From the NCBI GenBank assembly GCA_017447165.1, contig JAFSOD010000004.1, positions 653,903 to 717,902 on the forward strand: 64,000 nt of DNA, in the 5' to 3' direction. Every line of letters begins with the position of its first letter. Position 1 is the first letter of the stretch. Position numbers and translations under genes: made by a program. Origin of the DNA: Bacilli bacterium (lineage in GTDB: Bacteria; Bacillota_I; Bacilli_A; RFN20; CAG-826). Below the pieces are notes generated by a model. That model had not been told where the DNA came from and did no database searches. It worked only from the letters and a program-made list of their open reading frames with translations. Positions 1 to 64,000 of this stretch are shown here, piece by piece.

Positions 1-159
1 AACAATACATTTGATATGAACAGTTACAAAACTCAATTCTACAAGAAAAATGGACTTTTAGATAGCGGTGAAGCGTTAGGATGGAGTTTCTCTGTTATGA
101 ATATCTCTTCTGTTTCCGATGGTATATATTCCGCTACAATTAATTTAGTTAAAGCATAA
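1..159 (+). CDS. 3' end of an ORF entering from upstream of the window (unknown product)
   Basis: Frame 1 is open from position 1 to TAA at 157-159 (..GEALGWSFSVMNISSVSDGIYSATINLVKA*). No recognisable family. Confidence 0.3.
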   Translation, partial: NNTFDMNSYKTQFYKKNGLLDSGEALGWSFSVMNISSVSDGIYSATINLVKA

Positions 160-188
160 TTATTTTATTAATAAAATAAAAGGAAATC

Positions 189-1151
189 TTATTCAGCGAT
201 TTCCTTTTCATTTTGTTCTGCTTTACGTTTATATCTTACTAATAAATAAGAAAGAATTGTAAAGCCTATTAATAGCACAATTCCAATTGGGATTTCAATA
301 TATATTGGCGTATAGCCAGCTTTTCCCTCCATCCACTTGTGATAATAATCACAAATTGTGTAGTTATAAAACAATGCAGGAACGCTTCCAATAACAAAAC
401 CGAAAATTGAATAGAATGTAACATCGTGGTATTTACTAAGTAAATAGTGCATTAATTTAGAAATAAAGAAGAATCCTAAAATAATACCGATAGCTAAGCA
501 ACCAATTATTCCAATAAAATGTCCAAAGCCTGCCCAGCTACTTAAAAAACCGGTTACAAAACTCATAAGAGGTTTATAAAAACCAAGTAGTAATAAAAGC
601 ATTGCGCCTGAAACACCTGGAACCACTAAAGCAACAGAGGCTACAAAACCCACAGGGATTAAAACAAAATAGAACCAAATAGGTGTTTGATCAAAATATT
701 GTTGTAAATCCGCCTTAGCGAAGACACTACCAACGCCTAATCCAACAGCAACTAGAGCACAAACAATAAGAGCAATATAATGTTTTTTATTAGGTTTAAC
801 TTCTTTTACCTCATCTCTAATTCCAGGAATTGAGCCGATAATAAAACCTGCAAATATGCAAATGACACCAAACACAAAACCATTTAATGCTTTTTCCATT
901 AAGAAAAATGTTGGAACAAAGCCGATAACAACGCCTAATAAAACTGGTAGAACAATAACAATTGCTTGTTTAAAATGCTTAATGATATTGCTTACAGCCC
1001 AAATAATCTTGTTATAGACACCAAATATCACAGCGATTGTGCCGCCGCTGACTCCAGGAACTGCGCTACCAAATCCGATGGCAACTCCTGATAAAAGAGT
1101 TTTTAACCAATTTTTCATTTTCATACGTAAGTAGTATATAACAATTTTCAA
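189..1151 (-). CDS. DUF368-family polytopic membrane protein (PopT-like putative polyprenyl-phosphate transporter)
   Basis: About 10 predicted TM segments with two internal repeats carrying PGVSGGT and PGVSGAM motifs typical of DUF368. Track start is TTG at 1151; in-frame ATG alternatives at 1124 and 1118. No clear SD. Confidence 0.55.
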   Translation of the reverse strand: MKIVIYYLRMKMKNWLKTLLSGVAIGFGSAVPGVSGGTIAVIFGVYNKIIWAVSNIIKHFKQAIVIVLPVLLGVVIGFVPTFFLMEKALNGFVFGVICIFAGFIIGSIPGIRDEVKEVKPNKKHYIALIVCALVAVGLGVGSVFAKADLQQYFDQTPIWFYFVLIPVGFVASVALVVPGVSGAMLLLLLGFYKPLMSFVTGFLSSWAGFGHFIGIIGCLAIGIILGFFFISKLMHYLLSKYHDVTFYSIFGFVIGSVPALFYNYTICDYYHKWMEGKAGYTPIYIEIPIGIVLLIGFTILSYLLVRYKRKAEQNEKEIAE

Positions 1152-1198
1152 ATTAACATATATGTTTATTTGCTAATTTGATATTATATTAAGCGATT

Positions 1199-1753
1199 AT
1201 GAAATTAATTGTTGGACTAGGCAATCCTGGAAAGAAATACGAGCACACTCGTCATAATATGGGTTTTGATACTATCGACCTTTTTTCTGAATTAGCAAAA
1301 ATTGATATTGATAAGGAAGCCTTTAAAGGATTAGTGGGTAGAGGAAAAGTCTTTGATGAAGATATTTATTTACTTAAGCCTCAAACTTATATGAATTTAA
1401 GTGGTGAATCTGTTAGAGAGATTGTTTCTTATTTTAAAATCCCAACTCAAGACATTATTGTTATTTATGATGATTTAGATTTAGAGCCAGGAAAGATTAG
1501 ACTTCGCTTATCTGGATCTAGTGGTGGTCATAAAGGAATTCAAAACATTATTGAAAATCTTGGTACTGAAGAAATTAAACGCATCCGTATTGGAATTGGC
1601 AAACCAACATTTGATACGATTGATTATGTCTTAGGAAAGCCATTAAAAGAAGAAAGACCATTAATCGATGACGCAATTAATAATGCAGTCGCGGCGCTTA
1701 AAGAAATTCTTAAACATAGCTTCGATAGTGCGATGAATAAATTCAATCATTAA
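1199..1753 (+). CDS. pth: peptidyl-tRNA hydrolase
   Basis: 184 aa. N-terminal LIVGLGNPG..Y..TRHN and conserved core of Pth. Sits before mfd as in B. subtilis. Confidence 0.9.
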   Translation: MKLIVGLGNPGKKYEHTRHNMGFDTIDLFSELAKIDIDKEAFKGLVGRGKVFDEDIYLLKPQTYMNLSGESVREIVSYFKIPTQDIIVIYDDLDLEPGKIRLRLSGSSGGHKGIQNIIENLGTEEIKRIRIGIGKPTFDTIDYVLGKPLKEERPLIDDAINNAVAALKEILKHSFDSAMNKFNH

Positions 1754-1837
1754 GGAGGAAGTTAGACGAACCTATTTGATAAGCTAAAAACCAATAAAGC
1801 GATACCCCCCTACTTAGAAAAAAGTGGGCATTTTGTC

Positions 1838-4800
1838 GTGGACGATTTAGTAGGAATCTCTTTATTAACTGCGGCCTCTATTAAAGAAGAAAAAGGCAAA
1901 TATCTTCTTATAACTTCTAACTTATATAAGGCTCAAAAGCTCTATACATTCTTAACTAGTTTGCTACCTAAAAATAAAATTTCTTTATATGTTTCTGATG
2001 AGTTAATTAGAGCTGAAACTTTAGCCATGTCTAAAGAAATGAGTGCGAATCGCATCTATACTTTAGATAGCATTTTAAATGGCAAAACTGAAGTGATTAT
2101 CGCAAATATTTCAGCAATTAGTAGGTTTTTGCCCGAAAAATCGCTATTTTTAGATAGTTCCTTTTCTTTTAAGATTGGTCAGACCATCGACTTAAAATCA
2201 TTAAAACTACAACTCGTTCGAGCGGGCTATACCCAAGTTAATAAAATTGATCAGTCCCTTCAATTTGCGTCTCGAGGAGATATCTTAGACATTTATTCAG
2301 TTAACTATGATGACCCAATTAGAATCGAACTATTTGATAATGAAATTGAATCAATTAGGTTATTTGATTTAGCCACTCAATCATCTAAAGAAAAAGTTGA
2401 AAAAGTTAACATCTTACCCGCTAACGATTTCATTCTTTCTGATGAAGATTTAAAAGTGATTACAAATCGTATTTATGAGCAATTAGAAAAAGATAAGGAA
2501 GTTCTTAATCCTACTGATTTTTCTAATTTAAGAGATATGGTGGATAATGATGTATCAGAACTAATTGAATTCCAATATACTCCAAGACTATATCGTTATT
2601 ATTCTCTATTAGATGATAGACTTTGTTCTTTACTTGATTACACGAAAGAATACACGACTGTCTTAGTGGATGAAGCTTCTATAAAAGCAAGTTCAGAGAT
2701 GCTTGAAGAAGAATTTTTCTCTTTCTTACAAGAACTATTTGAAAATGGAAAATCCATTTCCCATCTAAAGATGTGCTATTCATTTGATGAGTTAAGATTT
2801 AATAGAGGAAATCTTATTCATACATCTTTATTACAGTCTAATGAAAAAGATATAGTCTTTAACTGTAAGAATATTCCTTTTGAAGTATCCAAAGATAGTG
2901 ATGTCATTAACATTATCCATAACTATGTTAATCAAAACTATTTAGTAAATATTTCATTAAGTTCAAAACAACACTTAAATTCGATTATTGATTTACTTAA
3001 TGTTTCCCATATTCCTTTTGAAATGGTTAAAGAATATGGATTAGCAAATAAACACCAAGTTGGTTTATCGATTTCTAATATTCCTTCCGGCTTTGTTTTA
3101 GAAGGTGAGAAAGTAGTTTTCCTCACTTCTAAAGAATTATTTAATGAGAAGATTAGAATTACTAGATTTGATAATAGATTTAAAGAAGGAACGATTCTTA
3201 AGAGCTATGAAGATTTAACTCCAGGGGATTATGTAGTTCACGAATATCAAGGCATCGGTCAATTCTTAGAGTTACAGACCCTAGAGGTAGAAGGTAAACA
3301 TCAAGATTATTTAAAAATTGCGTATCACGGAGGAGAGATTTTATATGTCCCTCTATCCCAATTCCAATTGATTAGAAAATATTTAGGTAAAGAAGGCGCT
3401 AGACCAAGATTATCTAGATTACACACCAAAGACTGGGAAAGAACTAAGGCTAAAATTAAAGAGAGAATCCATGATTTAGCGGAACGTTTATTTAATTTAT
3501 ATGTGGAAAGAAGTCATATTGAAGGATTTGCCTTTAATAAAGACGATGAATTCCAAAAAGCTTTTGAAGATAGTTGCGAATTTGAATTAACTAAAGATCA
3601 AGTGAGATCCTTAGATGAAATTAAAACCGATATGGAATCTATTCACCCGATGGACAGATTACTATGTGGTGATGTTGGCTTTGGTAAAACCGAAGTTGCT
3701 TTTAGAGCGATATTTAAATGTATTAACTCGGGTAAACAAGCAGTATTACTTTGCCCAACTACTTTATTAGCAAGACAACACTACGAAGTTGCGTTAGAAA
3801 GATTTTCAAAGTTTGATATTAAAATAGCAATATTCTCTAGATTAATTCCTGAAAAGAAACAAAAGGAATATATCAAAGATATAGCAGCGGGGAAAATCCA
3901 TTTAATTATCGGTACTCATAGGCTTTTATCTAATGATATCGTTTATAACGATTTAGGTTTATTGGTGGTGGATGAAGAACAACGTTTTGGAGTAGAACAA
4001 AAAGAAAGATTAAAGGAATTAAAATCTAATATTGATGTTTTAACTTTAAGTGCAACTCCTATTCCTAGAACATTACAGATTTCCTTATTAGGTGTGAGAA
4101 GTATGTCACAAATTACTACTCCACCAGGAGAGAGAATGCCAATACAAACTTATGTTACTCCATTTAACACTCAAGTAATTAAAGAATTAATCCAAAGAGA
4201 GTTAGGAAGAGATGGACAAGTATTCTATTTACATAATGATATTGAAACAATCTATGAGATAGCTTCTAGATTAAAAAGAGCAATTCCGACCGCAAATATT
4301 GCAGTTGCGCATGGAAAGATGACTAGAAATGATATCGAAGATACAATGATTAAGTTCTATTCTGGTGATATCCAAGTTTTAGTTTGTACCTCTATTATTG
4401 AAAACGGTATTGATGTTCCAAATGCGAACATGATTATTGTCGATGACTCTGAAAGATATGGTTTAGCCCAGTTATATCAAATTAAAGGTCGAGTCGGTAG
4501 AGGTAATAGGATCGCTTATGCTTATTTAATGTATAACGGCAATAAAGTATTAAAAGAAGATACTCAAAAGCGCCTAAGAGCATTACAAGATTTTACTGCT
4601 TTGGGAAGTGGTTATAAAATCGCTCAAAGAGATTTAATGATAAGAGGAGCTGGAGATATTTTAGGACCTGAACAAGCTGGTTTTATTGATTCTATTGGTT
4701 TAGATATGTATATCAAACTCTTAAACGAAGCAGTTAAAGAGAAAATAGATGGTATTGATCATAAAGAAGAGCAATATAACAAGACTCTTTCCTTGGCTTT

Positions 4801-5248
4801 TGATGCATATATTCCAGCGGAATATGCCTCCGATAGCGATAAGATTGAACTTTATCACGACATTTTAGCGGCATCTTCAATTGACTCCTTAACTGAAATT
4901 AAAAATAAAGTAAGAGATATTTATGGACGCTTACCAGATGAGGTTGAACAACTCTTCTATAAGAGAGCAATCGATTTAATGGTCAAACAATGTGAAATTA
5001 ATGATATAAAAGAAAATAAGATGAATGTCGAATTATATTTAGGAGATAACTTTATTAATATTAAGGGCATCGGTAACATCTTATTTGAAGCTCTTATTCC
5101 TTATTTATCTATTATTAAGATTAGTTATCTCAATCACAAATTCAAAATTGTGATGAATAAAAGAGGAAATTGGTTAATAGATTTAGAAAATATATTAAAA
5201 TCATTAGTAAATATTATTAATACAAATGAGATAATAGTAAAAACATGA
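1838..5248 (+). CDS. mfd: transcription-repair coupling factor Mfd
   Basis: 1136 aa. UvrB-homology N-region, RNAP-interaction region, superfamily-2 helicase motifs (GDVGFGKTEVA, DEEQRFG), TRCF C-terminal domain. GTG start at 1838. Frame is open upstream from 1766 with SD AGGAGG at 1753, so the true start may be earlier. Confidence 0.9.
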   Translation: MDDLVGISLLTAASIKEEKGKYLLITSNLYKAQKLYTFLTSLLPKNKISLYVSDELIRAETLAMSKEMSANRIYTLDSILNGKTEVIIANISAISRFLPEKSLFLDSSFSFKIGQTIDLKSLKLQLVRAGYTQVNKIDQSLQFASRGDILDIYSVNYDDPIRIELFDNEIESIRLFDLATQSSKEKVEKVNILPANDFILSDEDLKVITNRIYEQLEKDKEVLNPTDFSNLRDMVDNDVSELIEFQYTPRLYRYYSLLDDRLCSLLDYTKEYTTVLVDEASIKASSEMLEEEFFSFLQELFENGKSISHLKMCYSFDELRFNRGNLIHTSLLQSNEKDIVFNCKNIPFEVSKDSDVINIIHNYVNQNYLVNISLSSKQHLNSIIDLLNVSHIPFEMVKEYGLANKHQVGLSISNIPSGFVLEGEKVVFLTSKELFNEKIRITRFDNRFKEGTILKSYEDLTPGDYVVHEYQGIGQFLELQTLEVEGKHQDYLKIAYHGGEILYVPLSQFQLIRKYLGKEGARPRLSRLHTKDWERTKAKIKERIHDLAERLFNLYVERSHIEGFAFNKDDEFQKAFEDSCEFELTKDQVRSLDEIKTDMESIHPMDRLLCGDVGFGKTEVAFRAIFKCINSGKQAVLLCPTTLLARQHYEVALERFSKFDIKIAIFSRLIPEKKQKEYIKDIAAGKIHLIIGTHRLLSNDIVYNDLGLLVVDEEQRFGVEQKERLKELKSNIDVLTLSATPIPRTLQISLLGVRSMSQITTPPGERMPIQTYVTPFNTQVIKELIQRELGRDGQVFYLHNDIETIYEIASRLKRAIPTANIAVAHGKMTRNDIEDTMIKFYSGDIQVLVCTSIIENGIDVPNANMIIVDDSERYGLAQLYQIKGRVGRGNRIAYAYLMYNGNKVLKEDTQKRLRALQDFTALGSGYKIAQRDLMIRGAGDILGPEQAGFIDSIGLDMYIKLLNEAVKEKIDGIDHKEEQYNKTLSLAFDAYIPAEYASDSDKIELYHDILAASSIDSLTEIKNKVRDIYGRLPDEVEQLFYKRAIDLMVKQCEINDIKENKMNVELYLGDNFINIKGIGNILFEALIPYLSIIKISYLNHKFKIVMNKRGNWLIDLENILKSLVNIINTNEIIVKT

Positions 5249-5484
5249 GATTAGATTTATTTTTAAAAGATTCCCGCATAATTAAAAGAAGAACCATCGC
5301 TAAAGAGTTCTGTGAAAGAGGTTTAGTTAAAGTAAACGATAAAATCGCTAAACCATCTTTTGAAATTAAAGGTGGAGAAACTATAACTATTAAATTCGGT
5401 AATAATGAATTTTCAATTATTTCTAAAGTTGATAAAGTAGGTAAAAAAGAAAGAGCTAGTTATGACGTTAAAGAACCTAGATAA
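5245..5484 (+). CDS. S4-domain RNA-binding protein (YabO/Hsp15-like)
   Basis: 79 aa. MRLDLFLK..RRT..KE.CE.G.VKVN S4 fold signature. 4-nt overlap with the mfd stop. Same position as yabO in B. subtilis. Confidence 0.6.
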   Translation: MRLDLFLKDSRIIKRRTIAKEFCERGLVKVNDKIAKPSFEIKGGETITIKFGNNEFSIISKVDKVGKKERASYDVKEPR

Positions 5485-6673
5485 AAGTAAGAAATATTTA
5501 TTAGCATGTTCCTTCGGACCCGACTCCATGACGCTTTTCCATTTGCTTGCTAAAAATAAGTACCATTTTGCCTGTGCAATCGTTAACTATCACCTTAGGG
5601 AAGAAAGCGATTCTGAAGTAATGGGTTTACTTAAATACGCGAAAGAATTTAATGTAAAAGTATACGTCTATGATGTAAAAGAAAAAATCGATAAAAATGT
5701 GGAAACTACATGTAGAGAAATTAGATATAAATTCTTTAAAGACTTATGTGTACAATTTGGTTATGATGCAACTCTCATTGCTCATCATCAAGATGACCTC
5801 ATTGAAACGTATTTAATGCAAAAAGAACGACAAAATAACCCAATTTTTTATGGTATTTCTGCTGAAACAATGATTTATGGAGTTAACGTTATTAGACCTT
5901 TATTAGGTTACAAGAAATCTGAATTACAAAATATTTGTGATGAAAATAACGTCCCATATTCTATCGATAAAACTAACTTTGATATTTCAATTATGAGAAA
6001 CAAAATAAGACACAATGTTGTTTCTAAAATGTTAGAGAGAGATCGCGAACGAATTTTAAGCGAAATTAACGAGGCCAATTCCAAATTAAATGAGATGTTT
6101 AATTCCATTGATATACATAGATTATGCGAAGTTGAATATGTGCTTCAATTAGACTTTACTTCTCAATGTTATGCTTTAAATTATTTGGTAAAAAATATTA
6201 ATCCTTCATTTAGTTTATCTAAAAAGAATGTAGGACAATTAATTAAAATTTTAAAATCACCAAAACCAAATGGTCAGTTCGTTGTTTTTAAAGGATTATA
6301 TTTATTTAAGGAATATGATTTCTTTGAATTCGGAGTTAATAAAGCTGAACCAAGAGAATTTAAATATTCCTTATTATGCCCTGGGATTTTAGACACTCCA
6401 TTTTTCCATTTAAACTTTAAGATGGACACTTCTGATCGAAATATTGATTTTGATGATTATCCTTTAACTATACGAAACATCAAAAAAAGCGACTTTGTTA
6501 TTATCAATGGTTATAAAGCTAAGGCGCAGAGACTTTTAATTGATTGGAAGGTACCGTTTAGAAAAAGAATGGTTTGGCCAGTTATCCTAAACAAAAATGG
6601 TGAAGTTATATATATTCCTCGATACCGTAAAGATTTCAAAATGTCTGATAAACTAAGTTTTTATGTTAAATAG
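5462..6673 (+). CDS. tilS: tRNA(Ile)-lysidine synthetase
   Basis: 403 aa. N-terminal PP-loop ATPase motif (LLACSFGPDSM), HHQDD motif. Precedes ftsH as in Bacillus. Confidence 0.8.
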   Translation: MTLKNLDKSKKYLLACSFGPDSMTLFHLLAKNKYHFACAIVNYHLREESDSEVMGLLKYAKEFNVKVYVYDVKEKIDKNVETTCREIRYKFFKDLCVQFGYDATLIAHHQDDLIETYLMQKERQNNPIFYGISAETMIYGVNVIRPLLGYKKSELQNICDENNVPYSIDKTNFDISIMRNKIRHNVVSKMLERDRERILSEINEANSKLNEMFNSIDIHRLCEVEYVLQLDFTSQCYALNYLVKNINPSFSLSKKNVGQLIKILKSPKPNGQFVVFKGLYLFKEYDFFEFGVNKAEPREFKYSLLCPGILDTPFFHLNFKMDTSDRNIDFDDYPLTIRNIKKSDFVIINGYKAKAQRLLIDWKVPFRKRMVWPVILNKNGEVIYIPRYRKDFKMSDKLSFYVK

Positions 6674-6689
6674 AAACTTCGGTTTTGCT

Positions 6690-6718
6690 TTTCAAACTAT
6701 CTAAAAACTAATATAATC
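6690..6718 (+). promoter_or_regulatory. candidate sigma-A promoter for ftsH (TTTCAA-17-TATAAT)
   Basis: -35 TTTCAA at 6690-6695, 17-nt spacer, -10 TATAAT at 6713-6718. About 50 nt upstream of the ftsH ATG. Pattern match only. Confidence 0.35.
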
Positions 6719-6769
6719 TATATATCTTTTTAAGATATCGTATCAATATTGATATGGAGGTACATTTTT

Positions 6770-8839
6770 ATGCCAGAAAATAACAACAATCCGAACAATA
6801 TGCCAAGACGAAGAGTTCCATTTGGTTTTATTTTTTCTATATTATTAGTCGCAGGTTTAATTGCGATTTTTGCTTATCGTATGTTTGGTAATAGAGATAA
6901 CTCCACGCCTCTTACTTCTAAAGCATATGTTCAAGCTCTTGTTAATAAGCAAGTAAAGACTACGGTTATTACTCACCATTTTGAAGGTAGTTATGTAACT
7001 TTGAGTGGTCAACTTACAAATAATACTAAATATACTTGCACAGTTGATGAAGCTACTTACGAAAGTGAAGAATTAAGTTATACCGTAAAGGTTGTAGAAG
7101 ATTCTATTACAGTAACTGAAATGCCAGATGATCCTGCACACCCAGGTCATGTTTATGTTAAGGATGAAGTTTTAGAATTACCTGCTAAAAGTCTTACCTT
7201 TTGGGTAAATAAATATACTACTGAGGCTATTGCGATTAACGATGTTTATCAAACTAGTTGGTGGGATAGTTGGGGACCAACTATCATCATGCTTGCTGGT
7301 TCTGCTATTATCGTTATCTTCTTATTCTCTAGATTATCTGGTTCTATTGGCGGCGCTAATAGACAAGCTATGGATTTCAATAAATCACGTGCTAGAAGAA
7401 TTCAAGATTCTAAAGTCAGATTTAAAGATGTTGCTGGCTGCGATGAAGAAAAAGCAGAGATGGAAGAAATTGTGGAATATCTTAAAGATCCACAAAAATT
7501 CACCAAGTTTGGCGCTAAATTGCCTAAAGGTATTTTATTAGTTGGTTCACCAGGTACAGGTAAAACCTTACTTGCAAAGGCTGTTGCAGGAGAAGCTGGA
7601 GTCCCATTCTTCTCAATTTCTGGTTCCGACTTTGTTGAAATGTTTGTTGGTGTTGGTGCTGGTAGAGTTAGAGATATGTTTAGAACCGCTAAATCGAATG
7701 CTCCATGTTTAGTCTTCATCGATGAAATCGATGCTGTTGGTAGACAAAGAGGCGCTGGCTTAGGTGGCGGTAACGATGAAAGGGAACAAACCCTCAATCA
7801 ACTTTTGGTTGAAATGGATGGATTCTCTGACAATTCCGGTATTATCGTTATGGCCGCAACTAATAGAGATGATGTTCTTGATCCGGCTCTTTTAAGAGCA
7901 GGACGTTTTGATAGAAAGATTACTGTTTCCTTACCAGATAGAGAAGGTAGAGAAGCGATCTTCAAAGTTCACTCTAGAAACAAGAAACTTGCTAAGGATG
8001 TTGATTTCACCGCTATTGCAAAAAGAACAGTGGGATTCTCCGGTGCTGATATTGAAAATATCATGAACGAAGCTGCTATCTTAGCAGTTAGAAGAAGAAA
8101 AACTGAAATTACTACTGCAGAAATTGATGAAGCTATTGATAGAAGAATTGCTGGTCCAGCAAAATCTTCACGTTCCCTTAATGCACATGAACGCGAGGTT
8201 GTTGCTCACCATGAAGCAGGCCATGCTATCATCGGTTTGAAACTTGAACACTCTGATAAAGTTCAAAAGATTACAATTATTCCACGTGGTAACACCGGCG
8301 GGCACGTTCGTATGACACCTGAAGAAGATAGATTCCTTCTTACTCGTAAAGAACTTATTGCTCGTATTGTGGGTTATCTTGGTGGACGTTCATCTGAAGA
8401 GGTTTTCTTTGATGATATTTCTTCTGGAGCCCAAAATGATATCGAAATGGCAACTAGAATTGCCCGTATGATGGTTACTGAATTAGGCATGTCATCATTA
8501 GGACCAATTCAATATGAAAGAGATACTGGAAGTGTCTTCTTAGGACGTGATTATACATCTAGTCAAAAGAATTTCTCCTTAGCTACAGCAGAGAAAATTG
8601 ATGCAGAAGTTCAAAAGATTATTAACGAGGCCCACGAAGAAGCAAAGAGCATTATCGTTAAATACAAAGATGATGTTGAATTAATTGCAAAAACTCTTCT
8701 TGAATATGAACAAATCACCGCAGAAGAGATCGATTATTTGCTCGAACATCGTCACCTTAAAAAAGTTGAAAAGGAGAAGGTTGAAGAAACCGTTAAACCT
8801 GAACCTGAACCGGTTGAAGGAGAAAATAAGGGGGAATAA
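6770..8839 (+). CDS. ftsH: ATP-dependent zinc metalloprotease FtsH
   Basis: N-terminal TM, AAA+ Walker A GSPGTGKT, Walker B DEID, SRH, zinc-binding HEAGHA, acidic C-terminal tail. Start moved to ATG 6770, 9 nt after SD GGAGG at 6756-6760. The track's TTG at 6749 lies inside the SD. Confidence 0.9.
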
Positions 8840-8856
8840 TCCCCTCTTTTTCTTAT

Positions 8857-9834
8857 ATGTTTAAACTTGGAAATTTAGAAATAAAATCGAATATTATTCT
8901 AGCTCCAATGGCTGGTATAACTTCTTCTGCCTACCGCGAATTTTATGCTTCATTTGGTGTTGGTTACGTGGTGACAGAAATGGTTTCTGACATGGGTTTA
9001 ATCTACGGTAATAAAGAAACAAAATCCTATGTTACTTTTGAAAGATTAGACATCCCTACAGGAGTTCAATTATTTGGTAATTCCGCAGAAAATTTGGCAA
9101 AAGCGGCATTAATTTGTGAAAAAATGAATCCAAATATTGATTTTTATGATGTCAATATGGGCTGCCCAGTTCCTAAAGTTACCAAGACTGGAGCAGGGTC
9201 TAGTTTGATGAATAATCCTAAGTTATGTGGAGACATTGTTAGAGCGATTAAAGAAGCGACCCACAAACCTGTAACTGTCAAAATTAGACTTGGTTCAGGT
9301 AATAATAAAGCTCAATTTAAAGAAGTAATTAAAGAAGTAATTGCTGCTGGAGTTGATCTAATTGCCATTCATCCAAGAAGCGCAAAAGAAATGTATGGTG
9401 GTCAACCACACTGGGAATTAGTTAAAGATTTAAAAAAGAATGTAAATGTCCCATTGATTGTTAGCGGAAATATCTACACGGTTGAAGATGCTGTTAGAGC
9501 TATGGAAATTACAGGTGCAGATGGTGTTATGGTGGCTCGAGGAGGAGTGGGAAATCCTCTTTTGGTTAGCAATATTAATAATTACTTTAATAATAAAGAA
9601 CTATTCACAAATAATTTAGATCAACAAATTGGTTTTTGTTTAGAATTAGCTAGATTATTTATTGAAGAAAAAGGCGAAAATGTCGCCATGAGAACATATC
9701 GAGGTATTGCAACTAAATTCTTCGATGGATTCCCAAAATCAAAACAGTTAAAGTGTAGGTTATCTACTGAACTAAATACATATTCTGATTTCCTTAGGAT
9801 TATTGAAGAATATAAAAAAGAAATTGAGATATAA
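8857..9834 (+). CDS. dus: tRNA-dihydrouridine synthase
   Basis: 325 aa. LAPMAGIT start and TIM-barrel FMN-binding Dus signature (DVNMGCP, IKIRLG). dus-lysS adjacency as in B. subtilis. Confidence 0.85.
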   Translation: MFKLGNLEIKSNIILAPMAGITSSAYREFYASFGVGYVVTEMVSDMGLIYGNKETKSYVTFERLDIPTGVQLFGNSAENLAKAALICEKMNPNIDFYDVNMGCPVPKVTKTGAGSSLMNNPKLCGDIVRAIKEATHKPVTVKIRLGSGNNKAQFKEVIKEVIAAGVDLIAIHPRSAKEMYGGQPHWELVKDLKKNVNVPLIVSGNIYTVEDAVRAMEITGADGVMVARGGVGNPLLVSNINNYFNNKELFTNNLDQQIGFCLELARLFIEEKGENVAMRTYRGIATKFFDGFPKSKQLKCRLSTELNTYSDFLRIIEEYKKEIEI

Positions 9835-9899
9835 ATTAATTTTGACTACAAAGTGGTCAAAGATTCCTATATACTATTTTCGATGTGGAGGCATTATCT

Positions 9900-11384
9900 A
9901 TGGATAATCAAAATCTTAATGATCAAGAGTTAGTAAGAAGAGAAAAACTTAAAAAGTATGAGTCTTTTAAGGTTGACCCTTTCGGAAAGGCTTTCAAAGT
10001 TACTCATTTAGCATGTGAAGTTCATTCTCTATTTGATAAGAAGAGTCCTAATTCTTTAGAAAAGAATAAACCGTACGTTACTGTTGCCGGTCGAATTAAA
10101 AATTTAAGAAGAATGGGCAAAGCCTCTTTTATGAATATCCAAGATAAATCTGGCAACATCCAAGTTTATATGGGCATCGACGTCGTTGGTAAGAAAGCCT
10201 ATGAATTATTTAAGCTTGCTGATATCGGCGACATTGTTGGAGTTCGTGGACGTGTAATGAAAACCCGTAGTGGTGAATTAACCATTAGAGCAGAAAAATA
10301 TACTCACCTAACTAAATGTTTACATCCACTCCCAGAAAAATTCCATGGATTAGTAGATGTTGAAGAAAGAAGTAGACGTAGATATTTAGATCTCATCGTT
10401 AACGATGAATCTAGAAAAGTTGCCTTTGCTAGACCTAAATTAATTAGAAGCATTCAATCTTATTTAGATGCACAAGGATTTGTAGAAGTGGAAACTGCAG
10501 TTTTATCTCCAATTCTTGGTGGCGCGAATGCACGCCCGTTTGTTGCACATATGAATGCGTTAGATAGAGATTTCTATTTAAGAATTGCTACCGAACTTAA
10601 TCTTAAAAGATTATTAGTTGGTGGTATGGAAAGAGTCTACGAAATTGGACGTTTATTTAGAAACGAAGGAATGGATGCTACCCATAATCCAGAATTTACA
10701 ACTATTGAAGCTTATCAAGCTTATTCTGATTTACAAGGAATGAGAAAACTTGCCGAAGGCATGATTAGAAAAGCTGCAAAAGATGTTACTGGTAGTGATA
10801 TAGTAACTTATCAAGATAAAGTCTTGGATTTCCATAAACCATTTAGATGGGTTTCCATGGCTGATCTAATTTTAGAAAAGACTGGTATCGACTTTAGAAA
10901 GATTTATGACTTTGAAGAAGCTAAGAGATTAGCCGATGAAAAGGGCATTAAACTAGAAAAGCATAAGAACACTGTTGGACACGTTATGAATGAATTCTTT
11001 GAAGAATTCTGCGAAGCAGAACTAATTCAACCAACCTTCGTATATTCTTATCCGATTGAAGTTTCTCCATTAACTAAAAAAGGCAAAGATCCACGTTATA
11101 CCGAAAGATTTGAACTCTTTGTTAACGGTAAAGAATTAGCGAATGCTTATACTGAACTTAATGATCCTATTGATCAAAAAGAAAGATTCTTAGCTCAACT
11201 TAAAGCCAAAGAGTTAGGTGATGAAGAAGCCAACGAAATGGATAATGACTTTATTGAGGCTCTTGAATATGGTATGCCACCAGCAGGTGGAATTGGGATG
11301 GGTATCGATCGGCTTGTGATGTTACTTACAAATCAAGAGAACATTAGAGAAGTCATCTTATTCCCAATGATGAAAGATCGATAA
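9900..11384 (+). CDS. lysS: lysine--tRNA ligase (class II)
   Basis: N-terminal OB anticodon-binding domain plus class II motifs (FRNEG, GGIGMGIDRLVMLLT). ATG 9900 chosen, 9 nt after GGAGG. The track's GTG 9885 is inside the SD. Confidence 0.9.
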   Translation: MDNQNLNDQELVRREKLKKYESFKVDPFGKAFKVTHLACEVHSLFDKKSPNSLEKNKPYVTVAGRIKNLRRMGKASFMNIQDKSGNIQVYMGIDVVGKKAYELFKLADIGDIVGVRGRVMKTRSGELTIRAEKYTHLTKCLHPLPEKFHGLVDVEERSRRRYLDLIVNDESRKVAFARPKLIRSIQSYLDAQGFVEVETAVLSPILGGANARPFVAHMNALDRDFYLRIATELNLKRLLVGGMERVYEIGRLFRNEGMDATHNPEFTTIEAYQAYSDLQGMRKLAEGMIRKAAKDVTGSDIVTYQDKVLDFHKPFRWVSMADLILEKTGIDFRKIYDFEEAKRLADEKGIKLEKHKNTVGHVMNEFFEEFCEAELIQPTFVYSYPIEVSPLTKKGKDPRYTERFELFVNGKELANAYTELNDPIDQKERFLAQLKAKELGDEEANEMDNDFIEALEYGMPPAGGIGMGIDRLVMLLTNQENIREVILFPMMKDR

Positions 11385-11398
11385 TTTATTTATAAATT

Positions 11399-11626
11399 AT
11401 GGCAGGGACACGAATTGAGAAATATCGTAAATATCGTCAAGCTATTGCCGCTAGAAGTGACAATATCCCTGTTTTAAAGACCCCTTCGACTCACGATAAT
11501 TTCGCTGACGAAGCGGGTTTTTTTAAGAAAATTGAAATTAAAAATAGAGTGATTAACTTATCTATTGCTTTAGCAATTGTTAGTATAACTGCTCTACTTG
11601 TAATATTTGGAATAATTATCTTTTAG
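11399..11626 (+). CDS. hypothetical small protein with C-terminal TM helix
   Basis: 75-aa ORF filling the lysS-cmk gap. Hydrophobic C-terminus LSIALAIVSITALLVIFGIIIF. No SD. Weak call. Confidence 0.3.
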   Translation: MAGTRIEKYRKYRQAIAARSDNIPVLKTPSTHDNFADEAGFFKKIEIKNRVINLSIALAIVSITALLVIFGIIIF

Positions 11627-11638
11627 GAGGACATAACA

Positions 11639-12316
11639 ATGAAAATTACTGTTGCTATTGACGGACCAGCCGCTGCTGGAAAATCTACTGTTGCGAAGGA
11701 AGTTGCTAAGCGCTTAGGATACACCTATATTGATACCGGAGCGATGTATCGAGCATTCACTTGGTATTGCATGGAAAAAGGTGTTGATTGTCAAAACGAG
11801 GCGGCCTGCTGCGCGTTAATTCCTGAAGTGACTATAAAATTAAGACCTAATGGACAGGTCCTTTGTAATGAATTCGATGTCACAAAAGAAATCAGAGAAC
11901 CACGTGTTTCTGGCAACGTTAGTTACATTGCTTCCTATAAAGACATTAGATTATTTTTAGTTGATCAGCAAAGAGCCATGGCTGCTAAACATTCCGTTAT
12001 TATGGATGGCAGAGACATTGGTACTTATGTTCTCCCTGATGCTGATGTAAAAATATTCCAAATTGCTTCTGTGGAAACTAGAGCGGTTCGTCGTTATGAC
12101 GAAAATATCGCTAAAGGTATTTCGTGTACCTTAGAAGAAATTGAAAACGATGTTAGAAAAAGAGACTACATTGATTCTCATAGAGAATTTGCACCTTTAA
12201 AGTGTGCACCTGATGCTTTAACTTTAGATACATCTTTTATGTCTGTTGAAGAAGTGGTTTGCAAAGTTATTGAAATTATTAATGCAAAATTAGAAGAAAA
12301 AGGTATTAATGGCTAG
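11639..12316 (+). CDS. cmk: cytidylate kinase
   Basis: 225 aa. P-loop AIDGPAAAGKST and CMP-kinase layout. Confidence 0.9.
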   Translation: MKITVAIDGPAAAGKSTVAKEVAKRLGYTYIDTGAMYRAFTWYCMEKGVDCQNEAACCALIPEVTIKLRPNGQVLCNEFDVTKEIREPRVSGNVSYIASYKDIRLFLVDQQRAMAAKHSVIMDGRDIGTYVLPDADVKIFQIASVETRAVRRYDENIAKGISCTLEEIENDVRKRDYIDSHREFAPLKCAPDALTLDTSFMSVEEVVCKVIEIINAKLEEKGING

Positions 12317-13619
12317 AGCGGTTGTTGCTATTGTTGGAAGTCCTAACGTTGGTAAATCAACGATTTTTAATCGTATTATTGGTGATAGAAGAGCCATTGT
12401 AGACGATGAAGCTGGAATTACCAGAGATAGATTATATGGCACTGCTAATTGGTTAGGTAAGAGTTTTACTCTTATTGATACTGGTGGAATCGAAGTCGCA
12501 AATAGGCCATTTCAAGAACAAATTAGAGTACAGGCAAATATCGCAATAGATGAGGCCGACATTATTTTATTTGTGGTTGACGGCAAGGTCGGAGTTACCA
12601 CCGATGACCATATGGTGGCAAAGCTTCTACGTAAAGTTAAAAAGCCGATTTTATTATTAGTAAATAAGATTGATGAAGGCTTACAAGCTGCTAACGCTGC
12701 AGAGTTTTATTCTCTTGGTTTAGGGGAACCAATTCCAGTATCTGGAAGTCATGGTGTAGGTATAGGCGATGTTTTAAATCGCATCATTGATAAGATCCCA
12801 GAAGACAAAAATGAAACTGATGAAGAAACAGTAACGTTTTGTTTAATTGGTCGACCAAATGTTGGCAAATCTTCACTAACAAATGCGATTTTATCTCAAG
12901 AAAGAGTTATCGTCAGTGATATATCTGGAACTACTAGAGATTCAATAGATACACCTTTTACTAAGGATGGTGTTAACTACGTTGTTATTGATACTGCTGG
13001 CTTAAAGAAAAAAGGAAAAATCTATGAAGCCATCGATAAATATTCTGCAATAAGAGCACTTAAGGCTATTGAAAGAAGTGAGATTGTTTTACTTGTTATA
13101 GACGGCAAAGCTGGTATCACTGAACAAGATAAACACGTCATTCAATATGCGACTGATTTACATAAAGCTATTATCATTGTGGTTAATAAGTGGGACCTTG
13201 TAGATAAAGATACTAACACTATGTCATCTTATGAAAAAATAATTAGAAATGAGTATAAATTCTTAGATTATGCACCGGTCGTATTTTTGTCTGCATTAAC
13301 AAAAAGAAGGGTAAATACATTGTTTGAATCTTTGATGCTTGTTCACCAGGCATACCATACTAGAATTCAAACCTCTATTTTGAATAATGTCATTCAAGAA
13401 GCGCAAGTCATGAACCAAGCTCCAGACTTCAATGGTGGGCGTTTAAAGATATACTATTCTACACAAATTCTCACTGCGCCACCTACAATTAGCCTTGTTG
13501 TTAATGACCCAGAGTTTATGCATTTCTCATATCAACGATATTTAGAAAACAGATTAAGAGAAACATTTAATTTTGAAGGAACGCCTATAAAGATTAGTTT
13601 AAAAAAACATAGAAAGTAG
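12309..13619 (+). CDS. der: ribosome-biogenesis GTPase Der (EngA)
   Basis: 436 aa. Two tandem GTPase domains (GSPNVGKST and GRPNVGKSS G1 motifs) plus C-terminal KH-like domain. Confidence 0.9.
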   Translation: MARAVVAIVGSPNVGKSTIFNRIIGDRRAIVDDEAGITRDRLYGTANWLGKSFTLIDTGGIEVANRPFQEQIRVQANIAIDEADIILFVVDGKVGVTTDDHMVAKLLRKVKKPILLLVNKIDEGLQAANAAEFYSLGLGEPIPVSGSHGVGIGDVLNRIIDKIPEDKNETDEETVTFCLIGRPNVGKSSLTNAILSQERVIVSDISGTTRDSIDTPFTKDGVNYVVIDTAGLKKKGKIYEAIDKYSAIRALKAIERSEIVLLVIDGKAGITEQDKHVIQYATDLHKAIIIVVNKWDLVDKDTNTMSSYEKIIRNEYKFLDYAPVVFLSALTKRRVNTLFESLMLVHQAYHTRIQTSILNNVIQEAQVMNQAPDFNGGRLKIYYSTQILTAPPTISLVVNDPEFMHFSYQRYLENRLRETFNFEGTPIKISLKKHRK

Positions 13620-13666
13620 TTAAAATTCATTATATAATTTATTTACGTTAACAAGGAGATAAGGGG

Positions 13667-13951
13667 ATGAAAAAGCTCAATAAGAATGAGATCATCGAGC
13701 TTGTCGCTGAGAAAGCACACTTATCAAAAGTCGATGCCAAGACATCAGTTGATATGACGTTCGACCTCATCATGGAAGCTTTGCTGAAAGGGGATTCAGT
13801 CAATATTAAGAACTTCTGTGTGTTCGAGACTAAAACAAAAGCGGGCAGAAAAGGTACACATCCTAAGAAACATACAGCAATCGAAATCAAACCTAAGAAG
13901 ACTGTAACTGTGCATTTGGCCAAAGAATTCAAAGCAAAGCTCAACAAATAA
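13667..13951 (+). CDS. hup: DNA-binding protein HU
   Basis: 94 aa. HU/IHF fold (..GDSVNIKNFCVFETKTKAGRKG..P....IEI). Follows der as hbs does in Bacillus. SD AAGGAG. Confidence 0.8.
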   Translation: MKKLNKNEIIELVAEKAHLSKVDAKTSVDMTFDLIMEALLKGDSVNIKNFCVFETKTKAGRKGTHPKKHTAIEIKPKKTVTVHLAKEFKAKLNK

Positions 13952-13962
13952 TCATCATAAAA

Positions 13963-13987
13963 AATTGACCTTCGGGTCTTTTTTTTG
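13963..13987 (+). terminator. intrinsic terminator after hup
   Basis: GACC-TTCG-GGTC hairpin followed by T8. Confidence 0.7.
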
Positions 13988-14013
13988 ATAACAAATAAAT
14001 ATATTATTTATAC

Positions 14014-14676
14014 ATGAATTCTAAAATCAGTTTATTTATCGAACTTGTCGACTTATTTGAAAGGTATGGTTTTCAATTATATTTAGTAGGCGGTTCTACT
14101 AGGGACTACCTTTTAAATATTCCTTTATCTGATATGGATTTAGTAAGCGACGCTACTCCTGATGAAGTAAAAGAATTTTTAGAAAACGCTGATTATACTT
14201 TTGCTCGTTTTGGCTCTGTTAAATTCATTTATAAAGGTGTGAAGTTTGACCTAACAACTTTTAGAAAAGAGGCGGGCTACGTCGATTCTAGACACCCAAA
14301 TGTCGTGTTTTTCACTAAAGATATTAAGGAAGATTATCCACGTCGAGATATCACAATTAACGCTTTATATTTAGATAAAGATTTAAATGTTATCGACTTT
14401 GTTAATGGTGTTACTGATTTAAATAATAAGGTGATTAAAATGGTAGGTGATCCAGAAATCAGAATTAAAGAGGATCCACTAAGAATAGTACGTATCTATA
14501 GATTTAAGTTAGATTTAGATTTTTCTATTGATACTGAATTAGAAATAGTAATTGCTAACAATAAAGAACTATTACATCAGCTTAGAAAAGAAAAGATACT
14601 TGAAGAGATACGTAAGTGTCATCATCAAAGTGAACTAAAGTCTATCTTAGAAAAATTCGATATAAATAATTTATAA
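14014..14676 (+). CDS. truncated CCA-adding-enzyme-like nucleotidyltransferase (head and neck domains only)
   Basis: 220 aa. Pol-beta NTase head with GGSTRD...DMDL catalytic motif plus poly(A)-polymerase RNA-binding neck. Ends where full-length class II CCA enzymes (~400 aa) continue into body and tail domains. Confidence 0.6.
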   Translation: MNSKISLFIELVDLFERYGFQLYLVGGSTRDYLLNIPLSDMDLVSDATPDEVKEFLENADYTFARFGSVKFIYKGVKFDLTTFRKEAGYVDSRHPNVVFFTKDIKEDYPRRDITINALYLDKDLNVIDFVNGVTDLNNKVIKMVGDPEIRIKEDPLRIVRIYRFKLDLDFSIDTELEIVIANNKELLHQLRKEKILEEIRKCHHQSELKSILEKFDINNL

Positions 14677-14707
14677 TTATTATCGAAGTGTGCTATATTA
14701 CATATAC

Positions 14708-15352
14708 ATGATTACTGAAGCTATAGATTTTAGATACTTATTAATCGAGAATTATCGAAAACTCAAACTCAATGAAAATGAGTTAGCGACTATTTTCGTT
14801 ATTGATCATCTTATCAGCCAAGGTAATCCATTTGTAACCGCTGATCTCTTGTCTTTAAAAATGACTTTAGATGTTAAAGAAATCGATAAGATTTTAGCTA
14901 AACTCATTACCAAAGGAATGTTCGAATATAAAACAATGGGTAAAAACACTGTAGCCACCCTTGAACCACTCAAACAAAAACTCTATAGAGAATTCCAATT
15001 ATTCTTATCTAAAGAGGAAGAGGAAAAAAGTTCTACTAGAATCAAAGAAGAACTAGAGAATGTCTACACTAATTATGAAAAACTCTTAGGACGTTCTTTA
15101 TCTCCTGTCGAAGTCGCAAAAATTCATGAGTGGATTTCTTTTGGATATAGCGATAAAACTATCATCGACGCATTAAAAGAAGCACTCTCAAAAAACAAAA
15201 AAACCCTACGCAGCGTGGATAAAATCCTTCTCAGTTGGTCTCAAAGAGATGATTTACAATCTGAAGGTCACACCCCATTAAGTGAAGAATGGGATAAAAA
15301 TTTAGAAGAGACTATTCGTATTGCTAAAATACCTTGGATCAATAAAGATTAA
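14708..15352 (+). CDS. dnaD: replication initiation / membrane attachment protein DnaD
   Basis: C-terminal DnaD-like domain (LSPVEVAKIHEWISFGYSDKTIIDALKEA...KILLSW). dnaD-nth synteny as in B. subtilis. ATG 14708 preferred over the track's GTG 14690. Confidence 0.7.
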   Translation: MITEAIDFRYLLIENYRKLKLNENELATIFVIDHLISQGNPFVTADLLSLKMTLDVKEIDKILAKLITKGMFEYKTMGKNTVATLEPLKQKLYREFQLFLSKEEEEKSSTRIKEELENVYTNYEKLLGRSLSPVEVAKIHEWISFGYSDKTIIDALKEALSKNKKTLRSVDKILLSWSQRDDLQSEGHTPLSEEWDKNLEETIRIAKIPWINKD

Positions 15353-15975
15353 TGCTAAATAAAGAACAATTTAATGAAATATCGCAATATCTAGACTCAC
15401 TTTTTCCAAACGCAAAATGTGAGCTTTTTTATTCTCAAGATTATGAATTGGTGATCGCTGTGATGCTTTCTGCTCAAACCACTGATAAATCAGTGAACGC
15501 GGTGACTTCGCATCTGTTTAAGAAATACCCAACTCTTAAATCTTTTGTGGATGCCGATATTGAAGATATCGAAAATGAAATCCAATCTCTTGGTTTATTT
15601 AAGAACAAAGCAAGAAACATCAAAGGTATCGCTGAAGTTTTATATCATGAATTTAATTCTGTTTTACCTAGTGATAAAGACGAACTCCAAAAACTGCCTG
15701 GTATAGGAAATAAATCTGCTGGAGTTATTAGATGTGAAGTTTTTAAGATTCCAGATTTACCAGTAGATACTCATATTATTCGTATTTCTAATCGTTTGGG
15801 GATTGCTAGAAAGACTGATGAACCAATCGATATAGAAAGAAAACTTAAAAAAATAATCCCAGAAGAATCTTGGATTAAATCTCATCATCAACTCATTCAT
15901 TTTGGTAGATACTTCTGCACTGCTAGAAATCCAAAATGCAGTGAATGTAAAATTAAAAAATACTGTAAAAATTAG
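15352..15975 (+). CDS. nth: endonuclease III
   Basis: HhH-GPD motif (LPGIGNKSAG), catalytic K/D, C-terminal 4Fe-4S Cys cluster (C-x6-C-x2-C-x5-C). Confidence 0.9.
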   Translation: MLNKEQFNEISQYLDSLFPNAKCELFYSQDYELVIAVMLSAQTTDKSVNAVTSHLFKKYPTLKSFVDADIEDIENEIQSLGLFKNKARNIKGIAEVLYHEFNSVLPSDKDELQKLPGIGNKSAGVIRCEVFKIPDLPVDTHIIRISNRLGIARKTDEPIDIERKLKKIIPEESWIKSHHQLIHFGRYFCTARNPKCSECKIKKYCKN

Positions 15976-16562
15976 AAATATAATTTATCGATCGCGTCAA
16001 TATATTTTAAGCGAGGATTATAGCTTCTCTCAACTTCGATTCCTGATTCTTCAAAACATGATAATGGGATCGATTTTCTTTCTCCACGTTCATAAAAATG
16101 AATCACATAACTAGCGTCTAAAATAAACACTTTATCTAATAATTCAAATTGAATAATAAAGAAAGCGATGCCTCCGTGAGCAATTACTCTTTTTAAATGT
16201 TCAATTTGATGTTTGGTGATGTTATTAAGTGGAAAAGATGTTTTATTTTTTGTGTTTTTTGCTTCAAAGTCTATATATTTTCCTTTATATACCCCGTTAT
16301 AGTCAGTAGTGGATTGCTCTTCAAAATAAGCATGAGTGATTTTTGCGCCTTTAGAGTAATCAACTTTCACCACATTAATTGGAGTTGGTCTTTTAGTAAT
16401 TAAACAAATATCTTTATCTTTATAATATTCATTAGAGACATTGATATCACTTTCAAAACTCATTCCACGGTTAGCACTGGAAATGGATAATTCAGTAGAG
16501 GATTTCTTTTTCTTTTTAGAATCCTCTTTTTTGTATACTTGTCCGTTAGGATATCTAATCAT
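15972..16562 (-). CDS. recU: Holliday-junction resolvase RecU
   Basis: 196 aa. Near-colinear with B. subtilis RecU (MIRYPNG...SSANRGM..E..IN..N.YY...TTDYNG.YKG.YIDFEAK.TKNKTSFPL.N...HQIEH..). Confidence 0.85.
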   Translation of the reverse strand: MIRYPNGQVYKKEDSKKKKKSSTELSISSANRGMSFESDINVSNEYYKDKDICLITKRPTPINVVKVDYSKGAKITHAYFEEQSTTDYNGVYKGKYIDFEAKNTKNKTSFPLNNITKHQIEHLKRVIAHGGIAFFIIQFELLDKVFILDASYVIHFYERGERKSIPLSCFEESGIEVERSYNPRLKYIDAIDKLYF

Positions 16563-17287
16563 TAGTCGATATACTCTTTAATGAATTGTTTAAATTCTTC
16601 TGGAGAAACACTTTCACCATTAAGTAATTTTTTAATAGCTTTATTTACTGGTTCTGGACCAATATTGCTTCTATTTAAAACTTTGCAGTATTGTTCTAAA
16701 ACAATATCTTTTTCCTTAAGGAAAACACTATAGAGTTTAGCGAGATTAACAGCGTCATACATTGGATCATGGGCTTTGCCATCAAACTCTATTCCAAATA
16801 ATTCTAAGTAGTGGGTAAGAGATAATGGATTACCAATATCATCTTTGACAAATTCGGAGATTAAAGATTGGAAATCAAAATAGTTCTTTTTGATAATGTC
16901 ACATAATTCTTTAGGAGCGTCTAAGTTATATGAACAAGACTGATTTAAAATTCTAATATCGTGATTACCAAATGTTACAAATAGAGTTTTCTTAAACGCC
17001 ATTCCACAATACTTTTTAATTTCATTAATAGCCTTGGAGAATTCTACTCCATACATCTCTAAATCTTTTTCAGTAATCCCAGTAAGTTCTTTAACGAATC
17101 TGCCGATAGAGTTCTTACTTTTCACATAGTTTCTAATTGGGCTTTTTGCTTTTGTAATTTGGCCTTCTTTATTTACATATGTGAAATAGGCTCCATAGGC
17201 AATCATTTCATGAGAAAATTGTGTTCCCTCGAAATCTAAGAAACAGATATGTTTTCTCCCTTTTAAAATGCGATTAACTTTTTTCAT
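16562..17287 (-). CDS. DEDDh 3'-5' exonuclease (KapD/ERI-1-like)
   Basis: 241 aa. Exo I motif FLDFEGT, exo III H-x4-D (HDPMYDA). Its stop overlaps the recU ATG (TAATG), suggesting coupled translation. Confidence 0.7.
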   Translation of the reverse strand: MKKVNRILKGRKHICFLDFEGTQFSHEMIAYGAYFTYVNKEGQITKAKSPIRNYVKSKNSIGRFVKELTGITEKDLEMYGVEFSKAINEIKKYCGMAFKKTLFVTFGNHDIRILNQSCSYNLDAPKELCDIIKKNYFDFQSLISEFVKDDIGNPLSLTHYLELFGIEFDGKAHDPMYDAVNLAKLYSVFLKEKDIVLEQYCKVLNRSNIGPEPVNKAIKKLLNGESVSPEEFKQFIKEYID

Positions 17288-17416
17288 CGTTTTCTATATT
17301 AACGATAGAAAATGTTCTTTTCAAGAAAAAGGGAAATGAAGTTTGTTTAAAAAAAGATTATATTTATAAATTTTTCATAGAAAAATGTCTAGATATAAGA
17401 GATAATAGTAGAGTAT

Positions 17417-17773
17417 ATGAACAAAGACCTTAGTTTTAATTCTAATTCTCTTCTAAATAAGAAATTTAAATCTGCGGAACGTGGATATGATCCTGATGAA
17501 GTTGACGCAGTATTAGATGAAATTATTGAAGATTATAAAAAAATTGAAGCTACATCTTCGGTAGATGTTAAAACCCTTCTAAATGAACTAGCGGAGCTTA
17601 AAAAAGAGAATGTTAGATTAAGCGAAGAGTTAGCAAAGCAAAAAGATAAAATTAAATATCTTCCAAAAGACAAGGCCGTTCATATCGATAATTATGAGTT
17701 ACTCCATCGTATCGGGAAGTTGGAGATGTACATTAAAGACCACATTGGTTCTATTCCCGAAGAATTAAAATAA
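17417..17773 (+). CDS. gpsB: cell-cycle protein GpsB (DivIVA-domain)
   Basis: 118 aa. FK.A.RGYDPDEVD..LD.II.DYE coiled-coil DivIVA N-domain. Lies immediately 5' of rnpB as in B. subtilis. Confidence 0.75.
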   Translation: MNKDLSFNSNSLLNKKFKSAERGYDPDEVDAVLDEIIEDYKKIEATSSVDVKTLLNELAELKKENVRLSEELAKQKDKIKYLPKDKAVHIDNYELLHRIGKLEMYIKDHIGSIPEELK

Positions 17774-17777
17774 AAAA

Positions 17778-18121
17778 CCTTCGACCTAGATGATTGCTGA
17801 CTACTAGTTAGTTAGAGGAAAGTCCATGCTCGCACAATCTGTGATGGTTGTAGTGATTACGCTAACGGAAAAAATAACGTTAGGCATGTAGGAGTGCATG
17901 ACGGCGGAAATTAACCTAAAGGGCAACCCATGGTAAAATTCCTGAAAGTGCCACAGTGACGGAGCTTATTTGAAAGAATAAGGTGGAACGCGGTAAACCC
18001 CATAAGCGAGAAACCCAAATTTGGTAGGGGAGACTTGATAGAGAAACGAATCGATTCAAGTAAGATTATTCTTAGATAAATTATCATCCTAGACAAAACA
18101 TGGCTTACAGGGTCGAAGACT
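17778..18121 (+). ncRNA. rnpB: RNase P RNA, Bacillus-type (type B)
   Basis: Contains GAGGAAAGTCCATGCTCGCAC, AGTGCCACAGTGACGGAG, GGTGGAACGCGGTAAACCCCATAAGCGAGAAACCCAAATTTGGTAGGGGA and ACATGGCTTACAG, matching conserved type B rnpB blocks. P1 pairs CTTCGACC (17779-86) with GGTCGAAG (18111-18). Confidence 0.8.
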
Positions 18122-18143
18122 CACTATTAAAAGGAGAGAGATT

Positions 18144-18785
18144 ATGAATCTTCCAACAAAAATTACATTCTCAAGAATTATTGCAACAGTAGTGCTTATT
18201 ATCGCATTATTTGTTTTATCGTTAATTCCTGATTTACACACTCCAATTTTAGGAAATACCCGTCTAAACTTAATCTTTTTATTCGTTTTTGTGTTTTTTG
18301 TTGTTGCTAGTTACACTGATCACTTAGACGGCAAACTTGCTAGAAAAAACAACCAAGTTACTGACTTAGGTAAGTTCTTAGATCCAGTTGCGGATAAGCT
18401 CTTAGTTAGTTCAATGTTAATCTTCTTATGCGCTCCTAGTGTGTTCGCTAGTTATAACTTAGAACAAACTGCTTTTATCCCTGTATGGTGTGTCATCATT
18501 ATGGTTGCTAGAGACACTGTTGTTGATGCATTAAGATTCATCGCTGCTCAAAAGGGTGTAGTTATTGCTGCTAACATTTTTGGCAAGTTAAAAACTGTCC
18601 TACAAATGGTAGCAATCTCTTGCGTGTTATTGAATGATTTTCCATTCCACTATATGTATCCAAATAACACCAATCCTTATTTAACAGTAACGATGTTTAT
18701 TGTCTATGCTGCTACTTTAACTTCCTTCATTAGTGGAGTTATCTATGTGTGGCAAAACCGTAAAGCATTTTTAGAAAGCAAATAA
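18144..18785 (+). CDS. pgsA: CDP-diacylglycerol--glycerol-3-phosphate 3-phosphatidyltransferase
   Basis: 213 aa. CDP-alcohol phosphotransferase motif D.LDG..AR....T..G..LD...DK. pgsA-cinA-recA order as in Bacillus. Confidence 0.85.
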   Translation: MNLPTKITFSRIIATVVLIIALFVLSLIPDLHTPILGNTRLNLIFLFVFVFFVVASYTDHLDGKLARKNNQVTDLGKFLDPVADKLLVSSMLIFLCAPSVFASYNLEQTAFIPVWCVIIMVARDTVVDALRFIAAQKGVVIAANIFGKLKTVLQMVAISCVLLNDFPFHYMYPNNTNPYLTVTMFIVYAATLTSFISGVIYVWQNRKAFLESK

Positions 18786-18787
18786 TA

Positions 18788-19258
18788 ATGGATAGCATTG
18801 GAATTAATAAATTATTTAGAGATAAAGGCAGAACTCTAGGCTCTGTTGAATCTTTTACGGGTGGTTTATTCGCTAAAGAAATTACTTCTGTTAGTGGAGC
18901 GTCACATTTCTTTAAGGGTGCTTTAGTGACTTATGCCACTGAAGAGAAAAATAGATTACTTGGAATTTCTTATAAAGATATTGATGAATTTGGCGTTGTC
19001 TCTAAAGAAGTGGCAGCCCAAATGGCGAGTAATGGTAAGAAACTTCTTAATGTTGATTATTGTGTATCTTTTACTGGTAACGCCGGACCTAGTGCAATGG
19101 AAGGGAAACCAGTAGGAGAAATTCATATTGGCGTTGCCTTTTTAGATACCGCTCAAGTTCATTCTTTTAATTTAGAAGGCTCTAGAGAAGAGATTCAAAA
19201 CAAAGCAATTTATATTGCTTTCGATCTTTTAGAATCATTAATTTTGCAAAATAATTAA
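18788..19258 (+). CDS. cinA: CinA C-terminal-domain protein (PncC-like nicotinamide-nucleotide amidohydrolase)
   Basis: 156 aa. ESFTGGL...TYA...K..LLG CinA_C signature. The N-terminal MoCF-biosynthesis-like domain of full-length CinA is absent. Confidence 0.7.
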   Translation: MDSIGINKLFRDKGRTLGSVESFTGGLFAKEITSVSGASHFFKGALVTYATEEKNRLLGISYKDIDEFGVVSKEVAAQMASNGKKLLNVDYCVSFTGNAGPSAMEGKPVGEIHIGVAFLDTAQVHSFNLEGSREEIQNKAIYIAFDLLESLILQNN

Positions 19259-19261
19259 ATT

Positions 19262-19310
19262 TTTTTCACAAATTTTCGAAAAAAACCGCTCTTTATATAT
19301 ATGAGGAGGC
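19262..19310 (+). promoter_or_regulatory. conserved ~50-nt upstream element (copy 1, before recA)
   Basis: TTTTTCACAAATTTTCGAAAAAAACCGCTCTTTATATATATGAGGAGGC. Near-identical to 28792-28840. Contains a perfect 10-bp palindrome TTTTCGAAAA and ends in the SD. Confidence 0.4.
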
Positions 19311-19318
19311 CATGAAAA

Positions 19319-20305
19319 ATGGACAAAGAAAAACTTAACGAAAAAGAACTCGACGAAGTTCTAAAACAAATTCAAAAACAATTTGGTAAAGGCGCCGTAA
19401 TGAAACTCGGCGAAAGACCAAATGTGGAAGTATCCGTTATTCCAAGTGGATCATTACTTTTAGATGAGGCCCTTGGTGTTGGTGGATATCCAAAAGGTAG
19501 AATCATTGAAATATATGGTCCTGAAAGTAGCGGTAAGACTACTCTAGCTTTGCACGCTATTGCGGAGTGTCAAAAACAAGGTGGTAGAGCTGCCTTTATT
19601 GACGCCGAGCATGCTATTGACCCTGAATACTCAAAGAATTTAGGTGTTAATATTGATGAGCTAATCTTATCTCAACCAGATAGTGGTGAGCAGGCTCTAG
19701 AAATTGCGGAGATGCTTGCTAGTAGTGGAGCAATCGACTTATTAATTGTTGATAGTGTTGCTGCTTTAGTCCCACAAGCTGAACTAGATGGAGAAATGGG
19801 TGATAACTCAGTTGGTATGCAAGCTAGACTTATGTCTAAAGCGATGCGTAAGCTCGCAGGTACATTAAATAAAAATAACTGTACAATTATCTTTATTAAC
19901 CAATTAAGAGAAAAAGTTGGTGTGATGTACGGTAATCCAGAAACAACTTCAGGAGGAAGAGCCTTAAAATTCTATGCATCTATTAGATTAGATATTAGAA
20001 GAACAGAAGCTATTAAAACTGGTAGTGATGTAACTGGTAACACCTGCCGTATTAAAGTGGTGAAGAATAAAGTTGCTCCACCATTTAAACAATGTGAAAT
20101 TGATATTATCTATGGAAAAGGTATTTCTAAAGATAGTGAAATCTTAGACCGCGCTGTTGAATTAGGCCTAATTAAAAAGAGCGGAGCCTGGTTCGAATAT
20201 AATGGTAGCAAGATTGCTCAAGGTAGAGAAACTGCTAAAGAATACATCCATAGTAATGAAGATGTTAAAGAAGAATTATTAAAGGCTATTAAAGAAACTA
20301 AGTAG
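19319..20305 (+). CDS. recA: recombinase RecA
   Basis: 328 aa. Canonical RecA with Walker [11 protein letters not shown]1/L2 loops and C-terminal domain. Confidence 0.95.
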
Positions 20306-20308
20306 TTA

Positions 20309-21907
20309 ATGAAAAAACTAAGACGTTTATTTACTTCTGGATTTCTGTTTACGGCGATATTTCTACTATTAGAAATTTTAATTGTCGTCTTCTTCGAGCT
20401 AGGTCTCGATACATATATCTTTGCCGAGATTATTTCTAGAAGACCAGAAGCATTAAATGTTCTTGTTATCATTAACCGAATCTTTAGTTGGACTAGAATT
20501 GCAGCATTTGCAATAGCAATAATTATCTTCTTTAGAGTTATTAACAAATTTGAAGATCCAGAGTTTAAAATCCCTTGGTTAGTGTTCTTATTCGTTTTCC
20601 CTGTTGCCTCTGTGGTGTTCTTCTTGATTTTTAAGAACCACGGGCTACCAAGAAAAGAAACTAAATACATCAGGGGTTTTTTAAATGAATTAGAGCCATA
20701 TTATGAAAAATACCGTTTAGAGTTTACTAAGTTAGAAGATGAACTTGGTAGGGCTAAAGGGGCGTTTGAATATATTTTAAATACCGCAAGAGTGGGTGCT
20801 TTTAAAAATAATAGAGTTACTTATTATCGAGTGGGAGATGATTTCTTCCCTGATTTAATTGAAGGATTAAAGAAAGCTAAAAAGTTTATCTTTATCGAAT
20901 TCTTTATTATTACTGATGGCAAACTCTGGAGTGAAGTTAAGGATATCCTTATTCAAAAAGCCCAAGAAGGTGTAAAAATTAAAATTGTTTATGATGATTT
21001 AGGAAGCAATGGCACCATTTCCAGTAGAACTCCAAAAAGATTAGCGAAGTACGGCATTAAATGCTGTAAGTTCCATCCACTTAGACCAATCTTATCTGGT
21101 GTTTACAATAACCGTGACCATAGAAAGATAGTGGTCATTGACCATCAAATGGCGTTCACTGGAGGGAACAACCTCGCTGATGAATACGCTAATATCATCA
21201 CCAGATTTGGACCCTGGAAAGATACAATGGTGAAGATTGAAGGAACAGCAATCTCTAATTTAATTACTACCTTTATTGAAAACTTTGATATCGCTAGTAA
21301 AGAAATAACACCTTTGTCACCTTATTTAGATTTCGATTATCCAGTATTTAATGATGAAGGTTTTGTCGCTCCATTTGGGGATGGTCCTGGATTCTACACT
21401 AATGATCACTTAATTGGTGAACAAAATTATATCAACATCATTAATTACGCGACTAAGAAAGTATATATTTCTACTCCATACTTAATTCCTACTTACCGCT
21501 TAATGGAAGCAATGAGAAATGCGGCGTTACGAGGAGTAGATGTGCATTTAATTGTTCCAGGAATTCCAGATAAAAAACTTGTTTATAAAGTTGCAAAATC
21601 ACACTTTAAAGTATTGTTAAAAGCTGGTGTCCATATTTATACATATACTCCTGGATTTAACCATATGAAGACCGCTTTGGCGGACGATGAATTAGGTTTT
21701 GTGGGTACGATTAACTTCGACTTTAGAAGTTTAGTCCATCACTTTGAATGTGGGGCTTTGTTATATAAGAACCCATGCATCAAAGAAATTAGTAATGATT
21801 TTAAAGATATGATTAATAAATCAGAGTTAGTCCCAGTTGATTTCAAACTCGGAATTGTTTCTAGATCTATATGTGGATTAATTAAAATAATTACTCCGCT
21901 ATTATAA
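20309..21907 (+). CDS. cls: cardiolipin synthase (PLD superfamily)
   Basis: 532 aa. Two N-terminal TM helices and two HKD motifs (HRKIVVIDH....GGNN and HMKTALADDELGFVGTINFD). Confidence 0.85.
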   Translation: MKKLRRLFTSGFLFTAIFLLLEILIVVFFELGLDTYIFAEIISRRPEALNVLVIINRIFSWTRIAAFAIAIIIFFRVINKFEDPEFKIPWLVFLFVFPVASVVFFLIFKNHGLPRKETKYIRGFLNELEPYYEKYRLEFTKLEDELGRAKGAFEYILNTARVGAFKNNRVTYYRVGDDFFPDLIEGLKKAKKFIFIEFFIITDGKLWSEVKDILIQKAQEGVKIKIVYDDLGSNGTISSRTPKRLAKYGIKCCKFHPLRPILSGVYNNRDHRKIVVIDHQMAFTGGNNLADEYANIITRFGPWKDTMVKIEGTAISNLITTFIENFDIASKEITPLSPYLDFDYPVFNDEGFVAPFGDGPGFYTNDHLIGEQNYINIINYATKKVYISTPYLIPTYRLMEAMRNAALRGVDVHLIVPGIPDKKLVYKVAKSHFKVLLKAGVHIYTYTPGFNHMKTALADDELGFVGTINFDFRSLVHHFECGALLYKNPCIKEISNDFKDMINKSELVPVDFKLGIVSRSICGLIKIITPLL

Positions 21908-22118
21908 TTTTTATAAATTATTCTTTCCTATAAATAGATAATTCATTTATAATGTTTTCGTACCTGCGGAAGGTACTTACCTATAGATTCTCCAACGAGA
22001 AAAGATTTATCAGGGCTCGCCCTGTTACATAATAAAGATCATACTTATAGCATTATTTTAAGTTGATTTAGGTAAATAGTCTTTTGACTATATATTTATA
22101 TTAGAAAGGATTTATCCC

Positions 22119-23690
22119 ATGCACATTTTAAGTGGATTCACGGAAATTGGTTTACCAATTATCTGTGCTGTTGCTGGTTTACTTGTTGGTGCGGCGATTG
22201 TTTTCTTTGTTCCATTTTTTAAGAATAAAAGAGATCAAAACAAAGCCGGCAAAATTGTTCGTGAAGCAGAAATTAAAGCAGAACATATTGTCAAAAACGC
22301 CCAATTAGACGGTAAACAAGTTGTTAATGAAATGAAGATTGAAGCGGACAAAGAAATCAAAGAAAGAAAGTTGGAATTATCCGCTCAAGAAAAACAATTA
22401 TTCCAACGTGAACAAAACATCGATAGAAGAGACGCTGCTCTTATTCAAAAGGAGAATACTCTTGATGAAAAGAACGAAACTCTTAACCGTCGACTAAAAG
22501 ATGTTGATAAGAAAGAAGCTTCCTTACAAGAGAAGATTGATTCTATTATCGTTGAACTTGAAAAGGTCGCTCAAATGTCAACTCAAGAAGCTAAAGACGA
22601 ACTTTTCAAGAGAGTGGAATCTAAAGTTTCTAGAGAAATTGCTTCTTATATCAAAAACAAAGAAGAAGAAGCTAAAGATCAAGTGGTTGCTAAAGCCCAA
22701 GAAATGCTTGTACAAGCAATGTCTAAATATGCTCAAGAAACCACCATTGAAAAGACTGTCTCTGTTGTTGCCCTTCCTAACGACGAAATGAAAGGAAGAA
22801 TTATTGGTAGAGAAGGTCGTAACATTCGTACTTTAGAAACACTTTTAGGTGTTGATTTAATTATTGATGATACTCCTGAAGTTATTACTGTTTCTTGCTT
22901 TAACCCTGTTAGAAGAGAAATTGCTAGAATGTCTTTAGAGATGCTCATTAAAGACGGCAGAATTCAGCCAGGCAGAATTGAAGAAATTGTTGAGAAATGT
23001 AAACAAGAAGTCGAAGAAAATATCCATAAGACTGGTCAAGATGTGGCCTTTAAACTTGGCTTACCAAGAATTAATAAAGAACTCTTAGATTATGTTGGTC
23101 GATTAAAATATCGTACCTCCTATGGACAAAACGCTTTAGAACACTCTATTGAAGTTGCTTATTTAGCAGGTTCTATGGCTGCTGAACTTGGTTTAGACCA
23201 AAACTTAGCTAAACGCGCTGGCTTACTTCACGATATTGGTAAGGCTATCGACTATGAAACTGATGGTAGCCACGTTGAAGTTGGTGCTAGACTTGCTAAA
23301 AAATACGGGGAAGGCGATGTTGTTATTAATGCGATTGAGTCTCACCATGGAGATGTTCCAGCTAAATATGTGATCTCTCACTTAGTTCAAGCTGCTGATA
23401 CTTTAAGTGCTGCTAGACCAGGCGCTAGAAGTGAAATGCTTGAAAACTATATTCAAAGAATTGAAAAACTCGAAGAGATTTGTAAATCCTATGATAGTGT
23501 CTATCAATCATATGCGATGCAATCTGGTAGAGAATTAAGAGTTATGGTCATTCCTGATAAGATTGATGATATCGGTGCTTTTAAACTCGCAAGAGAAATT
23601 AAAGAACGTATCGAAAATGAAATGACTTATCCAGGACAAATTAAAGTTTCCGTCATTCGTGAATATCGTGCGATTGAAACTGCGAAGTAA
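22119..23690 (+). CDS. rny: ribonuclease Y
   Basis: 523 aa. N-terminal TM, coiled-coil, KH domain (GRIIGREGRNIR), HD domain (HSIEVA...LLHDIGK). rny-ymdB synteny. Confidence 0.9.
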   Translation: MHILSGFTEIGLPIICAVAGLLVGAAIVFFVPFFKNKRDQNKAGKIVREAEIKAEHIVKNAQLDGKQVVNEMKIEADKEIKERKLELSAQEKQLFQREQNIDRRDAALIQKENTLDEKNETLNRRLKDVDKKEASLQEKIDSIIVELEKVAQMSTQEAKDELFKRVESKVSREIASYIKNKEEEAKDQVVAKAQEMLVQAMSKYAQETTIEKTVSVVALPNDEMKGRIIGREGRNIRTLETLLGVDLIIDDTPEVITVSCFNPVRREIARMSLEMLIKDGRIQPGRIEEIVEKCKQEVEENIHKTGQDVAFKLGLPRINKELLDYVGRLKYRTSYGQNALEHSIEVAYLAGSMAAELGLDQNLAKRAGLLHDIGKAIDYETDGSHVEVGARLAKKYGEGDVVINAIESHHGDVPAKYVISHLVQAADTLSAARPGARSEMLENYIQRIEKLEEICKSYDSVYQSYAMQSGRELRVMVIPDKIDDIGAFKLAREIKERIENEMTYPGQIKVSVIREYRAIETAK

Positions 23691-23712
23691 TTACTTCTAG
23701 AAAAGAGTTAAT

Positions 23713-24498
23713 TTGAAAATTTTATTTATTGGTGACATCGTCGGCAAAATTGGCCGACGTGTCATTAAAAGTCACTTACAAACCTTTGTGGATAAATATC
23801 ATATTGATTTCGTTATCGCTAACGGAGAAAATGTGACACATGGTAAAGGATTGTTAGGACATCATTATTTAGAATTAATTGATAGTGGTATTGATGCGAT
23901 TACCTTAGGTAATCACTACGATAGTAAAAACGACTTACGCAAGTATATTGATACCACTGACAGACTAATTAGACCGCTTAATCTACTTCACCCGTATCCA
24001 GGAGAAGGAAGCATCGTCTACGAATTAAACGGCGTCACTATTAGAGTTACTAATGTTCTTGGCTCAGTCTTCATGAACGAAGAAGTGAATAACCCTTATT
24101 ATTCCTTAATTGAATTAATTAATAATAAGGAAAAAGCAGACATCCATATTGTAGACTTCCATGCGGAGGCTACTGGAGAAAAGCTTTGCCTAGCATTTGC
24201 TTTAGACGGCAAGGTCTCAGCAGTACTAGGCACTCACACCCACGTACAAACTAAGGATTATAAAATATTAGAAGGTGGAACAGCCTATATCTCTGATGTC
24301 GGAATGACTGGTTATGCAGATGGCGCGCTAGGTTTTGATCAAAACACTGTGGTTAATAAAATCATATATGGAGAACAATCTCGATTCGATCTTCCTAACG
24401 AAGGCAGAGGCTTATTCTCCGCAGTAGTGCTTGATATTGATGACTTAACTGGTAAATGTAAAGAAATATTCCCAATCTATTATTTAGAAGAGAAATAA
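23713..24498 (+). CDS. ymdB: YmdB-family 2',3'-cyclic-nucleotide phosphodiesterase (calcineurin-like)
   Basis: 261 aa. MKILFIGDIVG...NGEN..HG.G metallophosphoesterase motifs. TTG start. Follows rny as in B. subtilis. Confidence 0.8.
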   Translation: MKILFIGDIVGKIGRRVIKSHLQTFVDKYHIDFVIANGENVTHGKGLLGHHYLELIDSGIDAITLGNHYDSKNDLRKYIDTTDRLIRPLNLLHPYPGEGSIVYELNGVTIRVTNVLGSVFMNEEVNNPYYSLIELINNKEKADIHIVDFHAEATGEKLCLAFALDGKVSAVLGTHTHVQTKDYKILEGGTAYISDVGMTGYADGALGFDQNTVVNKIIYGEQSRFDLPNEGRGLFSAVVLDIDDLTGKCKEIFPIYYLEEK

Positions 24499-24499
24499 G

Positions 24500-25939
24500 A
24501 TGAAAACAAAGATTATTAATTACCCAAATTTAAATGATGCTAAGTCTAGAGTAAAATCTGAGACTGAGTTTTTAGTATATTCTCCTATTCGTCTTGAAGA
24601 GATGAAAGAATTAGGAAAAGGGAAGAAATATTATATTCACACTTTTGGATGTCAGGCTAATATCCGTGATGAGGAGACTATGAGAGGAATGTTAGAGTCT
24701 TCTAACTTTACTCAAACTAGTGAGCCTAGCGAGGCTGACGTCATCATTATTAATACCTGCGCAGTTAGAGAGAACGCTGAAGATAAAGTTTATGGTGATA
24801 TTGGTAATTTAAAGAAGTACCGTAAGATTAATAAAAAACTTGTTTTAGGGATTTGTGGATGCATGGTTGAACAACCAGAAATCTTAGATATTTTAATTAG
24901 CAAATTCCCTGAAGCTAATCTTTATTTTGGCACTCATGAAATTGACCAATTATTAGACTTAATTTACGAAACGTATCATAACGATATTAGGTTAATTGCG
25001 ATTAAGTCTAAACAAGGTGAAGTTGTCGAAAATAAAAACGTATCTAGAAATAATGAATTTAAAGCGTATGTGAACATTATTTACGGCTGTAATAAGTTCT
25101 GTACGTACTGTATTGTTCCGTATACTAGGGGCAAAGAAAGAAGTAGACACTTTGCCGATATCATGGATGAAGTTAGAGAGCTTAAAAAAGCTGGTTATCA
25201 AGAGATTACTTTCTTAGGCCAAAACGTTAATGCGTATGGCAAGGATCTTGATGAAGGTCATGACTTCGCTGATGTACTTGAAGAAGCAGCCAAAATGGGT
25301 ATCCCTAGAATCAGGTTCACAACTTCTCATCCTTGGGATTTCTCCAGCAAAATGATAGAAATTATTGCGAAATACGATAACATCATGAAGTGTATTCACC
25401 TTCCTGTTCAGTCTGGAAGCACAGAAGTTTTACGCCTCATGGGAAGACGATATACAAGAGAACATTATCTTGCTTTAGTTAATGAGATGAGAAATAAGAT
25501 TCCTGGCTTATCTTTATCTACTGATATTATTGTGGGCTTCCCTAATGAAACTGAAGAACAATTTAATGAGACCCTTACCCTTGTTGATGAGGTGAAATAC
25601 GAGTCTGCATTTACTTTCATTTATTCCCCAAGAAGAGGAACACCTGCTGCAAAAATAGAAGACAATGTAAGCTATGCTGATAAAAGCAAAAGATTCAAAG
25701 AGCTTGTTAAGCATTTGGAGGTTAACATTGAAAAAGATTCTAAATCCTATATTGGTGGGGTTTATAAAGTTTTAATTGATGGAGTTAGTAAGACAGATAA
25801 AAATATGCTTTCTGGTTATACTGAATCTAATAAACTTGTCCACTTTAAAGGCGATGAATCTTTAGTTGGAAAAATCGTTAACGTTAAGATATTAGAAAGT
25901 CATACTTATTCATTAATTGGAGAAATAGTGGATGAATGA
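24500..25939 (+). CDS. miaB: tRNA-2-methylthio-N6-dimethylallyladenosine synthase MiaB (radical SAM)
   Basis: 479 aa. UPF0004 N-domain with 3 Cys, radical-SAM CxxxCxxC (CNKFCTYC), TRAM C-terminal domain. Confidence 0.85.
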   Translation: MKTKIINYPNLNDAKSRVKSETEFLVYSPIRLEEMKELGKGKKYYIHTFGCQANIRDEETMRGMLESSNFTQTSEPSEADVIIINTCAVRENAEDKVYGDIGNLKKYRKINKKLVLGICGCMVEQPEILDILISKFPEANLYFGTHEIDQLLDLIYETYHNDIRLIAIKSKQGEVVENKNVSRNNEFKAYVNIIYGCNKFCTYCIVPYTRGKERSRHFADIMDEVRELKKAGYQEITFLGQNVNAYGKDLDEGHDFADVLEEAAKMGIPRIRFTTSHPWDFSSKMIEIIAKYDNIMKCIHLPVQSGSTEVLRLMGRRYTREHYLALVNEMRNKIPGLSLSTDIIVGFPNETEEQFNETLTLVDEVKYESAFTFIYSPRRGTPAAKIEDNVSYADKSKRFKELVKHLEVNIEKDSKSYIGGVYKVLIDGVSKTDKNMLSGYTESNKLVHFKGDESLVGKIVNVKILESHTYSLIGEIVDE

Positions 25940-26213
25940 AACGCTTGAACTCGCCAAAGAGTTAAAAGAAGAAATTCATAAAGATACATTAATTGTAGAA
26001 TATCTAAGGGTGAAAAAGCTTTATGAATCGAATAATGAGATTAATGAGTTAAAGAAAGATATTGCTTTAGCAAAAGCTCATCATAAGGATGAATTACACA
26101 AAGATCTATTAGCCAAATATAATGCTCACCCTTTAGTGGTTAACTACAACTATCTTAAAGAAGAAGTGAGTAACTATTTAATCGAGATCAGTAAAATCGT
26201 AAATAAGAAGTGA
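25932..26213 (+). CDS. YmcA/YlbF-family protein (RicA-like)
   Basis: 93 aa, all-helical with YlbF/YmcA-like heptads. Overlaps the miaB stop by 8 nt. Follows ymcB(miaB) as ymcA does in B. subtilis. Confidence 0.5.
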   Translation: MNETLELAKELKEEIHKDTLIVEYLRVKKLYESNNEINELKKDIALAKAHHKDELHKDLLAKYNAHPLVVNYNYLKEEVSNYLIEISKIVNKK

Positions 26214-26248
26214 TTGATTTCACTTCTTTTTTATTTATAATAATCTCA

Positions 26249-27121
26249 ATGATTTACGTAATAATGGGTCCAACTTGTTCTGGAAAAACTGAACTCGCTA
26301 ATTATCTTTTGGATAAGTTACATTGCGAAGCGATTAATTTTGATGCATTTCAAATTTATAAAGATATGAATATTGGTACCGCAAAGATTGATAAGAGCGA
26401 CCCACACTATTACAAATATCATCTCTTAGATATCAAAAGACCTGACGAAACATTCTCAGTAATGGAGTTTCAAGAGTTATGTCGAAAAGAATTATCTAAT
26501 TTATTGGATAAATATGATGATGTCGTTCTTGTTGGTGGTACTGGCTTATATGTTAGAGCAGCCCTATATGATTATAGCTTTGAAAAAGAAGAAGTTCCTG
26601 TTGATGAGGATTTAGAAAAGTTAACTAATGAAGAACTTCATAAACTTTTAAAAGAATTAGATCTTGAGGAAAGTAAAAAGATCCACGTTAATAATCGTAA
26701 ACGTTTATTAAGAGCCATTTCACTAATCCGCCACTCTAACAAAAAGAAAACTGAAATCTTAAAAGAGCAGGAACATAAGCCAATATATAAAGACATTAGA
26801 TTCATCTACTTATCTCCTGATCGAGAAGAATTATATGACCGCATTGATAAAAGAGTATTATCAATGATGGAAAACGGTCTTATAGATGAAGTAAAATACT
26901 TGCTAGATAACTATAATTTATCTCTTACAGCTAGACAAGGAATTGGTTATAAAGAAGTTATTGATTATCTAGAAAATAAGACAAAATATGCGTGCTGCGT
27001 CGAGTTAATTCAAAAAAGAACGAGAAATTACGCGAAACGACAAGTGACATTTTTCAAGAATCAATTCGATCCAGAAACTTATAAAAATATTGGAGACGCT
27101 AAAAAAGGATTGGGGGTCTAA
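26249..27121 (+). CDS. miaA: tRNA dimethylallyltransferase MiaA
   Basis: P-loop GPTCSGKT near the N-terminus plus MiaA core. Start ambiguous: GTG 26210 (track), ATG 26249 or ATG 26264. Confidence 0.85.
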   Translation: MIYVIMGPTCSGKTELANYLLDKLHCEAINFDAFQIYKDMNIGTAKIDKSDPHYYKYHLLDIKRPDETFSVMEFQELCRKELSNLLDKYDDVVLVGGTGLYVRAALYDYSFEKEEVPVDEDLEKLTNEELHKLLKELDLEESKKIHVNNRKRLLRAISLIRHSNKKKTEILKEQEHKPIYKDIRFIYLSPDREELYDRIDKRVLSMMENGLIDEVKYLLDNYNLSLTARQGIGYKEVIDYLENKTKYACCVELIQKRTRNYAKRQVTFFKNQFDPETYKNIGDAKKGLGV

Positions 27122-27123
27122 TT

Positions 27124-28728
27124 ATGAGAAATATTTATGATGTTGCAAGTGAAGCCGGAATTAAAAAAGACTATGTAATTCCATATGGCTTAGATAAGGC
27201 AAAAATTGATTTAAGAATTAATGAAGAATTAATAGACAAATCTAATGGAAAATTAGTTTTAGTTACAGCGATTACTCCTACTAAAGCTGGAGAAGGTAAA
27301 ACAACTACCTCTATTGCCTTAACTGATGGCTTACATAAGATTGGTGTAAACTCTTTACTTTGTTTAAGAGAACCTTCTTTAGGACCAGTATTTGGTTTAA
27401 AAGGTGGTGCTACAGGTGGAGGACTTGCTAGTGTAATTCCTTCTGAAGATATCAATCTTCACTTTACAGGAGATATGCATGCTTTAACCAGTTCTATAAA
27501 TTTAATCTCTGCGGTTATTGATAACCATATCTTCCAAGGGAACGAATTAAGAATCGATCCTTCTAGAATCTTATGGAAGAGAGCTCTCGATATGAATGAT
27601 CGTGCTTTAAGAAGTGTGACTGTTAATCAAGACGAAAAAAAGAGCGCTCCTCGACATGATGAATTTGTCATTACTGTTGCTAGTGAGATGATGGCTATTC
27701 TCTGTTTATCACGCGATGAGCAAGACTTTATCAACCGTATTAAACAAATAGTGGTAGCCTATGATTTAGATGGAAAACCTGTCAAATTAGAGGCTTTAAG
27801 AATCTCTAATGCTATTTATAAGTTAATGAAAAACGCTTTCAATCCTAATTTAGTTCAAACCTTAGAAGGTAACCCATGTATTATTCATGGTGGGCCATTT
27901 GCGAATATCGCTCATGGATGTAACTCTATAATTGCTACTAAGTTAGCCTTAAAACTCGCCCCTATTGTGGTTACTGAGGCCGGCTTTGGTGCTGATTTAG
28001 GCGCCGAGAAATTCTTAGATATTAAATGTAGAGTTGCCAACATTAAACCGGACGCTGTGGTAATGGTGGCCACTATTAGAGCGCTTAAACTCCATGGAGG
28101 AGTTAAATTTGAAGAATTAGACAACGAAAATATTGAAGCGTTAAGAATTGGATTTGCCAATTTAAAACGTCATATGGAAAACATTGCTAAATATGATGTT
28201 CCTACTGTTATTTGCGTAAACCATTTCTCGAGTGATACCGAAAGAGAAACAGAAGAATTAATTAAGTTCTGTTCTGATAATCATTACGAAGTTGCATTCT
28301 GTGATGCCTTCTCTAGAGGTGGAATGGGTGCTGTTGATTTAGCTAACAAGGTCTTAGAAACCTTAGCGACTAAAGAAAGCTATTATCATCCTTTATATGA
28401 ATTAAATAATTCATTACAAGATAAGATCAATTCAGTCTGCAAAGAAATTTATAGATGTAGAGATGTTATCTATTCTGAAGAAGCGCTTAAACAAATCGCA
28501 GAATTTGAAGCTCAAGGATATAGAAATCTTCCTGTTTGTATCGCTAAGACTCCATTATCATTTACTGATAACGCAAAAATCTTAAATGCTCCTGATGATT
28601 TCGATATTACAATTCGAGAAATTCGCTTATCCGCTGGTGCTGGATTTGTGGTAGCGTTGACTGGTTCGATAATGACTATGCCTGGCTTACCTAAAGTTCC
28701 TGCAGCAGTAAAAATGGAAGATGAATAA
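27124..28728 (+). CDS. fhs: formate--tetrahydrofolate ligase
   Basis: 534 aa. Conserved FTHFS blocks (PTKAGEGKTTT, LCLREPSLGPVFGLKGGA, AITEAGFGADLG). Confidence 0.9.
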   Translation: MRNIYDVASEAGIKKDYVIPYGLDKAKIDLRINEELIDKSNGKLVLVTAITPTKAGEGKTTTSIALTDGLHKIGVNSLLCLREPSLGPVFGLKGGATGGGLASVIPSEDINLHFTGDMHALTSSINLISAVIDNHIFQGNELRIDPSRILWKRALDMNDRALRSVTVNQDEKKSAPRHDEFVITVASEMMAILCLSRDEQDFINRIKQIVVAYDLDGKPVKLEALRISNAIYKLMKNAFNPNLVQTLEGNPCIIHGGPFANIAHGCNSIIATKLALKLAPIVVTEAGFGADLGAEKFLDIKCRVANIKPDAVVMVATIRALKLHGGVKFEELDNENIEALRIGFANLKRHMENIAKYDVPTVICVNHFSSDTERETEELIKFCSDNHYEVAFCDAFSRGGMGAVDLANKVLETLATKESYYHPLYELNNSLQDKINSVCKEIYRCRDVIYSEEALKQIAEFEAQGYRNLPVCIAKTPLSFTDNAKILNAPDDFDITIREIRLSAGAGFVVALTGSIMTMPGLPKVPAAVKMEDE

Positions 28729-28791
28729 TAATATTTAAATATGCGACCTGCTATGCCGGTCATTTATTTTGTTTAAAAACTTTTTTAAAAA

Positions 28792-28840
28792 TTTTTCACA
28801 AGTTTTCGATTTTTTGCCGTCTTTATATATATAGGAGGGC
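28792..28840 (+). promoter_or_regulatory. conserved ~50-nt upstream element (copy 2, before ABC fusion gene)
   Basis: TTTTTCACAAGTTTTCGATTTTTTGCCGTCTTTATATATATAGGAGGGC. About 42/49 identical to 19262-19310. The A7 run is replaced by T6G. Confidence 0.4.
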
Positions 28841-28845
28841 AATTT

Positions 28846-30939
28846 TTGAAAACTTTAATTATTAAAGGTCTATCTAAATATTTTCCAATTAATAAGAATC
28901 AATCATTTACTGCGCTCAATAACATAAATCTTTCTTTTGATGATATCGGGTTTGTAGCCATTATTGGTAAAAGTGGGAGTGGTAAAACCACACTTTTAAA
29001 CATGATCTCTAGATTTGATAAGCCATCAAAAGGTGAGATTTATTTAAATAAGAAAAAATATACATATAAGAGCAAAACTGATTATGTATTTTATCGTGAT
29101 GACGTAGGATTAGTGGCTCAGCAATATAACCTGGTTCCTGATAGGACTGTGATATATAACGTCTCGTTACCATTGTTAATAAGTGGATGCAGCAAAACCA
29201 AGGCAATTACTAAGGCCACTAAATTATTAGAATATGTTGGTATTCCGATTGAACTATATAGCGAAAATGTTAATAAACTTTCAGGCGGAGAAGCCCAAAG
29301 AGTAGCAATTGCTAGAGCATTAATTCGCAATCCAAAAATTATTTTGTGTGATGAGCCTACTGGCGCTTTAGATTCTATAAACTTAAAGCGAGTTATGTCT
29401 TTATTATCTTCCATCAGCAAAATTAGATTAGTAATCATGGTTTCTCACAACCTACAGTTAGTTAAACAATTTTGTAATAGAATTATAGAAATTTCTGATG
29501 GAAAGATTATTAATGATTACTCTAATCTGAAAATAGAAAGAGAGATAGTTAACTCTAATGAAAAATACAAAGGACACTCAAATTGGATAAGTAGATTCAG
29601 TCTTAAAAACTACAAAAGAAGAATCAAAAGAAATATGTTTGTTGTTGCTTCTTTGTCTATATCCATGATAATCACAAATTTAGTAGTGGGGTTTATAAAC
29701 GGTAAAGATGAGGCGATTAAAAACGCGACATATGAACAACTAGATTTTGGATACGGATCCATTAGTAAAGACGAGATTGTATCTGATACCGGATTCATCA
29801 AATTAACAAAATCAATTAGACCCAATATTAATGATTTAATAAGTGATGCTAAAATTACTAAATTATTTAATATTTGCCCAAACTTTTCGGCAATCTTGCC
29901 ACAAAATATTAAAATTTCAGCAGGCGACAAAGAATTTAATGAACTTTCTTATACTCCAGTTTATAGCTTTGAAGATGGTTATATTGATAACACATTATTA
30001 TCTATTGGAAGATTTCCAAATAAAGATAGTCTTAATGAAGTTATTATAAACAAAAAGTCCTATGATATGATGACTGATTTGTTAAATTATAATCCGCTCA
30101 ACGAGTATCTCCATCTATATCATAAATTTGAATCGGTATATATAAATGAATACGAAGAAGAAATAGTTGATTATTTTGAGTTTGATTGTATTTGTCAAAT
30201 CGTTGGAGTAGTAAATGAGTTAGATTACTTAAATTCTCCAAAAGTGTACTATTCTTATCTTGGCCTTGAGAGTTTTTTACAAGACTATGTTTTGCTAAAT
30301 TTATCAACCTACTATGATAGTAAGATTACTTGGTTTGACAGGGTGATAGATGCTGAAGATTATTCGATTATTTCTTCTTATTCATATCACTTATTTTTAA
30401 AAGATTATCGATATCGTAATCAGTTATTTGATGATTCTATTTTTGGTGATTATTCCTTTAATTCAACTTCTTTGATTATTGCTAATTCCCTAATTGGCTT
30501 TATGAATGCTGCTGAGTATGCTTTATTTTTGTTTTTGGCTATCGGTGTCGTTGGTACTTTATTGATTCTTATGATAATTTCCTTCACTAATTACTCTGAA
30601 GATCGAAAGATAAGCGCGGTTTTGTCTTCACTAGGTGCTAAAAATAGCGATATTGAAAATATTTATATTAATGAAAACCTTTATTCTGGATTTATTTCAT
30701 TATTTATTTCGTTACTTATTTCATATCCTCTATCTTTATTAATTAATCATGTCATTTTCAAATACATAAATGTTAATAATGTTATTTCGATACCATATTT
30801 ATCTTTTTACAACAACCCGCTTTTCTACCCATTATTAATAGTTACATCAATTTGTTTTTTAATTAGTTTAGCGACATTAATTCCGATTAAGTTTTCAAAA
30901 AAGCGTTCTTTAAGTTTGGAGCTAAAAGCCAATGATTGA
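28846..30939 (+). CDS. ABC transporter, fused ATP-binding and FtsX-family permease (MacB-like)
   Basis: 697 aa. N-terminal ABC ATPase (Walker A GKSGSGKTTL, signature LSGGEAQRVAIARA, Walker B ILCDEPT). Then TM1, a ~270-aa extracytoplasmic domain and a C-terminal FtsX 3-TM bundle. TTG start 10 nt after SD. Confidence 0.8.
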   Translation: MKTLIIKGLSKYFPINKNQSFTALNNINLSFDDIGFVAIIGKSGSGKTTLLNMISRFDKPSKGEIYLNKKKYTYKSKTDYVFYRDDVGLVAQQYNLVPDRTVIYNVSLPLLISGCSKTKAITKATKLLEYVGIPIELYSENVNKLSGGEAQRVAIARALIRNPKIILCDEPTGALDSINLKRVMSLLSSISKIRLVIMVSHNLQLVKQFCNRIIEISDGKIINDYSNLKIEREIVNSNEKYKGHSNWISRFSLKNYKRRIKRNMFVVASLSISMIITNLVVGFINGKDEAIKNATYEQLDFGYGSISKDEIVSDTGFIKLTKSIRPNINDLISDAKITKLFNICPNFSAILPQNIKISAGDKEFNELSYTPVYSFEDGYIDNTLLSIGRFPNKDSLNEVIINKKSYDMMTDLLNYNPLNEYLHLYHKFESVYINEYEEEIVDYFEFDCICQIVGVVNELDYLNSPKVYYSYLGLESFLQDYVLLNLSTYYDSKITWFDRVIDAEDYSIISSYSYHLFLKDYRYRNQLFDDSIFGDYSFNSTSLIIANSLIGFMNAAEYALFLFLAIGVVGTLLILMIISFTNYSEDRKISAVLSSLGAKNSDIENIYINENLYSGFISLFISLLISYPLSLLINHVIFKYINVNNVISIPYLSFYNNPLFYPLLIVTSICFLISLATLIPIKFSKKRSLSLELKAND

Positions 30940-31585
30940 GTTAAATAATGTTAGTAAAAAATATAATAATCGCTATGTCTTAAAAGATATTTCTTTAACT
31001 TTCCCACGATATGGACTGGTGATTATTAATGGTCCTTCAGGTTGTGGGAAAACAACTTTATTGAATATCTTAAGTACTTTATTAAATTTTTCAGGCGACA
31101 TTTCTTTTGATGGAAAGTCGTATCAAAATTTAAACGATGACGAAAAGGAACTTATTCGAAGTAGAAAACTAGGCTTTTTGTTCCAAGATTACAAATTATT
31201 TGAAAACGAATCAGTTAAATCAAATATCGAATTAGCGATTGATATAGCGTGCGGAGATAAAAAAACCAAAAAAGAAAAGCGCATTAAAGATTTGTTGCGT
31301 TTAGTTGGTTTATCCAGAAAAGAGAAACAAATAGTTAATAACTTATCTGGTGGGGAAAAACAAAGAGTAGCTTTAGCTAGGGCAATAGCAAACTCACCAC
31401 TTATATTGTTAGCAGACGAACCTACTGGAAATTTAGACGAATATAATACGAAAGTAGTGATGGACCTATTAAATAAAATCAGTTCTTCGGCTTTAGTCAT
31501 AATGGTGTCCCACGATTTAAAGTTAAGTGAAGAATACGCCGACCAAATTATTAGGATGAATGATGGCAAGTATATTCTCCTTTAA
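30932..31585 (+). CDS. ABC transporter ATP-binding protein (stand-alone)
   Basis: 217 aa. Walker A GPSGCGKTTL, LSGGEKQRVALARA, LLADEPT. 8-nt overlap with the preceding gene. Confidence 0.8.
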   Translation: MIELNNVSKKYNNRYVLKDISLTFPRYGLVIINGPSGCGKTTLLNILSTLLNFSGDISFDGKSYQNLNDDEKELIRSRKLGFLFQDYKLFENESVKSNIELAIDIACGDKKTKKEKRIKDLLRLVGLSRKEKQIVNNLSGGEKQRVALARAIANSPLILLADEPTGNLDEYNTKVVMDLLNKISSSALVIMVSHDLKLSEEYADQIIRMNDGKYILL

Positions 31586-32019
31586 AAGATGTCAAAAATA
31601 GTGTCGATGAGATATGTGGATATATCGAGTTAATTTTATTAATTGTTTCAATCTCTAGCATTCTTATTGCTAGCTTAATTTTATTTATTTGTAATTACCT
31701 TCATTTTCTAGAAGTGAAAAAGGACATTGGGTTAGTAAGAATCCTTGGTAGTAAAAAAAGTCAGAGTAAGAAGTTTGTTTATTTTCATTCATTTATAATG
31801 ACCAGCTTCTCGTTGTTAATTTCTGTTTTTGAACTATTAATAATCTCTTTTGTCTTATCAAAATCACTAGCGAATTCACTACACATTAACTCCATGTTTG
31901 TCTTTAACCCGATGTCGATTATTTATATGTTTTTAGTTGATGCTTTAATCGCACTAGTGAGTTCTATTTTGATTTCTAAAAAGATATCAAAAATTCCTCC
32001 ATTAGAGTGTTTATCTTAA
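31564..32019 (+). pseudogene. FtsX-type permease C-terminal fragment (no canonical start; likely remnant)
   Basis: Frame is open from 31564, overlapping the ATPase stop. Encodes ..DEICGYIELILLIVSISSILIASLILFICNYLHFLEVKKDIGLVRILGSKK.. (FtsX TM2 through conserved loop to TM3-TM4). TM1 and the extracytoplasmic domain are absent. No ATG or TTG in frame before GTG 31714, and no SD. Confidence 0.5.
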
Positions 32020-32100
32020 GCATTATCTATAAAATATTATTTTATCTTTGTCTTATTTTGAAATTTGAATATAATATTCAATTGGAAGAAGACTAATATT

Positions 32101-33216
32101 ATGGGATTAAAAGCAGGAATTGTAGGATTACCAAACGTTGGGAAATCAACTTTATTTAACGCGATTACTAATTCTCATGTTGAGGCCGCTAATTATCCTT
32201 TCGCTACTATTAATCCAAACACAAGAATCGTTGAAGTCCCAGATGAAAGATTTGAATTCTTAGTGAATGTATTTAAACCAGAAAGAACCATTCCTGCAAC
32301 TATTGAGTTTTATGATATTGCAGGTTTAGTTAGAGGTGCCTCTAAAGGAGAAGGTTTAGGAAACCAATTCCTTTCGCACATTAGAGAATGCGACGCAATC
32401 GTGGAAGTTGTAAGATGCTTCACCAATAGTGACATCATTCACGTTGAAGGGGATGTTGATCCAATTAGAGATATTGAAGTTATTAATCTAGAACTTGTGA
32501 TGGCGGATTTAGAAACTGTTACTAGAAGAATTGAAAAGATTGAAAATAAGGCTCGTATCTTAAAAGATAAAGAGTCAGTGATGGAAATGTCTTGTTTAAC
32601 TCCTCTTAAAGAAGCGCTCACTAACGGAGTAGCAGCTAGAAACGTTCCACTTACTCAAGAACAAGAAGACGTTGTCTATAGCTATCACTTATTAACTAAA
32701 AAACCAATTATCTATGTCGCTAATGTGGGCGAAGAAGATTTATTAGACATTAATAACAGTGAAAACTTTAACAGAGTTAAGGAATATGCCTCTAAAGAAC
32801 ATAATGAAGTGATTCCAGTGAGCTGTGAGATTGAATCTCAACTTTCAGAATTATCTAAAGAAGAAAAAGTGGAATTCTTAAAAGATTTAGGAATTGAAAC
32901 TAGTGGTCTAGCTCAACTTATTAAGGCCACTTATAAGTTATTAAATTTATCTACATTCTTTACAGTAGGAGCAGATGAATGCCGTGCTTGGACTTTCCCT
33001 AATGGTTATAGCGCTCCTAAGTGTGCAGGTATTATCCACACCGATTTTGAAAGAGGATTTATCTGTGCGGAAGTTTATACTTATGAGGCAATTCATGAGT
33101 TAGGAAGTGAACTCGCTGTTAAAGAAGCAGGCAAGATGCGTACCGAAGGTAAAGGATATTTCCCAAAAGATGGAGATATCATGTTCTTCAAATTTAATGT
33201 TTCAGGTAAAAAATAA
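32101..33216 (+). CDS. ychF: ribosome-binding ATPase YchF
   Basis: [22 protein letters not shown]1 motif, Obg-type GTPase domain, C-terminal TGS domain. ATG 32101 preferred over the track's upstream ATG 32065. Confidence 0.9.
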
Positions 33217-33698
33217 TGGAATATAGAATTGGCTTTTCTAAAGATATCCACAAATTAGTGGAAAATAGAAAATTAATTATTGCTGGCGTAGTGATTCCTT
33301 TTGATAAAGGAGAACTCGCTCATAGTGACGGTGATGTTTTATATCACGCTTTAGCGGAATCTATCTTAGGGGCTTTAGCTCTTGGAGATTTAGGAAAACA
33401 CTTTCCAGATACCTCTAAAGACACTTTAGATATGGATAGTAGTCTTATTGTTAAATCGGTGGTTAAGATGATGAAAGAAAAAGGCTATCAAGTGAATAAC
33501 GTTGATATCTTTGTTTCTTTAGAAAAACCAAAACTCAAAGATTATATCGAAGAAATGAAAAAAAACGTTGCTTCTTTATTAGAAGTTAACCTAGATCAAG
33601 TGTCTATTAAAGCAGGCACTAATGAAGGATGTGGAGAAGTTGGTCGAGGAGAAGCAATTGAGGCCACTTCGATGATTATGTTAAAAAGTTATTGCTAA
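33216..33698 (+). CDS. ispF: 2-C-methyl-D-erythritol 2,4-cyclodiphosphate synthase
   Basis: 160 aa. IGFSKDIH...AHSDGDV..HAL..S..GA.ALGD.GK.FPD. matches IspF metal and CDP-binding motifs. Confidence 0.85.
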   Translation: MEYRIGFSKDIHKLVENRKLIIAGVVIPFDKGELAHSDGDVLYHALAESILGALALGDLGKHFPDTSKDTLDMDSSLIVKSVVKMMKEKGYQVNNVDIFVSLEKPKLKDYIEEMKKNVASLLEVNLDQVSIKAGTNEGCGEVGRGEAIEATSMIMLKSYC

Positions 33699-33735
33699 TT
33701 TAAATTAGTAATAAGTATAATTTTGTGTTAAAAAT

Positions 33736-35352
33736 ATGGAAATTAAAGAAAGTTTAAAACTAAATATCCAGCAAGCATTAAAGTCACTTAATGTTGATTT
33801 AGCGTTAGACCAAATCATCATTGAAAATTCTAAAGATCCTGCTCATGGAGACTTTGCTAGTAATGTGGCGATGAAGTCTTCTAGGTTCTTTGGTAAAGCT
33901 CCAAGAGAAGTTGCTGAACTCATTGTTTCTAGATTAGATTTATCTAATATTGAAAAGATCGAAATTGCCGGACCTGGCTTTATTAATTTCTTTATGAAAA
34001 ACGACTCTATAAGTTCTTTAATTAACAATATTATTGTTAGTGGAGATAACTATGGCCGCGGAGAAAGGAAGAATCAAAAGATTAATGTTGAATTTGTTTC
34101 CGCTAATCCTACAGGTGATTTACATGTAGGCCACGCTCGAGGTGCAGCTATTGGAGATGCGATTTCTCGTATCTTAACTTTTGATGGTTATGATGTGACT
34201 AGAGAGTACTACATTAATGACGCGGGCAATCAAATCGATCATCTTGGTGAATCTTTAATCGAAAGATACAAAGAGATTTTAGGTTTGCCTTTTGCTCTTC
34301 CTGAAGATGGATATCATGGAGAAGATGTTAAGCTAGTCGCTAAACGCATCTATGATGAATTTGGTCCTGGCTTATTAGCTAGACCAGACCACTTTGAATT
34401 TTTCAAAGAAAAGGGAATGGAATTTGAATTAGATAAGATTAAAGAAGACCTTAAAAATTATAATATTATCTTTGATATTTTCTCTTCAGAGAAAAAGATA
34501 AGAGCAGGTGGAGCGGTTGAAAAGGAAATCGAATACTTAAAAGATCACGTCTATGAATCTGAGGGGGCGTTAGTGTTAAGAACTACAGACTACCTTGATG
34601 ACAAAGATAGAGTTATTAGAAAAAGCAATGGTGAATATACTTATTTCATGCCTGATATTGTTTATCACGTGAATAAGATGAGCCGTGGCTTTGATCAATT
34701 AATTGATGTTTTAGGTGCCGACCATCATGGCTATATTAACCGTATGAAATCTGCTTTGATGATGCATGGATATTCTCCTGATTCTTTACAAGTTGAATTA
34801 ATTCAAATGGTAAGAATGATGAAGGATGGAGAAGAGTTTAAACTCTCTAAACGTACGGGTAACGGATATACATTACGTGAATTATGTGAAGACGCAGGCG
34901 TAGATGCAGCACGATATTTCTTCGTGATGAGAAATGCTTCTGGCCACTTAGACTTTGACTTAGACCTAGCGGTCAAACAAAGTAGTGATAACCCTGTGTA
35001 TTACGCTCAATATGCTCATGCGCGTTTATGCTCAATTTTAGCGAGTGCGTCTGATGTGAAAGTTAACGAATCACCAGTGTTAACTATGCCAAGCGAATTA
35101 GATTTAGCAAAAGCATTATCTAATTTCCCTGAAGTAGTGAAGACCGCTTCTAAAGAAAGAGCCCCTTATAAAATTACTAACTACATTCATGAAGTCGCTG
35201 AAAAGATTCATGCCTTCTATACTGAATGTCGAGTTATAGATCGAGATAACTTAGAAGTTACCTCAAATAGATTAGGCTTATGCCTAGCCTCTAAAATTAT
35301 TATGAAAAACGCATTAACTTTAGTGGGTGTAAGTGCCCCTACAAGAATGTAA
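33736..35352 (+). CDS. argS: arginine--tRNA ligase
   Basis: 538 aa. Class I HIGH-like (SANPTGDLHVGHAR) and KMSK-like (MSRG) motifs, DALR anticodon-binding C-terminus. Confidence 0.9.
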   Translation: MEIKESLKLNIQQALKSLNVDLALDQIIIENSKDPAHGDFASNVAMKSSRFFGKAPREVAELIVSRLDLSNIEKIEIAGPGFINFFMKNDSISSLINNIIVSGDNYGRGERKNQKINVEFVSANPTGDLHVGHARGAAIGDAISRILTFDGYDVTREYYINDAGNQIDHLGESLIERYKEILGLPFALPEDGYHGEDVKLVAKRIYDEFGPGLLARPDHFEFFKEKGMEFELDKIKEDLKNYNIIFDIFSSEKKIRAGGAVEKEIEYLKDHVYESEGALVLRTTDYLDDKDRVIRKSNGEYTYFMPDIVYHVNKMSRGFDQLIDVLGADHHGYINRMKSALMMHGYSPDSLQVELIQMVRMMKDGEEFKLSKRTGNGYTLRELCEDAGVDAARYFFVMRNASGHLDFDLDLAVKQSSDNPVYYAQYAHARLCSILASASDVKVNESPVLTMPSELDLAKALSNFPEVVKTASKERAPYKITNYIHEVAEKIHAFYTECRVIDRDNLEVTSNRLGLCLASKIIMKNALTLVGVSAPTRM

Positions 35353-35366
35353 GAAAGGAGACATAT

Positions 35367-35756
35367 ATGTCTAAATCTTTAATTGAGCATGCTTATGAAT
35401 TTGTTTCAAAGCACAAAGAATCTGTTAATTTCAAAGAAATCTGGGAGTATGTCAAAAAAGAAGCCGGATTAACTGAAGAACAAGCTAATGCTAAAGTTGG
35501 TCAATTCTTCACCAACATGATGCTTGATGGTCGCTTCATTACTCTTGGAGAAAATGAGTGGGATTTAAGAGAAAGACACGTCTTTGATAAGGTTCACATC
35601 GATATGAGAGATGTCTACAGTGATGTCCAAACTTCTGATGATGATGTCGAAGAAAAAGACGAAGAAGAGGAAGAATACAATAAAGCCTTTGAAGAAGATG
35701 GTGCTTCTGATTCTGACGAAGACATCGAAGAAAAGGATGATTTGTCCGAAAATTAA
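35367..35756 (+). CDS. rpoE: DNA-directed RNA polymerase delta subunit
   Basis: 129 aa. N-terminal HARE-HTH-like domain (FKEIWEYVKKEAGLTEEQ...FFTNMMLDGRF) and a poly-acidic C-terminal tail typical of Firmicutes RpoE. Confidence 0.8.
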   Translation: MSKSLIEHAYEFVSKHKESVNFKEIWEYVKKEAGLTEEQANAKVGQFFTNMMLDGRFITLGENEWDLRERHVFDKVHIDMRDVYSDVQTSDDDVEEKDEEEEEYNKAFEEDGASDSDEDIEEKDDLSEN

Positions 35757-35767
35757 TTTATTAATTT

Positions 35768-36718
35768 ATGTTTAATCGAATTTGGGAATTAATCAAGAAA
35801 CATGACTCCATTGTGATTTATGGACACATTAATCCTGATGGAGATTGCTATGGCTCACAAGTCGGTTTAAAGGAAGTTATTCTTTCCAACTTTCCTAATA
35901 AAAAAGTCTATATAACCGGAACTGGTGTACGTGCATTTTTTGATATTGTCTGTGAAATGGATAAAGTTGATGATGAAACTATTAAAAATAGCTTAGCGAT
36001 TATTGTTGACGGTAATGACTTAGCTAGAATGGAAGATTCGAGAATTTTTACCGCTAAAGAATTTGCTAAAATAGATCACCACATTGATACTGGTTCGTTT
36101 ACAGAAGGACCTTCAATTGTTGATGTTGAGGCTAATAGTTGTTGCGATATTATCACAGGCTTAGTTATGGAACATAATCTTAAAATTTCTAAGCTTGGAG
36201 CCAACGCATTATATCTTGGTATCTTGACCGATAGTGCGAGATTCCAATTTGTCACTAACTATCCACAAACTTTTGAAAGAGCAAAGTTCTTATGTGAACA
36301 CGGAGCCGAGCCCAATAAAATCAATAAAGTGTTATCAAAAACCGACGAGATTACTTTAGCAGCTAAAGGCTATGTTATGTCTCATTATAAGAAATCAAAA
36401 GCAGGTGTAATTTCTATCGTTTTTGACCAAAAAACTCTACAGAGCCTATCTATTTCTGCAAATCATGCTAGTAATTTAATCAACCTTTTAGGCAATATAG
36501 AAGGCTATCCAATCTGGTGTTCTTTTGCCGAATATAGTGATGGTAGGGTACGCTGCGAATTTAGAAGTAATGGCCCAGCTGTTCAACCAGTTGCCGTGAG
36601 TATTGGTGGAGGCGGACATGCCCAAGCTAGTGGAGCGCAACTTCCAAAATTAGACCTCAAACAAATTGATGAAATTATCCATAAATTAGATCAAACAATT
36701 ATTGATTGGAGAAAATAA
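35768..36718 (+). CDS. nrnA: DHH/DHHA1 phosphoesterase (NrnA-like nanoRNase / pAp phosphatase)
   Basis: 316 aa. DHH motifs (HINPDGD, DHH at ~105), C-terminal DHHA1 GGGH motif. Confidence 0.75.
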   Translation: MFNRIWELIKKHDSIVIYGHINPDGDCYGSQVGLKEVILSNFPNKKVYITGTGVRAFFDIVCEMDKVDDETIKNSLAIIVDGNDLARMEDSRIFTAKEFAKIDHHIDTGSFTEGPSIVDVEANSCCDIITGLVMEHNLKISKLGANALYLGILTDSARFQFVTNYPQTFERAKFLCEHGAEPNKINKVLSKTDEITLAAKGYVMSHYKKSKAGVISIVFDQKTLQSLSISANHASNLINLLGNIEGYPIWCSFAEYSDGRVRCEFRSNGPAVQPVAVSIGGGGHAQASGAQLPKLDLKQIDEIIHKLDQTIIDWRK

Positions 36719-36720
36719 TT

Positions 36721-37497
36721 ATGTGGGAAAAAGAATTACAAGCAGCAATTGAAGCTGGCTTATTAGCCAAAAAGAGAATTATGGAGATTTATGTTCGACA
36801 TTTTGATGTTGAAATTAAAGACGACAATTCTCCAGTTACTATTGCTGATAAATCCGCTGATGAAATTATTAGAAATTATCTTCATGAGAAATTCCCAACT
36901 CACGCTTTCTTAACTGAAGAAAGTACCGATAATCTTGATCGACTTAAAAATGATTTTGTGTGGATCGTTGATCCGGTCGATGGCACCAAAGACTTTGTAG
37001 CTAAAGACGGACAATTTACCACCAATATCGCATTAGCGTATAAACACGAACTTGTCGTAGGTGTCGTTATTGCTCCAGCATTAGATGAAATGTATTTTGC
37101 TAGTAAAGGAAATGGTAGTTTCTATCAAAAAGATAACGAGAAGCCAGTTAGAATTCACGTTAATGATAAGTTAGAAGACTTAACTATGTTAATTAGTGTC
37201 TTCCACTTCAATGATGCTGAAAAAGAATATATCGAAAAGCATCAAGATAAAATCAAACATGTCGAAAGAAAAGGTAGTTCCTTAAAACCTTGTGCGATTG
37301 CTCATGGCTTAGCGGAGATTACTTTAAGAAGATCACCTAACACTAAAGAATGGGATACAGCAGCGTGCCAAATTATCGTTGAAGAAGCAGGAGGCTTATT
37401 CGTGGAACCTGATGGCACTCCAATAAAATATAACCGTGAAGATGTTTATAATCGCAAAGGTTATACGGTAGTGAATTGTAAAGAAAATCTATTCTAA
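36721..37497 (+). CDS. inositol-monophosphatase-family phosphatase (CysQ/SuhB-like)
   Basis: EE..D (FLTEESTD), WIVDPVDGT and C-terminal WD motif of the IMPase fold. ATG 36721, 8 nt after GGAG, preferred over the track's TTG 36706. Confidence 0.75.
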   Translation: MWEKELQAAIEAGLLAKKRIMEIYVRHFDVEIKDDNSPVTIADKSADEIIRNYLHEKFPTHAFLTEESTDNLDRLKNDFVWIVDPVDGTKDFVAKDGQFTTNIALAYKHELVVGVVIAPALDEMYFASKGNGSFYQKDNEKPVRIHVNDKLEDLTMLISVFHFNDAEKEYIEKHQDKIKHVERKGSSLKPCAIAHGLAEITLRRSPNTKEWDTAACQIIVEEAGGLFVEPDGTPIKYNREDVYNRKGYTVVNCKENLF

Positions 37498-37515
37498 TTT
37501 ATATATAAATTAAAA

Positions 37516-37547
37516 GGACTCGAGAATAAATCGGGTCCATTTTTATT
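37516..37547. terminator. bidirectional intrinsic terminator
   Basis: GGACTCGA-gaataaa-TCGGGTCC (8-bp stem, one G·U) followed by T5. Lies between the + phosphatase genes and the 3' end of the minus-strand tRNA-Gln. Confidence 0.6.
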
Positions 37548-37550
37548 ATT

Positions 37551-37625
37551 TGGCTGGGGTACTTGGGATCGAACCAAGGAATGTCGGAGTCAGAGGCCGA
37601 TGCCTTACCGCTTGGCTATACCCCA
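37551..37625 (-). tRNA. tRNA-Gln (anticodon CUG)
   Basis: Reverse complement TGGGGTATAGCCAAGCGGTAAGGCATCGGCCTCTGACTCCGACATTCCTTGGTTCGATCCCAAGTACCCCAGCCA aligns with bacterial tRNA-Gln. Anticodon loop CUCUGAC. Encoded CCA. Positions 31-39 form a C·U mismatch. Confidence 0.8.
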
Positions 37626-37626
37626 A

Positions 37627-38745
37627 TTATTCTGCGAGTCTAACCTCGACCACTCCAGGAACTTCTTCTTGTAAAATGACTTCCACAAGATCTTTGATGT
37701 CGCTATAAGCGTAGGAGCAGCCCTGGCACGCTCCAATCATTTTGACATAGACAATTCCATCATTAAAGGAAACAAATTCACAGTCTCCTCCATCTTTTCT
37801 TAAGAAGTGTCTAATTTTATCTAAAGTAGAGATAATTAATTTTTCTGTATCATCCATAACCTTGTCATCTTTAATTTCGAGTTTATATCCGTCATAAGCA
37901 TCTTTGGCATTATTTAAGAAATGAGCAGCGACATCTAAGAAATTAAAGCCGTGCTTTTCTCCTTCACCTCTATAGTGCTTAGTGATTGCTACATTATACC
38001 ACTGTAAAGAAATATATATTCTCCATAAATAATATCTTTTTATTTGATCAGTGCTTGGATTATTTAAAAAATAATTATTTAATAATTCTCTACCTTCACT
38101 AACTAAGCCATTACCAAAACAGGCTATATCATAGATTGGGTCATTATTACCCACAAATTCAAAGTCGATGAAATAATATTCATCTTCTGGAGTTTGAATA
38201 ATATTACTTCTTTGTGCGTCATTATGGCAAAGCGCTTTTCTTTGAAGTTCAAGATACTCTTTATGGCTGAATAAGAAATCTCTTAATTCCTTATATAAAG
38301 GAGATACTTCGTTTTGGAAAGATAATGCTTCTTTTTCATAAGTCTCTGTGAATCTTACAAATGGAGCGTAGTCTTGTTTAGAAAGAACTGGAGAGGAGTG
38401 GAGTTCTCTAAATAAAGTAGCGACTTTTTCATAGTTAAATGAACTAACTCTATCTAAAGAATTGCCTTCGATATATTCATTAATCTTAATTCCTTTTTCA
38501 GTATCAAAATAGACATTTTGACTAGTGATACCAATCGCAGAAATGATTTTTTGATGTTCTTTTTCTAAGGGACGATCAACCATCTCATTGGCTTGTTCGG
38601 TGGAAATATATAAAACATATTTCTTATTATCTTTATCTTTAATGATATAGGAAATATTCATCATTCCTCCCACAAGAGGAGAAACAATTTGGGCACCTTT
38701 ACCTAGAACTTTTTCTATCAATGATTGGATTTCATTATTTTCCAT
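37627..38745 (-). CDS. fusion protein: APH/choline-kinase-like phosphotransferase domain + C-terminal Nfu/NifU-like domain
   Basis: 372 aa. N-terminal two-thirds carries Brenner motif LCHNDAQRSNII and D-x-E (YFIDFEFVGNNDPIYDIA) of choline/ethanolamine/aminoglycoside kinases. C-terminal ~75 aa is a textbook Nfu domain (IRHFLRKDGGDCEFVSFNDGIVYVKMIGACQGCSYA). Extended -10 TGCTATAAT ends 8 nt from the ATG, suggesting a leaderless transcript. Confidence 0.75.
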   Translation of the reverse strand: MENNEIQSLIEKVLGKGAQIVSPLVGGMMNISYIIKDKDNKKYVLYISTEQANEMVDRPLEKEHQKIISAIGITSQNVYFDTEKGIKINEYIEGNSLDRVSSFNYEKVATLFRELHSSPVLSKQDYAPFVRFTETYEKEALSFQNEVSPLYKELRDFLFSHKEYLELQRKALCHNDAQRSNIIQTPEDEYYFIDFEFVGNNDPIYDIACFGNGLVSEGRELLNNYFLNNPSTDQIKRYYLWRIYISLQWYNVAITKHYRGEGEKHGFNFLDVAAHFLNNAKDAYDGYKLEIKDDKVMDDTEKLIISTLDKIRHFLRKDGGDCEFVSFNDGIVYVKMIGACQGCSYAYSDIKDLVEVILQEEVPGVVEVRLAE

Positions 38746-38797
38746 AGCAACTTATTATAGCACCTATTTATTAAATTGATATACAATTATTAATTGT

Positions 38798-39289
38798 ATG
38801 AAAGCACGTAAAGTTTTATTCTATGTTTTCTTAGCTCTATCTATCGCTACAAATGTATTAATCATTGTTGAGTCTTCTATTGGTGGAGGCGGTAGCGCTG
38901 CTCAGTCATTCTCTTTTAGTGATTGGTTTATAAATTTACTTGAAAGCATCGGAATAACTATTACTGATAGAGAAGCATTTCACGCAGTATTTAGAAAGCT
39001 AGTTGGCCACTATTTACTCTTTGGTTTGTCTGGTGCTTTTACTATGTTGTCTCTTATTATGAATGACTTTTTAACAAATAAATTTGCATGGAAAATTAAT
39101 TTATTTTGTTTAGCTTTAGGAGTAACAGTTGCGGTCGTTAGTGAACTAATCCAAGCATTTGTTCCAGGAAGAGCTGGTACTTTCACTGATGTCTTTATTG
39201 ATTTGGCGGGATATATATCGTTCGCTGGAATTACATATTTAATATATTTCCTTGTCGTAAGGCATAAAAGTAAGAAGATAGTTAAATAG
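38798..39289 (+). CDS. VanZ-family membrane protein
   Basis: 163 aa, 4 TM helices. VanZ-like motifs (RKLVGHYLLFGLSG, ELIQAFVPGR, DVFIDLAG). Confidence 0.7.
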   Translation: MKARKVLFYVFLALSIATNVLIIVESSIGGGGSAAQSFSFSDWFINLLESIGITITDREAFHAVFRKLVGHYLLFGLSGAFTMLSLIMNDFLTNKFAWKINLFCLALGVTVAVVSELIQAFVPGRAGTFTDVFIDLAGYISFAGITYLIYFLVVRHKSKKIVK

Positions 39290-39290
39290 T

Positions 39291-41087
39291 ATGTTTTTGC
39301 TTTGGGGTAAACACATTAATAAATATTATTTGAAATACTTAATATTTTTTCTTGTTGGCTTAGCAAGCTTAATCACTGTTGACTGGTTCCAATTAGAACT
39401 GCCTGAAGTATTAGGATCTATTGTTCAATATTTAAAAGATCACGGTACGATTGATTTAACCTCACCTTTCTTCCACGACACGATGATACATGTTATTTAT
39501 TTGGCTTTTATTCTTTTAGGTGGAAGAGTCTTATGGAGATTATCTTTATTATTTGCTTCCAAAAAGATTGAAGCACATATGCGTCATGAGATTTATTTAA
39601 AAGCCGAAGCCCTTGATGTTACTTATTATCACTCTCATAAAATTGGCAATATCATGTCCTGGGCCACTAATGATTTAGACACTCTTGAAGAGTTTTTAGG
39701 CTGGGGCACATTGATGATGGTGGATGGCATATTCTTGACTTCTTTTGCTATTGTTAAGATGTTCGTTTTGACTCCATCTTTAGGTTTAATTTCTTTACTT
39801 CCAATTGCTCTTATTGCTTTAGTGGGTGCTTTATGTTCGGGAGCGATGAGTAATAGATGGAGATTACGTCAAGAAGCTAATGATGCTTTATATGATTTTT
39901 CTCAAGAATCTTTTACCGGTATTAGAGTTATTAAAGCTTTTGTTAAAGAGAAACAACAAATCCACGAATTTCGCAAAATTGCCAAGAAAAGCAAGGATTT
40001 TGACGTCAAATTTGTTTTCGTTTCTACACTTTTTGATGTTTTGATCGAAATTGTTATTGCGGTCATTGTCTCTATTATTTTAGGCTTTGGAGGCTGGTTT
40101 GTTTATGCCGCTATTACTGGTAATCCAGTTGTGATATTTGATCGGCCAATTATTATTCAACCAGGTGAACTTGTTACTTTCATTGGATACTTCTTCTCAC
40201 TTATCTGGCCGATGATCGCTTTAGGACAAGTTGTAACAGGATTTTCTAAAGCAAGAGCATCATATCATCGTATTGCTAATTTTTTAGATGTTCCTATTGA
40301 TATAGTTGATAGTGAATCTGCTATTGATGTAGATATTAAGGGTAACATATCTTTTAATCATTTTTCATTTACTTATCCTAATACCTCTAAAGAAGTTTTA
40401 CATGATATTACTCTAGAGATTAAAAGAGGCCAGCAAATAGGAATTGTTGGCACTATTGGTAGTGGAAAAACAACATTAGTTAATTCTTTATTACATCTAT
40501 ATAATATTAACCCTCATCAAGTGTTTATTGATGGAGCGGATATCAGTGAAATTAAGGTCGCTTGTTTAAGAGGAGGAGTAGCAATTGCACCTCAAGATAA
40601 CTTCTTATTTGCAGGTTCTATTTTAGATAATGTGGCTTTAACCGATGAAGAATACGATTTAGATAAAGTTAATAAAGCTTGTGATGACGCGGATATATCT
40701 AAGGACATTAAAGATTTTAAAGATGGAGTGAACACACTAATTGCTGAAGGTGGAGTTACTGTTTCTGGTGGACAAAAACAAAGAATTTCTCTTGCTAGAG
40801 CAATATTCAAAGATTCTCCAATTCTTATTCTTGATGATGTAGTGTCTGCTGTAGATATTAAAACCGAAGAAAATATTTTGCATAACATAAAAGAAAATAG
40901 AGCGGATAAGACTACTTTAATTGTGGCAAGTCGCGTATCTACTGTTATGCACATGGATAAAATAATTGTTTTAAATAAAGGAAGACTTGAAGCTTTTGAT
41001 ACTCCTCAGAATCTTTTGAAGTGTTCAGAAACATTTAAAACAATGTCCTTGTTACAGCAATTTAGCGTGAAGAAAGGAGATAAATAA
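39291..41087 (+). CDS. ABC exporter, fused permease/ATPase (heterodimeric multidrug-type, subunit 1)
   Basis: 598 aa. 6-TM type I exporter domain plus NBD (GTIGSGKTTL, VSGGQKQRISLARA, ILDDVVSAVD). Confidence 0.85.
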   Translation: MFLLWGKHINKYYLKYLIFFLVGLASLITVDWFQLELPEVLGSIVQYLKDHGTIDLTSPFFHDTMIHVIYLAFILLGGRVLWRLSLLFASKKIEAHMRHEIYLKAEALDVTYYHSHKIGNIMSWATNDLDTLEEFLGWGTLMMVDGIFLTSFAIVKMFVLTPSLGLISLLPIALIALVGALCSGAMSNRWRLRQEANDALYDFSQESFTGIRVIKAFVKEKQQIHEFRKIAKKSKDFDVKFVFVSTLFDVLIEIVIAVIVSIILGFGGWFVYAAITGNPVVIFDRPIIIQPGELVTFIGYFFSLIWPMIALGQVVTGFSKARASYHRIANFLDVPIDIVDSESAIDVDIKGNISFNHFSFTYPNTSKEVLHDITLEIKRGQQIGIVGTIGSGKTTLVNSLLHLYNINPHQVFIDGADISEIKVACLRGGVAIAPQDNFLFAGSILDNVALTDEEYDLDKVNKACDDADISKDIKDFKDGVNTLIAEGGVTVSGGQKQRISLARAIFKDSPILILDDVVSAVDIKTEENILHNIKENRADKTTLIVASRVSTVMHMDKIIVLNKGRLEAFDTPQNLLKCSETFKTMSLLQQFSVKKGDK

Positions 41088-42841
41088 TGTCTAACGATTT
41101 ATTAAAAGACAAGAAAATCCCCTTAAGAACGCTATTTAAGCGAACTTGGAAATATATTGCTAAAGAAAAGTGGTCTTTTATTCTTTCGCTTGCCTTAATT
41201 CTTATAACAGTTGTTTCAGGCGTGATTCTTCCAAGAATTACTGGTTACTATACTGACGAGATTACTAGCATTAATCCAAGTCTAAATAAAATCATTTGGA
41301 TAGCGGTTTTGATGCTAGGCATGTCTATTATCACCCAAGGATTTGTATTACTTGAAACCATGATTCTCACTAAAGCTGGGCAAAGAATTGTCTATTCTTT
41401 AAGAATGGAAGTCTTTACTCTTATTGAAAGCATGTCACAAAATCAATTTAACGACATGGCGGTGGGTTCTTTAGTCACTAGAGTCTGTAATTATACATCG
41501 CAGTTAAGTGAATTCTTTACAAATATCTTAGTGAAAATTGTTAAAGATTTATCTACTGTTGTGGTCACTTATATTTGGATGATGGTCTTATCTTATAGAT
41601 TAGGACTAGTTTTATTAGGTGTAGTGGCTTTAATCTTTGTTATTTCTTATATCTTCTCCGTTAATGTTCACAGAGTTTTCTCTAGAGAAAGAAAACAGAT
41701 TTCAGATTTAAATACTTACTTAAACGAATCTTTATCTGGCATGAAAATAGTACAGCTATTTAAGCAAGAAAAGAAATTCGAAAAGACCTTTAATAAAAAG
41801 AATAATGAATATTTCAAAACTAAATATAAAGTGACGATTGCCTTTGCTATTTATCGTCCACTTATTTCTCTTATTTATGTTTTAACGCTTGCTTTAATTA
41901 TTTATTATGGAGTGAGATATAACTTAACTGCCGGTGTTATTGTTTCCTTCTATTTATTCTTAGATTATTTCTTTGAACCAGTGCAGTCTCTAGCGGATTC
42001 ACTTAATCACATTACTCGCGCGGTTTCAGCGATTGAAAGACTATATAACTTGCTAGATATTGAACCAGAAGTCGTGGATAGTAAAAATGCGATTGAGGTA
42101 GATCATTTTAACGGAAAAATAGAATTTAGAAATGTCTCTTTTGCCTATGAAGAAGATAATTACATTCTTAAAGATGTCTCCTTTGTTATTAATCCAAAAG
42201 AAACAATCGCTTTTGTTGGAGAAACAGGAAGTGGGAAAACTACAATATTAAATTTGATTGTGAGAAACTTCGAACCTCAAAAAGGAGATATCTTTATCGA
42301 TGATATAAATATTAAAGATATTAAGTTATCTTCTTTAAGAAAACTAATCGGACAAATGTTACAAGACGTCTTCTTGTTTACCGGTTCAATTAGAAATAAC
42401 ATTACTTTATTTGATGATTCTTATTCTGATAGTGAAATTAATAACGCTGTAAAATATGTTAACGCGGATACGTTTATTAATTCTTTACCAAATAAGTTGG
42501 ATGAACAGATACTAGAAAAAGGAGAATCTTTATCTACAGGTCAAAGACAACTCTTATCTTTTGCTAGAACCATATTAGCTAAACCACAAATTATGATTTT
42601 AGATGAAGCGACCGCCAATATCGATAGTGAAACGGAAGCAGTTATTCAATCTTCTTTAAATAATATAAAGAATATAGGAACCATGTTAGTGGTCGCTCAT
42701 AGACTCTCCACAATTAAAAACGCTGATCAAATATTTGTCTTGAGTCATGGAGAAATAATAGAAAAAGGAAATCATGAAGAATTAATGAAATCTCAGGGTT
42801 ACTACTATAATTTATATAAGTTACAATATTCAGAATCATGA
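41087..42841 (+). CDS. ABC exporter, fused permease/ATPase (subunit 2)
   Basis: 584 aa. TMD plus NBD (GETGSGKTT, LSTGQRQLLSFART, ILDEATANID). Start overlaps the previous stop (ATAATG). Confidence 0.85.
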   Translation: MSNDLLKDKKIPLRTLFKRTWKYIAKEKWSFILSLALILITVVSGVILPRITGYYTDEITSINPSLNKIIWIAVLMLGMSIITQGFVLLETMILTKAGQRIVYSLRMEVFTLIESMSQNQFNDMAVGSLVTRVCNYTSQLSEFFTNILVKIVKDLSTVVVTYIWMMVLSYRLGLVLLGVVALIFVISYIFSVNVHRVFSRERKQISDLNTYLNESLSGMKIVQLFKQEKKFEKTFNKKNNEYFKTKYKVTIAFAIYRPLISLIYVLTLALIIYYGVRYNLTAGVIVSFYLFLDYFFEPVQSLADSLNHITRAVSAIERLYNLLDIEPEVVDSKNAIEVDHFNGKIEFRNVSFAYEEDNYILKDVSFVINPKETIAFVGETGSGKTTILNLIVRNFEPQKGDIFIDDINIKDIKLSSLRKLIGQMLQDVFLFTGSIRNNITLFDDSYSDSEINNAVKYVNADTFINSLPNKLDEQILEKGESLSTGQRQLLSFARTILAKPQIMILDEATANIDSETEAVIQSSLNNIKNIGTMLVVAHRLSTIKNADQIFVLSHGEIIEKGNHEELMKSQGYYYNLYKLQYSES

Positions 42842-43245
42842 AATCATTTAAAGCATTAGAAGCCGAATTTAAAGAAAAACAATCTTTAGAAAAAGAAAAG
42901 ATTAAAGCTATTCCTTCTAAAGGGAAAAGGATTTTGAAGTGGATAATCTATCTATGCGTTTTTCCTTTTAAGTGGCTTTGGGTTAATATTAGAGATTATC
43001 GCACTGCGATTATCTTTGCTCTTGTCTTTATTGTTCTTTCTTCAGAAGTATGGGTCCCTTATTTAATTGGAGTTATATGCTGGGCAAATGAGCCAGTAAG
43101 AATATCAATGTTCTCTGTTGGTAGTGCGTGTTGGCTATTCTGGTTAGGACCAGGCACCCCGTTTTTAGTAATTTGTATAGGACTCACTATTGGAGTTAAA
43201 GCTCTATTTAATAAGATAAAGTATCGTAATAAAAAAGCACAATAA
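42838..43245 (+). CDS. small 3-TM membrane protein, translationally coupled to the ABC exporter
   Basis: 135 aa. ATGA overlap with the upstream stop. Basic/amphipathic N-terminus followed by three hydrophobic helices. No family recognised. Confidence 0.55.
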   Translation: MKSFKALEAEFKEKQSLEKEKIKAIPSKGKRILKWIIYLCVFPFKWLWVNIRDYRTAIIFALVFIVLSSEVWVPYLIGVICWANEPVRISMFSVGSACWLFWLGPGTPFLVICIGLTIGVKALFNKIKYRNKKAQ

Positions 43246-43270
43246 AACCCTGAATGAATCAGGGTTTTTT
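43244..43270. terminator. bidirectional intrinsic terminator
   Basis: AAAACCCTGA-atgaa-TCAGGGTTTTTT. Perfect 6-bp stem flanked by an A-run and a T-run. Serves the + ABC operon and the minus-strand tRNA operon. Confidence 0.7.
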
Positions 43271-43277
43271 ACAATTT

Positions 43278-43367
43278 TGGTGCCCGGGACCGGAATCGAA
43301 CCGGTACGGTTTATACAACCGCAAGATTTTAAGTCTTGTGCGTCTACCTGTTCCGCCACCTGGGCGC
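43278..43367 (-). tRNA. tRNA-Leu (anticodon UAA), long variable arm
   Basis: Reverse complement GCGCCCAGGTGGCGGAACAGGTAGACGCACAAGACTTAAAATCTTG...GGTTCGATTCCGGTCCCGGGCACCA. Anticodon loop CUUAAAA. CCA encoded. Confidence 0.85.
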
Positions 43368-43374
43368 TTAGAAT

Positions 43375-43450
43375 TGGTGACTCGCCGGAGATTCGAACTC
43401 CGGACCCCTTGATTAAAAGTCAAGTGCTCTACCGGCTGAGCTAGCGAGTC
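43375..43450 (-). tRNA. tRNA-Lys (anticodon UUU)
   Basis: Reverse complement GACTCGCTAGCTCAGCCGGTAGAGCACTTGACTTTTAATCAAGGGGTCCGGAGTTCGAATCTCCGGCGAGTCACCA. Confidence 0.9.
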
Positions 43451-43455
43451 AACAT

Positions 43456-43531
43456 TGGCTGGGGTGGGTGGGATCGAACCACCGAGATGACAGAGTCAAA
43501 GTCTGTTGCCTTACCTCTTGGCTACACCCCA
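43456..43531 (-). tRNA. tRNA-Gln (anticodon UUG)
   Basis: Reverse complement TGGGGTGTAGCCAAGAGGTAAGGCAACAGACTTTGACTCTGTCATCTCGGTGGTTCGATCCCACCCACCCCAGCCA. Confidence 0.9.
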
Positions 43532-43536
43532 ACTTG

Positions 43537-43620
43537 TGGTGGAGGGGGGCAGATTCGAACCGCCGAACCCGAAGGAGCTGATTTACAGTCAGCCGCGTTT
43601 AGCCTCTTCGCTACCCCTCC
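43537..43620 (-). tRNA. tRNA-Tyr (anticodon GUA)
   Basis: Reverse complement GGAGGGGTAGCGAAGAGGCTAAACGCGGCTGACTGTAAATCAGCTCCTTCGGGTTCGGCGGTTCGAATCTGCCCCCCTCCACCA. Long variable arm. Confidence 0.9.
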
Positions 43621-43644
43621 GTGTATGGTATAGCTTCGCGTTAA

Positions 43645-43720
43645 TGGTGGATGCTGAGGGGCTCGAACCCCCGACCTCCGCCGTGTAAAGGCGATGCTCT
43701 CCCAGCTGAGCTAAGCATCC
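43645..43720 (-). tRNA. tRNA-Val (anticodon UAC)
   Basis: Reverse complement GGATGCTTAGCTCAGCTGGGAGAGCATCGCCTTTACACGGCGGAGGTCGGGGGTTCGAGCCCCTCAGCATCCACCA. Confidence 0.9.
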
Positions 43721-43743
43721 GCTTTTGCAGATACGCAAGCAAT

Positions 43744-43772
43744 AATATACCATTATGCCCTAGTTAAATCAA
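43744..43772 (-). promoter_or_regulatory. candidate sigma-A promoter of the tRNA operon (TTGATT-17-TATATT)
   Basis: Reverse complement reads TTGATT taactagggcataatgg TATATT. The -10 ends ~24 nt upstream of the tRNA-Val 5' end. Confidence 0.5.
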
Positions 43773-43773
43773 T

Positions 43774-43805
43774 AAAAAAATCGCCTTTTTGAGAAGCGAC
43801 TTTTT
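43774..43805 (-). terminator. weak intrinsic terminator after pgi
   Basis: Short GC stem (TCGC...GCGA) followed by a T7 run on the minus strand. The stem is only 4 bp. Confidence 0.35.
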
Positions 43806-43826
43806 AAGTGTAAAAACTAATATAGT

Positions 43827-45107
43827 TTAGTACCCTTTTTTACCTAGTAAGTGGAACATATTTTTCTTATAAATTTCCACACCTGGTTGGTTAAATGGAT
43901 TGATGTCCAATAAATAGGCACTCATGGCACAAGTTCTCATAAAGAAATAGAAGAGATAGCCAAGAGTGTAGGCATCTAGTCTATCAATTGTGATGATATT
44001 ACAAGGAACGCCACCATCTTCTTGGTGAGCTTTTAAAGTTCCTTGAAAGGCGTTTTGATTAACGTAAGATAGTTTCTTACCTGCTAAATAGTTAAGTCCA
44101 TCAAGGTCATCTTTATCACTTGGGATTTCTACATCTAATTCTGGAGTAACTATGTTAACGATGGTTTCAAATAATAGCGGAGAGCCATCTTGAATGAATT
44201 GACCTAAGGAGTGTAAATCGGTTGAGAAAGTGGCACTTGTTGGTAATAAACCTTTCTTTTCTTTTCCTTCGCTTTCTCCAAAGAGTTGTTTGAGCCACTC
44301 AGATAATTGAGACATTTGTGGCTCATAAGTCACAAACATTTCAACTGGTCTATTGTGATGATACATATAATCTCTAGAGACCGCATAGCGGTAAGCAATA
44401 TTATTTTTAAGATCATCGTTATCAAAATCTTTTAAAGCTTGGCCTGCTCCTTCTAGCATTGCTTTCACATCAACACCGGCGACTGCGAGTGGGAATAAGC
44501 CGACAGGAGTTAGAACACTATATCTACCACCAATATCATCTGGTAAGACATAGGTCGCATAGCCTTCATTATTACATAATGTTTTTAAAGCGCCTCTAGC
44601 TTTATCGGTAACAGCATAGATCGCTTTTCTTGCTTTTTCTTTACCGACTTTCTTCTCTAATAAATCTTTTAGTAATCTAAAAGCAATAGAGGTTTCAGTA
44701 GTGGTGCCACTTTTAGAAATAACGTTAATAGCGAAGTTTTTATCTTTAAGATATTCTAAGACTTGGTGAGTGTAGTTAGGAGAGAAGGTTTGACCCATAA
44801 AAATAATTTCTGGTTTATCTTGTCCTTTAACTCCTTTTAAAGCATCTAAAGCACATTTAGCACCTAAATAGCTACCACCAATACCAGCAACTACTAGAAC
44901 ATCAAAATGTTCTCTAACATATTTAGCATCTACTAATAATCTAGCGAGTTCTTCTTTATCATAATCTTTTGGCCATGTAGTCCAACCTAAGAAATCGTTT
45001 CCTGGTCCAGAACGGTCATCAATCATCTTATTGATACGGGTGACACTTTCTTGATACTTAGAGATTTCTTGTTCACTAATAACATTACTAACATCAACTT
45101 TAATCAT
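43827..45107 (-). CDS. pgi: glucose-6-phosphate isomerase
   Basis: 426 aa. Bacillus-type short PGI with SIS domains (VVAGIGGSYLGAKC, GGRYSVL, catalytic GESEGKEK). Confidence 0.9.
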   Translation of the reverse strand: MIKVDVSNVISEQEISKYQESVTRINKMIDDRSGPGNDFLGWTTWPKDYDKEELARLLVDAKYVREHFDVLVVAGIGGSYLGAKCALDALKGVKGQDKPEIIFMGQTFSPNYTHQVLEYLKDKNFAINVISKSGTTTETSIAFRLLKDLLEKKVGKEKARKAIYAVTDKARGALKTLCNNEGYATYVLPDDIGGRYSVLTPVGLFPLAVAGVDVKAMLEGAGQALKDFDNDDLKNNIAYRYAVSRDYMYHHNRPVEMFVTYEPQMSQLSEWLKQLFGESEGKEKKGLLPTSATFSTDLHSLGQFIQDGSPLLFETIVNIVTPELDVEIPSDKDDLDGLNYLAGKKLSYVNQNAFQGTLKAHQEDGGVPCNIITIDRLDAYTLGYLFYFFMRTCAMSAYLLDINPFNQPGVEIYKKNMFHLLGKKGY

Positions 45108-45480
45108 CGTTTTCTTCTTCCTTTGCTTTTGCTAATGTTTCATTAATCCATTCTGGAAGCTTTGCTTCTAAATCATGAAAGTCCGCTTCATCAAATTGCG
45201 TGAAGTGGTGAACGGATTCATCATGAGTGTTATATCTTTCTTCTTCAGGAATGACTTTATAGGAGACTCTTAAAAATCCGTTTTGAGGATCAATAGAAAG
45301 GACTTTCACTTTTAAATCATCCCCAACTGTGCCGAATTTTTCGATATCTCGAATATATTTATCAGATAGTTCAGAGATATGTAATAGACCGTTTTGTCCG
45401 GTTTCAAAAGTTAAAAATAAGGCATAAGGTCTTACTTGGTTAACTTTACCAATGACAACATCTCCAACTTTGATTTCCAT
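45100..45480 (-). CDS. S1-domain RNA-binding protein (general stress protein 13 / YugI-like)
   Basis: 126 aa. S1 fold (GDVV.GKV..V.PYALFL....GQNGLLHISELS) plus acidic C-terminal tail. 8-nt overlap with pgi. Same neighbourhood as yugI-pgi in B. subtilis. Confidence 0.7.
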   Translation of the reverse strand: MEIKVGDVVIGKVNQVRPYALFLTFETGQNGLLHISELSDKYIRDIEKFGTVGDDLKVKVLSIDPQNGFLRVSYKVIPEEERYNTHDESVHHFTQFDEADFHDLEAKLPEWINETLAKAKEEENDD

Positions 45481-45564
45481 ACATAATAATGTATCACTCT
45501 ATATTCCAAAAATGTATAAAAAAATAGACCAATTTCAATCGGTCTATTAGTTTTTATTTTGTGC

Positions 45565-46395
45565 TTATTTATTCGCAAGCGCTCTCTCTTTAGCTTCGAG
45601 TTCAGCACGAGTAGCGATTTCGTCGATGATTAGTTTAAAGACTTTTTCCATGTCGGAGTCTTTTGAATAATCCGCTTTTACAACAAACTTACATCTTTGG
45701 TCATTTCTAATTTGAGCAACCTTTTCTTTGTTGTCTTCGGTGTAGACACCGATAGAGTAACCTTTATTCTTGTTGACTAAGGTCATACAAGCAACATCAG
45801 TCATTCCATCTCCAATATAAGCGATATTGGTGTATGGGATCCTTAAGCCGTCTCTATTTTTCTCATTAACAGCGTTATCATCTCTAACATCAGTAACCCC
45901 TTTAGCGATTCTAAAGAAGAACTGGGTTTTTTGTGTGTAGTTAATCGCGAGCTTAGGCCACACAGGTACTCCGTTTTCATAATAGAATTCACATCCATAG
46001 ACTTTAGTGAAGCAGTCATAGATGGAACAGCCTTCTAAAATTTCTTTCGTGCCACTTGAGACGAGGTAGTGTTCAACCTTAACCCCTTTTTGATTTCCAT
46101 AGTCGTTAATTCTTTGGAACCAAGTAGTGACGCCTGGATGGTATTTAATAGACTTGCCACATTCTCTAAGAACTTCTCTGGTAAGTTTAATTCCTTTTTC
46201 TTTTGCTTTTGCAATCATCATAAACATGTATGAAAGAATTCTTTCACAACCTGATTTTTCACTAAATTCACCGGTTGCGCCCCAGAATTCTTCTGGAGTC
46301 ATACCCACCATTGGGATGAATGCATAGTTCTGCATATCCGTTGTGGATAAGGTTTTATCAAAGTCATACATGATTCCTAATATTGGTTTGGCCAT
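45565..46395 (-). CDS. HAD-superfamily hydrolase
   Basis: 276 aa. Motif I DFDKT near the N-terminus. Motif IV GDGMTD. Confidence 0.65.
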   Translation of the reverse strand: MAKPILGIMYDFDKTLSTTDMQNYAFIPMVGMTPEEFWGATGEFSEKSGCERILSYMFMMIAKAKEKGIKLTREVLRECGKSIKYHPGVTTWFQRINDYGNQKGVKVEHYLVSSGTKEILEGCSIYDCFTKVYGCEFYYENGVPVWPKLAINYTQKTQFFFRIAKGVTDVRDDNAVNEKNRDGLRIPYTNIAYIGDGMTDVACMTLVNKNKGYSIGVYTEDNKEKVAQIRNDQRCKFVVKADYSKDSDMEKVFKLIIDEIATRAELEAKERALANK

Positions 46396-46598
46396 ATTTT
46401 TACCTCGACGATTATATTATCACAAAAAGATAATATAGGTCAAATCTTCATTTTTACGTTAATATTACCCTACTAACGCTAAATTTGGACTTATAATTTG
46501 ACTTGGCTATTAATTAATTATTCTTTTTGATGAGTATATTGCTTGAGAGAAAATAAATTTTCTTTTACAATTATATCGCCTTTGAAAGGATAAAAATT

Positions 46599-48203
46599 AT
46601 GGAAAAGAAACCAATCATTTTATGCATCATGGATGGATATGGCATTAGACATAATCCAGTAGGCAATGCGGTTTATGACGCAAAAAAGCCTAATCTCGAT
46701 GCTTATTTTAAGAAATACTCTTATACAGAGATCAACGCTTCTGGAGAATATGTTGGCCTGCCAGATGGACAAATGGGTAACTCCGAAGTTGGTCATATGA
46801 ATATGGGAGCAGGAAGAATTGTCTATCAATCTCTTACTCTTATTAATAAAGCCATTAAAGACGGTGATTTCTTTGAAAACGAGAAATATTTAGCAGCGAT
46901 TGAACATGCGAAAAAGTTCCATTCTAAATTACACATCTTTGGTCTAGTTAGTGATGGTGGAGTTCATTCTCACATTAATCACATTTTAGCGATGATTGAA
47001 CTCGCTAGTAAGAGTGGTTTAGATGATGTCTATATGCATTGCTTTATGGACGGAAGAGACGTTGATCCACAGGCTGGCGCTAAATACGTTGATATGATTC
47101 AAAAGAAAATGGATGAATTACATTTCGGTCATATCGCTGATATTGGTGGTAGATATTGGGGTATGGATAGAGACAAGAACATGGACCGTGTTGATGTTCA
47201 TTATCGTTTAATGGTAGATCATGACGGACCAAGTTTTGAGGACTATCACGATTTCTTCAAATACGAATATGAAGAAGAATTACCAAAAGTTGGTAAGGCT
47301 CCTAGTGATGAATTTCTAATTCCTCACTATAATGCGAAAGTTGATGGAAGAATCGGCGATAATGATGCGATTATCTTTATGAACTATCGTCCAGATAGAG
47401 CCATTCAAATCTCTACATTATTCACCAATCCTGATTTCTATGAATGCCCACCTAAAAAAGATGATGGCTCTTTAGCTTGGAAACCATATAAGCCAGAACA
47501 TCCTTTAAAGAACATCTTCTATGTTTGCACAATGAAATATGCTGATAGTGTTAAAGGTGTCATTGCTTTTGAACCACAAAAGCTTAATAACATCTTAGGT
47601 GAATATTTAGCTAATAACGGTTTTACTCAATTAAGAATTGCAGAAACTGAAAAATACGCACATGTGACATTCTTCTTTGATGGCACAATGAATTTTGACG
47701 GAGTAGAACGTCCTGAACTTAAAGGATGTAGAAGAGTATTAATCAACTCTCCTAAAGTTCCTACTTATGATATGCAACCAGAAATGAGCGCACCTTTAGT
47801 ATTAGAAGCTCTACTTAAAGAATTAAATAAACATGATTTAGATGTTGTTATTCTAAACTTCGCTAACTGTGATATGGTTGGTCATACTGCCGTTCACGAT
47901 GCTTGTGTTAAAGCTGTTGAAACTATTGATTACTGTGTTGGTGAAATTATTAAGTGGTGTGATGAAAATGGTGGAACATTATTAGTCACAGCAGACCACG
48001 GTAACGCTGAAGAAATTTTAGATGAAAACGGTAAACCAATGACCGCCCATACCACTAACTTAGTCCCATTCTGTATCAATAGAGTTGGTCTTAAATTAAG
48101 ACAAAAAGAAGGTAAGTTAGCGGATATTGCTCCTACCATCTTAGAGTTATTAGGAGTGGAAAAACCAAAAGAAATGACTGGTGTTTCATTAATTGAAAAA
48201 TAA
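46599..48203 (+). CDS. gpmI: 2,3-bisphosphoglycerate-independent phosphoglycerate mutase
   Basis: 534 aa. iPGM phosphatase and transferase domains (catalytic Ser in NSEVGHMNMGAGR, DGRD, ADHGN). Confidence 0.9.
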   Translation: MEKKPIILCIMDGYGIRHNPVGNAVYDAKKPNLDAYFKKYSYTEINASGEYVGLPDGQMGNSEVGHMNMGAGRIVYQSLTLINKAIKDGDFFENEKYLAAIEHAKKFHSKLHIFGLVSDGGVHSHINHILAMIELASKSGLDDVYMHCFMDGRDVDPQAGAKYVDMIQKKMDELHFGHIADIGGRYWGMDRDKNMDRVDVHYRLMVDHDGPSFEDYHDFFKYEYEEELPKVGKAPSDEFLIPHYNAKVDGRIGDNDAIIFMNYRPDRAIQISTLFTNPDFYECPPKKDDGSLAWKPYKPEHPLKNIFYVCTMKYADSVKGVIAFEPQKLNNILGEYLANNGFTQLRIAETEKYAHVTFFFDGTMNFDGVERPELKGCRRVLINSPKVPTYDMQPEMSAPLVLEALLKELNKHDLDVVILNFANCDMVGHTAVHDACVKAVETIDYCVGEIIKWCDENGGTLLVTADHGNAEEILDENGKPMTAHTTNLVPFCINRVGLKLRQKEGKLADIAPTILELLGVEKPKEMTGVSLIEK

Positions 48204-48214
48204 GGAGATAATCT

Positions 48215-49924
48215 ATGAAAGATAAAAATTTAAAATTTGAAGAATACCCTTTAAGGGTACCTACTGAAAAAAGAACTATCAACAAGATGGAATCTTTAAT
48301 TAAAGATTTAGAAGAATGTGGTAGCGCTCTTACCGCAAAACTTGCGGTTAAACACTGGAATAAATATATGTCTGAACTTGGAACAGACGTCGGTGTTATT
48401 GGAGTGAGATATTCTTTAGATACTAGAAACAAAATCTATAAGAACGCTCAAGACAAAGTAGATGAGTTAAGTCCAGTATTTTCTAAATACTCCAACGAAT
48501 TTGAAAAGATTCTTTTAAAAGCTAAATATCGTAAAGATTTAGAAAAGATTTATGGCAAATATCTTTTCAAGATTTATGAGAACAATCAAAAAGCTTTTGA
48601 TCCAAAAATCATTCCAGATTTAATTGAAGAAAATAAACTTACTTCTAAGTATGATGAAATCTTAGGAACCGCCCAAATTGAATTCAGAGGACAAGTTTAT
48701 AACTTGTCTCAACTTGGTAAATTTATGTCCGATAAAGATAGAGAAACTAGAAAAGAAGCTAGTATCGCGATGGATAAATGGATGGGCGAACACGAAAAAG
48801 AAATCGCTGAAGTCTATGATAAATTAGTTCACTTAAGAGATGGCATGGCCAAAAAGCTTGGCTTTAAGAACTTCATCGAACTCGGTTATATCCGTTTAGG
48901 AAGAACTGACTACAATGCCAAAATGGTTAAAGGTTATAGAGACCAAATTAGAGCGGAAGTAGTCCCAATTGCCCAATCCTTATACAAGAAGCAAATGAAA
49001 GGCTTAGGAATTAAAGACCCACAAACATTTGACTACAATTTGAAATTCTTAAGCGGTAATCCAGTTCCGGTTGGAGATTCTAAAGTCTTAGTGGGACATG
49101 CAAAAACTATGTATGAAAAGATGTCCAAAGAATCCGCTGATTTTATTAATCTTATGATTAATAATCATTTAATGGATTTAGACGCTAGAGCGGGCAAAGC
49201 TCCTGGAGGATATTGCACATATTTCCCAGAATACAAGACCCCATTTATCTTCTCTAACTTTAACGGCACTGAAGGTGATGTTAATGTCTTGTGTCACGAA
49301 GGTGGTCACGCTTTCCAAGCCTACTTAAGTAGTGGCATTAAAATTCCAGAATATCAAAACCCAACTTTAGAGAGCTGTGAAATTCACTCTATGAGTATGG
49401 AATTCTTCACCTGGCCATATATGAATTTATTCTTTGGTAAGGATGCAGAGAAATATAAATATTCTCACTTAACCGATGCGATTGAATTCTTGCCTTATGG
49501 CATTACCATTGATGAATTCCAACACTGGGTCTATGAACACCCAAACGCTACACACGAAGAAAGATGTGCTAAATATAAAGAAATTGAATCTATCAACTTA
49601 CCACATAATCGTTATGATTATTGTCCAGTAATGGGTAAAGGTACTAGATGGATGAGACAATCCCATGTCTTTGGAACCCCGTTCTATTACATTGATTACA
49701 CTTTAGCCCAAGTAGTGGCCTTCCAATTCTTAGCGGAAGATCTTAAAAACCATGAAAAAGCTTGGAAGAAATACGTTAAACTTTGTAAGTTAGGTGGAAC
49801 TCTTCCATTTACAGGATTACTTGAAAAAGTACATCTTAGAAACCCATTTGAAGAAGGAAATGTTAAAAAGAACATTCACCCACTTCTTAAAGTTCTTAAA
49901 GAATTTGATACATCAAAATTCTAA
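48215..49924 (+). CDS. pepF: oligoendopeptidase F (M3B family)
   Basis: 569 aa. Zinc motif HEGGHAF and downstream E ligand. Overall M3B layout. Confidence 0.85.
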   Translation: MKDKNLKFEEYPLRVPTEKRTINKMESLIKDLEECGSALTAKLAVKHWNKYMSELGTDVGVIGVRYSLDTRNKIYKNAQDKVDELSPVFSKYSNEFEKILLKAKYRKDLEKIYGKYLFKIYENNQKAFDPKIIPDLIEENKLTSKYDEILGTAQIEFRGQVYNLSQLGKFMSDKDRETRKEASIAMDKWMGEHEKEIAEVYDKLVHLRDGMAKKLGFKNFIELGYIRLGRTDYNAKMVKGYRDQIRAEVVPIAQSLYKKQMKGLGIKDPQTFDYNLKFLSGNPVPVGDSKVLVGHAKTMYEKMSKESADFINLMINNHLMDLDARAGKAPGGYCTYFPEYKTPFIFSNFNGTEGDVNVLCHEGGHAFQAYLSSGIKIPEYQNPTLESCEIHSMSMEFFTWPYMNLFFGKDAEKYKYSHLTDAIEFLPYGITIDEFQHWVYEHPNATHEERCAKYKEIESINLPHNRYDYCPVMGKGTRWMRQSHVFGTPFYYIDYTLAQVVAFQFLAEDLKNHEKAWKKYVKLCKLGGTLPFTGLLEKVHLRNPFEEGNVKKNIHPLLKVLKEFDTSKF

Positions 49925-49932
49925 CATAAGAA

Positions 49933-49966
49933 AAGCGCAGGATTTGAATCGCCTGCGCTTTTACTT
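49933..49966. terminator. bidirectional intrinsic terminator between pepF and the RhuM-PLD gene
   Basis: AAGCGCAGG-atttgaatc-GCCTGCGCTT, 9-bp GC-rich stem. TTTT follows on the + strand and AAAA precedes it. Confidence 0.7.
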
Positions 49967-49969
49967 TAG

Positions 49970-51181
49970 CTAATTGAGGCTAGATAATATTGCTTCAACA
50001 AGTTCTTTAGTTTCTATTTTTATAATCCCAAATGTCTTATTTCCAGCATAATTTAAAGATGAACCAATTGAGTAACACTCTTTATCATCAAGTATGATAA
50101 AACGATCATGGAAATCATTATTATTGATTACTGTGATTTTTCCATATTGGACGATAAATTTATTAATTTCTTTAATTGATAAAGTCGAAAAGCGAGATTT
50201 ATAAATTATTCTGTCAACTATAGGAGATACTTTTTTCAAAAAAATTAAGCTTTGATAATCAAAATATGGATCGATAATTATTATTTTATTATTCGCTTTA
50301 GAAACAATTGAAGATATTAATTCATAAGCATCGAACACTTCTCCTTTGAAAACGATTTTCTCTTTTATATAAGAATTATCTTTTACGATGTTTTCAATTT
50401 TATTTTTTAAACTATAAATTTCATTTTCAAGTCTGAGGAAATTATCTGCAGTAACCAGCGCTCGACTTTCATTGATCGAATATCCTTTGATCATATATTC
50501 TTTCAATACATTGGATACCCATTTTCTAAATTCTATTGCCCGTTTTCCTTTGATACGATATCCAATTGCCAAAATCATATCTAGGTTATATTGTTGTACT
50601 AAATATTGCTTTCCATCTAGGGCAGTATGTAAGAAATCCTTACTAACTGAATCAGGCATTAATTCCCCTTCACTAAAGATATTATTGATATGCATTGTAA
50701 TGTTTGGCCTACTAGATTCAAATAGAGAAGCAATTTGATTTTGTGTTAACCAAACAGTGTCCTCTTTTGGATCCACACTTACATCTAAATTGATAGAACC
50801 ATTATTATAAATAATGATATTATTGTTATCTTTGATGTTTAGCGATTCTAAAACAAAAGATTCGAACTTTTTTGTAATGTCTTTATTAATTCTTAATCCT
50901 ATTGTTTTGATAACATCTAAACTATATACAGTTAATGGTTTTTTCTTCGGTAAATTAATAACCATAGATGCAATAGGTGCATTTTTTGCATTTATTGCAC
51001 TTTTGGTAGTGGCGTCAACATTGTAGGTTGACTTGATGGCCCTTCTAATTGTTGTTGCCGCAACATTGAAGAGAGCGGCTATCTCATTGGCAGATAGCCA
51101 GATAGTATTGTCTTCGACAGACACTCTTACATCAAGAGAAAGATCTCCATCTGTAAATTTGATTGTTTCAAAATTAGTCAT
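49970..51181 (-). CDS. RhuM-family protein with tandem N-terminal repeat domains and a C-terminal PLD-like (HKD-variant) domain
   Basis: 403 aa from ATG 51181, with SD GGAGGT 5 nt upstream. Two copies of the RhuM/Fic-N-like module (DNTIWLSANEIAALF and EDTVWLTQNQIASLF), then the RhuM core ILAIGYRIKGKRAIEFRKWVSNVLKEYMIKGYSIN. The C-terminal ~150 aa carries KIIIIDPYFD...FHDRFIILDDKECYSIGSSLN. This resembles the PLD HKD motif HxK(x)4D(x)6GSxN with K replaced by R and one extra residue before GS. Confidence 0.7.
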   Translation of the reverse strand: MTNFETIKFTDGDLSLDVRVSVEDNTIWLSANEIAALFNVAATTIRRAIKSTYNVDATTKSAINAKNAPIASMVINLPKKKPLTVYSLDVIKTIGLRINKDITKKFESFVLESLNIKDNNNIIIYNNGSINLDVSVDPKEDTVWLTQNQIASLFESSRPNITMHINNIFSEGELMPDSVSKDFLHTALDGKQYLVQQYNLDMILAIGYRIKGKRAIEFRKWVSNVLKEYMIKGYSINESRALVTADNFLRLENEIYSLKNKIENIVKDNSYIKEKIVFKGEVFDAYELISSIVSKANNKIIIIDPYFDYQSLIFLKKVSPIVDRIIYKSRFSTLSIKEINKFIVQYGKITVINNNDFHDRFIILDDKECYSIGSSLNYAGNKTFGIIKIETKELVEAILSSLN

Positions 51182-51380
51182 ATAGACCTCCTGTTTCTGG
51201 GGAAAATGAAAATAGAGACGATTTACTCTCAATCCTCCATCCTCATTTATTCCCTTCGAACCCAAAGGTCTCTATATCTTTTCCTCGATTATATTATAGC
51301 ATTTAATGCTATAAATGTATATCAGTATTTAATAAAAGTGCAAAAAAATACAGTACACAATTGTGTACTGTAATATACAA

Positions 51381-51465
51381 TGGTGCGCGGGATGAGAATC
51401 GAACTCACACATCTTGCGATATACGCCCCTCAAACGTACGCGTCTACCAGTTCCGCCACCTGCGC
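51381..51465 (-). tRNA. tRNA-Leu (anticodon GAG), long variable arm
   Basis: Reverse complement GCGCAGGTGGCGGAACTGGTAGACGCGTACGTTTGAGGGGCGTATATCGCAAGATGTGTGAGTTCGATTCTCATCCCGCGCACCA. Anticodon loop UUGAGGG. CCA encoded. Confidence 0.8.
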
Positions 51466-51571
51466 ATTACCAAGTTGCTTGATTATTGTAAGAAAAATAA
51501 AGATAAAAGACAAGTGCTTTTTAGCATTATATTTGTTAAAATATGTATCGCTATAAAGAAGGTAAACAAAA

Positions 51572-52144
51572 ATGAAAGAAATATTAGTGGAAACCAGTGC
51601 TCGTCATATTCACGTCACTGAAGAACAATTTAAAATTTTATTTGGTGCAGATGCTAAATTAGAAGTAAGAGCGCCTTTATCTCAACCAGGTCAATTTGTT
51701 TCTTTTTCTAGATTAGATATCGTTGGTCCTAAAAAGACTATTCCAAATGTCTCGATTCTTGGACCATTTAGAAAAGCTGGACAAGTGGAAGTGTCTGCGA
51801 CTGACGCTAGAACCTTAGGTGTTCCTGCAGTCGTTAGAGAATCTGGTGATTTAGCGGGATCCCCTGCCATTAAACTAGTGGGTCCTGCTGGAGAAGTGGA
51901 ATTAGCGGAAGGTTGTATCGTTGCGAAAAGACATATTCATATGACTCCAAAAGACGCTGAAGAATTTGGTGTTAGTAATGGTGAAGTCGTCAAAGTTGAA
52001 GTTAATAACCCAGGTAGAAGTTTAATCTTTGGTGATGTTGTGGTTAGAGTTAGAGATGACTTTGCTTTAGCAATGCATATCGACACAGATGAAAGTAACG
52101 CGGCTGGTTGCGCTGGTACCGTATACGGGAGAATTGTTAAATAA
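51572..52144 (+). CDS. pduL: PduL-family phosphate acyltransferase (phosphotransacetylase/propanoyltransferase type)
   Basis: 190 aa. Two PduL/EutD-type repeats (ETSARHIHVT.. and ..AKRHIHMT..) with conserved His and acidic residues. Confidence 0.65.
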   Translation: MKEILVETSARHIHVTEEQFKILFGADAKLEVRAPLSQPGQFVSFSRLDIVGPKKTIPNVSILGPFRKAGQVEVSATDARTLGVPAVVRESGDLAGSPAIKLVGPAGEVELAEGCIVAKRHIHMTPKDAEEFGVSNGEVVKVEVNNPGRSLIFGDVVVRVRDDFALAMHIDTDESNAAGCAGTVYGRIVK

Positions 52145-52392
52145 TGGAGACCATCCATTACTATCCTAGGGGAACTTGTTCGGTCGAGATGTTCATCGAT
52201 CATGAAGATGGCATCATTAGACAAGTGAAAATCATTCGTGGATGTCCAGGAAACACTAAAGGCTTAGCAGCTTTATTAGTGGGTATGCCACTAGAAGAAG
52301 CTTATAAGCGTCTTAATGGTATTCAATGTCGTAATGGAACATCTTGTCCAGATCAACTCGCAAGAGCGATAAAAGAATACTTGAATAAATAA
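52144..52392 (+). CDS. TSCPD-domain protein (4 Cys)
   Basis: 82 aa, contains the literal NGTSCPDQLA motif plus C12, C34, C52, C58. ATG overlaps the pduL TAA by 1 nt (TAATG), suggesting translational coupling. Confidence 0.65.
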   Translation: METIHYYPRGTCSVEMFIDHEDGIIRQVKIIRGCPGNTKGLAALLVGMPLEEAYKRLNGIQCRNGTSCPDQLARAIKEYLNK

Positions 52393-52490
52393 TAGAACTG
52401 GCCTACGCCAGTTTTAATTTGCAAAATAATTGTACAATATATTGAACAATAATACTTTTTAATTTATAATGAACTCGGAGGTAAATATTA

Positions 52491-52739
52491 ATGTTAGCAG
52501 TTAATTATTCAACCTTGAGAAATTCATTGAAATCTTATTGTGATCACGCCACTGACAGTGAGGAAGTAGTGGTTGTAACAAGAAAAGATGAAAAGAATGT
52601 TGTTTTGATGTCTTTGAATCAATATAACGAGATGCTTAAACAGATAAACAACTCTCAGTATCTTAAACTTCTTCAAAAAGCAATTGAGCAAATTAAGAAT
52701 GGAGATGTTGTTATCAAACACCTAAATGATCTTGATTAA
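52491..52739 (+). CDS. Phd/YefM-family antitoxin-like protein (no cognate toxin gene adjacent)
   Basis: 82 aa. N-terminal VNYSTLRNSLKSYCDHA...VVVTRKDEKNVVLMSLNQYN matches the YefM/Phd fold. SD GGAGGT upstream. The 210 bp downstream encodes no toxin-sized ORF in any frame. Confidence 0.6.
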   Translation: MLAVNYSTLRNSLKSYCDHATDSEEVVVVTRKDEKNVVLMSLNQYNEMLKQINNSQYLKLLQKAIEQIKNGDVVIKHLNDLD

Positions 52740-52786
52740 ACAAAAACGTCTTGAATAAATAATATTATTTAATTATCATATTAATG

Positions 52787-52935
52787 CTTATCCAGAATCG
52801 TGATACCAAGGATGAAAAAACACGATAGCAACTCTCGGAAGAGTAAGTGCTCTCCTTAGCAAAGTCCCAGAACTTTGATCGATAAGTAGAGAAGAAAATA
52901 ACTTCTCCCAATTTCTGGGGGAAGTTTTATTTTTT
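52787..52935 (+). promoter_or_regulatory. structured metK leader with terminator/antiterminator (riboswitch-like, class not identified)
   Basis: Outer helix CTTATC (52787-92) / GATAAG (52881-86) encloses ~90 nt with internal hairpins (ATCGTG..CACGAT; GGAAGAG..CTCTCC). 3' intrinsic terminator CTTCTCCC-aatttct-GGGGGAAG + TTTTATTTTTT at 52901-52935, ending 15 nt before the metK ATG. TCCCAGA at ~52848 can alternatively pair with TCTGGGGGA. No SAM-I GGAGGGA/GGCAACC blocks found. Confidence 0.45.
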
Positions 52936-52950
52936 AAGAGGTATATCATC

Positions 52951-54120
52951 ATGAGTAAAGAAAAAATCTTATTTACATCAGAATCAGTTTCTGAAGGCCA
53001 TCCTGATAAAGTGTGTGACCAGATTAGTGATGCGGTTTTAGATGCGTGTTTAAAAGTGGACCCAAACGCCCACGTCGCCTGTGAGACTTTTGCGACCACA
53101 GATTTTATTCTTGTGGGTGGAGAAATTACTTGTAAAGAAAAAGTAGATATCCCTCAAATAGTTAAAGATGTATTAAAGAAGATTGGCTATGATAAACCAG
53201 AATATGGATGTGACTATCATACGATTGAAATTGTCGATAAAACCAAACAACAATCTCCTGATATTAATCAGGGAGTAAATCAAAAGAAGCCAGAAGATTT
53301 AGGAGCGGGAGACCAAGGCTTAATGTTTGGCTACGCCACTAATGAGACTAGTGGCTATATGCCGCTTGCAATTTCTATTGCCCATAAACTTGTTAGGGAA
53401 GCCTCAGAAAAACGCCACAAAGGGCTATTTAAAGGGGCTAGACCTGATATGAAAAGCCAAGTTACTATCGATTACACTGATCCTAAACATATTCGTATCG
53501 ATAATATGCTGATGTCTGTCCAACACGACGAAGATGTGAATTTAGAAGAATTTAAAGAATATATTCATAAAGACATCATGCAGAAAGTTGCCAAATCCTT
53601 TGGATTAAATATTGATTTCAAATACTTAATTAATCCAACTGGTAGATTTGTTTTAGGCGGGCCTGCTGGGGATACTGGTTTAACTGGTAGAAAGATTATT
53701 GTTGATACTTATGGTGGATCCGCAAATCACGGTGGAGGAGCCTTCTCAGGAAAAGATCCTTCTAAAGTCGATAGAAGTGGAGCCTATATGGCCAGATATA
53801 TCGCTAAAAACTTAGTAGCCGCAGGTGTTGCGGATAGACTTGAAGTTCAACTCTCTTATGCGATTGGAGTTAACTATCCTTTAAGTGTCGGAGTGAAGAC
53901 ATTTAAAACTAGTAAATACTCTGATGAGAAGATCTTAGAAGTCATCCATACTTTATTTGATTGTAGACCAGGCATGATTATTAAAAACTTCTCACTTAAA
54001 AAGCCATCCTTTAAATATCAGGATATCTCTAATTATGGACATTTTGGTCGCCCAGATGTCGATTTACCTTGGGAAAAACTTGATAAAGTAGAAGAGATTA
54101 AAAAGCTTTTAAAGAAATAA
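52951..54120 (+). CDS. metK: S-adenosylmethionine synthetase
   Basis: 389 aa. Canonical MAT motifs (FTSESVSEGHPDK, GAGDQG, DTYGG). Confidence 0.95.
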   Translation: MSKEKILFTSESVSEGHPDKVCDQISDAVLDACLKVDPNAHVACETFATTDFILVGGEITCKEKVDIPQIVKDVLKKIGYDKPEYGCDYHTIEIVDKTKQQSPDINQGVNQKKPEDLGAGDQGLMFGYATNETSGYMPLAISIAHKLVREASEKRHKGLFKGARPDMKSQVTIDYTDPKHIRIDNMLMSVQHDEDVNLEEFKEYIHKDIMQKVAKSFGLNIDFKYLINPTGRFVLGGPAGDTGLTGRKIIVDTYGGSANHGGGAFSGKDPSKVDRSGAYMARYIAKNLVAAGVADRLEVQLSYAIGVNYPLSVGVKTFKTSKYSDEKILEVIHTLFDCRPGMIIKNFSLKKPSFKYQDISNYGHFGRPDVDLPWEKLDKVEEIKKLLKK

Positions 54121-54144
54121 AATTATAAAAAAAGATAGCATTAA

Positions 54145-54166
54145 CTCTATAAATAGAGACTTTTTG
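54145..54166 (+). terminator. possible weak terminator after metK
   Basis: CTCTA-taaa-TAGAG 5-bp stem followed by ACTTTTT. Marginal stability. Confidence 0.3.
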
Positions 54167-54228
54167 AGTTTATAATAAAAGTGTCTTAAAAATCCTATTT
54201 CAGTGATTTGGAAAGGAGCAAATATATC

Positions 54229-54780
54229 ATGAAATATGTAATTAGCGGCAAAAACATTCAAGTTACCGAAGGTATTTCGAATGCTTTGCAAAACAAACTT
54301 GCCAAGATGGACAAGTACTTCCTTATTAACGACGAAGTCGAATGTCGTTGTGTCGTTTCTGCTCATAAGGAATCTCAAAAGGTCGAGGTCACAATCTTCT
54401 TACCATCTATGCCTTTAAGAGCGGAAGTGGAAAATCCTGATTTATACGCGGCGATTGATTTAGTAGTGGATAAGCTCGAAGGACAAATGAGAAAAATCAA
54501 AACAAGAATGGATAGAAGTAATGGACGTATCTCTTTAGGCAAAGCCATTAACTTTGAAGAAATTGAAGAAGAAAAGAAAGAAGATGGAGAGGACGTTGTT
54601 GTTAGAACTAAATCCTATTATCTCCAACCAATGTCCATTGAAGAGGCAATTACCAGAATGGAAGCCTTAGGACATGACTTCTTTGTTTATCTTGATGAAG
54701 AGGATGATCGTATCTCTACCGTCTATATTAGAAAAGATGGAGGATATGGAGTCATTCAAGCGGAGAATCCAATTAAATAA
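54229..54780 (+). CDS. hpf: ribosome hibernation-promoting factor (long form)
   Basis: Sigma-54-modulation/YfiA N-domain (MKYVISGKNIQVTEGI...), acidic linker, C-terminal dimerisation domain. ATG 54229, 8 nt after GGAAAGGAG, preferred over the track's upstream start. Confidence 0.85.
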   Translation: MKYVISGKNIQVTEGISNALQNKLAKMDKYFLINDEVECRCVVSAHKESQKVEVTIFLPSMPLRAEVENPDLYAAIDLVVDKLEGQMRKIKTRMDRSNGRISLGKAINFEEIEEEKKEDGEDVVVRTKSYYLQPMSIEEAITRMEALGHDFFVYLDEEDDRISTVYIRKDGGYGVIQAENPIK

Positions 54781-54797
54781 TTATTATCTGTGATAAT

Positions 54798-54832
54798 AAA
54801 AAAGGTCTTAGCGAACCGCTAAGACCTTTTAG
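54798..54832. terminator. bidirectional intrinsic terminator between hpf and lipoprotein A
   Basis: GGTCTTAGCG-aacc-GCTAAGACC perfect 9-bp stem with A-run 5' and T-run 3'. Confidence 0.7.
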
Positions 54833-54847
54833 TTTGTCTGATTAATA

Positions 54848-56032
54848 TTAATAAACCATTTGATAGACACAGTATTGTGTAACGTAATCCTCACCATCAA
54901 GGTAAGATCCGATTTCCACAAATGTTAAGCTATCTGAATCCATATAAGAAGCAAAGTAGCCATCGTCTCCGTCAAGCCATTGACCTGCTGCAGGAGCTTC
55001 ATATTCATTTAAATATGTTGGTAAGAAATCAATACCTGCCACACATGCTTCTTCTAATGAAGTTACGTCTTCAAAGACGACAGAAATATAAGCTTCACCG
55101 TCTTCCCAATAAATATCACTAGCTGTGTAGCCTAACATATCGCAAATATCTAAAGCGACATCTTCGACAGTTCTTTCGTCTCCACCAGGACCAATTGGGT
55201 CGCCACCAGAAAATGTTCCGGTAACTTTAACTGCAGAAATACGAATTTGTTTTCCTGAACCACTTCCTAAAGTGAAGGTTACAGAACTTGCATCGCCTGT
55301 CCAAACACCAGTTTTAGCAGCATAATCAGCACTAAATGTACCGGAATCTGGATTAAATGCAAAGTTATCATCAATTCTAGTGAATGTGAATTCAATCTTG
55401 GTCATATTATCTGCTGAGAATGTGATGCTGTTATTTGGATATAATCTGATACTAGCGCCAGATGCATAGTATTTTGGATCATTAGAACCACCGTTTTTAC
55501 TAGCGTTGATAGTTAATCCTGGAGCAAGAGTGGTTTCTGAAATAACTTCAGCGTCAGACCAACCATAGTCTTCCATAACGAATTCATATGTTCCAGTAAC
55601 TGGATCGTCTCCGCCTCCGCCTTGTCCTGCAACGTAAACAGCAATTTCATTGCCACATGGGTATAAGTCAGTTGCTTCATACCATTCAGCGTGTAATGTT
55701 AAATCGCCAACTTCGGTTGATTTGGTATAGTTGACGGATCCTTCTTCGGTAACTGGAGTCCAACCAGTTCTAAGTAGTCTATCGCCATAACCATCTAAAA
55801 CGTTTGTTTCAGAATCGTCGCCAATAAAGTATGCGCCTTCATCTTCATTCCAACCATGGTATAAAGTTGCGGTATCAAATTGGACAAATGGTAAAACCAA
55901 GCCTAAATATTCTGTCATTTCTTCTTTGACATCTTGTACCCAGCCGACATCTCCTGAAGGAACAGGATCGTCTCCGCCACAACCTGTAACCGCAAGAGCA
56001 AATAAAGCAGGAAGTATTAAAATTTTCTTCAT
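54848..56032 (-). CDS. acidic surface lipoprotein A (modular, paralog of 57742..59655)
   Basis: 394 aa. Signal peptide plus lipobox MKKILILPALFALAVTGC. Strongly D/E/G/Y/T-rich. N-module VKEEMTEYLGLVLPFVQFD... and C-terminal ..VYQMVY are shared with lipoprotein B. SD AGGAGG. Confidence 0.75.
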   Translation of the reverse strand: MKKILILPALFALAVTGCGGDDPVPSGDVGWVQDVKEEMTEYLGLVLPFVQFDTATLYHGWNEDEGAYFIGDDSETNVLDGYGDRLLRTGWTPVTEEGSVNYTKSTEVGDLTLHAEWYEATDLYPCGNEIAVYVAGQGGGGDDPVTGTYEFVMEDYGWSDAEVISETTLAPGLTINASKNGGSNDPKYYASGASIRLYPNNSITFSADNMTKIEFTFTRIDDNFAFNPDSGTFSADYAAKTGVWTGDASSVTFTLGSGSGKQIRISAVKVTGTFSGGDPIGPGGDERTVEDVALDICDMLGYTASDIYWEDGEAYISVVFEDVTSLEEACVAGIDFLPTYLNEYEAPAAGQWLDGDDGYFASYMDSDSLTFVEIGSYLDGEDYVTQYCVYQMVY

Positions 56033-56241
56033 AAGGCATCCCCTCCTAAAAATATTTACTTAAATAGAATAATATTTATTTTGCTATCTAGCAATAATAA
56101 GTCATCAATTTCAAATAATTGATAAAACTTTTATGTAGTTTTATATAACTTGTGTATAATATTAGCAGTCTCGATATATTAGAAGTTAATTGTCCGTAGG
56201 TGAAGTTATACTTCCCTAATGTATTGAAGGAGGCTAGTATC

Positions 56242-57084
56242 ATGAAAAACATTAATCAATACAATTTTGATATTATTCACGTTGCCACACATTTAAGAGA
56301 CACTCTTGAATATGTTTTACCGCGTGAACACGAAGAAAAGGTTTATAACCAAAGAAAAGAAGTCTTAACCAAAGGTTTATCTAAAGAAACTCCACTTGGA
56401 AAATTCTTAGAAGCCAACAAAGACAAATTCACTGAATTATTAAAGAACTACGACGAATTATTAGAAGAAGTGTATGGAGAAAATTCCACCATCTTAGTGA
56501 AAACTGCTGAAGGTAAAATCAGAGTCGATCACTCTCAACACTTAAGAATCTACGAACTCGTTACCGCGATGATGGAACCAATTAGAGATATCATCTATTT
56601 CCATGTCAATTTAGCGAGAAAACAAAACGAGAATGAACCAGTCATTGAAGAACTTATGCCTTATGACGATAGACAATATCGTTTATTTGCATACCTCTTA
56701 ATGATGCAAGATTTCCAAAAATCATTCTTTGAATTCCAAAAAGTGATGGGAGAAGCAGGTGGAAAACCAACTCCTCAATCTAACTTTATCGTCCAAAACG
56801 AATTATCTAAATATGCGAAGATGTTAAGAAATATCAGAGAGCATACAAGATTCACTGATAATGAAACATTAGATGTTTTAGATAAGTGTTTACAAGTCGT
56901 GGAGATGTCTGAAGGAAGAAGAGATAGAAGAGACAACAAGAACTTCCCAGATTTGTTTAAAGAAGCCTTAGAAGGTGTGAATGCGAAATTCACATTAAAC
57001 GGACCAAAATGGCAAGAGAAGTTCAACAAGGCTCTTCAAGAAATGCTTGCAGATATCCGTAATAACGCTACCGCTAAAGCATAA
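56242..57084 (+). CDS. hypothetical cytoplasmic all-helical protein (no family recognised)
   Basis: 281 aa from ATG 56242, 8 nt after GAAGGAGG. TATAAT -10 at 56155-60. No TM segments. Contains R-x4-H (RNIREH). Confidence 0.6.
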   Translation: MKNINQYNFDIIHVATHLRDTLEYVLPREHEEKVYNQRKEVLTKGLSKETPLGKFLEANKDKFTELLKNYDELLEEVYGENSTILVKTAEGKIRVDHSQHLRIYELVTAMMEPIRDIIYFHVNLARKQNENEPVIEELMPYDDRQYRLFAYLLMMQDFQKSFFEFQKVMGEAGGKPTPQSNFIVQNELSKYAKMLRNIREHTRFTDNETLDVLDKCLQVVEMSEGRRDRRDNKNFPDLFKEALEGVNAKFTLNGPKWQEKFNKALQEMLADIRNNATAKA

Positions 57085-57109
57085 TTCTTTATTTGGAGAA
57101 TAAAAATAT

Positions 57110-57457
57110 ATGAAGAAGAAACTAAAACAACTATCTATTTTTGAAATAATTGCCTACTGTATCTTATTACTCTTAGGCTTATGGGGATTAATCTATACTT
57201 TATTAGGCTTTATTTGTGAATTCTTAAGCATCAATTCTGGACTAAGATACGCAAATAATTACATTAAAAATGTATTTGGAACTGGCTTCCTCACCTGTGG
57301 CTTAATTGTGTTAGGTGTTTCCGTAGTCGCTGCTGTTGTTGTCTTATTAATCAACGCTAAGAAAAGTGATCGTGACTTTGAAAAAGCACAAAGAAGATCG
57401 GCAAGACTTAAGAAAAAACCAGAAGTTGTTGATGCTGAATCTTCTCCAGTTGAATAA
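57110..57457 (+). CDS. small 2-TM membrane protein with basic C-terminal tail
   Basis: 115 aa. Two hydrophobic helices, C-terminal KKSDRDFEKAQRRSARLKKKPE. Lies 26 nt after the previous gene and is followed by a strong terminator. Confidence 0.55.
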   Translation: MKKKLKQLSIFEIIAYCILLLLGLWGLIYTLLGFICEFLSINSGLRYANNYIKNVFGTGFLTCGLIVLGVSVVAAVVVLLINAKKSDRDFEKAQRRSARLKKKPEVVDAESSPVE

Positions 57458-57477
57458 TAAAATTATTAAACTCATAA

Positions 57478-57506
57478 AGCTCTCAAATTATTGAGGGCTT
57501 TTTTAT
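57478..57506 (+). terminator. intrinsic terminator after the 2-gene unit
   Basis: AGCTCTCAA-atta-TTGAGGGCT (9-bp stem, one G·U) followed by T6. Confidence 0.7.
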
Positions 57507-57741
57507 TGCTCTAAAAGGCGATTTAAGAGGTATTTATAAAAAAAGCGTAATGGAACTTGTATTATCTTAAAACGTCTTGTAGAGCCTAATAATAGTGGGC
57601 ATTTCCATTGATATAAAAATATAAGCTTTAATATAGGATGATATGACACAAATATATCATAAATATAAGTAGTGGATATTTTTTTAAAAGCATAATAAAA
57701 GACCCGCCAAACGACGAGTCTAGTATTTGTTTTTTGAATAG

Positions 57742-59655
57742 TTATTCAACAACTTCTGGGTTGCTTGGCCTTTCAATTGTCTCAATTGTGAGGACATTGT
57801 AGACTGAAGATTCATATTCCATTTGATAAACGGTGAAGATAAGTTCGACGCCTTCAAAGGTATAAACTAATTCTTCATATGGAGTACCACTTACGAATGT
57901 ACCAGCGGTCCATTCGCCATCGCTTTCAAAACCAACTAATTTTGCGAGGACAACGATTTGTTCTGGATAGCCTTTAACATATTGCATTGGAACTACTGAT
58001 TCAGCCCAAGCGTTGAAGAATAAGTAGAAATCTGGGCAATCTTCTGTTGAATAATCAGTGACTTCATCCCAAACATCAACCCATTCACCGCTTTCTTCGT
58101 CTTCATAACTAAAGTAATCAGTAATGGCTTTCATAGCGGTTTCAGCAGTCCATTCAGGAATGATTAATTCGCCAGAACATTCAATGTATGCACAGTAGCC
58201 ATCTTGTTCATCATATAAGACGTAGAAGAAGACTTGGAATCCACCTTCAACCCAACCATCAACAACATATGTGTCGATATAAGTCTCAATGTCTTCACCT
58301 TCTGCTCCTTCTGGATCGACAAAGGATAAGTCTTCAGCATAGTAGTAGTAAGATGGGATTGCAGCAGCAATAATAGAACGAGCTTCTGCTAAGGATTCAG
58401 CTTGAATACCAACTGGCATAACAGCACAGGTAGTTGAATCTGGATCACTTGAATGCATAACTTCAGAGGCAGGTAAGCCTAAGTTAAATGCGATCATGTT
58501 AGCGGTTGTTAAGTTGCTAATTCCGTATTGAACAATAGAGGAAGTGAATGTGATTTCGAAGCATGTACCTTCTTCATCACTCCAGTCAACGATAATAACA
58601 GAGGCACCGGTGTCGAACATTTGTAAAACGTATTCATCAGCATCGGTGTAGCCAGCGAGTTGCCATCCAGCTTCAACTAATTCACCAACATAAGCTTTAA
58701 CTTCATCAGCGGTAACGCCATAGGCATAAACGTCTGCTAAGTAGCAACCGTAATCGAAGGTCCAGTCTTCACTATATTCATAGACGACGCCTTCTTGAGC
58801 GGTTTCGAATGCTGGAATTTCGCCAACATCTTCATAGCATTCCTCAAAGAATGCATCAATGTCAGCTTTAGGGAATGTTTCAGTATAGGCGGATTTTAAT
58901 GAGAAATCGAAGTAAATGTAGTTTCCGGCAGCTTCTTCTTCGTCACCTTCACTCCATCCCCAGGCTAATACGAATACTTGGGCTTTGCCTAAATCTTTGT
59001 ATAAGTATTGAAGACCAGAGGAAGTTTCTCTTGCTTCAAATCCAGCTTTGTAGAGTCTCATTTCGTAAGAAACGAGTTTGTTTTCTTCGTTGTCATCATA
59101 AACGAGAGCGGAACCATTTAAGGTGCTTTCCATTTCAACAGAGACACCTAAAGATTCTTTGTTTAAGAAAGCAAATGGTAAGGTTTCACCAAACATGGCT
59201 GCCCATTCGGCTGCAAAATCTGGATCCCAATCACCAGTTGGTTCTTCATTATAGAGGTAATTGAAGTTAATTTCATTACCTGGAGCAACTCCACTGCTTT
59301 CGTCGTAATATGTTAAGCTAAGAGCAACAGAAGCTTTTGAGGTTTCTTTGTAGTAAAGATCTTCATCAGCAGAATACTCAAAGTGAGCTTGTGAAACTAA
59401 TTTCTCAGCATATTCTTCGACTAAATTTTTGTCATTGTCATCATAAGCATAGAAAGCGCCGCCAAATTCATCACTTTCATATGAAAGATGCAATGATTCT
59501 TCGTCTAAATCCAAATAAGGAAGAACTTCACCAATTTCTTGATTCATGAATTCCTTAACTGCACTAGACCAATCTTTTCCTGGAGCTGGGTTTTCGCCAC
59601 ATGATACAGCTAGCATTGCCGCAACTACAGGAACAATTAATGTCTTCATTTTCAT
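57742..59655 (-). CDS. acidic surface lipoprotein B (three tandem N-modules plus C-region)
   Basis: 637 aa from ATG 59655 (MKMKTLIVPVVAAMLAVSC lipobox). SD AAAGGAG upstream. The track's longer N-extension is rejected. The ~70-aa module seen in lipoprotein A recurs three times (..GEVLPYLDLDEESL..YDDNDKNLVEEY.., ..GETLPFAFLNKESL..YDDNEENKLVSY.., ..GEIPAFETAQEGV..). Shares a VYQMEY-type C-terminal motif. Confidence 0.75.
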   Translation of the reverse strand: MKMKTLIVPVVAAMLAVSCGENPAPGKDWSSAVKEFMNQEIGEVLPYLDLDEESLHLSYESDEFGGAFYAYDDNDKNLVEEYAEKLVSQAHFEYSADEDLYYKETSKASVALSLTYYDESSGVAPGNEINFNYLYNEEPTGDWDPDFAAEWAAMFGETLPFAFLNKESLGVSVEMESTLNGSALVYDDNEENKLVSYEMRLYKAGFEARETSSGLQYLYKDLGKAQVFVLAWGWSEGDEEEAAGNYIYFDFSLKSAYTETFPKADIDAFFEECYEDVGEIPAFETAQEGVVYEYSEDWTFDYGCYLADVYAYGVTADEVKAYVGELVEAGWQLAGYTDADEYVLQMFDTGASVIIVDWSDEEGTCFEITFTSSIVQYGISNLTTANMIAFNLGLPASEVMHSSDPDSTTCAVMPVGIQAESLAEARSIIAAAIPSYYYYAEDLSFVDPEGAEGEDIETYIDTYVVDGWVEGGFQVFFYVLYDEQDGYCAYIECSGELIIPEWTAETAMKAITDYFSYEDEESGEWVDVWDEVTDYSTEDCPDFYLFFNAWAESVVPMQYVKGYPEQIVVLAKLVGFESDGEWTAGTFVSGTPYEELVYTFEGVELIFTVYQMEYESSVYNVLTIETIERPSNPEVVE

Positions 59656-59775
59656 AAAGTTTTCGTCTCCTTTCATTAATTTTTTAAAGATTTGTCTATA
59701 AATATATTTATGTATGGAAGTGATTGCAAGCATTTTTTATATAAAGATTGTTACGCACGTGAGATTTTTGTCTTT

Positions 59776-59805
59776 TTTACACAGCAAGATTTTTACTGCT
59801 ATAAT
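59776..59805 (+). promoter_or_regulatory. candidate promoter giving a (near-)leaderless SDR transcript (TTTACA-18-TGcTATAAT)
   Basis: -35 TTTACA 59776-81, extended -10 TGCTATAAT 59797-59805. ATG at 59815 lies only 9 nt past the -10, and there is no SD. Confidence 0.35.
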
Positions 59806-59814
59806 ATATCCGTT

Positions 59815-60594
59815 ATGGTTGTTGTTATTACTGGTGGTAGCAGTGGAATTGGCTTAGAAACTGCTAGGTTATTCTCTCAAAATAAACAATTTATTGTTTA
59901 TGTTTTAAATAGACACGAAGTTAAACTTGATAACGTTAACTGGATTAAATGTGATGTTTCTAACTCAAAAGATATCGCTAATGCAGTTAGTGAAATTACT
60001 AGAGAAGAAAATAATCAAATAAATTTACTAATTAATAATGCTGGAATGGGAATCTCTGGAGCGATTGAGTACCATTCAGAAGAAGAAATTAACAAAATTA
60101 TAAGTGTTAATTTAGTGGGTTTAGTGAATGTTACTAGAGCCTTTTTACCATATATGAATAAGGGTAGTAAGATTATTAATATCTCTAGTGTTGCTGGGCC
60201 TATTTCTATTCCATTTCAAACATTGTATTCAGTCACAAAGGCTGGTGTTTTAGCCTTCTCTAATGGACTTAGGAATGAACTTAGACCATTAGGAATTAAA
60301 GTGACTTCAGTATTACCTGGAGATACAAAAACTGGTTTTACTAGTAGTAGAGAAAAAAGTGTTGATAATGGGCGTTATGGAAAACGTATAGAGAAGTCAG
60401 TTTCCAAAATGGAAAAAGATGAATCTAACGGAGTTCCTGCTAGTAAAGTAGCGAAAAAGATTTTTAAAGTGAGCAAAAAGAAAAACCCAAATACTTATTA
60501 CGTAGTGGGTTCATCTTATAAATTATTAGTCTTTCTTTCCCGTATCTTACCAAAAAGATTAGTGAACTGGATTATATTTAAGATTTACGGTTAG
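59815..60594 (+). CDS. short-chain dehydrogenase/reductase (SDR)
   Basis: 260 aa from ATG 59815. TGGSSGIG Rossmann motif, NNAG, catalytic S..Y...K (SSVAG, YSVTKAG). Confidence 0.7.
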   Translation: MVVVITGGSSGIGLETARLFSQNKQFIVYVLNRHEVKLDNVNWIKCDVSNSKDIANAVSEITREENNQINLLINNAGMGISGAIEYHSEEEINKIISVNLVGLVNVTRAFLPYMNKGSKIINISSVAGPISIPFQTLYSVTKAGVLAFSNGLRNELRPLGIKVTSVLPGDTKTGFTSSREKSVDNGRYGKRIEKSVSKMEKDESNGVPASKVAKKIFKVSKKKNPNTYYVVGSSYKLLVFLSRILPKRLVNWIIFKIYG

Positions 60595-61694
60595 TCTGCA
60601 AAGTCGTAATCTAAGACGACAAAGTAGTGATAATTTGGATGAAGTTCGCTAAGTTCCTTAACAAGCGAATTTTTTGTTTCTTCATTAGTTTTATCATCAA
60701 ACTCGATAATTAAGTCGAATGATACAGTGTTAGTTTCTATATCAACATAGAAGCCGTGTACTTGCTTAATTGAAGGATAATTTTTAACTAGGCGATATAA
60801 GTCTTCTCTAATCTTTTTAACTTCCGGTACAGAAGAGTTAGTGGCGTAGATTCCTACCGTTAAAATTACTCCAAATTTTTCATAGGCCGCGATTGAAATT
60901 TTTCTCGTTAATGGATGAATGTCTTTTGCGGTTAAGTCGTCTCTAACTTCTATATGAATGGAGCCGATTGATCTATTAGGTCCATAGTCATTTAAGATTA
61001 AATCATATGAGCCAATAACTTCTGGGAAGGAATTCACTAATTGTTTAATTCCTAAAGCAATTTCTCTTTCAGCACGTTTACCAACGATACTGCTAATAGC
61101 GTTAAGAAGGAATTCAATACCACTTTTAATGATGAATAAGCCAATAAGAATACCTAAGTAGCCTTCAATATGGACTCCTGCATACATCGCAACTATTGCG
61201 CCTACTAAAGTAGAGGTAGAAAGTAGTGCATCAAATAATGCGTCTACTCCCGAAGCTTTTAGAGCGTCACTATTGGTCTTTTTACTCATCGCTCTAAAGA
61301 ATAAACCGAGAGCGAGTTTAAATAGAATTGCCACACTAATAACAATTAAGCTGACATAAGTATAACTAGCTTGACTACCAGTAATTAAAGAACTAATAGA
61401 TTCATATATAGCCGTACCACCAGCAATTAGAACAATGATTGCCACAATTAGACTAGTGACGTATTCGATACGTCCATGTCCATATGGGTGGTCTTTATCT
61501 GGTTTTTTAGTAGAAAGTTTAGTGCCGATAACAGTAACAATACTACTTAAAGCATCAGTTAAGTTATTGACCGCGTCTAAGATAATAGAAATAGATCCGG
61601 CAATAATACCAATAGTGGCTTTAGCGGCGACAAGCAAAACATTACCTAAAATGCCAATAATACTTGTACGGATAATGAGTTTTTCTCTATTCAT
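60591..61694 (-). CDS. cation diffusion facilitator (CDF) family metal efflux transporter
   Basis: 367 aa. 6 TM helices with CDF signature (..DA..N..D..S......HPYGHGR.E) and a cytoplasmic C-terminal domain. 4-nt convergent overlap with the SDR stop. Confidence 0.8.
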   Translation of the reverse strand: MNREKLIIRTSIIGILGNVLLVAAKATIGIIAGSISIILDAVNNLTDALSSIVTVIGTKLSTKKPDKDHPYGHGRIEYVTSLIVAIIVLIAGGTAIYESISSLITGSQASYTYVSLIVISVAILFKLALGLFFRAMSKKTNSDALKASGVDALFDALLSTSTLVGAIVAMYAGVHIEGYLGILIGLFIIKSGIEFLLNAISSIVGKRAEREIALGIKQLVNSFPEVIGSYDLILNDYGPNRSIGSIHIEVRDDLTAKDIHPLTRKISIAAYEKFGVILTVGIYATNSSVPEVKKIREDLYRLVKNYPSIKQVHGFYVDIETNTVSFDLIIEFDDKTNEETKNSLVKELSELHPNYHYFVVLDYDFAD

Positions 61695-62133
61695 CTTTAA
61701 AACCCTCTAATACTTTATAAAGTAAGCGATATAATTCCTGAGCTTCTTCTTTAGTTAATTTTACCTCTCTAGAGATTTGAGGTGGAATAGCGTATGCTTC
61801 TTTTTTTAATTCTAGCCCCTTTTTAGTTAAAGAGATAATTAATTCTCGATTATCACTAGGAAGAGATTTTTTTGAAATATATCCTTTGGATAATAATTTA
61901 TTTAATAGTGGAGTTAAAGTCCCACTATCTAGATAAAGTCTTTCTCCGATTTCTTTAACGGAGACATGGTCTTTTTCCCAAAGGACCATCAAAACAATAT
62001 ACTGTGTATATGTGATTCCAAGTTTATCTAAAAATGGTTTATATTTTCTTGTGATTTCTTTACCAGATGCGTATAGAGGAAAACATAATTGATTAGATAA
62101 CTTTAAAGTGTCATCAGGATTAAAGCTAGACAT
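61687..62133 (-). CDS. ohrR: MarR-family peroxide-sensing repressor (OhrR-like)
   Basis: 148 aa. Near-colinear with B. subtilis OhrR, including sensing Cys in NQLCFPLYASGKEITRKYKP and wHTH LYLDSGTLTPLLNKL. Confidence 0.7.
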   Translation of the reverse strand: MSSFNPDDTLKLSNQLCFPLYASGKEITRKYKPFLDKLGITYTQYIVLMVLWEKDHVSVKEIGERLYLDSGTLTPLLNKLLSKGYISKKSLPSDNRELIISLTKKGLELKKEAYAIPPQISREVKLTKEEAQELYRLLYKVLEGFKDE

Positions 62134-62612
62134 TATTTCGCTAAGGCTTCCTTAATCTTTTCTTCAAATTTAAATGGTTTTTCGGTTGGTTCAAATCTTC
62201 CTAAGACTTCACCTTCTCTAGAAACTAAAAATTTGGTGAAGTTCCATTTCACTTTCTTATATTTACCTTTTTCATTTTGAGAACATAAATAAGTAAATAA
62301 TGGTTCAGCGTTATCGCCTTTAACATCAACTTTCTTAAATCTTGGGAATTTGGTGTTGAACTTTAAAGAGCAGATTTGATTGATTTCTTCATCGCTATGA
62401 GGGGCTTGATGGAAGAATTGATTACATGGAAAATCTAAGATTTCAAAGCCTTGTTCGTGATACTTCTCATATAAAGCCTCTAATTCTTCATATTGTGGGG
62501 TAAATCCACACTTGGTTGCAGTGTTAACAATTAATAACACTTTACCCTTATATTGACTTAAGGAGACATCTTCTCCTTTTTGACTTTTAACTACAAATTC
62601 GTGAACTGACAT
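62133..62612 (-). CDS. gpx: glutathione peroxidase-family thiol peroxidase
   Basis: 159 aa. GPx motifs (LIVNTATKCGFTPQY with catalytic Cys, FPCNQF, WNFTKFL). Confidence 0.85.
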   Translation of the reverse strand: MSVHEFVVKSQKGEDVSLSQYKGKVLLIVNTATKCGFTPQYEELEALYEKYHEQGFEILDFPCNQFFHQAPHSDEEINQICSLKFNTKFPRFKKVDVKGDNAEPLFTYLCSQNEKGKYKKVKWNFTKFLVSREGEVLGRFEPTEKPFKFEEKIKEALAK

Positions 62613-62692
62613 ATTATCATCCTCCTATTCACTAAATAAATTGTATACAATCTAATTTTTAAAGTAAAGAATTATTTATTTCTTATATAATA

Positions 62693-63532
62693 GTGGAGAT
62701 GAATGTTAAAAAGTATTTAACTAAAATTGAAGACTTATCTCATAAGAAGATTGCTCTTACTGGTGCCACATCCGGAATTGGTCTAGCTCTTTTAAAACAC
62801 TTAGTAAGCAAAAACGCTTATGTTGTTTTACTTGTAAGAAACTTAACTAAGGCTAAAGAAATAGTGGGTTCTTTGAACTATTCAAAGATTGATATCATTG
62901 AGTATGACCAATCCTCTTATAAATCTATAGAAAAAGCGATTGATGAGTTATTAGTTAAACATAGCGATATCGACACGATTGTTCTTAACGCGGGTGTGTT
63001 ATCTAAAAAAGGAATAACTGAAGAAGGATACTCTTTAACTATTGGAGTGAATTATTTTGGAGTGAGACACTTTATTGAATATATTTCTCCTAAACTAACT
63101 AAAGAAACAAAAATCGTGATTCAAGGATCTTTAACTGCGGGGGCAAGATTATCAAAGAAAACTGATATCACCCGTACTGATTATGGAATCTTTAAACAGT
63201 ACAATACTTCTAAGATTTATTTGGAAGCTTATTTTAATAAGCTAGTAAAAGATAACTCTTATCCATTAATTAGTTATGTCTTAACAGAACCTGGCATATC
63301 TTCTACTAGAATATCGAGAAACTTACCAAAAGTGGTGTACGCTTTAGGTAAAGTCTTTTTGCCTATCGTTTTTAGTACTCCAAGAAAAGCTAGCTTAACT
63401 TTATTAACAGGTATTAGTGATAAGTCTAAAAACGGGGACTTTATTGTCCCTAGAGGAATCTACAATATGTCGGGATTCCCTAAATATAAAAAATTCCCTC
63501 CAAAACGGGAGAGGGAATATTTATTTGAATAG
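62693..63532 (+). CDS. short-chain dehydrogenase/reductase (SDR)
   Basis: 279 aa. TGATSGIGLAL, NAG, S..Y..SK. Start uncertain (GTG 62693 vs ATG 62699). Confidence 0.7.
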   Translation: MEMNVKKYLTKIEDLSHKKIALTGATSGIGLALLKHLVSKNAYVVLLVRNLTKAKEIVGSLNYSKIDIIEYDQSSYKSIEKAIDELLVKHSDIDTIVLNAGVLSKKGITEEGYSLTIGVNYFGVRHFIEYISPKLTKETKIVIQGSLTAGARLSKKTDITRTDYGIFKQYNTSKIYLEAYFNKLVKDNSYPLISYVLTEPGISSTRISRNLPKVVYALGKVFLPIVFSTPRKASLTLLTGISDKSKNGDFIVPRGIYNMSGFPKYKKFPPKREREYLFE

Positions 63533-63973
63533 TATATTTAACTTTTCTAATTCTTCTTTATGTTTCTTTGGCTCTTTTAGAAAGATGATAGATGCTTCAG
63601 GGAAGAGTTTTTTTATTTTCTTTTCTGTTTTTTTACCAGTTCCACTTCCAGAATAGAAGATAAACGTTAATTTCTTATCTGATAAGTTTGTTTCTTTTAA
63701 AATAGCGTTAGTGGTGGGAGTTAGTCTTGCATTCCAGATTGGACCACCGATAACGATTTCTTCATAATTAGAGACATCGTTACTATAATCTACTAGTTTT
63801 CCTTTAGAGTGGATGCTCGCTCTAAAACCACCTTGCATCATTGAGAGAAAGAATGATTTAGGCATCTTTTTCTTTTCGATAACTTTACGAACATCATAAT
63901 TATGAGATTTAAATACTTCAGAAACGACTTCTCCGTTTCCGGTATAAGAACAATATAAGAATAACTTTTTCAT
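63521..63973 (-). CDS. flavodoxin-like fold protein
   Basis: 150 aa. N-terminal LYCSYTGNGE phosphate-binding-loop-like motif and VIGGPIWN segment typical of flavodoxin/NrdI-like FMN proteins. Convergent 12-nt overlap with the SDR. Confidence 0.55.
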   Translation of the reverse strand: MKKLFLYCSYTGNGEVVSEVFKSHNYDVRKVIEKKKMPKSFFLSMMQGGFRASIHSKGKLVDYSNDVSNYEEIVIGGPIWNARLTPTTNAILKETNLSDKKLTFIFYSGSGTGKKTEKKIKKLFPEASIIFLKEPKKHKEELEKLNILFK

Positions 63974-64000
63974 ATCTCTATGATAATGATTTTATTTATT

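Follow-up and report, generated by a model that had tools for sequence, protein, structure and literature searches.

A candidate alternative-sigma-type promoter shared by recA, dprA, and ABC exporter genes in uncultured rumen and gut Bacilli

Introduction

In Mycoplasma genitalium, promoters of the sigma factor σ20 (MG428) have the form TTGTCA-N18/19-ATTWAT and are found before recA and ruvAB, near the ATG (PMC4446450); in M. pneumoniae, the corresponding form is TTGGCR-N18/19-ATTYAT. The SigX (ComX) boxes of streptococci are found upstream of dprA, cinA-recA, and radC, at a distance of 17-25 nt from the ATG (PMC6001120). The streptococcal cin-box is TACGAATA, its extended form is TTNCGAATAA (PMC9300618), and a T-rich tract is found at -25. 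Competence promoters of Listeria, Bacillus, and Staphylococcus follow the sigma-H consensus RMAGGRWWW-N11-12-RRMGAAW, and the sigma-H promoters of Listeria comG and comE are located 19-22 nt from the start codon (PMC4754846). Finally, clostridial sigma factors of the TcdR group (group 5) use promoters with a -35 TTTACA and a -10 GTTATA (PMC4031146). By analogy, the σ20 promoters of M. genitalium and the streptococcal ComX promoters appear to be the closest counterparts of the element analyzed here.

Results

The window (i.e., the whole 64-kb stretch of DNA subjected to our analysis) contains two copies of the element, at 19262-19310 (copy 1) and 28792-28840 (copy 2), both A/T-rich and carried on one strand at a distance of 9.5 kb. 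The sequences and coordinates given for them in the initial annotation are exact, but the identity of ~85% stated there is too high, the ungapped value being 35 of 49 nt (71%). The likeness lies mainly in two blocks, TTTTTCACAA.TTTTCGA with 17 of 18 positions equal and TCTTTATATATAT with 13 of 13, parted by a divergent segment that is indeed A7 in the recA copy and T6G in the other. The match between the two copies is far beyond chance. The exact 16-mer TTTCACAARTTTTCGA occurs in the window at the two element sites only (three other matches each have 2-3 mismatches), and the second block, with up to 3 mismatches allowed, yielded 2 matches in the window versus 0.15 expected. When the window and every fetched locus were searched with an nhmmer profile, no third copy emerged within the 64 kb.

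The recA locus, which hosts copy 1, comprises the following features:

18788..19258, + strand: cinA, PncC-domain, 156 aa (Pfam CinA; NCBIfam PncC_domain)
19246..19264, + strand: T/A-rich upstream tract (…AATAATTAAATTTTT), UP element-like
19265..19270, + strand: -35-like hexamer TTCACA, occupying one alignment column in 17 of the 18 copies
19271..19287, + strand: 17-bp A/T-rich spacer AATTTTCGAAAAAAACC
19288..19293, + strand: hexamer GCTCTT (consensus nCTCTK), proposed -10 region
19294..19302, + strand: AT-rich TATATATAT, proposed melting and start region
19303..19309, + strand: ribosome-binding site GAGGAGG, 9 nt 5' of the recA ATG
19319..20305, + strand: recA, 328 aa, ATG at 19319 (Pfam RecA_N/RecA_C)

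The cinA stop codon TAA (19256-19258) falls within the upstream tract, and the GCTCTT hexamer has complementarity to the ribosome-binding site as well. The spacer holds a clade-specific TTTTCGA box, the palindrome TTTTCGAAAA, and the A7 tract. The palindrome reported for the recA copy was confirmed at 19273-19282, but it is not a conserved core, since it is missing in the recA and ABC copies of a close relative, the public metagenome-assembled genome (MAG) UBA3835, and in more distant orthologues.

The ABC exporter locus, which hosts copy 2, has the same plan:

28743..28771, + strand: terminator-like hairpin and T-tract after fhs, GCGACCTGC-TAT-GCCGGTC-ATTTATTTTG
28770..28794, + strand: T/A-rich upstream tract (…AAAAACTTTTTTAAAAATTT)
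28795..28800, + strand: -35-like hexamer TTCACA
28801..28817, + strand: 17-bp spacer AGTTTTCGATTTTTTGC; T6 tract where copy 1 has A7
28818..28823, + strand: hexamer CGTCTT, proposed -10 region
28824..28832, + strand: AT-rich TATATATAT
28833..28839, + strand: ribosome-binding site AGGAGGG, 6 nt 5' of the TTG start
28846..30939, + strand: fused ABC ATPase and FtsX-type permease, 697 aa, MacB-like architecture, TTG at 28846
30932..31585, + strand: second ABC ATPase, 217 aa, same operon

Thus, both copies extend into the ribosome-binding site of the downstream gene, as originally described. The fhs hairpin has one stem mismatch in the window and is perfect in relatives; it was not called at 28743..28771 by a simple terminator scan. 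The best NCBIfam resemblance of the 697-aa protein is to a bacteriocin-export ABC family, under the cut-off of that family, and the 217-aa ATPase is shortened compared with the 930-aa orthologues of relatives.

Further copies were collected from related MAGs and metagenome contigs, whose loci were fetched by their match to a strict pattern. Each of the 18 copies examined lies between genes and shares the orientation of the downstream gene, and hence the scatter without positional bias that would mark a simple repeat is not seen. In these uncultured rumen and gut Bacilli, the element precedes recA, dprA, and the ABC exporter gene, a 60-aa peptide gene followed by radC, a gene for a small hydrophobic peptide of 25 aa, and an ORF6N protein gene. 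None of the loci fetched with the strict pattern places it with the DNA-uptake genes comEA/EC, comG, comF, ssbB, or coiA. Several related species retain it before their recA and ABC orthologues. UBA3835 has it before recA (L073), dprA (L021), and the ABC gene (L070), and RUG14566 before dprA and radC. In the window species, it is found before recA, the ABC gene, and dprA, i.e., three copies in ~85 kb. We infer that this dprA locus (L065-67) belongs to the window's own species because locus and window stem from the same metagenome samples, and because its DprA and the window's ABC protein each share 78% identity with their UBA3835 counterparts. The ABC and radC copies are directly preceded by an intrinsic terminator, that of fhs or of valS, and there the element presumably acts as a promoter of its own. 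Collectively, the orthologous conservation and the membership of dprA and radC support the initial proposal of a shared cis-element through which recA and the ABC exporter may be co-regulated. No regulator of the element was found; in particular, no sigma-factor gene was seen among the window ORFs annotated or read, nor in L065.

The 18 copies (15 of them distinct) align without gaps and share one layout, namely a T-run, a -35-like hexamer, a 17-bp A/T-rich spacer, nCTCTK, TATATA, and usually a ribosome-binding site. In 17 of the 18 copies, exactly 17 nt separate the first hexamer from nCTCTK; the sole exception, L053, has lost its first hexamer. Besides TTCACA, this hexamer reads TTGCAA, TTGTCA, TTCGCA, TTCACG, or TTTCAA, and a T-run precedes it in nearly every copy. 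Conservation is highest at the T-run, TT..CA, and CTCT, with CTCT being the most conserved block, whereas the spacer is variable. In 14 of 18 copies, CTCT lies 25-29 nt 5' of the start codon, and almost all copies have a pyrimidine-purine step 5' of CTCT. A TATATA-like hexamer follows CTCT in all copies, but its distance from TTCACA varies (21-24 nt), unlike that of CTCT, which is constant at 17 nt plus 1; the ribosome-binding site usually begins 2-3 nt past the TATATA stretch. The nCTCTK hexamer matches no characterized -10 element.

Within the spacer, the TTTTCGA box and the palindrome are limited to one clade. TTTTCGA is replaced by TTTTGTC in L052, TTTTGTA in L069, AATACCA in L068, AAATGGC in L071, TTTTCAT in L070, and TTTTTGA in L073, and all six of these copies keep TTCACA-N17-CTCT. 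In addition, eight core-clade copies that are non-orthologous or from different species share the 15-nt block TTCACAAnTTTTCGA without any difference. Such perfect identity across non-orthologous promoters exceeds the plain need of a spacer, and an extra protein contact there is possible.

A housekeeping promoter was sought as a TTGACA-like and a TATAAT-like hexamer 16-18 bp apart, the -10 carrying A as its second and T as its sixth base. In agreement with the initial annotation, the consensus scan gave no sigma-A -35/-10 pair over either copy; nCTCTK stands 17 bp from TTCACA and TATATA 21-24 bp away. Ordinary promoters of the window are of the type TTGACn-17-TGnTATAAT. Likewise, the reported lack of a Cheo box before recA was borne out, even with mismatches: no CGAAC-N4-GTTCG with up to 2 mismatches occurs in 19100-19320 or 28700-28850, and the window as a whole has 7 such matches versus 10.8 expected. 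The copies share no palindrome either, and a LexA-type operator, one of the candidates first listed, is thus disfavored. For ComK, we searched for type-I K-boxes (two AAAA-N5-TTTT boxes helical turns apart, 5' of a sigma-A promoter). With up to 2 mismatches and 8-bp spacing, the window's single match lies at 21574, away from both elements.

Discussion

Read from its architecture, conservation, positions, and gene set, the element is probably a lineage-specific alternative-σ-type promoter of a competence/recombination regulon in uncultured rumen and gut Bacilli, and among the candidates of the initial annotation it is the alternative-sigma or competence-type promoter that we favor. Each copy would constitute a complete promoter of ~55 bp, made up, from 5' to 3', of the T/A-rich tract, TTCACA, the 17-bp A/T-rich spacer (in the window's clade, TTTTCGA plus an A- or T-tract), nCTCTK, and the easily melted TATATA. 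Transcription would start a few bases 5' of the ribosome-binding site, resulting in a very short leader. The second hexamer is unfit for the housekeeping sigma factor, and therefore an alternative sigma-70-family factor, present only under particular conditions, would most likely read the promoter. In the case of recA, this inducible internal promoter would add to read-through from pgsA-cinA. The genes are of the kind co-induced in natural competence for transformation, which points to a DNA-uptake/recombination program, the competence label resting on recA, dprA, and radC.

A more specific version, to which we give little weight, is that an undescribed sigma factor, perhaps related to MG428 or ComX, runs the regulon and that the CTCT -10 block doubles as an anti-ribosome-binding-site sequence, consisting of CTCT plus its C-rich flank. 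If so, an abundant uncultured lineage of rumen and gut Bacilli would possess a transformation/recombination program comprising recA, dprA, radC, peptide genes, and the exporter. Moreover, transcripts reading through from upstream would be silenced in translation, such that only those begun at the element would be translated.

The σ20 promoters share with the element a sigma-70-type two-block layout with a non-canonical, T-rich second block. Their -35 is likewise near TTGACA; the variants TTCACA, TTGTCA, TTGCAA, and TTCGCA are 0-2 bases from the σ20 -35 TTGTCA, and the L052 copy matches it exactly. Both promoter types lie directly 5' of recA and other recombination genes, near the start codon, with few copies per genome, and the hosts are low-GC relatives within Bacilli/Mollicutes. 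However, nCTCTK with a TATATA after it takes the place of ATTWAT as the second block, the spacer is 17 nt, and the members dprA and radC are unreported for the M. genitalium regulon. A σ20 -10 was rejected, as N18/19 leads to CTCTTT or TCTTTA, and the nearest ATTWAT-like string, CTTTAT, is at N20. Sigma-H is comparable as an alternative sigma factor for com genes acting at a short distance from the start codon, but inspection of the alignment found no AGGA -35 in any copy, and a correctly spaced GAAT -10 is likewise missing. The TcdR-type promoters have a -35 one base off (TTTACA versus TTCACA) and a T-rich non-canonical second block, but GTTATA occurs in L020 only, 22 nt from the first hexamer, and the TcdR regulon (toxins, bacteriocins) is unrelated.

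As an alternative to the sigma-type promoter, TTCACAAnTTTTCGA could be the site of a transcription factor, a competence-type activator or repressor, overlapping the -35 position of a weak housekeeping promoter with TATATA as its -10. In Bacillus, recA and com genes are under ComK-type activation, and both the TATATA-like hexamer in all copies and the identity of TTCACAAnTTTTCGA in the core clade would fit such an arrangement. We nonetheless regard it as unlikely. It is CTCT, not TATATA, that keeps a fixed distance from TTCACA, there is no TG extension, and a start ~7 nt past TATATA would fall inside or beyond the ribosome-binding site. Furthermore, TTTTCGA is lost in the recA and ABC copies of UBA3835 (TTTTTGA and TTTTCAT, respectively) and in distant orthologues, no dyad symmetry is kept across copies, and the K-box search with 8-bp spacing gave no match at the elements.

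The pairing of CTCT with the ribosome-binding site raises a different register. If it matters in RNA, the start would have to be upstream of CTCT, which would favor TTTTCGAAAA as a ComX-like, cin-box-like -10, preceded by a T-rich tract, with a start just 5' of nCTCT. The mRNA would then begin with a CTCT-TATATA-GAGG hairpin that occludes the ribosome-binding site or stabilizes the transcript. Of the streptococcal late competence genes (dprA, cinA-recA, radC, ssbB, comG, comE, comF, coiA), dprA, recA, and radC are shared, and genes for peptides/bacteriocins and transporters could plausibly belong to the regulon too. The leaders would be very short, a T-run lies ~15-20 nt upstream as in streptococcal SigX promoters, and the core-clade spacer TTTCGAAAAA equals TTNCGAATAA at 9 of 10 positions in A-tract copies. 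The pyrimidine-purine step 5' of CTCT would suit a start there. For structure in the translation-start region, the ABC gene ranks 3rd and recA 5th among 56 window genes, counted from the most structured, and strong single hairpins are seen in L069, L068, L071, and L072 (perfect or near-perfect stems of 6-7 bp) and in w2, where the hairpin is broken by mismatches or an internal loop.

Even so, the element resembles the streptococcal box only partly, and this register seems quite improbable, more so than the transcription-factor site. T-tract copies equal TTNCGAATAA at 7 of 10 positions, the CGAATA core is absent from all copies, and neither the T-tract copies nor the orthologous promoters of relatives (L052, L068-L073), which keep TTCACA-N17-CTCT, retain the likeness. 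The box-like string ends 33-36 nt 5' of the start codons versus 17-25 nt in streptococci, and TTCACA is just 5-6 nt from it, against sigma-70 geometry. The conserved TTCACA and CTCT have no streptococcal counterpart, and the promoter separates cinA from recA instead of standing 5' of cinA. Native hairpins do not significantly outperform cross-copy arm chimeras (mean -7.7 versus -7.3 kcal/mol; permutation p = 0.16). The 5'-UTR structure that had been suggested is a secondary feature at most. RNAalifold found no consensus structure on the MAFFT alignment, which is uninformative since MAFFT displaced the 5' arm. Rfam covariance models gave nothing at the gathering score, and the sub-threshold matches are chance hairpins (e.g., mir-4012, 30.8 bits versus a cut-off of 80).

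Finally, two A/T-rich copies on one strand might suggest a mobile element, a miniature repeat, or a chance likeness, devoid of regulatory meaning, but this reading is extremely improbable and effectively refuted by the conservation of the element at orthologous positions, including loci in species whose DprA is just 54-58% identical, a conservation that is block-wise rather than uniform. Moreover, the copies keep a strict orientation and a strict spacing to the start codons, the window has no more than two of them, they show neither terminal inverted repeats nor target duplications, and the chance expectation for the exact blocks is far under 1.

Two conserved copies upstream of recA and an ABC transporter gene

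The initial annotation described an element of ~50 nt shared by the regions upstream of recA and of an ABC transporter gene, and both quoted sequences were found exactly where it had placed them:

19262-19310, forward strand, copy 1, between cinA (18788-19258) and recA (ATG at 19319), which are 60 nt apart
28792-28840, forward strand, copy 2, between fhs (end at 28728) and the ABC gene (TTG at 28846), which encodes a 697-aa fused ABC ATPase/FtsX permease

The identity of ~85% that had been claimed for the two copies is too high, the ungapped value being 35/49 (71%) over 49 nt. Their likeness is concentrated in two blocks (17/18 and 13/13), between which the A7 of copy 1 is swapped for T6G in copy 2. 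Exact matches to the 16-mer TTTCACAARTTTTCGA occur in the window at these two sites only, with three other matches that each carry 2-3 mismatches, and the second block has 2 matches in the window versus 0.15 expected. Repeat, regex, and profile searches revealed no third copy in the window, and regex and profile searches of the window and the fetched loci gave no extra copies. The palindrome TTTTCGAAAA reported for the recA copy is present at 19273-19282.

Occurrence of the element in related genomes

The DNA of the window has a G+C content of 34%, the gene order pgsA-cinA-recA-cls-rny-ymdB-miaB-ymcA-miaA-fhs, and an RNase P RNA of the Firmicutes-type class B. The RNA genes of the window are as follows:

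17782-18112, forward strand, RNase P RNA class B (271 bits)
43281-43720, reverse strand, cluster of five tRNA genes
37554-37625 and 51384-51465, reverse strand, two single tRNA genes

The proteins of the window have identical counterparts only in metagenome assemblies and in MAGs that go by the name "Bacilli bacterium". Among named genomes, the closest are rumen MAGs, namely "uncultured Erysipelotrichaceae bacterium" RUG14566 (CADCEE01) and RUG11432 (CACXNV01), and "Bacillales (now Caryophanales) bacterium UBA3835" (GCA_002392945.1). When one genome per species was scanned with the pattern TTCACAANTTTTCGA-N8-18-TTATATA, for which an exact match was required, 12 matches were obtained, and 4 of them displayed long similarity extending beyond the positions required by the pattern. 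The metagenome scan gave 25 matches, of which only three (L032, L037, and L048) are real. The loci recovered in this way are the following:

L016, RUG14566, upstream of dprA
L021, UBA3835, upstream of dprA
L020, RUG14566, upstream of a gene for a 60-aa membrane peptide, then radC
L015, RUG11432, upstream of the gene for an ORF6N-domain protein
L037, metagenome, orthologous dprA copy
L048, metagenome, ORF6N copy
L032, metagenome, before a ~150-nt leader and the gene for a 25-aa hydrophobic peptide

The identities of DprA, RadC, and ORF6N were confirmed by both Pfam and NCBIfam. All 10 matches from a scan of viral contigs with a relaxed pattern were judged to be due to chance. Also set aside were five metagenome contigs (L026, L027, L041, L042, and L044) in which a recurrent locus, AAAAGTTGTAAAATCACAACTTTTCGAAAAAAAA, met the search pattern; it includes the palindrome AAGTTGT…ACAACTT, has neither the CTCT block nor an adjoining gene start, and is probably an unrelated element from another organism.

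Further loci were collected via protein homologues. The element is kept, diverged yet recognizable, at the recA orthologues L050-L053 and L073 (protein identity 91-98%), the ABC orthologues L070-L072 (55-78%), and the dprA orthologues L068 and L069 (54-58%), and the single public genome UBA3835 carries it at recA, dprA, and the ABC operon alike. In addition, a dprA gene from the window's own metagenome samples (L065-67) is preceded by a near-identical copy. We infer that this gene belongs to the window's species, because its DprA and the window's ABC protein are equally (78%) identical to their UBA3835 counterparts. Collectively, the element is a real, conserved, and low-copy cis-regulatory element.

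Anatomy of the element

Eighteen copies (15 distinct) fit into one gap-free alignment. The element begins with a T/A-rich upstream tract, often CTTTTTTAAnTTTTT, followed by a first hexamer, TTCACA (variants TTGCAA, TTGTCA, TTCGCA, TTCACG, and TTTCAA), that is missing only in L053, a recA orthologue. An A/T-rich spacer of exactly 17 nt, the last two positions of which are G/C-rich, leads to a second hexamer, nCTCTK, and 3' of it lies a TATATA-like AT-rich stretch whose register relative to CTCT shifts by 0-2 nt. In 14 of the 18 copies, a ribosome-binding site follows 2-3 nt past this stretch, and there CTCT is located 25-29 nt 5' of the start codon. The T-run, TT..CA, and CTCT have the highest information content. 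The copies at the ABC operon and the peptide-radC genes come directly after intrinsic terminators, those of fhs and valS, respectively, so the element itself has to provide the promoter.

A putative alternative-sigma promoter

We regard the element with high confidence as a shared regulatory promoter element. Its layout, with two hexamers 17 bp apart, an A/T tract upstream, and an AT-rich region downstream, corresponds to the geometry of a sigma-70-family promoter with a TTGACA-like first hexamer. The ordinary promoters of the window are of the form TTGACn-17-TGnTATAAT, whereas nCTCTK lacks the A and T required by the housekeeping sigma factor, so we propose that an alternative sigma factor may read the element. 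Transcription would then start 6-9 nt past CTCTK, within or just after TATATA, to give leaders of ~15-19 nt. At L020, an 11-bp hairpin (GAGAGGGGTAG…CTACCCCTCTC) begins 2-3 nt after TATATA and would fit a 5'-terminal stabilizing stem. A terminator scan found none between cinA and recA, and recA is probably expressed at a basal level by read-through and in addition from this inducible internal promoter. No sigma-factor gene was found among the annotated or read ORFs of the window or in the 20-kb dprA locus. On balance, we hold the alternative-sigma mechanism and its register with moderate confidence.

A different register, similar to that of ComX promoters, would take TTTCGAAAAA as the -10 box and place the transcription start upstream of CTCT. 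Although TTTCGAAAAA agrees with TTNCGAATAA at 9 of 10 positions, the box is lost in orthologues that retain TTCACA-N17-CTCT, and TTCACA would be just 5-6 nt from it; for both reasons we rank this register lower. Base pairing of CTCT would also bear on where transcription starts. The CTCT arm and the preceding C-rich bases show complementarity to the ribosome-binding site plus flanking bases (ACCTCTC/GAGAGGT in L068, CGCCTC/GAGGCG in L069, and GCCCTCT/AGAGGGT in L072), and the ABC gene and recA have the third and fifth most structured start regions among 56 window genes. If this pairing works in RNA, then either it silences read-through transcripts or transcription starts 5' of CTCT, as in the ComX-like register. 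In a test for covariation between the arm and the ribosome-binding site, native hairpins were not significantly better than chimeras with arms exchanged between copies (p = 0.16), and the complementarity is therefore generic only. RNAalifold detected no consensus structure on the MAFFT alignment, which is uninformative because MAFFT displaced the 5' arm.

A core operator formed by TTTTCGA and the palindrome was rejected: the recA and ABC copies of UBA3835 and the copies at distant orthologues have lost both but keep the flanking hexamers. TTTTCGA is invariant in the core clade only; its counterparts are TTTTTGA (UBA3835 recA), TTTTCAT (UBA3835 ABC), and elsewhere TTTTGTC, TTTTGTA, AAATGGC, and AATACCA, and the A7/T7 tract is found in both orientations. 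Judged from the alignment, such variability is the behavior of a promoter spacer, in which TTTTCGA may be an extra clade-specific contact. As the initial annotation had noted, neither copy has a sigma-A-type -35/-10 pair in a promoter scan, and a motif search found no LexA (Cheo) box before recA; the ComK K-box search was likewise negative, the sigma-H consensus and the TcdR-type -10 are not matched, and no Rfam family was hit.

In operation, the proposed promoter most resembles the sigma-20 promoters of Mycoplasma genitalium (TTGTCA-N18/19-ATTWAT), which precede recA and ruvAB, combine a TTGACA-like -35 with a divergent -10, and typically have short leaders (PMC4446450). The other closest system is that of streptococcal ComX (SigX) promoters, which share regulon content with the element and also have short leaders, with the box 17-25 nt before the ATG (PMC6001120). 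Since the element does not satisfy the sequence definition of sigma-20 or ComX promoters, we would assign it to neither family.

Putative competence/recombination regulon

The combination of recA, dprA, and radC is a signature of late competence regulons (PMC6001120) and is atypical as a LexA set. Most probably, the element serves a competence/recombination regulon as a promoter that is specific to the lineage and read by an alternative sigma factor. Other genes behind it encode two small hydrophobic peptides, an ORF6N protein, and a pair of MacB-like exporter proteins; the exporter ATPase comes closest to bacteriocin-export families, at a score below the family cut-off. As a matter of speculation, these extra members would fit peptide, bacteriocin, or immunity functions linked to competence; with the ABC exporter and the small hydrophobic peptides encoded in one regulon, they are candidates for such peptide or bacteriocin functions.

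At L020 (6488-6747) and L032 (283-506), the element precedes long leaders of the small hydrophobic peptide genes, and the two leaders are alike over their first ~25 nt. The L020 hairpin is followed by the 60-aa peptide gene and then radC, and the ~150-nt leader of L032 by the 25-aa peptide (MRDIILILFEMIIILVLIRKDPTKR) and then a terminator.

To our knowledge, nothing is known about gene regulation and gene transfer in this ruminant-gut Bacilli group, and a literature search on competence/recombination regulators in Erysipelotrichaceae-like or related uncultured Bacilli found nothing relevant. If correct, our reading would define, for this widespread uncultured group, a regulon of DNA uptake and recombination together with its promoter code, and the motif could be used to find the remaining regulon members and the regulator in complete MAGs. 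It predicts natural transformability in these organisms, a trait that would aid their cultivation and genetics, and the regulon might connect the sigma-20 recombination regulon of mycoplasmas with the competence regulons of other Firmicutes in evolution.

Additional observations in the window

The fhs terminator (28743-28771) has a stem mismatch (GACCTGC…GCCGGTC), whereas the stem is perfect in relatives (GACCTGC…GCAGGTC); more transcripts from fhs may therefore run on into the ABC operon in the window species. Gene 2 of that operon (30932-32019) comprises a 217-aa ATPase and a separate 101-aa FtsX C-terminal fragment (31714-32019) in place of the single 930-aa ATPase+FtsX fusion of relatives, and looks like an internal deletion or a pseudogene.

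On the reverse strand, 49970-51265 encodes a 431-aa ORF6N-type protein that shares homology over its C-terminal half with the 304-aa ORF6N protein of RUG11432; its gene has an ordinary TGcTATAAT promoter without the element, whereas the RUG11432 gene carries the element. Two large, very acidic predicted lipoproteins of 394 and 663 aa (54848-56032 and 57742-59733, reverse strand) have a lipobox-like N-terminus and no Pfam match, and adjoining genes (56200-57457) encode a 294-aa protein and a 115-aa membrane protein of unassigned family. Between miaB and miaA (25932-26213, forward strand) lies the gene for a 93-aa YlbF/YmcA-family protein, which scores just under the Pfam Com_YlbF cut-off; in Bacillus, this family is tied to competence and biofilm control via RNase Y. 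Finally, a choline-kinase/APH-family gene (37627-38745, reverse strand) has a TATAAT just 8 nt 5' of its ATG, a distance that suggests a leaderless mRNA.

Follow-up and report, generated by a model that had tools for sequence, protein, structure and literature searches.

RhuM-family genes are among the commonest unexplained passengers of restriction-modification (RM) loci and defense islands, and we know of no mechanism for them. A domain layout like that of the protein described here is found in the archaeal regulators TrmB and TrmBL2 (5BOX, 3QPH, 2F5T), which combine DNA binding by a winged helix with a long helix and a PLD-like domain; the TrmB PLD-like domain binds sugars, and to our knowledge PLD-like domains of the TrmB type lack the HKD residues. 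PLD nucleases with a single HKD motif provide a second comparison, made here with Nuc (1BYR/1BYS), NucT, the catalytic domains of BfiI and NgoAVII, and the nuclease domain of SauUSI; in BfiI, NgoAVII and SauUSI, as in our protein, the PLD domain is coupled to separate DNA-recognition domains. The ORF6N proteins (about 300 aa, PADLOC model PDLC04869) carry the same PLD-like C-terminal domain and helix and a DNA-binding domain of the same KilA-N superfamily, but have one ORF6N module where our protein has two RhuM-N modules. Lastly, the RhuM family (PF13310) is represented in PADLOC by the defense candidate PDC-S05 (Payne et al., preprint 10.1101/2024.01.29.577857), which has in common with our protein the RhuM core and the single-gene form. 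Genes lying within BREX, DISARM or type I RM systems are the source of PDC candidates, and one PDC-S05 representative, not necessarily a PLD-bearing one, protected E. coli, cutting T7 and T5 plating about 1000-fold (PMC12881386).

The present study analyzes a RhuM-family gene in the window, by which we mean the whole 64,000-nucleotide stretch of DNA analyzed, from a Bacilli bacterium. Compared with PDC-S05, the protein starts with an additional, hypervariable module outside every PADLOC model, and its gene lies in neither an RM nor a BREX system. Compared with canonical RhuM, profile positions 68-252 are replaced by a domain of predicted PLD fold. Unlike the single-HKD nucleases above, it has a KilA-N/RhuM-N-type DNA-binding partner placed N-terminal to the PLD domain, and unlike TrmB it has an invariant motif, another type of N-terminal domain, and mobile, mosaic evolution. 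As sequence it is not new, and the large family of which it is a member has been catalogued before as a defense candidate. From the patterns below we infer nuclease activity and a role in defense, and the protein is probably a DNA-targeting anti-phage nuclease.

Gene and protein architecture

The gene and its immediate signals were located as follows.

49973-51181, minus strand: coding sequence, 403 aa, two RhuM-N modules, helix and PLD-like domain (open reading frame list and sequence)
49970-49972, minus strand: stop codon of the RhuM/PLD-like gene
51187-51192, minus strand: Shine-Dalgarno AGGAGG, 5 nt ahead of the ATG (sequence)
51293-51321, minus strand: promoter-like site TATACA-17-TATAAT with TG extension (consensus scan, 10/12 matches)
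51294-51314: palindrome TTATAGCATT/AATGCTATAA (inverted repeat), overlapping the promoter-like site at 51293-51321

The RhuM/PLD-like fusion is a real, intact, single gene. The original prediction, made from the sequence alone, had described a 403-aa minus-strand gene with a strong Shine-Dalgarno, which the open reading frame list and the AGGAGG confirm, and all of the peptide strings that it quoted were found in the protein. The start codon is ATG, and the same methionine (invariant M1) begins the homologs; a 100% identical cluster (P0001) carries the name ‘virulence RhuM family protein [Bacilli bacterium]’. An open reading frame artefact or a pseudogene was ruled out, as 5/5 syntenic alleles were intact and dN/dS was 0.1-0.3 in the interpretable comparisons, those with the closer alleles. 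No paralog of the gene or of its C-terminal domain occurred elsewhere within the 64-kb window.

The protein is divided into the following parts.

50831-51181, minus strand: module 1, aa 1-117, a hypervariable DNA-binding module of KilA-N/Bro-N-like type that repeats module 2 in degenerate form
50459-50830, minus strand: module 2, aa 118-241, RhuM N-terminal core with KilA-N/APSES-like fold
50357-50458, minus strand: linker, aa 242-275, making with residues 238-241 a long helix, 238-267 (AF2)
49973-50356, minus strand: PLD-superfamily domain, aa 276-403 (128 aa)
50051-50110, minus strand: HKD-variant motif H358-D-R360-x4-D365-x7-G373-x-S375-x-N377, aa 358-377, HDRFIILDDKECYSIGSSLN

That the DNA-binding module is present in two copies was borne out by internal BLASTP, in which residues 1-117 and 118-241 shared 29% identity over 96 aa (E 2e-9), and by an AF2 secondary-structure pattern that likewise repeats between the modules. 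DNA-binding folds are supported for both, which resemble KilA-N, Bro-N or APSES domains in fold as well as in sequence and have anti-repressors or regulators as neighbors in PHROG and BFVD, module 1 matching the PHROG anti-repressor Ant at E 4e-9. Mean identity over 74 homologs was 31% for module 1 and 62% for module 2, and at 50915-51064, within module 1, nucleotide identity to close relatives fell to 37-49%, with one relative (L009) at 80%. The RhuM core was likewise correctly read as lacking its usual C-terminus. Pfam PF13310 matched at 79.2 bits (gathering cut-off 33.7, E 3.8e-22) over residues 178-241, equivalent to profile positions 1-67 of 252 only, and because the match stops at position 67 the usual RhuM C-terminus (positions 68-252) is absent; in place of these C-terminal two-thirds stand the helix and the PLD-like domain. 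A heptad spacing can be read in helix 238-267 (L251/I255/L258/I262/I265), and by analogy with the same layout in TrmBL2 this helix is a putative coiled-coil dimerization element.

The PLD-like domain

Structural modeling supports a PLD alpha/beta sandwich fold for the C-terminal domain. Foldseek gave TrmBL2 as the top match. Among the structural matches, the DNase Nuc was the closest in sequence (21% identity), and rmsd was lowest for the SauUSI nuclease domain. A C-terminal PLD-like domain of about 150 aa had been predicted, of which the fold stands and the size does not, the domain having about 128 aa and being preceded by a 30-aa helix. Alignment with hhalign to Nuc from plasmid R46 and to a 26-sequence Nuc family profile gave about E 0.002 with the motif matching residue for residue. 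Against the family, HDRFIILDDKECYSIGSSLN pairs with HDKVIIVDNVTVE--TGSFN (E 0.0024), which puts H358/R360/D365/S375/N377 on the HKD-motif positions His/Lys/Asp/Ser/Asn, so that His, Asp, Ser and Asn align as such with the Nuc family and, judged from the aligned sequences, the motif residues from H358 through N377 fall on the catalytic positions in these nucleases. The comparator first proposed for the motif, HRKIVVIDHQMAFTGGNN of the cls gene, is indeed present in the window at 20309-21907, and the HKD domains of this cls aligned in the expected register with a non-significant E of 0.17.

Relative to HxK(x)4D(x)6G(S/G)xN, the motif has Arg for Lys, Asn alternating with Lys at its end, and a spacing of D-x9-S. 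The original prediction of a Lys-to-Arg variant with one extra spacer residue was thus right on the substitution, which aligns to Nuc, and wrong on the spacer, two residues being different, both in a beta-hairpin that is two residues longer than in Nuc. These same three features, the Arg, the Asn/Lys alternation and the longer hairpin, set the domain apart from the single-HKD nucleases in general. Conservation of HDR..D..GSS among homologs, a point on which the prediction depended, was extreme: in the best 150 of the 6,496 C-domain representatives (50%-identity cluster representatives), H, R, S and D304 were each present in 150/150 and D365 in 147/150, with position 377 occupied by N in 95 and by K in 54. 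The wider signature is D304...H358-D-R360-x4-D365-x7-G-x-S375-x-[N/K]377-x2-G-x-[K/R]382. We found no equivalent of Nuc Glu122 in the PLD-like domain, and the conserved K/R382 lies at about the place expected for it. We know of no characterized HxR PLD enzyme.

Pfam PLDc or PLDc_2 gave no match at E<=1 for the window protein, and PLDc_2 was matched at E<=1 by 14/33 relatives when isolated C-domains were scanned (best E 1.5e-6, gathering score 27 bits). Neither the protein nor a C-domain profile gave a useful match in sequence searches of the PDB, and it took fold comparison and profile-profile alignment to make the PLD link. Speaking against a nuclease reading are the change from Lys to Arg throughout the best 150 representatives, the lengthened hairpin, the failure to find a Glu122 equivalent, the position of the window protein below any Pfam PLD threshold, the lack of PDB sequence matches, and a gene that lies outside any RM or BREX system with no other defense gene beside it.

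The structural likeness to TrmBL2 could instead reflect a TrmB-like regulator or nucleoid-associated protein, built of DNA-binding KilA-N/HTH modules, a coiled-coil dimer helix, and a non-catalytic PLD-like sensor or oligomerization domain whose conserved His/Arg/Ser/Asn pocket would take up a phosphorylated ligand and so adjust the binding of DNA. Besides the Foldseek ranking, the palindrome over the gene’s own -10 box would suit autoregulation, the N-terminal modules have regulators or anti-repressors as their neighbors, and the change from Lys to Arg together with the N/K alternation at 377 would fit binding as well as catalysis. We nevertheless consider such a regulator unlikely, given that H, R and S never vary among the best 150 representatives and align with Nuc catalytic residues, that the family sits in PADLOC PDC-S05, and that presence/absence polymorphism, allele replacement and cross-lineage mosaicism (see below) would be unusual for a housekeeping regulator. 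Neither Pfam TrmB model (PF01978 or PF11495) matched at E<=1, and membership in the TrmB family itself was rejected on that ground, the likeness being structural only.

Family and prior cataloguing

Exhaustive search gave 6,496 representatives of the C-domain family, as opposed to only 13 matches when a word-indexed homolog search was made with the C-domain alone, so that the exhaustive search was needed to reveal the size of the family. Bacteria of the gut and rumen often carry it, as do Bacteroides plasmids. RhuM-N (65) and ORF6N (42) were the only N-terminal domains detected in the best 150 representatives, and the other 43 were short proteins or fragments. The original prediction had proposed a search of defense databases, and this aligned residues 118-400 with the PDC-S05 defense-candidate model PDLC04879 (285 positions, RhuM-N and the same C-domain) at E 3.5e-94. 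The C-domain alone matched only PDLC04869 and PDLC04879 among 5,027 PADLOC models; PDLC04869 matched the ORF6N protein P0168 at E 2e-126 and the window C-domain at E 1e-34. Both PLD-bearing architectures are thus already in PDC-S05, RhuM-N with the PLD-like domain as PDLC04879 and ORF6N with the PLD-like domain as PDLC04869, the PLD-bearing proteins are labeled RhuM family in RefSeq, and one PLD-bearing RhuM protein, WP_005648596.1, is encoded on plasmid p5482 of a model B. thetaiotaomicron strain, so the gene’s earlier description as possibly novel was an overstatement. In the literature we found nothing relevant that connects RhuM, KilA-N or ORF6N to PLD, and no paper that describes the PLD-like domain.

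A further, weak link to defense is a local match of residues 351-396, around the HDR motif, to profile positions 416-469 of VPA1262/‘Juno’ (NCBIfam NF040700) at E 4.4e-12. It scored 45.5 bits where the cut-off is 80, and covered only about 55 of the profile’s 478 positions; membership was rejected on both the score and the local nature of the match. Juno proteins are much larger than the window protein and are Gram-negative, and the family has been reported as anti-phage (preprint 10.64898/2026.08.01.741415).

One-module versions of the protein adjoin ParA, resolvase and Fic genes on Bacteroides plasmids and are also found on gut ‘Bacteriophage sp.’ contigs. Since Fic family genes are often toxins, their recurrence beside the plasmid copies could point to an abortive-infection toxin, or to an enzyme acting on a phosphodiester other than DNA (RNA, a nucleotide second messenger, phospholipid or polyphosphate), with the DNA-binding modules serving only as sensor or autoinhibitor. 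A solitary gene with no immunity partner would be compatible with this, and the PLD superfamily includes lipid hydrolases/synthases, the RNA nuclease Zucchini, the PLD3/4 exonucleases and PPK. It is nonetheless an improbable reading: the N-terminal partners detected in the best 150 representatives were all of the DNA-binding KilA-N type, pointing to DNA; Nuc and the SauUSI nuclease domain lead the structural matches in identity and rmsd, respectively; and no transmembrane or lipid-binding segment was predicted in the 403-aa protein.

The locus

The gene occupies a variable slot with the following landmarks.

49931-49962, no strand assigned: GC-rich hairpin between the convergent pepF and RhuM/PLD-like genes (inverted repeat, 11-nt arms, 100% complementary)
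49964-51379, no strand assigned: variable segment holding the gene, 1,416 bp (blastn break-points)
51349-51372: terminator hairpin of tRNA-Leu(GAG) (terminator scan)
51381-51465, minus strand: tRNA-Leu(GAG) (ARAGORN; Rfam 43.6 bits), its 3′ end the right border of the variable segment

The hairpin at 49931-49962 is read as a bidirectional terminator and forms the left border, and the gene does lie, as first proposed, between a terminator and the 3′ end of tRNA-Leu(GAG). Its neighbors at the locus are pepF, gpmI, tRNA-Leu, pduL, a TSCPD gene and metK, and Rfam detected no RNA except the tRNA over 44-56 kb of the window. Homology to an empty-site relative, UBA3835 (L010), ends at 49963 (blastn); there, 449 bp with no open reading frame >= 70 aa replace the variable segment, and in more distant relatives pepF directly adjoins the tRNA. 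Other relatives have slot alleles 47-80% identical to this one within flanks 90-98% identical, with alleles of 80%, 73%, 54% and 51% among them. GC content is 26-29% in the variable segment and rises to about 31-38% in the flanks close by. For L008 and L009, the two closest alleles, dS was 0.24-0.33 for the PLD part, 0.63-0.77 for pepF and 1.4-1.5 for module 2, in rising order, and the alleles are mosaic yet under purifying selection.

Since the slots of relatives contain divergent alleles of the same gene, it looks more like an old resident whose alleles turn over than a recent arrival. Near the gene there was neither an integrase nor any att-type direct repeat of the tRNA 3′ end, and a classical tRNA-integrated island was rejected on these grounds; the proposal of a tRNA-proximal slot of acquired DNA does hold in that the slot is variable and acquired, being empty in one close relative and low in GC. 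The tRNA-Leu(GAG) 3′ end is a small hotspot, and the gene is its mobile, mosaic cargo. No RM or BREX system or other defense gene stands beside it, and in the other genomes sampled it was mostly solitary. A slot empty in UBA3835, pepF-tRNA contact in distant relatives, divergent alleles, mosaicism and low GC are together behavior typical of defense cargo, and mosaic alleles in one conserved chromosomal slot amount to a natural experiment on specificity-module exchange.

Cargo of this kind might also be an accessory of mobile elements rather than host immunity, for example an anti-repressor that came from a plasmid or phage, a factor for exclusion or maintenance, or a homing-type nuclease that furthers its own spread, lodged selfishly in the tRNA slot. 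The plasmid and phage-contig distribution of one-module versions, the resemblance of the N-terminal modules to phage Ant, KilA and BRO proteins, and a dS of the PLD part below that of the flanks, indicating recent horizontal exchange, all lean in this direction. It seems quite unlikely in view of a locus from which integrase, att repeat and other element genes are absent, of a C-domain that had no PHROG match and hence is not a common phage protein domain, and of the same chromosomal slot being kept, under purifying selection, across species with a pepF dS of about 0.7.

Proposed function

On the evidence above, the protein may well be a modular single-protein DNA-targeting enzyme of the RhuM/PDC-S05 defense-candidate group that cuts foreign DNA, a reading to which we give about equal credence for and against. 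By analogy with Nuc and BfiI, it would dimerize through the helix and PLD domains so that two half-sites make one active site, with H358 as nucleophile and R360 as a phosphate clamp replacing the usual Lys. The KilA-N modules, particularly the swappable module 1, would pick the nucleic-acid target or sense the invader, and foreign DNA would be cut without metal ions, giving anti-phage or anti-plasmid protection by one gene. A methylase or immunity partner is absent, so the parallel would be with restriction enzymes of the type IV-like or BfiI-like kind. More speculatively, and with considerable doubt on our part, the HxR-type PLD domain, coupled in our sample only to RhuM-N or ORF6N, could define a large unrecognized class of one-protein restriction enzymes, with a swappable N-terminal specificity or sensing module, PLD chemistry using Arg for Lys, and self-sparing without a methylase through type IV-like modification dependence or activation on infection.

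No new principle is involved, as fusions of DNA-binding domains to PLD nucleases have familiar precedents in BfiI, NgoAVII and SauUSI, and the family was already listed as a defense candidate. The conserved His/Arg/Asp/Ser signature, aligned to Nuc, does suggest for part of the RhuM and ORF6N families a concrete candidate mechanism, that of a DNA-guided PLD nuclease. Within the C-domain family, one member carries the canonical HDK instead of HDR.

Gene structure and domain architecture

The RhuM-PLD gene is an intact open reading frame of 403 codons at 49973–51181 on the minus strand, with its stop at 49970–49972 and an ATG start that has AGGAGG five bases upstream. A longer TTG-initiated reading frame in a mechanical ORF list was rejected as the gene because 74 homologues begin at the same Met. 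The gene is bounded by the following signals.

49931–49962: hairpin with a perfect 11-bp stem, common to the RhuM-PLD gene, which ends 8 bp from it, and the convergent pepF
51293–51321: promoter-like site, TG-extended, of the RhuM-PLD gene
51349–51372: hairpin and T-run, the tRNA-Leu(GAG)'s own terminator
51381–51465, minus strand: tRNA-Leu(GAG), with the RhuM-PLD gene 199 bp downstream of its 3′ end

A perfect 10-bp palindrome, TTATAGCATT-A-AATGCTATAA (51294–51314, minus strand), overlaps the predicted TATAAT −10 box and could be an operator at which the DNA-binding modules of the protein regulate its own gene; the 150 bp around it are poorly conserved among alleles (59–69%).

The original prediction read the protein as two RhuM-type modules joined to a PLD-like domain. 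This structural reading proved correct and is now supported by fold comparison, sequence profiles and conservation, and all of the peptide strings quoted are present in the protein. From N- to C-terminus the protein comprises two KilA-N-type modules, a helix and a PLD fold. A Pfam scan of the window protein returned RhuM only (PF13310, E 3.8e-22) and reached no PLD model, while PLDc_2 was matched by 14 of 33 aligned family members, at best with E 1.5e-6. Because the PF13310 match pairs residues 178–241 with profile positions 1–67 of 252 and stops there, the protein lacks the C-terminal two-thirds of canonical RhuM. Residues 1–117 are a diverged duplicate of 118–241 (29% identity, E 2e-9), and in an AlphaFold2 model (75-sequence alignment as input, mean pLDDT 80) both modules have a beta3-alpha2-beta2-alpha2 pattern, followed by a long helix (238–267) and an alpha/beta domain (276–403, pLDDT about 79–92). 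This pattern, together with BFVD matches to KilA, BRO and antirepressor proteins and assignment of module 1 to anti-repressor Ant in PHROGs (E 4e-9), identifies the N-terminal modules as KilA-N/Bro-N-type DNA-binding domains. Mean identity among the 74 homologues was 31% in module 1, 62% in module 2 and 45% in the PLD domain.

The PLD-like domain

The C-terminal domain alignment was compared by hhalign with Nuc, the single-HKD nuclease from plasmid R46, and with a 26-member Nuc alignment, the latter giving E 0.0024 over 91 columns. The invariant motif lines up with the catalytic residues of Nuc: HDRFIILDDKECYSIGSSLN was paired with HDKVIIVDNVTVE--TGSFN, in identical register when the single Nuc sequence was used. 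This register places H358 at the position of the catalytic His, R360 at that of Lys, D365 at that of Asp, S375 at that of Ser and N377 at that of Asn; the hairpin exceeds that of Nuc by two residues. Among the best 150 representatives of the domain (50%-identity clusters), H, R, S and D304 were each present in 150, G373 in 149, and D359 and D365 in 147 each; position 382 was K or R in 139. The Arg replacing the motif Lys did not vary among these 150, and canonical HDK was present in one member of the 75-sequence set. As judged from these alignments, the pattern of conservation is that of a predicted active or phosphate-binding site and not of a degenerate pseudo-PLD. Position 377 (50051–50053) was N in 95/150 and K in 54/150, as in the SLK of the protein on plasmid p5482, and the two residues may mark two functional subtypes. 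We know of no such alternation with an invariant Arg in canonical HKD enzymes.

A variable slot at tRNA-Leu(GAG)

Loci anchored on pepF (L-numbers) were compared across species-representative genomes, the relatives being rumen and gut MAGs labelled Bacilli, Bacillales or Erysipelotrichaceae. Neighboring features are listed here.

37551–37625, minus strand: separate tRNA-Gln
43278–43720, minus strand: five-gene tRNA cluster (Val, Tyr, Gln, Lys, Leu), kept in position in all close relatives and therefore suited to anchoring synteny
52491–52739, plus strand: orphan Phd/YefM-type antitoxin gene, 82 aa (PF02604, E 2.3e-12), between the TSCPD gene and metK

In close relatives the flanking GpmI, PepF, PduL and MetK were 90–98% identical to those of the window and the small TSCPD protein 90–91%, with the RhuM-PLD allele at 80% (L009), 73% (L008), 54% (L011), 51% (L004) and 47% (L088). 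UBA3835 (L010) lacks the gene altogether: homology ends at 49963 and restarts at 51380, with 449 bp in the slot instead and no ORF of at least 70 aa. In more distant relatives (L029, L019) tRNA-Leu(GAG) directly follows pepF. The empty site in one relative and the ancestral state inferred for the slot both support the suggestion that the gene is acquired DNA. GC falls to 26–29% within the gene, against about 31–38% in nearby flanks, and no att-like repeat or integrase is present at the locus. The pepF/tRNA-Leu neighborhood gathers different small accessory modules, since in related species with no RhuM-PLD gene there it carries a DUF1778-type antitoxin, a GNAT toxin and a membrane protein in L012 (12167–12903), and the DUF1778-type antitoxin alone with a 179-aa membrane protein in L014 (6863–7132). 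The orphan antitoxin of the window, with no toxin ORF downstream, looks like a second small insertion near the RhuM-PLD gene, because the TSCPD-metK gap is 558 bp in the window and 186 bp in L001 and L008.

The alleles are mosaics. DNA identity to L008 was 91–96% in the PLD-coding part and down to 48% in module 1, and for the two closest alleles (L008, L009) dS was 0.24–0.33 in the PLD part, 0.63–0.77 in pepF and 1.4–1.5 in module 2, so that segments of the gene have passed from one lineage to another at different times. dN/dS was 0.08–0.34 against L008 and L009 and in most of the L011 comparisons that could be interpreted; the most divergent alleles, for which several dS values were saturated, gave higher ratios (up to 0.59 in module 1). 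The gene behaves as cargo that is mobile, mosaic and under selection, in a small hotspot adjoining the 3′ end of a tRNA gene. In L019 (JBGUMU010000088.1, 11268–11585) PepF is only 67% identical to that of the window, yet a partial PduL where the contig ends reaches 96%, which suggests that the MAG contig is chimeric or that the pduL region was recently transferred.

Function and distribution

The protein is predicted to dimerise, with H358 and R360 catalysing phosphodiester cleavage and the N-terminal modules choosing the target. The main alternative is a TrmB-like ligand-sensing DNA-binding protein, given that the archaeal regulators TrmBL2 and TrmB match the whole layout; invariant catalytic-type residues and mobile behavior make this alternative less likely.

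The novelty originally proposed must be reduced, because catalogues already contain the sequence family and list it as a defence candidate, and the coupling of PLD nucleases to DNA-recognition domains is a well-established design. What appears to be new is recognition of an HxR-type PLD domain in a large RhuM/ORF6N subgroup, the mapping of its residues onto Nuc, and documentation of allele mosaicism in a conserved slot; literature searches found no paper on any of these three points.

Both PLD-bearing architectures are in PADLOC candidate group PDC-S05 (Payne et al., preprint 10.1101/2024.01.29.577857), as PDLC04879 (RhuM-N plus C-domain; p5482 protein, E 5e-133) and PDLC04869 (ORF6N plus C-domain; protein P0168, E 2e-126). 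The C-domain matched no other PADLOC model and nothing in PHROGs. The PDC-S05 class derives from genes lying within BREX, DISARM or type I RM systems, and one of its representatives, PLD-bearing or otherwise, protected E. coli (PMC12881386). From this placement, the protective representative, the behavior of the locus and a weak, local match to VPA1262/Juno, an anti-phage family reported recently (preprint 10.64898/2026.08.01.741415), we infer a defence role.

The full-length architecture comprises >120 clusters with 37–100% identity, and an exhaustive C-domain profile search found 6,496 representatives at E≤1e-3 (2,670 at E≤1e-10). Among the best 150 of the 6,496, 46 had two RhuM-N modules (401–455 aa), 19 had one, 42 had an ORF6N domain (about 300 aa in most cases), and the other 43 were short proteins or fragments. 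One-module versions, annotated "RhuM family protein", occur on many Bacteroides, Phocaeicola and Parabacteroides plasmids, including p5482 of B. thetaiotaomicron VPI-5482, and on a few gut "Bacteriophage sp." contigs. In each of the three Bacteroides plasmids inspected (p5482, pBUN1 and a B. fragilis plasmid) the one-module gene lies ≤1–2 kb from Fic family genes, and a small hypothetical ORF upstream ends just before its start; in the B. fragilis plasmid a helicase gene and an exonuclease gene directly follow. Close to the homologue in L006 there is likewise a RelB/Fic pair, and a functional link with Fic, or with a small partner protein, is possible.

Follow-up and report, generated by a model that had tools for sequence, protein, structure and literature searches.

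The metK locus

The window, which is the whole 64-kb stretch of DNA that was analysed (G+C 34%), carries metK on its forward strand. The preceding gene ends at 52739, leaving an intergenic leader of 211 nt 5' of metK, and these boundaries agree with the leader of about 210 bp described in an earlier note on this DNA. The elements that frame the leader are:

52751-52756 and 52774-52779, forward strand: promoter-like site, TTGAAT and TATCAT separated by a 17-nt spacer (match to a sigma-70-like consensus only)
52900-52935, forward strand: intrinsic terminator, a stem-loop at 52900-52926 followed by TTATTTTTT at 52927-52935
52936-52941, forward strand: Shine-Dalgarno-like AAGAGG, read from the sequence, 9 nt 5' of the ATG
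52951-54120, forward strand: metK, an ORF encoding S-adenosylmethionine synthetase (389 aa; Pfam PF00438, PF02772 and PF02773)

From the promoter-like site, the expected transcript start is about 52786, where the first helix (P1) of the structure described below has its 5' edge; seven promoter consensus sites were seen in the region against 7.9 expected. The terminator, which the earlier note had recognized, has a stem of 11 pairs (five of them G-C) and a loop of five, and its T-tract runs to a point 15 nt 5' of the start codon. As AAGAGG lies outside the terminator, it is not sequestered. The minimum free energy of the 181-nt leader is -41.6 kcal/mol (z = -2.55 against dinucleotide shuffles, one of 200 of which was equally good). 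In the predicted fold a CUUAUC/GAUAAG helix surrounds three hairpins and the terminator stands 3' of these. Pairing of CTTATC (52787-52792) with GATAAG (52881-52886) had been noticed before and holds, the hairpins enclosed by it being three (P2, P3 and P4) rather than two.

Upstream of the leader, all on the forward strand, are genes encoding a PduL-type phosphotransacylase (PF06130, 51572-52144), a TSCPD-domain protein (52144-52392) and a Phd/YefM-type antitoxin (PF02604, 52491-52739). The PduL-type gene and the TSCPD start codon share one base, and the two genes therefore appear to be translationally coupled. The antitoxin gene, flanked by the TSCPD gene and the metK leader, is alone, with no toxin ORF evident beside it. 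The window also contains a bacterial RNase P RNA of class B (17782-18112, forward strand; 271 bits) and, on the reverse strand, a cluster of five tRNA genes (43281-43720) and two single ones (37554-37625 and 51384-51465). The RNase P class, taken with the G+C content of 34%, is in keeping with a Bacilli/Mollicutes-like host. Beside a tRNA gene is an ORF of 431 aa (49970-51265, reverse strand) whose N-terminal part holds two similar repeats (…DGDLSLDVRVS…TIWLSANEIA… and …NGSINLDVSVD…TVWLTQNQIA…).

Homology of the leader to SAM-I

When 116 nt (52780-52895) were scanned, SAM-I (RF00162) matched 52785-52888 over model positions 1-108 with 41.2 bits (E = 1.2e-8). The Rfam gathering score of this family is 44.4 bits, so that the window copy falls 3.2 bits below it. 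At gathering thresholds the whole 64-kb window gave RNase P and tRNAs only and no SAM family, and a 301-nt Rfam scan at E ≤ 10 gave no SAM-family match; the weak matches in the latter (GibS, His leader and snoRNAs; E = 1.5 to 7) were set aside as noise driven by the terminator. The lack of an RF00162 match in these two scans is an artefact of the speed filters of cmscan and not a matter of score, since the filters relax at 116 nt and the match then surfaces. The parts of the aptamer are:

52785-52888, forward strand: SAM-I-type aptamer, a four-way junction of P1 to P4 with a pseudoknot (RF00162, our own model R1 and covariation)
52785-52792, forward strand: P1 5' strand, TGCTTATC, pairing with GATAAGTA at 52881-52888
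52793-52796, forward strand: J1/2, CAGA, corresponding to the canonical aAGA in the RF00162 alignment
52797-52826, forward strand: P2, ATCGTG/CACGAT, an undivided hairpin of 6 bp with an 18-nt loop (covariation)
52808-52812, forward strand: pseudoknot 5' strand, AAGGA in the P2 loop, pairing with TCCTT at 52853-52857
52827-52851, forward strand: P3, AGCAACTCTC ... GAGTAAGTGCT, with the GCAAC/GUGC ligand-pocket blocks (RF00162 alignment)
52853-52857, forward strand: pseudoknot 3' strand, TCCTT in J3/4 (covariation)
52860-52877, forward strand: P4, CAAAGT/ACTTTG, with the loop CCCAGA (covariation)

The same layout can be read by eye as P1, J1/2 CAGA, the P2 hairpin, P3 AGCAAC...AAGUGCU, J3/4 CUCCUU, P4 and GAUAAG. 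It had been claimed earlier that the leader has no SAM-I signature and that it is unclassified. Neither view can be kept: the leader contains GCAAC (52828-52832), GUGC (52847-52850), the AGA of J1/2 (52794-52796) and the AUC/GAU pairs of P1, RF00162 matches at full length and the Rfam scan places the leader, once aligned, in a known class. The familiar GGCAACC/GGUGCC has become AGCAACU/AGUGCU through two compensatory pair changes (G-C to A-U and C-G to U-A); in the RF00162 alignment P3 retains both its bulged A and its 2-nt 3' bulge. The only SAM-I block truly absent from the window is the GGAGGGA...GGCCC...UGA arm, comprising the K-turn and P2b, and its absence accounts for the drop of the score below the gathering threshold. 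With SAM-I the element shares the order of P1 to P4 in a four-way junction (RF00162, clan CL00012), J1/2 AGA, the GCAAC/GUGC pocket of P3 with its bulged A and the AUC/GAU pairs of P1; also common to both are a pseudoknot between the P2 loop and J3/4, a terminator-type platform and a site before metK in a Firmicutes-like genome. It is very probable (about 0.88) that the metK leader is a SAM-I (S-box) riboswitch acting as an OFF switch through transcription termination.

Relatives came from two sources. A metK-based scan of species-representative genomes gave orthologue loci (L001 onward), none of them from an identical genome. The MetK proteins closest to that of the window are at L001 and L002 (76% identity; uncultured Bacilli from faeces) and at L003 to L006 (63%), and 20 metagenome-assembled contigs encode a MetK identical to that of the window. 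The variant leader is also found in the metK loci L001 to L003. A metagenome scan with the pattern TAGCAACTC..GTAAGTGCT..GAWCGAT, strict in P3 and J4/1, gave at least 120 contigs; the matches listed together with the earlier loci made an alignment of 107 distinct aptamers. Owing to the strict pattern, the invariance of the P3 core and J4/1 and part of the exclusive link to metK arise by construction.

Covariation analysis across leaders, which had been suggested as a check, revealed a conserved structure in these 107 distinct copies among the matches listed. Paired cells made up 91.0% of the 107-row alignment, compared with 35 to 39% when partners were slid by one to three columns, and the covariation score was 0.506 against 0.170, reached by none of 500 shuffles (controls that ignore phylogeny). 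Among the 107 copies, changes on both sides were seen in five of eight pairs of P1 (the other three never vary), in five of six pairs of P2, in five of six pairs of P4 and in all five pairs of the pseudoknot. Two distal pairs of P3 covary, the proximal ones being fixed by the search pattern. Invariant in 107 of 107 relatives among the matches listed are the AUC/GAU pairs of P1 beside the ligand pocket, as are G52795 and A52796 of J1/2; the AUC of P1 and these two bases of J1/2 lay outside the search pattern.

The pseudoknot is also evident independently of the alignment. When each P2 loop was compared with the J3/4 of the same copy, the longest antiparallel run averaged 5.74, compared with 4.09 ± 0.09 for permuted partners (among the matches listed). 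There were 63 distinct sequences of the pseudoknot strand among these matches, each with its own matching J3/4 (for example, AAGGA/TCCTT, AGAGAA/TTCTCT, GGGGGA/TCCCCC, CGCAGCG/CGTTGCG and TACTAGC/GCTAGTA). The P3 loop varies freely and no conserved partner for it (PK-2) was seen in the 107 copies among the matches listed.

R1, a covariance model built only from the variant, gave 96.8 bits at its single match in the 64-kb window, about 60 bits for the leaders of L004 to L006 and 25 to 45 bits for several further metK leaders from Firmicutes (R1 score only for these last). L004 to L006 are of Thomasclavelia or Stoquefichus type (the record of L005 is labelled Bacteroidaceae) and L014 is an Acholeplasma; the metK leaders of all four pass the RF00162 gathering score (50.8 to 62.1 bits). 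With such neighbours above the threshold, the window is at the low-scoring end of a SAM-I continuum among metK leaders. Variant leaders themselves score low. In E-value mode, SAM-I matches were obtained in only two of 17 short variant-leader loci among the matches listed (L127, 42.7 bits; L144, 35.5 bits), and the gathering score was reached in none of the 20 variant-leader loci scanned among these matches (best 42.7).

The link to metK is strong. Directly downstream of the leader was metK in 112 of 124 loci among the matches listed; the remainder are contigs that end early, ORF-calling artefacts and one chance match. The chance match is L110, which was rejected because it has no P1 and no metK downstream, and the apparent non-metK downstream ORFs of L118, L149 and L157 were discounted as they resemble, by eye, out-of-frame calls over metK. 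Every complete variant locus among the matches listed has metK downstream and not polyamine genes. The variant is a widespread, metK-tied SAM-I subgroup that lacks the K-turn, and not a new class.

Several other features of these loci were recorded. The TSCPD gene is also present at L002 (2566-2808), L003 (1066-1308), L024 (2751-2984) and L054 (2771-2998) and in 76 variant-leader metagenome loci among the matches listed (tblastn, presence in the locus only). Two Anaeroplasmataceae loci have it immediately next to metK, without an intervening leader. The linkage of TSCPD to metK appears to be conserved. Since the leader of L002 directly follows the TSCPD gene, the antitoxin gene of the window looks like an insertion, to judge from gene order. 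A purine riboswitch (66 bits), unrelated to the present element, lies immediately 3' of metK at L040 (2264-2365; Dolosicoccus MAG). L032 and L039, both horse-faeces MAGs, share a short leader about 60 nt 5' of metK (…GCCGGGTCGGAATTAAAAACCTTACCGGCA…AAGGAGA). It had no Rfam match at the gathering score and might be a different small SAM-type element.

The P2 arm and the identity of the ligand

In SAM-I the K-turn, with its 3-nt bulge and tandem G·A/A·G pairs between P2a and P2b, has been described as conserved (PMC2258182). In the window, P2 is not split into P2a and P2b; it has neither the P2b helix nor the strand that supplies the G·A partner of a K-turn. The variant P2 is a hairpin of 5 to 6 bp in the 107 copies among the matches listed, and its loop consists in these copies of a 5' linker (3 to 5 nt), the pseudoknot strand (5 to 7 nt) and a 3' linker that is mostly 8 nt long. 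This last linker has the sequence UGAAAAAA in the AT-rich members and UAAYCAG in the GC-rich ones. UGAA, the motif of the bulged strand, occurs on the 3' side in 39 of the 107 copies among the matches listed, all of them AT-rich, and no conserved GA that could serve as its tandem G·A partner was found in the variable 5' linker of the 107 copies. A K-turn in which the pseudoknot helix acts as the C helix was considered and rejected, as it would place five extra A between the GA and P2a and would have no conserved partner GA. Presumably it is the 3' linker, long and flexible, that brings the loop to J3/4 in place of the K-turn and P2b.

Loss of this arm invites the view that the element is a decayed, non-functional relic of SAM-I, standing before a terminator that is constitutive or otherwise controlled. 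The score is below threshold, the K-turn arm is gone and in an engineered SAM-I aptamer a single K-turn mutation (A1nC) abolished binding of SAM (PMC3651934). However, the window copy has lost none of the four helices and keeps the pseudoknot, and compensatory changes run through the 107 listed copies in both AT-rich and GC-rich hosts; a relic would not covary. Decay is thus highly improbable.

Two other members of the clan resemble the element, and membership of RF00634 or RF01725 was judged by structure, as cmscan reports only the score of the best clan member. SAM-I/IV (RF01725), in which P2 is undivided and PK-1 is absent (PMC6890682), shares the pocket core and the undivided P2, whereas the window has a covarying PK-1. 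In SAM-IV (RF00634) PK-1 is present and a short turn takes the place of a true K-turn (PMC6890682). This class shares the pocket core and PK-1 but is without a P4 in the junction and adds P5 and PK-2 after P1; in the window P4 lies in the junction and covaries. In the window element an undivided P2 occurs together with PK-1 and an in-junction P4. A C at J4/1 was dropped as a difference from SAM-I since it is also C in L004 to L006 and in published alignments of SAM-I and of the spermidine riboswitch. It is possible, if somewhat doubtful, that the subgroup should be regarded as a distinct and undescribed member of the SAM clan, defined by a SAM-I core, an in-junction P4, PK-1 formed from an undivided P2, no K-turn and the 'double clamp' antiterminator described below. 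If so, it would merit a model of its own and would offer folding studies a natural SAM-I without a K-turn.

A change of ligand has a precedent in this family. Thirteen SAM-I variants sense spermidine, one of which precedes a metK gene (Salvail et al. 2023, PMC10853860). In these, J1/2 is UAUAG and P3 is GG-AAA-CC...UGGCC, while the K-turn arm (AGACGAGGGG...GUCGAAGA) is kept (alignment in PMC10853860). The spermidine riboswitch is, like the window element, a close relative of SAM-I, uses a terminator-based OFF switch and is found once before metK, but its pattern of change is reversed in the window element, which has kept the pocket and lost the arm. A spermidine-sensing variant was rejected for the window element, as the J1/2 and P3 changes are absent and there is no context of polyamine genes. 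More broadly, an aptamer derived from SAM-I might have turned to SAH, methionine, decarboxylated SAM or a polyamine, and it is true that P2 of the window departs from the consensus and that the first base of J1/2 is C and not A. Such a switch is very unlikely: where the spermidine class alters the pocket, the window retains AGA, GCAAC, GUGC and the AUC/GAU pairs of P1, its differences are confined to the peripheral P2 arm, and it is metK, not polyamine genes, that complete loci have downstream. Because the pocket blocks AGA, GCAAC and GUGC are kept and the relatives are tied to metK, SAM is most likely the ligand, as far as sequence can indicate.

The earlier note had offered a divergent SAM aptamer, a different aptamer class or a protein-mediated attenuator. 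The first of these accords with the RF00162 match, and nothing was found in support of the second or third. A new class unrelated to SAM-I, for SAM or some other ligand, could appeal to the empty Rfam scans of the whole window and of 301 nt, but these negatives are filter artefacts and the match on 116 nt runs from end to end. Helices, junction order, pseudoknot and core blocks all coincide with those of SAM-I, and R1 finds leaders that pass the Rfam SAM-I threshold, making this reading extremely improbable. Control by a T-box, a leader peptide or an RNA-binding protein is barely credible, as it has the presence of a terminator in its favour and nothing further, no T-box or leader family scored even weakly (the 15-bit His-leader match, E = 3.6, is noise) and a SAM-I aptamer fully accounts for the conserved structure.

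The expression platform and what the variant means

For a SAM-I riboswitch, the question is then how the aptamer might act on the terminator. Two segments 5' of it are complementary to its halves:

52865-52872, forward strand: P4-loop element, TCCCAGAA, complement of TTCTGGGG at 52913-52920 (proposed outer antiterminator helix)
52889-52894, forward strand: purine block after P1, GAGAAG, complement of CTTCTC at 52902-52907 (proposed inner antiterminator helix)

The P4 loop is unusually conserved as CCCAN among the matches listed, a feature that was not seen in the threshold-passing SAM-I leaders of L004 to L006. Its conservation in the variant is attributed to pairing with the terminator. In nearly every listed member, 5 to 8 nt of the P4 loop are exactly complementary to a segment that ends 2 to 7 nt before the T-tract and comprises the terminator loop and the top of the 3' strand. 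The mean exact complement was 6.18 nt, compared with 5.10 ± 0.09 for permuted partners (among the matches listed). Whichever base follows CCA (C, G or T), its complement (G, C or A) precedes TGG, and the dinucleotide classes were CA/TG (30), CT/AG (12), GA/TC (11), CC/GG (9) and TA/TA (8), again among the matches listed. The duplex of TCCCAGAA with TTCTGGGG has an energy of -12.0 kcal/mol. The idea that TCCCAGA pairs with the 3' half of the terminator as an antiterminator, put forward in the earlier note, thus gains from both the complementarity in the window and the covariation in listed relatives.

The second complementarity covaries as well. The purine block after P1 is GAGAAG, AAAGG or GAAGG and its partner in the terminator 5' strand is CTTCTC, CCTTT or CCTTC; the match averaged 4.59, compared with 4.11 ± 0.08 when permuted (among the matches listed). 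In the window the GAGAAG/CTTCTC duplex has an energy of -7.9 kcal/mol, and this hairpin is the predicted fold of a transcript truncated at 52911. Of 107 leaders among the matches listed, 106 have a T-run in the region 3' of P1.

When SAM is plentiful, it would bind the pocket formed by P1, J1/2 and P3, locking P1 and the stack of P1 on P4. With the aptamer locked, the terminator (52900-52926) and its U-tract would form and transcription would end 15 nt short of the start codon. At low SAM, P1 and P4 would be unlocked and the two upstream segments could pair with the terminator halves and block the terminator, the P4 loop (TCCCAGAA) capturing its loop and 3' strand and GAGAAG its 5' strand. Stacking of P1 on P4, locked by SAM, would keep the two antiterminator segments from meeting, one at each end of a rigid helix, and the 5-nt bridge on the terminator side would then be too short to span both helices. 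Without SAM, the 16-nt stretch made up of the P4 3' strand, J4/1 and the P1 3' strand would be flexible, allowing both clamps to close. The OFF logic, in which ligand binding blocks the antiterminator, is what we infer from this arrangement.

Energies bear on the model in two ways. For the isolated platform (52865-52926), the two-helix antiterminator (-15.2 kcal/mol) and the terminator (-16.4 kcal/mol) are nearly isoenergetic. With the aptamer included and no ligand, nearest-neighbour energies are -38.4 kcal/mol for the terminator state and -30.3 kcal/mol for the antiterminator state. As the terminator state is favoured even without ligand, the ON state must be kinetic or need an unlocked aptamer. 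No overlap of the antiterminator with the P1 3' strand was found in the window, and this is the weakest point of the switching model. At L082, participation of the P1 3' strand in the antiterminator is plausible by eye (GAUGA/UCAUU).

Through its covarying pairing with the terminator, the P4 loop is an example of a peripheral aptamer loop drawn into the expression platform. As the K-turn is held to help the SAM-I pseudoknot to form, the variant provides a natural test case without it. The main value of the finding lies in this K-turn-free SAM-I and in a blind spot of annotation; it leaves the understanding of SAM sensing as it was. In uncultured Bacilli-like and other gut-type lineages, annotations will list metK without a riboswitch.

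Follow-up and report, generated by a model that had tools for sequence, protein, structure and literature searches.

Two acidic lipoprotein genes and the conserved genes between them

Within the 64,000-nucleotide stretch of DNA analysed here (the window), two minus-strand genes, gene A (54848..56032) and gene B (57742..59655), were confirmed as open reading frames of 394 and 637 amino acids, as the original prediction had held. The protein of gene A starts MKKILILPALFALAVTGC and that of gene B starts MKMKTLIVPVVAAMLAVSC. The open frame of B reaches 59733, and the start was set at the ATG at 59655 because AAAGGAG lies 11 nt before it and the homologues begin at that ATG. A signal peptide with a lipobox, also claimed for both genes, was verified: in A it occupies residues 1-18 (55979..56032, minus strand, VTGC), was read directly off the sequence with a weak LPAM_1 match, and its Cys (C18) was invariant in all 32 aligned homologues; in B it occupies residues 1-19 (59599..59655, minus strand, AVSC), its Cys was invariant in 7/7 homologues, and the variable region is bounded at its 5' end by this conserved segment. 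A total of 35 homologues were found for A, including a 100% identical one with the label 'MAG: Bacilli bacterium', and only 7 for B. Both proteins were as acidic as predicted, with a computed pI of about 4 and K+R of about 4%; D+E, Y and G made up 17%, 6.6% and 11.7% of A, and D+E and Y made up 20% and 8.2% of B.

Between A and B, on the plus strand, lie the genes of a 280-aa cytoplasmic protein (56242..57084) and a 115-aa protein with two transmembrane segments (2-TM; 57110..57457). The predicted opposite-strand pair was real, and a terminator-like hairpin follows the 2-TM gene (57476..57501, plus strand), but the start of the cytoplasmic-protein gene had to be corrected: GTG 56200 was rejected in favour of ATG 56242, which has a GGAGG ribosome-binding site. 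An extended -10 element, TGTGTATAAT, was located upstream of 56242 and was missing from the promoter-scan list. Another terminator-like hairpin lies downstream of B (57700..57721, minus strand), and a bidirectional terminator hairpin with a 14-bp stem and T-runs on both strands (54800..54830) is common to the HPF gene and gene A. In close relatives the 280-aa protein was 93-99.6% identical and the 2-TM protein 76-97%, and neither matched any family, PDB entry, phage or plasmid. Both genes were present in L025-L028 and L031, genomes that lack A, and in more distant relatives they adjoin the HPF gene. Since they are conserved in close relatives and kept in distant relatives without A and B, and since one close relative (L021) lacks B, the two genes are conserved core genes outside any accessory unit and outside the lipoprotein feature, which does not agree with the proposed small accessory locus containing them. 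In a distant lipoprotein combining the module described below with a beta-sandwich, the gene context was unrelated and both the 280-aa and 2-TM genes were missing.

A shared module and the domain structure of A and B

Based on an AF2 model (mean pLDDT 80), A was divided into three domains: the module AN (residues 27-137; 55622..55954), the all-beta sandwich AM (residues 143-277; 55202..55606) and the module-like alpha/beta domain AC (residues 288-394; 54851..55171). For B, five tandem alpha/beta domains were predicted: module copies B1 (residues 26-138; 59242..59580), B2 (residues 139-256; 58888..59241) and the divergent B3 (residues 257-375; 58531..58887), followed by B4, of a second sequence type (residues 376-497; 58165..58530), and the distal B5 (residues 498-628; 57772..58164), over which the AF2 confidence drops; all eight lie on the minus strand. 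AC and B5 were the most variable portions of their proteins.

The relation between the module copies was statistically robust. BLASTP aligned A3-144 with B4-145 (E=7e-15) and A25-91 with B139-206 (E=0.001), and profile-profile comparison by hhalign linked AN to B1 (6.6e-23) and B2 (4e-15) and the copies of B to each other (B1-B2 1.8e-17, B2-B3 9e-5, B1-B3 5.5e-4). An independent HMM, trained solely on database modules with under 35% identity to every module of the window, detected one copy in A (66 bits) and three in B (66, 54 and 27.5 bits), against a top score of 9.7 bits in 400 shuffled controls. The predicted copy numbers, one and three, were thereby reproduced, while the module length was about 105-115 aa instead of the predicted 70 aa or so. 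The original prediction had also read the repeats as a recent expansion; however, the copies inside B were only 20-30% identical to each other, no DNA-level repeat was found, and the five-domain layout was common to all five full-length B allele classes aligned. The copies are thus old.

AN, AC, B4 and B5 showed one common order of predicted elements in the AF2 models, namely helix, two strands, helix and four strands. B4 and AC were also linked by sequence (hhalign E=2.8e-5 over 52 columns), and no significant hhalign link was obtained between B5 and the other domains, AC included. The VYQM(V/E)Y motif, predicted as a shared C-terminal feature, was indeed present in both proteins, but B orthologues do not conserve it and no significant relation joined B5 to AC; this likeness is probably due to chance.

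The module was uncatalogued: no family in Pfam or NCBIfam matched it, and no sequence relative was detected in the PDB. Of 48 isolated modules and 77 full-length family members, 3 each matched Pfam DUF2812 weakly (best E=4e-4 and 5e-7, respectively); most modules, including every one in the window, did not. To our knowledge DUF2812 has no known function, so that a match would explain nothing. All Foldseek E-values for the relevant domains of A and B were above 1e-3 and fold assignments were weak. Local matches were returned to DcrB (probability 0.99, 94 columns), PsbP (0.97) and SciW/EagT6 (0.87-0.91), with E-values of 0.04-0.19 and TM-scores of 0.35-0.40. DcrB is a DUF1795 lipoprotein with a Mog1p/PsbP-like fold (PDB 6e8a; PMC7716261) and, like A and B, joins a small alpha/beta domain to a lipid anchor, but Mog1p/PsbP-like families gave no sequence or profile match to the A/B domains, and the modelled resemblance is taken as a lead, not as a fold assignment.

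The module family was not lineage-specific as predicted, but comprised at least 395 protein clusters at 50% identity in many architectures, with as many as 14 copies in one protein. Nearly all of its members are acidic lipoproteins; among the 144 listed members that were examined, most started with a signal peptide and lipobox, and their D+E content was 11-25%. The only Pfam domains co-occurring with the module were of surface type (Big_2, Big_3, Flg_new and Collagen). As such repeats are typical of adhesins, and the proteins resemble a modular repeat stalk bearing a variable distal domain, A and B might attach cells to plant particles, host mucus or partner microbes, with allele classes matching different targets. 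This was considered to be of low probability: no receptor-binding domain was identified in A or B, and their strong negative charge would be unusual for binding anionic plant or host surfaces. An adhesin function overlaps with a coat function and does not exclude it.

The sandwich AM, modelled as strands throughout (pLDDT 84-96), was the best-conserved portion of A, with invariant G/W/P/Y/R/L/Y/N columns among homologues and the motif PKYY..G..IRLY..N; it is probably the ligand-binding part of the protein. The same type of sandwich was C-terminal in P0042 and in P0034, one of three lipoproteins (P0033-P0035) with OB-fold (PF01336) repeats. These share with A the sandwich domain PKYY..G..(I/M)RLY..N..T and differ in having three OB folds and no alpha/beta module; their full-length match to A was marginal (E about 9e-4), and their signal peptide looks Bacteroidota-like. 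The conserved aromatic and Arg positions of AM, its weak structural neighbours by Foldseek (sandwich domains of glycoside hydrolases and lectin-like phage proteins) and the rumen habitat, judged from RUG MAG titles, would suit lipoproteins that capture nutrients or glycans, like solute-binding or surface glycan-binding proteins, whose variation tracks substrates. Such a role, which the original prediction also offered as a substrate-capturing module, gained no support and seems unlikely, because neither the window nor the related loci examined carry a transporter or glycoside hydrolase gene next to A or B, neither protein matched a CBM or solute-binding family, and B lacks a sandwich domain altogether.

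Divergence of A and B among related genomes

The window was compared with related rumen MAGs about 90% identical in DNA, which at this level of identity might represent sister species instead of strains. In the syntenic block, flanking proteins were 92-99% identical, versus 44-90% for A and 32-41% for B, by far the most divergent genes of the block. The predicted surface-type character, with variable antigens as one option, fits this pattern well, and the comparison further revealed differences ranging to presence and absence. Nucleotide identity to L016 was about 90% across the region, fell to 47-63% over 57500-59499 and returned to 86% in the 59500-59699 bin, at the signal-peptide end of B; the divergence boundaries were thus sharp and the low identity was confined to the body of B. 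At least six B allele classes were distinguished, with mutual identities of 35-52%. Mean identity between classes was 95% in the signal peptide, 50% in B1, 35% in B2, 32% in B3, 33% in B4 and 25% in B5, and among A homologues the mean pairwise identity was 47% for AC versus 64% for AM. Variability therefore rises away from the lipid anchor, with AC the most variable in A. This anchor-to-tip gradient, the 35-52% allele identity and the loss of B in L021 are also unlike a dedicated uptake component.

Most core neighbours had dN/dS values of 0.01-0.08, with values of up to 0.27 in the 2-TM gene and the two SDR genes. A gave 0.16-0.26 and B gave 0.40-0.62; the between-class dS of B (1.2-1.5) is saturated and alignment-dependent. 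B2 compared with L017 (12 nonsynonymous changes and 1 synonymous) was the sole segment with dN/dS above 1, which was not statistically significant (about 0.2, binomial estimate by hand). Since gene-wide values were always below 1, relaxed constraint could explain part of the signal. Taken to its end, this would make A and B dispensable genes drifting toward loss and their variability neutral decay, in line with the raised dN/dS, the in-frame TAA in the L016 allele of B, the lack of B in L021 and the lack of both genes in more distant relatives. We regard this as very unlikely, because 7 of the 8 B sequences examined were intact, with ORFs of 637-674 aa, the full-length classes keep their layout with a near-invariant signal peptide and lipobox at such low identity, the module family is retained in hundreds of intact lipoproteins, and the sharp boundaries together with the mosaic alleles indicate that alleles were exchanged rather than decaying in place.

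Mosaic structure was evident in A. P0030 was 93% identical to P0032 in the sandwich and 33% in the C-terminal domain; conversely, it was 96% identical to P0017 in the C-terminal domain and 47% in the sandwich. Such alleles are domain mosaics in which AC is exchanged as a cassette. Recombination was also indicated by a local dip in dS relative to L017, to 0.06-0.12 between the 280-aa and CDF genes, against 0.18-0.25 outside. L025-L028 and L031 lacked A, and L025-L027 lacked B as well; the A slot of L030 held a 518-aa four-module lipoprotein, and L007 and L015 carried a short A without the N-terminal module. By their distribution, A and B appear dispensable and replaceable. No switch motif was found, nor any extra paralogue in the 64 kb.

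Proposed role and comparison with known systems

These results suggested, with a probability of roughly 60%, that A and B are coat or binding proteins, anchored by lipid and exposed, that diversify by replacement of alleles and cassettes. The two proteins would be lipid-anchored on the outer face of the cell membrane of an uncultured rumen bacterium of the class Bacilli, each as a string of compact, very acidic domains projecting from the lipidated N-terminal Cys: in B five alpha/beta domains, three of them from the ~110-aa module family, and in A one module, the conserved beta-sandwich and a variable alpha/beta cap. As parts of an exposed surface coat, they would diversify under selection against recognition, with phages as the most plausible selecting agent and host antibody or predators as possible others. 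Whole alleles or domain cassettes would be swapped by homologous recombination in conserved sequence, namely the signal-peptide end and flanking core genes for B and the KVTGTFSGG linker for A, and point-mutation switches would have no part in the process.

In Mycoplasma, which are also low-GC bacteria, the variable surface lipoproteins Vsp, Vlp, Vsa and VlhA are anchored by lipid and built from short low-complexity tandem repeats; they are encoded in multigene families and switched on and off via homopolymer tracts, invertible promoters and recombinases. A and B resemble them in lipid anchor, repeat build and great variation between close relatives, but differ in their folded domains, in the lack of DNA-level repeats, switch motifs and further paralogues in the window, and in varying by replacement of alleles and cassettes at one fixed locus. 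OspC of Borrelia resembles B in being encoded by a single-copy surface lipoprotein gene with several deeply divergent, recombining allele classes; its fold and organism are unrelated, and its alleles differ far less than the B classes. Flexible ('replacement') genomic islands hold a fixed position between conserved flanks with distantly related content, recombination clusters nearby, and a link to phage recognition has been proposed (PMC3542563). The A/B locus is alike in flanks, chromosomal position and content. However, replacement islands typically consist of several clustered genes that make glycans or appendages, whereas each A/B slot holds a single lipoprotein gene, and for B the boundary lies within the gene, right after the signal peptide.

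Our work revealed a pair of very acidic anchored proteins, built from an uncatalogued module, that differ enormously between close relatives although the neighbouring genes are nearly identical. Such a combination is what one would expect of a coat exposed on the cell surface that evolves to evade recognition.

Two acidic lipoproteins and their shared module

The region has a GC content of about 33% and is rich in housekeeping genes, including mfd, ftsH, lysS, RNase Y, argS, metK and the HPF gene. Gene A (54848-56032, minus strand) was an ORF of 394 aa and gene B (57742-59655, minus strand) an ORF of 637 aa. The reading frame of B stays open to 59733, and ATG 59655 was chosen as its start because it is preceded by AAAGGAG and the homologues align from there. 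Both N-termini consisted of a basic and hydrophobic signal peptide followed by a lipobox, LAVTGC in A and LAVSC in B (consensus tested, [LVI][ASTVI][GAS]C), whose Cys was conserved without exception among the homologues of A (32 of 32) and of B (7 of 7). Judged from these sequences, A and B have the N-terminus of bacterial lipoproteins and would be Lgt/Lsp substrates, and they were the sole two clear lipoproteins in a rule-based scan of the 64-kb window. D+E accounted for 17% of A and 20% of B and K+R for about 4% of both, with a computed pI of about 4.

Between A and B, two plus-strand genes span 56242-57457. The first encodes a soluble protein of 280 aa and starts at ATG 56242, with a GGAGG site and the extended -10 element TGTGTATAAT upstream, and the product of the second, 115 aa long, is predicted to have two transmembrane helices (2-TM). 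Hairpin terminators were located at 57476-57501 (plus), at 57721-57700 (minus), and at 54800-54830, the last being common to A and the HPF gene. Where the 2-TM gene and B converge, a 17-nt inverted repeat was observed in their 3' ends (57416-57432 / 57746-57762, 16/17 complementary). Both copies encode PEVV close to the C-terminus, and the repeat may be a coincidence or the trace of a recombination boundary.

The relationship between A and B was evident by BLASTP (A3-144 vs B4-145, 30% identity, E=7e-15), with a weaker second segment (A25-91 vs B139-206, E=0.001). Profile-profile alignment of the single module of A (AN) and the three of B (B1-B3) gave E-values of 6.6e-23 for B1-AN, 1.8e-17 for B1-B2, 4e-15 for B2-AN, 9e-5 for B2-B3 and 5.5e-4 for B1-B3. 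A non-circular HMM was built from database modules only, each less than 35% identical to any module of the window. It detected a single copy in A (A31-135, 66 bits) and three copies in B (B26-132, 66 bits; B140-251, 54 bits; B259-370, 27.5 bits), while the top score among 400 composition-matched shuffles was 9.7 bits. The module is thus real by all three measures, and the copy numbers of the original prediction, one in A and three in B, were borne out. The unit was about 110 aa in length, not about 70 aa as first described. The motif VYQM(V/E)Y, proposed as a family feature, does occur in both proteins, but it was unconserved among B orthologues and the alignment of the two C-terminal domains (B5-AC) was not significant, so that its presence in both was treated as chance. 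Recent duplication of the module had also been proposed and did not hold, as the copies had no DNA similarity; TRF found no tandem array in 54700-59900 and direct repeats there were short, two-copy and at chance level only. The lack of any repeat at the DNA level indicated that the module copies are old.

The AF2 models (mean pLDDT 80 for A and 68 for B) predicted three domains in A, namely the AN module, an all-beta sandwich (AM, residues 145-274, block pLDDT 84-96) and a C-terminal alpha/beta domain (AC), and five alpha/beta domains in tandem in B (B1-B5). In all seven alpha/beta domains of the two proteins the same succession was predicted, a helix and two strands followed by a second helix and four strands. 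Beyond the module copies, the sole sequence link was B4-AC (E=2.8e-5 over 52 columns).

The wider family and what its domains resemble

An exhaustive search with the module profile against 1.84 billion representative proteins matched 395 proteins at E<=1e-3, 169 of them also at E<=1e-10, with up to 14 matched module stretches per protein. Of the 144 listed members that were examined, most started with a signal peptide and lipobox, and their composition was acidic (D+E 11-25%, K+R mostly 2-8%). The other Pfam domains found in 77 members were only Big_2, Big_3, Flg_new, collagen repeats and a few DUFs; the named partners were all of cell-surface type, with no enzyme among them. All ten members looked up by cluster came from metagenomes or MAGs, and their clusters gave neither a name nor a taxonomy. 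When genome contigs were scanned with a narrower module alignment, four loci were obtained, all in rumen MAGs, and the related MAGs were labelled rumen 'Erysipelotrichaceae' or 'Bacillales UBA3835'. The label of the window's own organism is 'MAG: Bacilli bacterium'. Domain HMMs found no further module or domain copy in the 64-kb window.

No match at threshold was obtained in Pfam or NCBIfam for A, B, the 280-aa and 2-TM proteins or 48 isolated modules, the one recurrent weak Pfam match being DUF2812 (3 of the 48 modules, best E=4e-4). PADLOC and PHROGs returned nothing above noise for the same four proteins, and neither the two module profiles nor the 280-aa protein had a meaningful match among PDB sequences. 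The module family, which is absent from Pfam, NCBIfam and PDB and builds hundreds of predicted lipoproteins, merits a family definition and a structure.

Foldseek searches of PDB and BFVD with the whole-protein models gave weak or heterogeneous matches. Local matches were obtained to the DcrB lipoprotein (6e8a, prob 0.99, TM 0.40), PsbP and DUF1795 chaperones, which all belong to the Mog1p/PsbP-like group (PMC7716261). The probabilities of these matches were 0.87-0.99 with non-significant E-values (0.04-0.19) and TM of 0.35-0.40, multi-domain queries diluting the signal. By sequence or profile, no match to Mog1p/PsbP/DcrB (DUF1795) was found for A, B or the 48 modules, nor among PDB sequences. 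A Mog1p/PsbP/DcrB (DUF1795)-like fold of the alpha/beta domains was treated as a lead only.

The Foldseek neighbours of the AM sandwich, all at E>1e-3, were glycoside-hydrolase accessory domains, IFT25, CUB domains and phage lectin or tail-fibre domains. As modelled, AM has a beta-sandwich fold, as a carbohydrate-binding module (CBM) would; neither a defined CBM family nor a binding site was recognised, and no CBM family was matched in Pfam at E<=10, where the sole match was Lipocalin_4 (0.06). Its profile search gave just 12 matches, all short unannotated proteins. The AM signature PKYY..G..IRLY..N recurred in P0042, a distant lipoprotein of the database which also contains the module, and at the C-terminus of the database proteins P0033-P0035, which have three OB-fold domains. 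The latter are lipoproteins of about 575 aa if complete (P0033 is a 550-aa copy, truncated at the N-terminus), in which the OB folds (PF01336 / tRNA_anti_2) precede a terminal AM-like sandwich. This joining of a nucleic-acid-binding fold to an AM-like sandwich was an unexpected pairing. Conservation of the sandwich suggests binding of some partner as a candidate additional role of A.

Variation at a fixed locus

The corresponding chromosomal region was recovered from at least nine related assemblies; the compared MAGs are about 90% identical in DNA and may be different species. Protein identity to the window was mostly 92-99% for the PTAC-domain protein (PF06130), TSCPD, MetK, HPF, CDF, MarR and GPx, and 93-99.6% for the 280-aa protein. 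For A it was 44-90% and for B 32-41%, apart from one assembly (L017) with 95%. The boundary of the divergent segment was sharp. In locus L016, where MetK and HPF were 98.7% and 99.5% identical to those of the window, nucleotide identity was generally about 90%, dropped to 47-63% over the body of B (57500-59499) and returned to 86% in bin 59500-59699 at the signal-peptide end of B. Eight B sequences fell into at least six classes that were mutually 35-52% identical. Between classes, the identity of B decreased from the anchor outward, with 95% in the signal peptide, 50% in B1, 35% in B2, 32% in B3, 33% in B4 and 25% in B5. In A, identity was highest in the sandwich (64%) and lowest in the C-terminal domain (47%). 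B thus shows the pattern of a replacement-type island, with a fixed position, conserved flanks and barely alignable content.

Most core genes had dN/dS values (Nei-Gojobori) of 0.01-0.08, with up to 0.27 in the SDR genes and the 2-TM gene, while the values were 0.16-0.26 for A, and 0.41 within and 0.40-0.62 between classes for B. The dN of B reached 0.6-0.8, compared with 0.005-0.13 in its neighbours, and gene-wide dN/dS was below 1 for both A and B. Relaxed constraint alone is an unlikely explanation of this variability, as seven of the eight B sequences were intact ORFs and, in the five allele classes of B that were aligned, the five-domain layout and a near-invariant signal peptide were retained. 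In the remaining sequence, the L016 orthologue (5351-7267), an in-frame TAA at 6593-6595 leaves ORFs of 414 aa and 216 aa; this allele may be a pseudogene or give a truncated product in two parts, or the stop may be an error of assembly.

The middle genes do not belong to the lipoprotein feature. The 280-aa protein was 70-82% identical in distant relatives and always adjoined the HPF gene. In L025-L027, where A and B were both missing, the order was HPF gene, 280-aa gene, 2-TM gene and CDF gene, and the shorter contigs L028 and L031 agreed with this order over their extent. P0042, with its module and AM-like sandwich, adjoins ribosomal-protein and toxin-antitoxin genes and lacks the 280-aa/2-TM pair. 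As the pair was found without A and B and P0042 without the pair, the pair was identified as a conserved core unit, with A and B each filling a variable slot at one of its two sides. A and B may have been gained in the subclade of the window, which is a simpler reading than their loss elsewhere. A functional, operon-like unit of four genes was rejected, since the 280-aa and 2-TM genes occur without A and B. A mobile-element origin of the middle genes was likewise rejected, tblastn of the 280-aa protein giving no match in phage and plasmid collections. For annotation, caution is required: the 280-aa and 2-TM genes, among the best conserved of the region, are also orphans and unrelated to the flanking lipoproteins.

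Two other variable sites were observed nearby. The SDR gene at 62693-63532 (plus) was 88% identical in L016 and 57-61% identical in L005, L006 and L021, where its neighbours exceeded 90%, and so is a further gene with local divergence or replacement. A RhuM-family gene (49970-51265, minus), ranging from 311 to 432 aa across loci, and a PhdYeFM antitoxin-like ORF (52491-52739, plus), called in L001 and L017 and not in L005 and L006, lie amid housekeeping genes and are small accessory insertions.

Origin of the variation and its putative role

Several signs of recombination were present at or near the locus, each resting on one or a few comparisons. Compared with L017, dS was 0.06 in B, 0.08-0.12 from the 280-aa gene through the CDF gene and 0.18-0.25 further out, which suggests a recent recombination tract of about 5 kb (56242-61694) centred on B. 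Among database homologues of A, P0030 and P0032 were 93% identical in the sandwich and 33% in the C-terminal domain, while P0030 and P0017 were 96% identical in the C-terminal domain and 47% in the sandwich; on these alignments the A alleles are mosaics with a junction at the conserved KVTGTFSGG linker. Presence and absence of parts and genes were also found. A short A without the N-terminal module occurs in L007, L015 and L021; the A slot of L030 is occupied by a 518-aa lipoprotein with four modules; and the close relative L021 has no B, its SDR gene following the 2-TM gene by about 30 nt. In one rumen metagenome (JGI 3300028591), two related lineages carried different A alleles, full in L006 and short in L007, although their core genes differ too and they may be separate species. 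Directly downstream of the short A of L015, a separate 149-aa ORF (2410-2859) was 33% identical to B residues 3-135, which comprise the signal peptide and first module; apparently the module can also occur as a gene of its own. Between classes of B, dS was 1.2-1.5, compared with mostly 0.3-0.9 in the flanks; the B values are saturated, and a greater age of the B alleles than of the genomes carrying them is tentative.

No inverted repeats flanked the promoter of A or B, and there were no repeat tracts upstream of A and B and no recombinase among the neighbours. Phase variation was rejected on the lack of repeats and switches. Multi-allelic surface lipoprotein loci are known in pathogens, and the pattern of A and B resembles these. 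It differs from the phase-variable lipoproteins of the Mycoplasma type, which have tandem DNA repeats and a switch element such as a homopolymer or dinucleotide tract, an invertible promoter or an adjacent recombinase, and from their paralogue clusters, no further copy being present within the 64-kb window. The pattern also matches that of flexible genomic islands, for which a link with phage susceptibility has been drawn (PMC3542563).

We read the locus as one of variable, putative surface lipoproteins, in which the variation is of the replacement type and the building block is an uncatalogued domain. Several features point to A and B as probable exposed surface proteins: their lipobox and acidic modular stalk, the surface-type domains that accompany the module across the family, and the sharp-edged hypervariability, anchor-to-tip gradient, cassette exchange and presence/absence. 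Taken together these sequence features suggest diversification that may be driven by selection against recognition. The observations of the original prediction stood with corrections, while its interpretation, a lineage-specific surface-protein family organised as a small accessory locus, was only partly supported.

A possible model, to which we assign a probability of roughly 0.3 as a whole, is that the acidic alpha/beta module of about 110 aa would define a large family, so far undescribed, of lipoproteins that coat the surface of uncultured host-associated Bacilli, and that the B locus would act as a serotype-like determinant, its deeply divergent alleles predating the genomes that carry them. 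Negative frequency-dependent selection, for example by phages using B as receptor, would maintain these alleles, and recombination through the conserved flanks (signal peptide and core genes) would carry them from one lineage to another. In uncultured Bacilli of the rumen and gut the cell surface is little known, and this locus is a clear case of replacement-type hypervariability in a single gene, whose boundary is intragenic and whose variability follows an anchor-to-tip gradient. Studies of rumen metagenomes can use the B locus as a marker, both for strain typing and for phage-host or host-immune questions.
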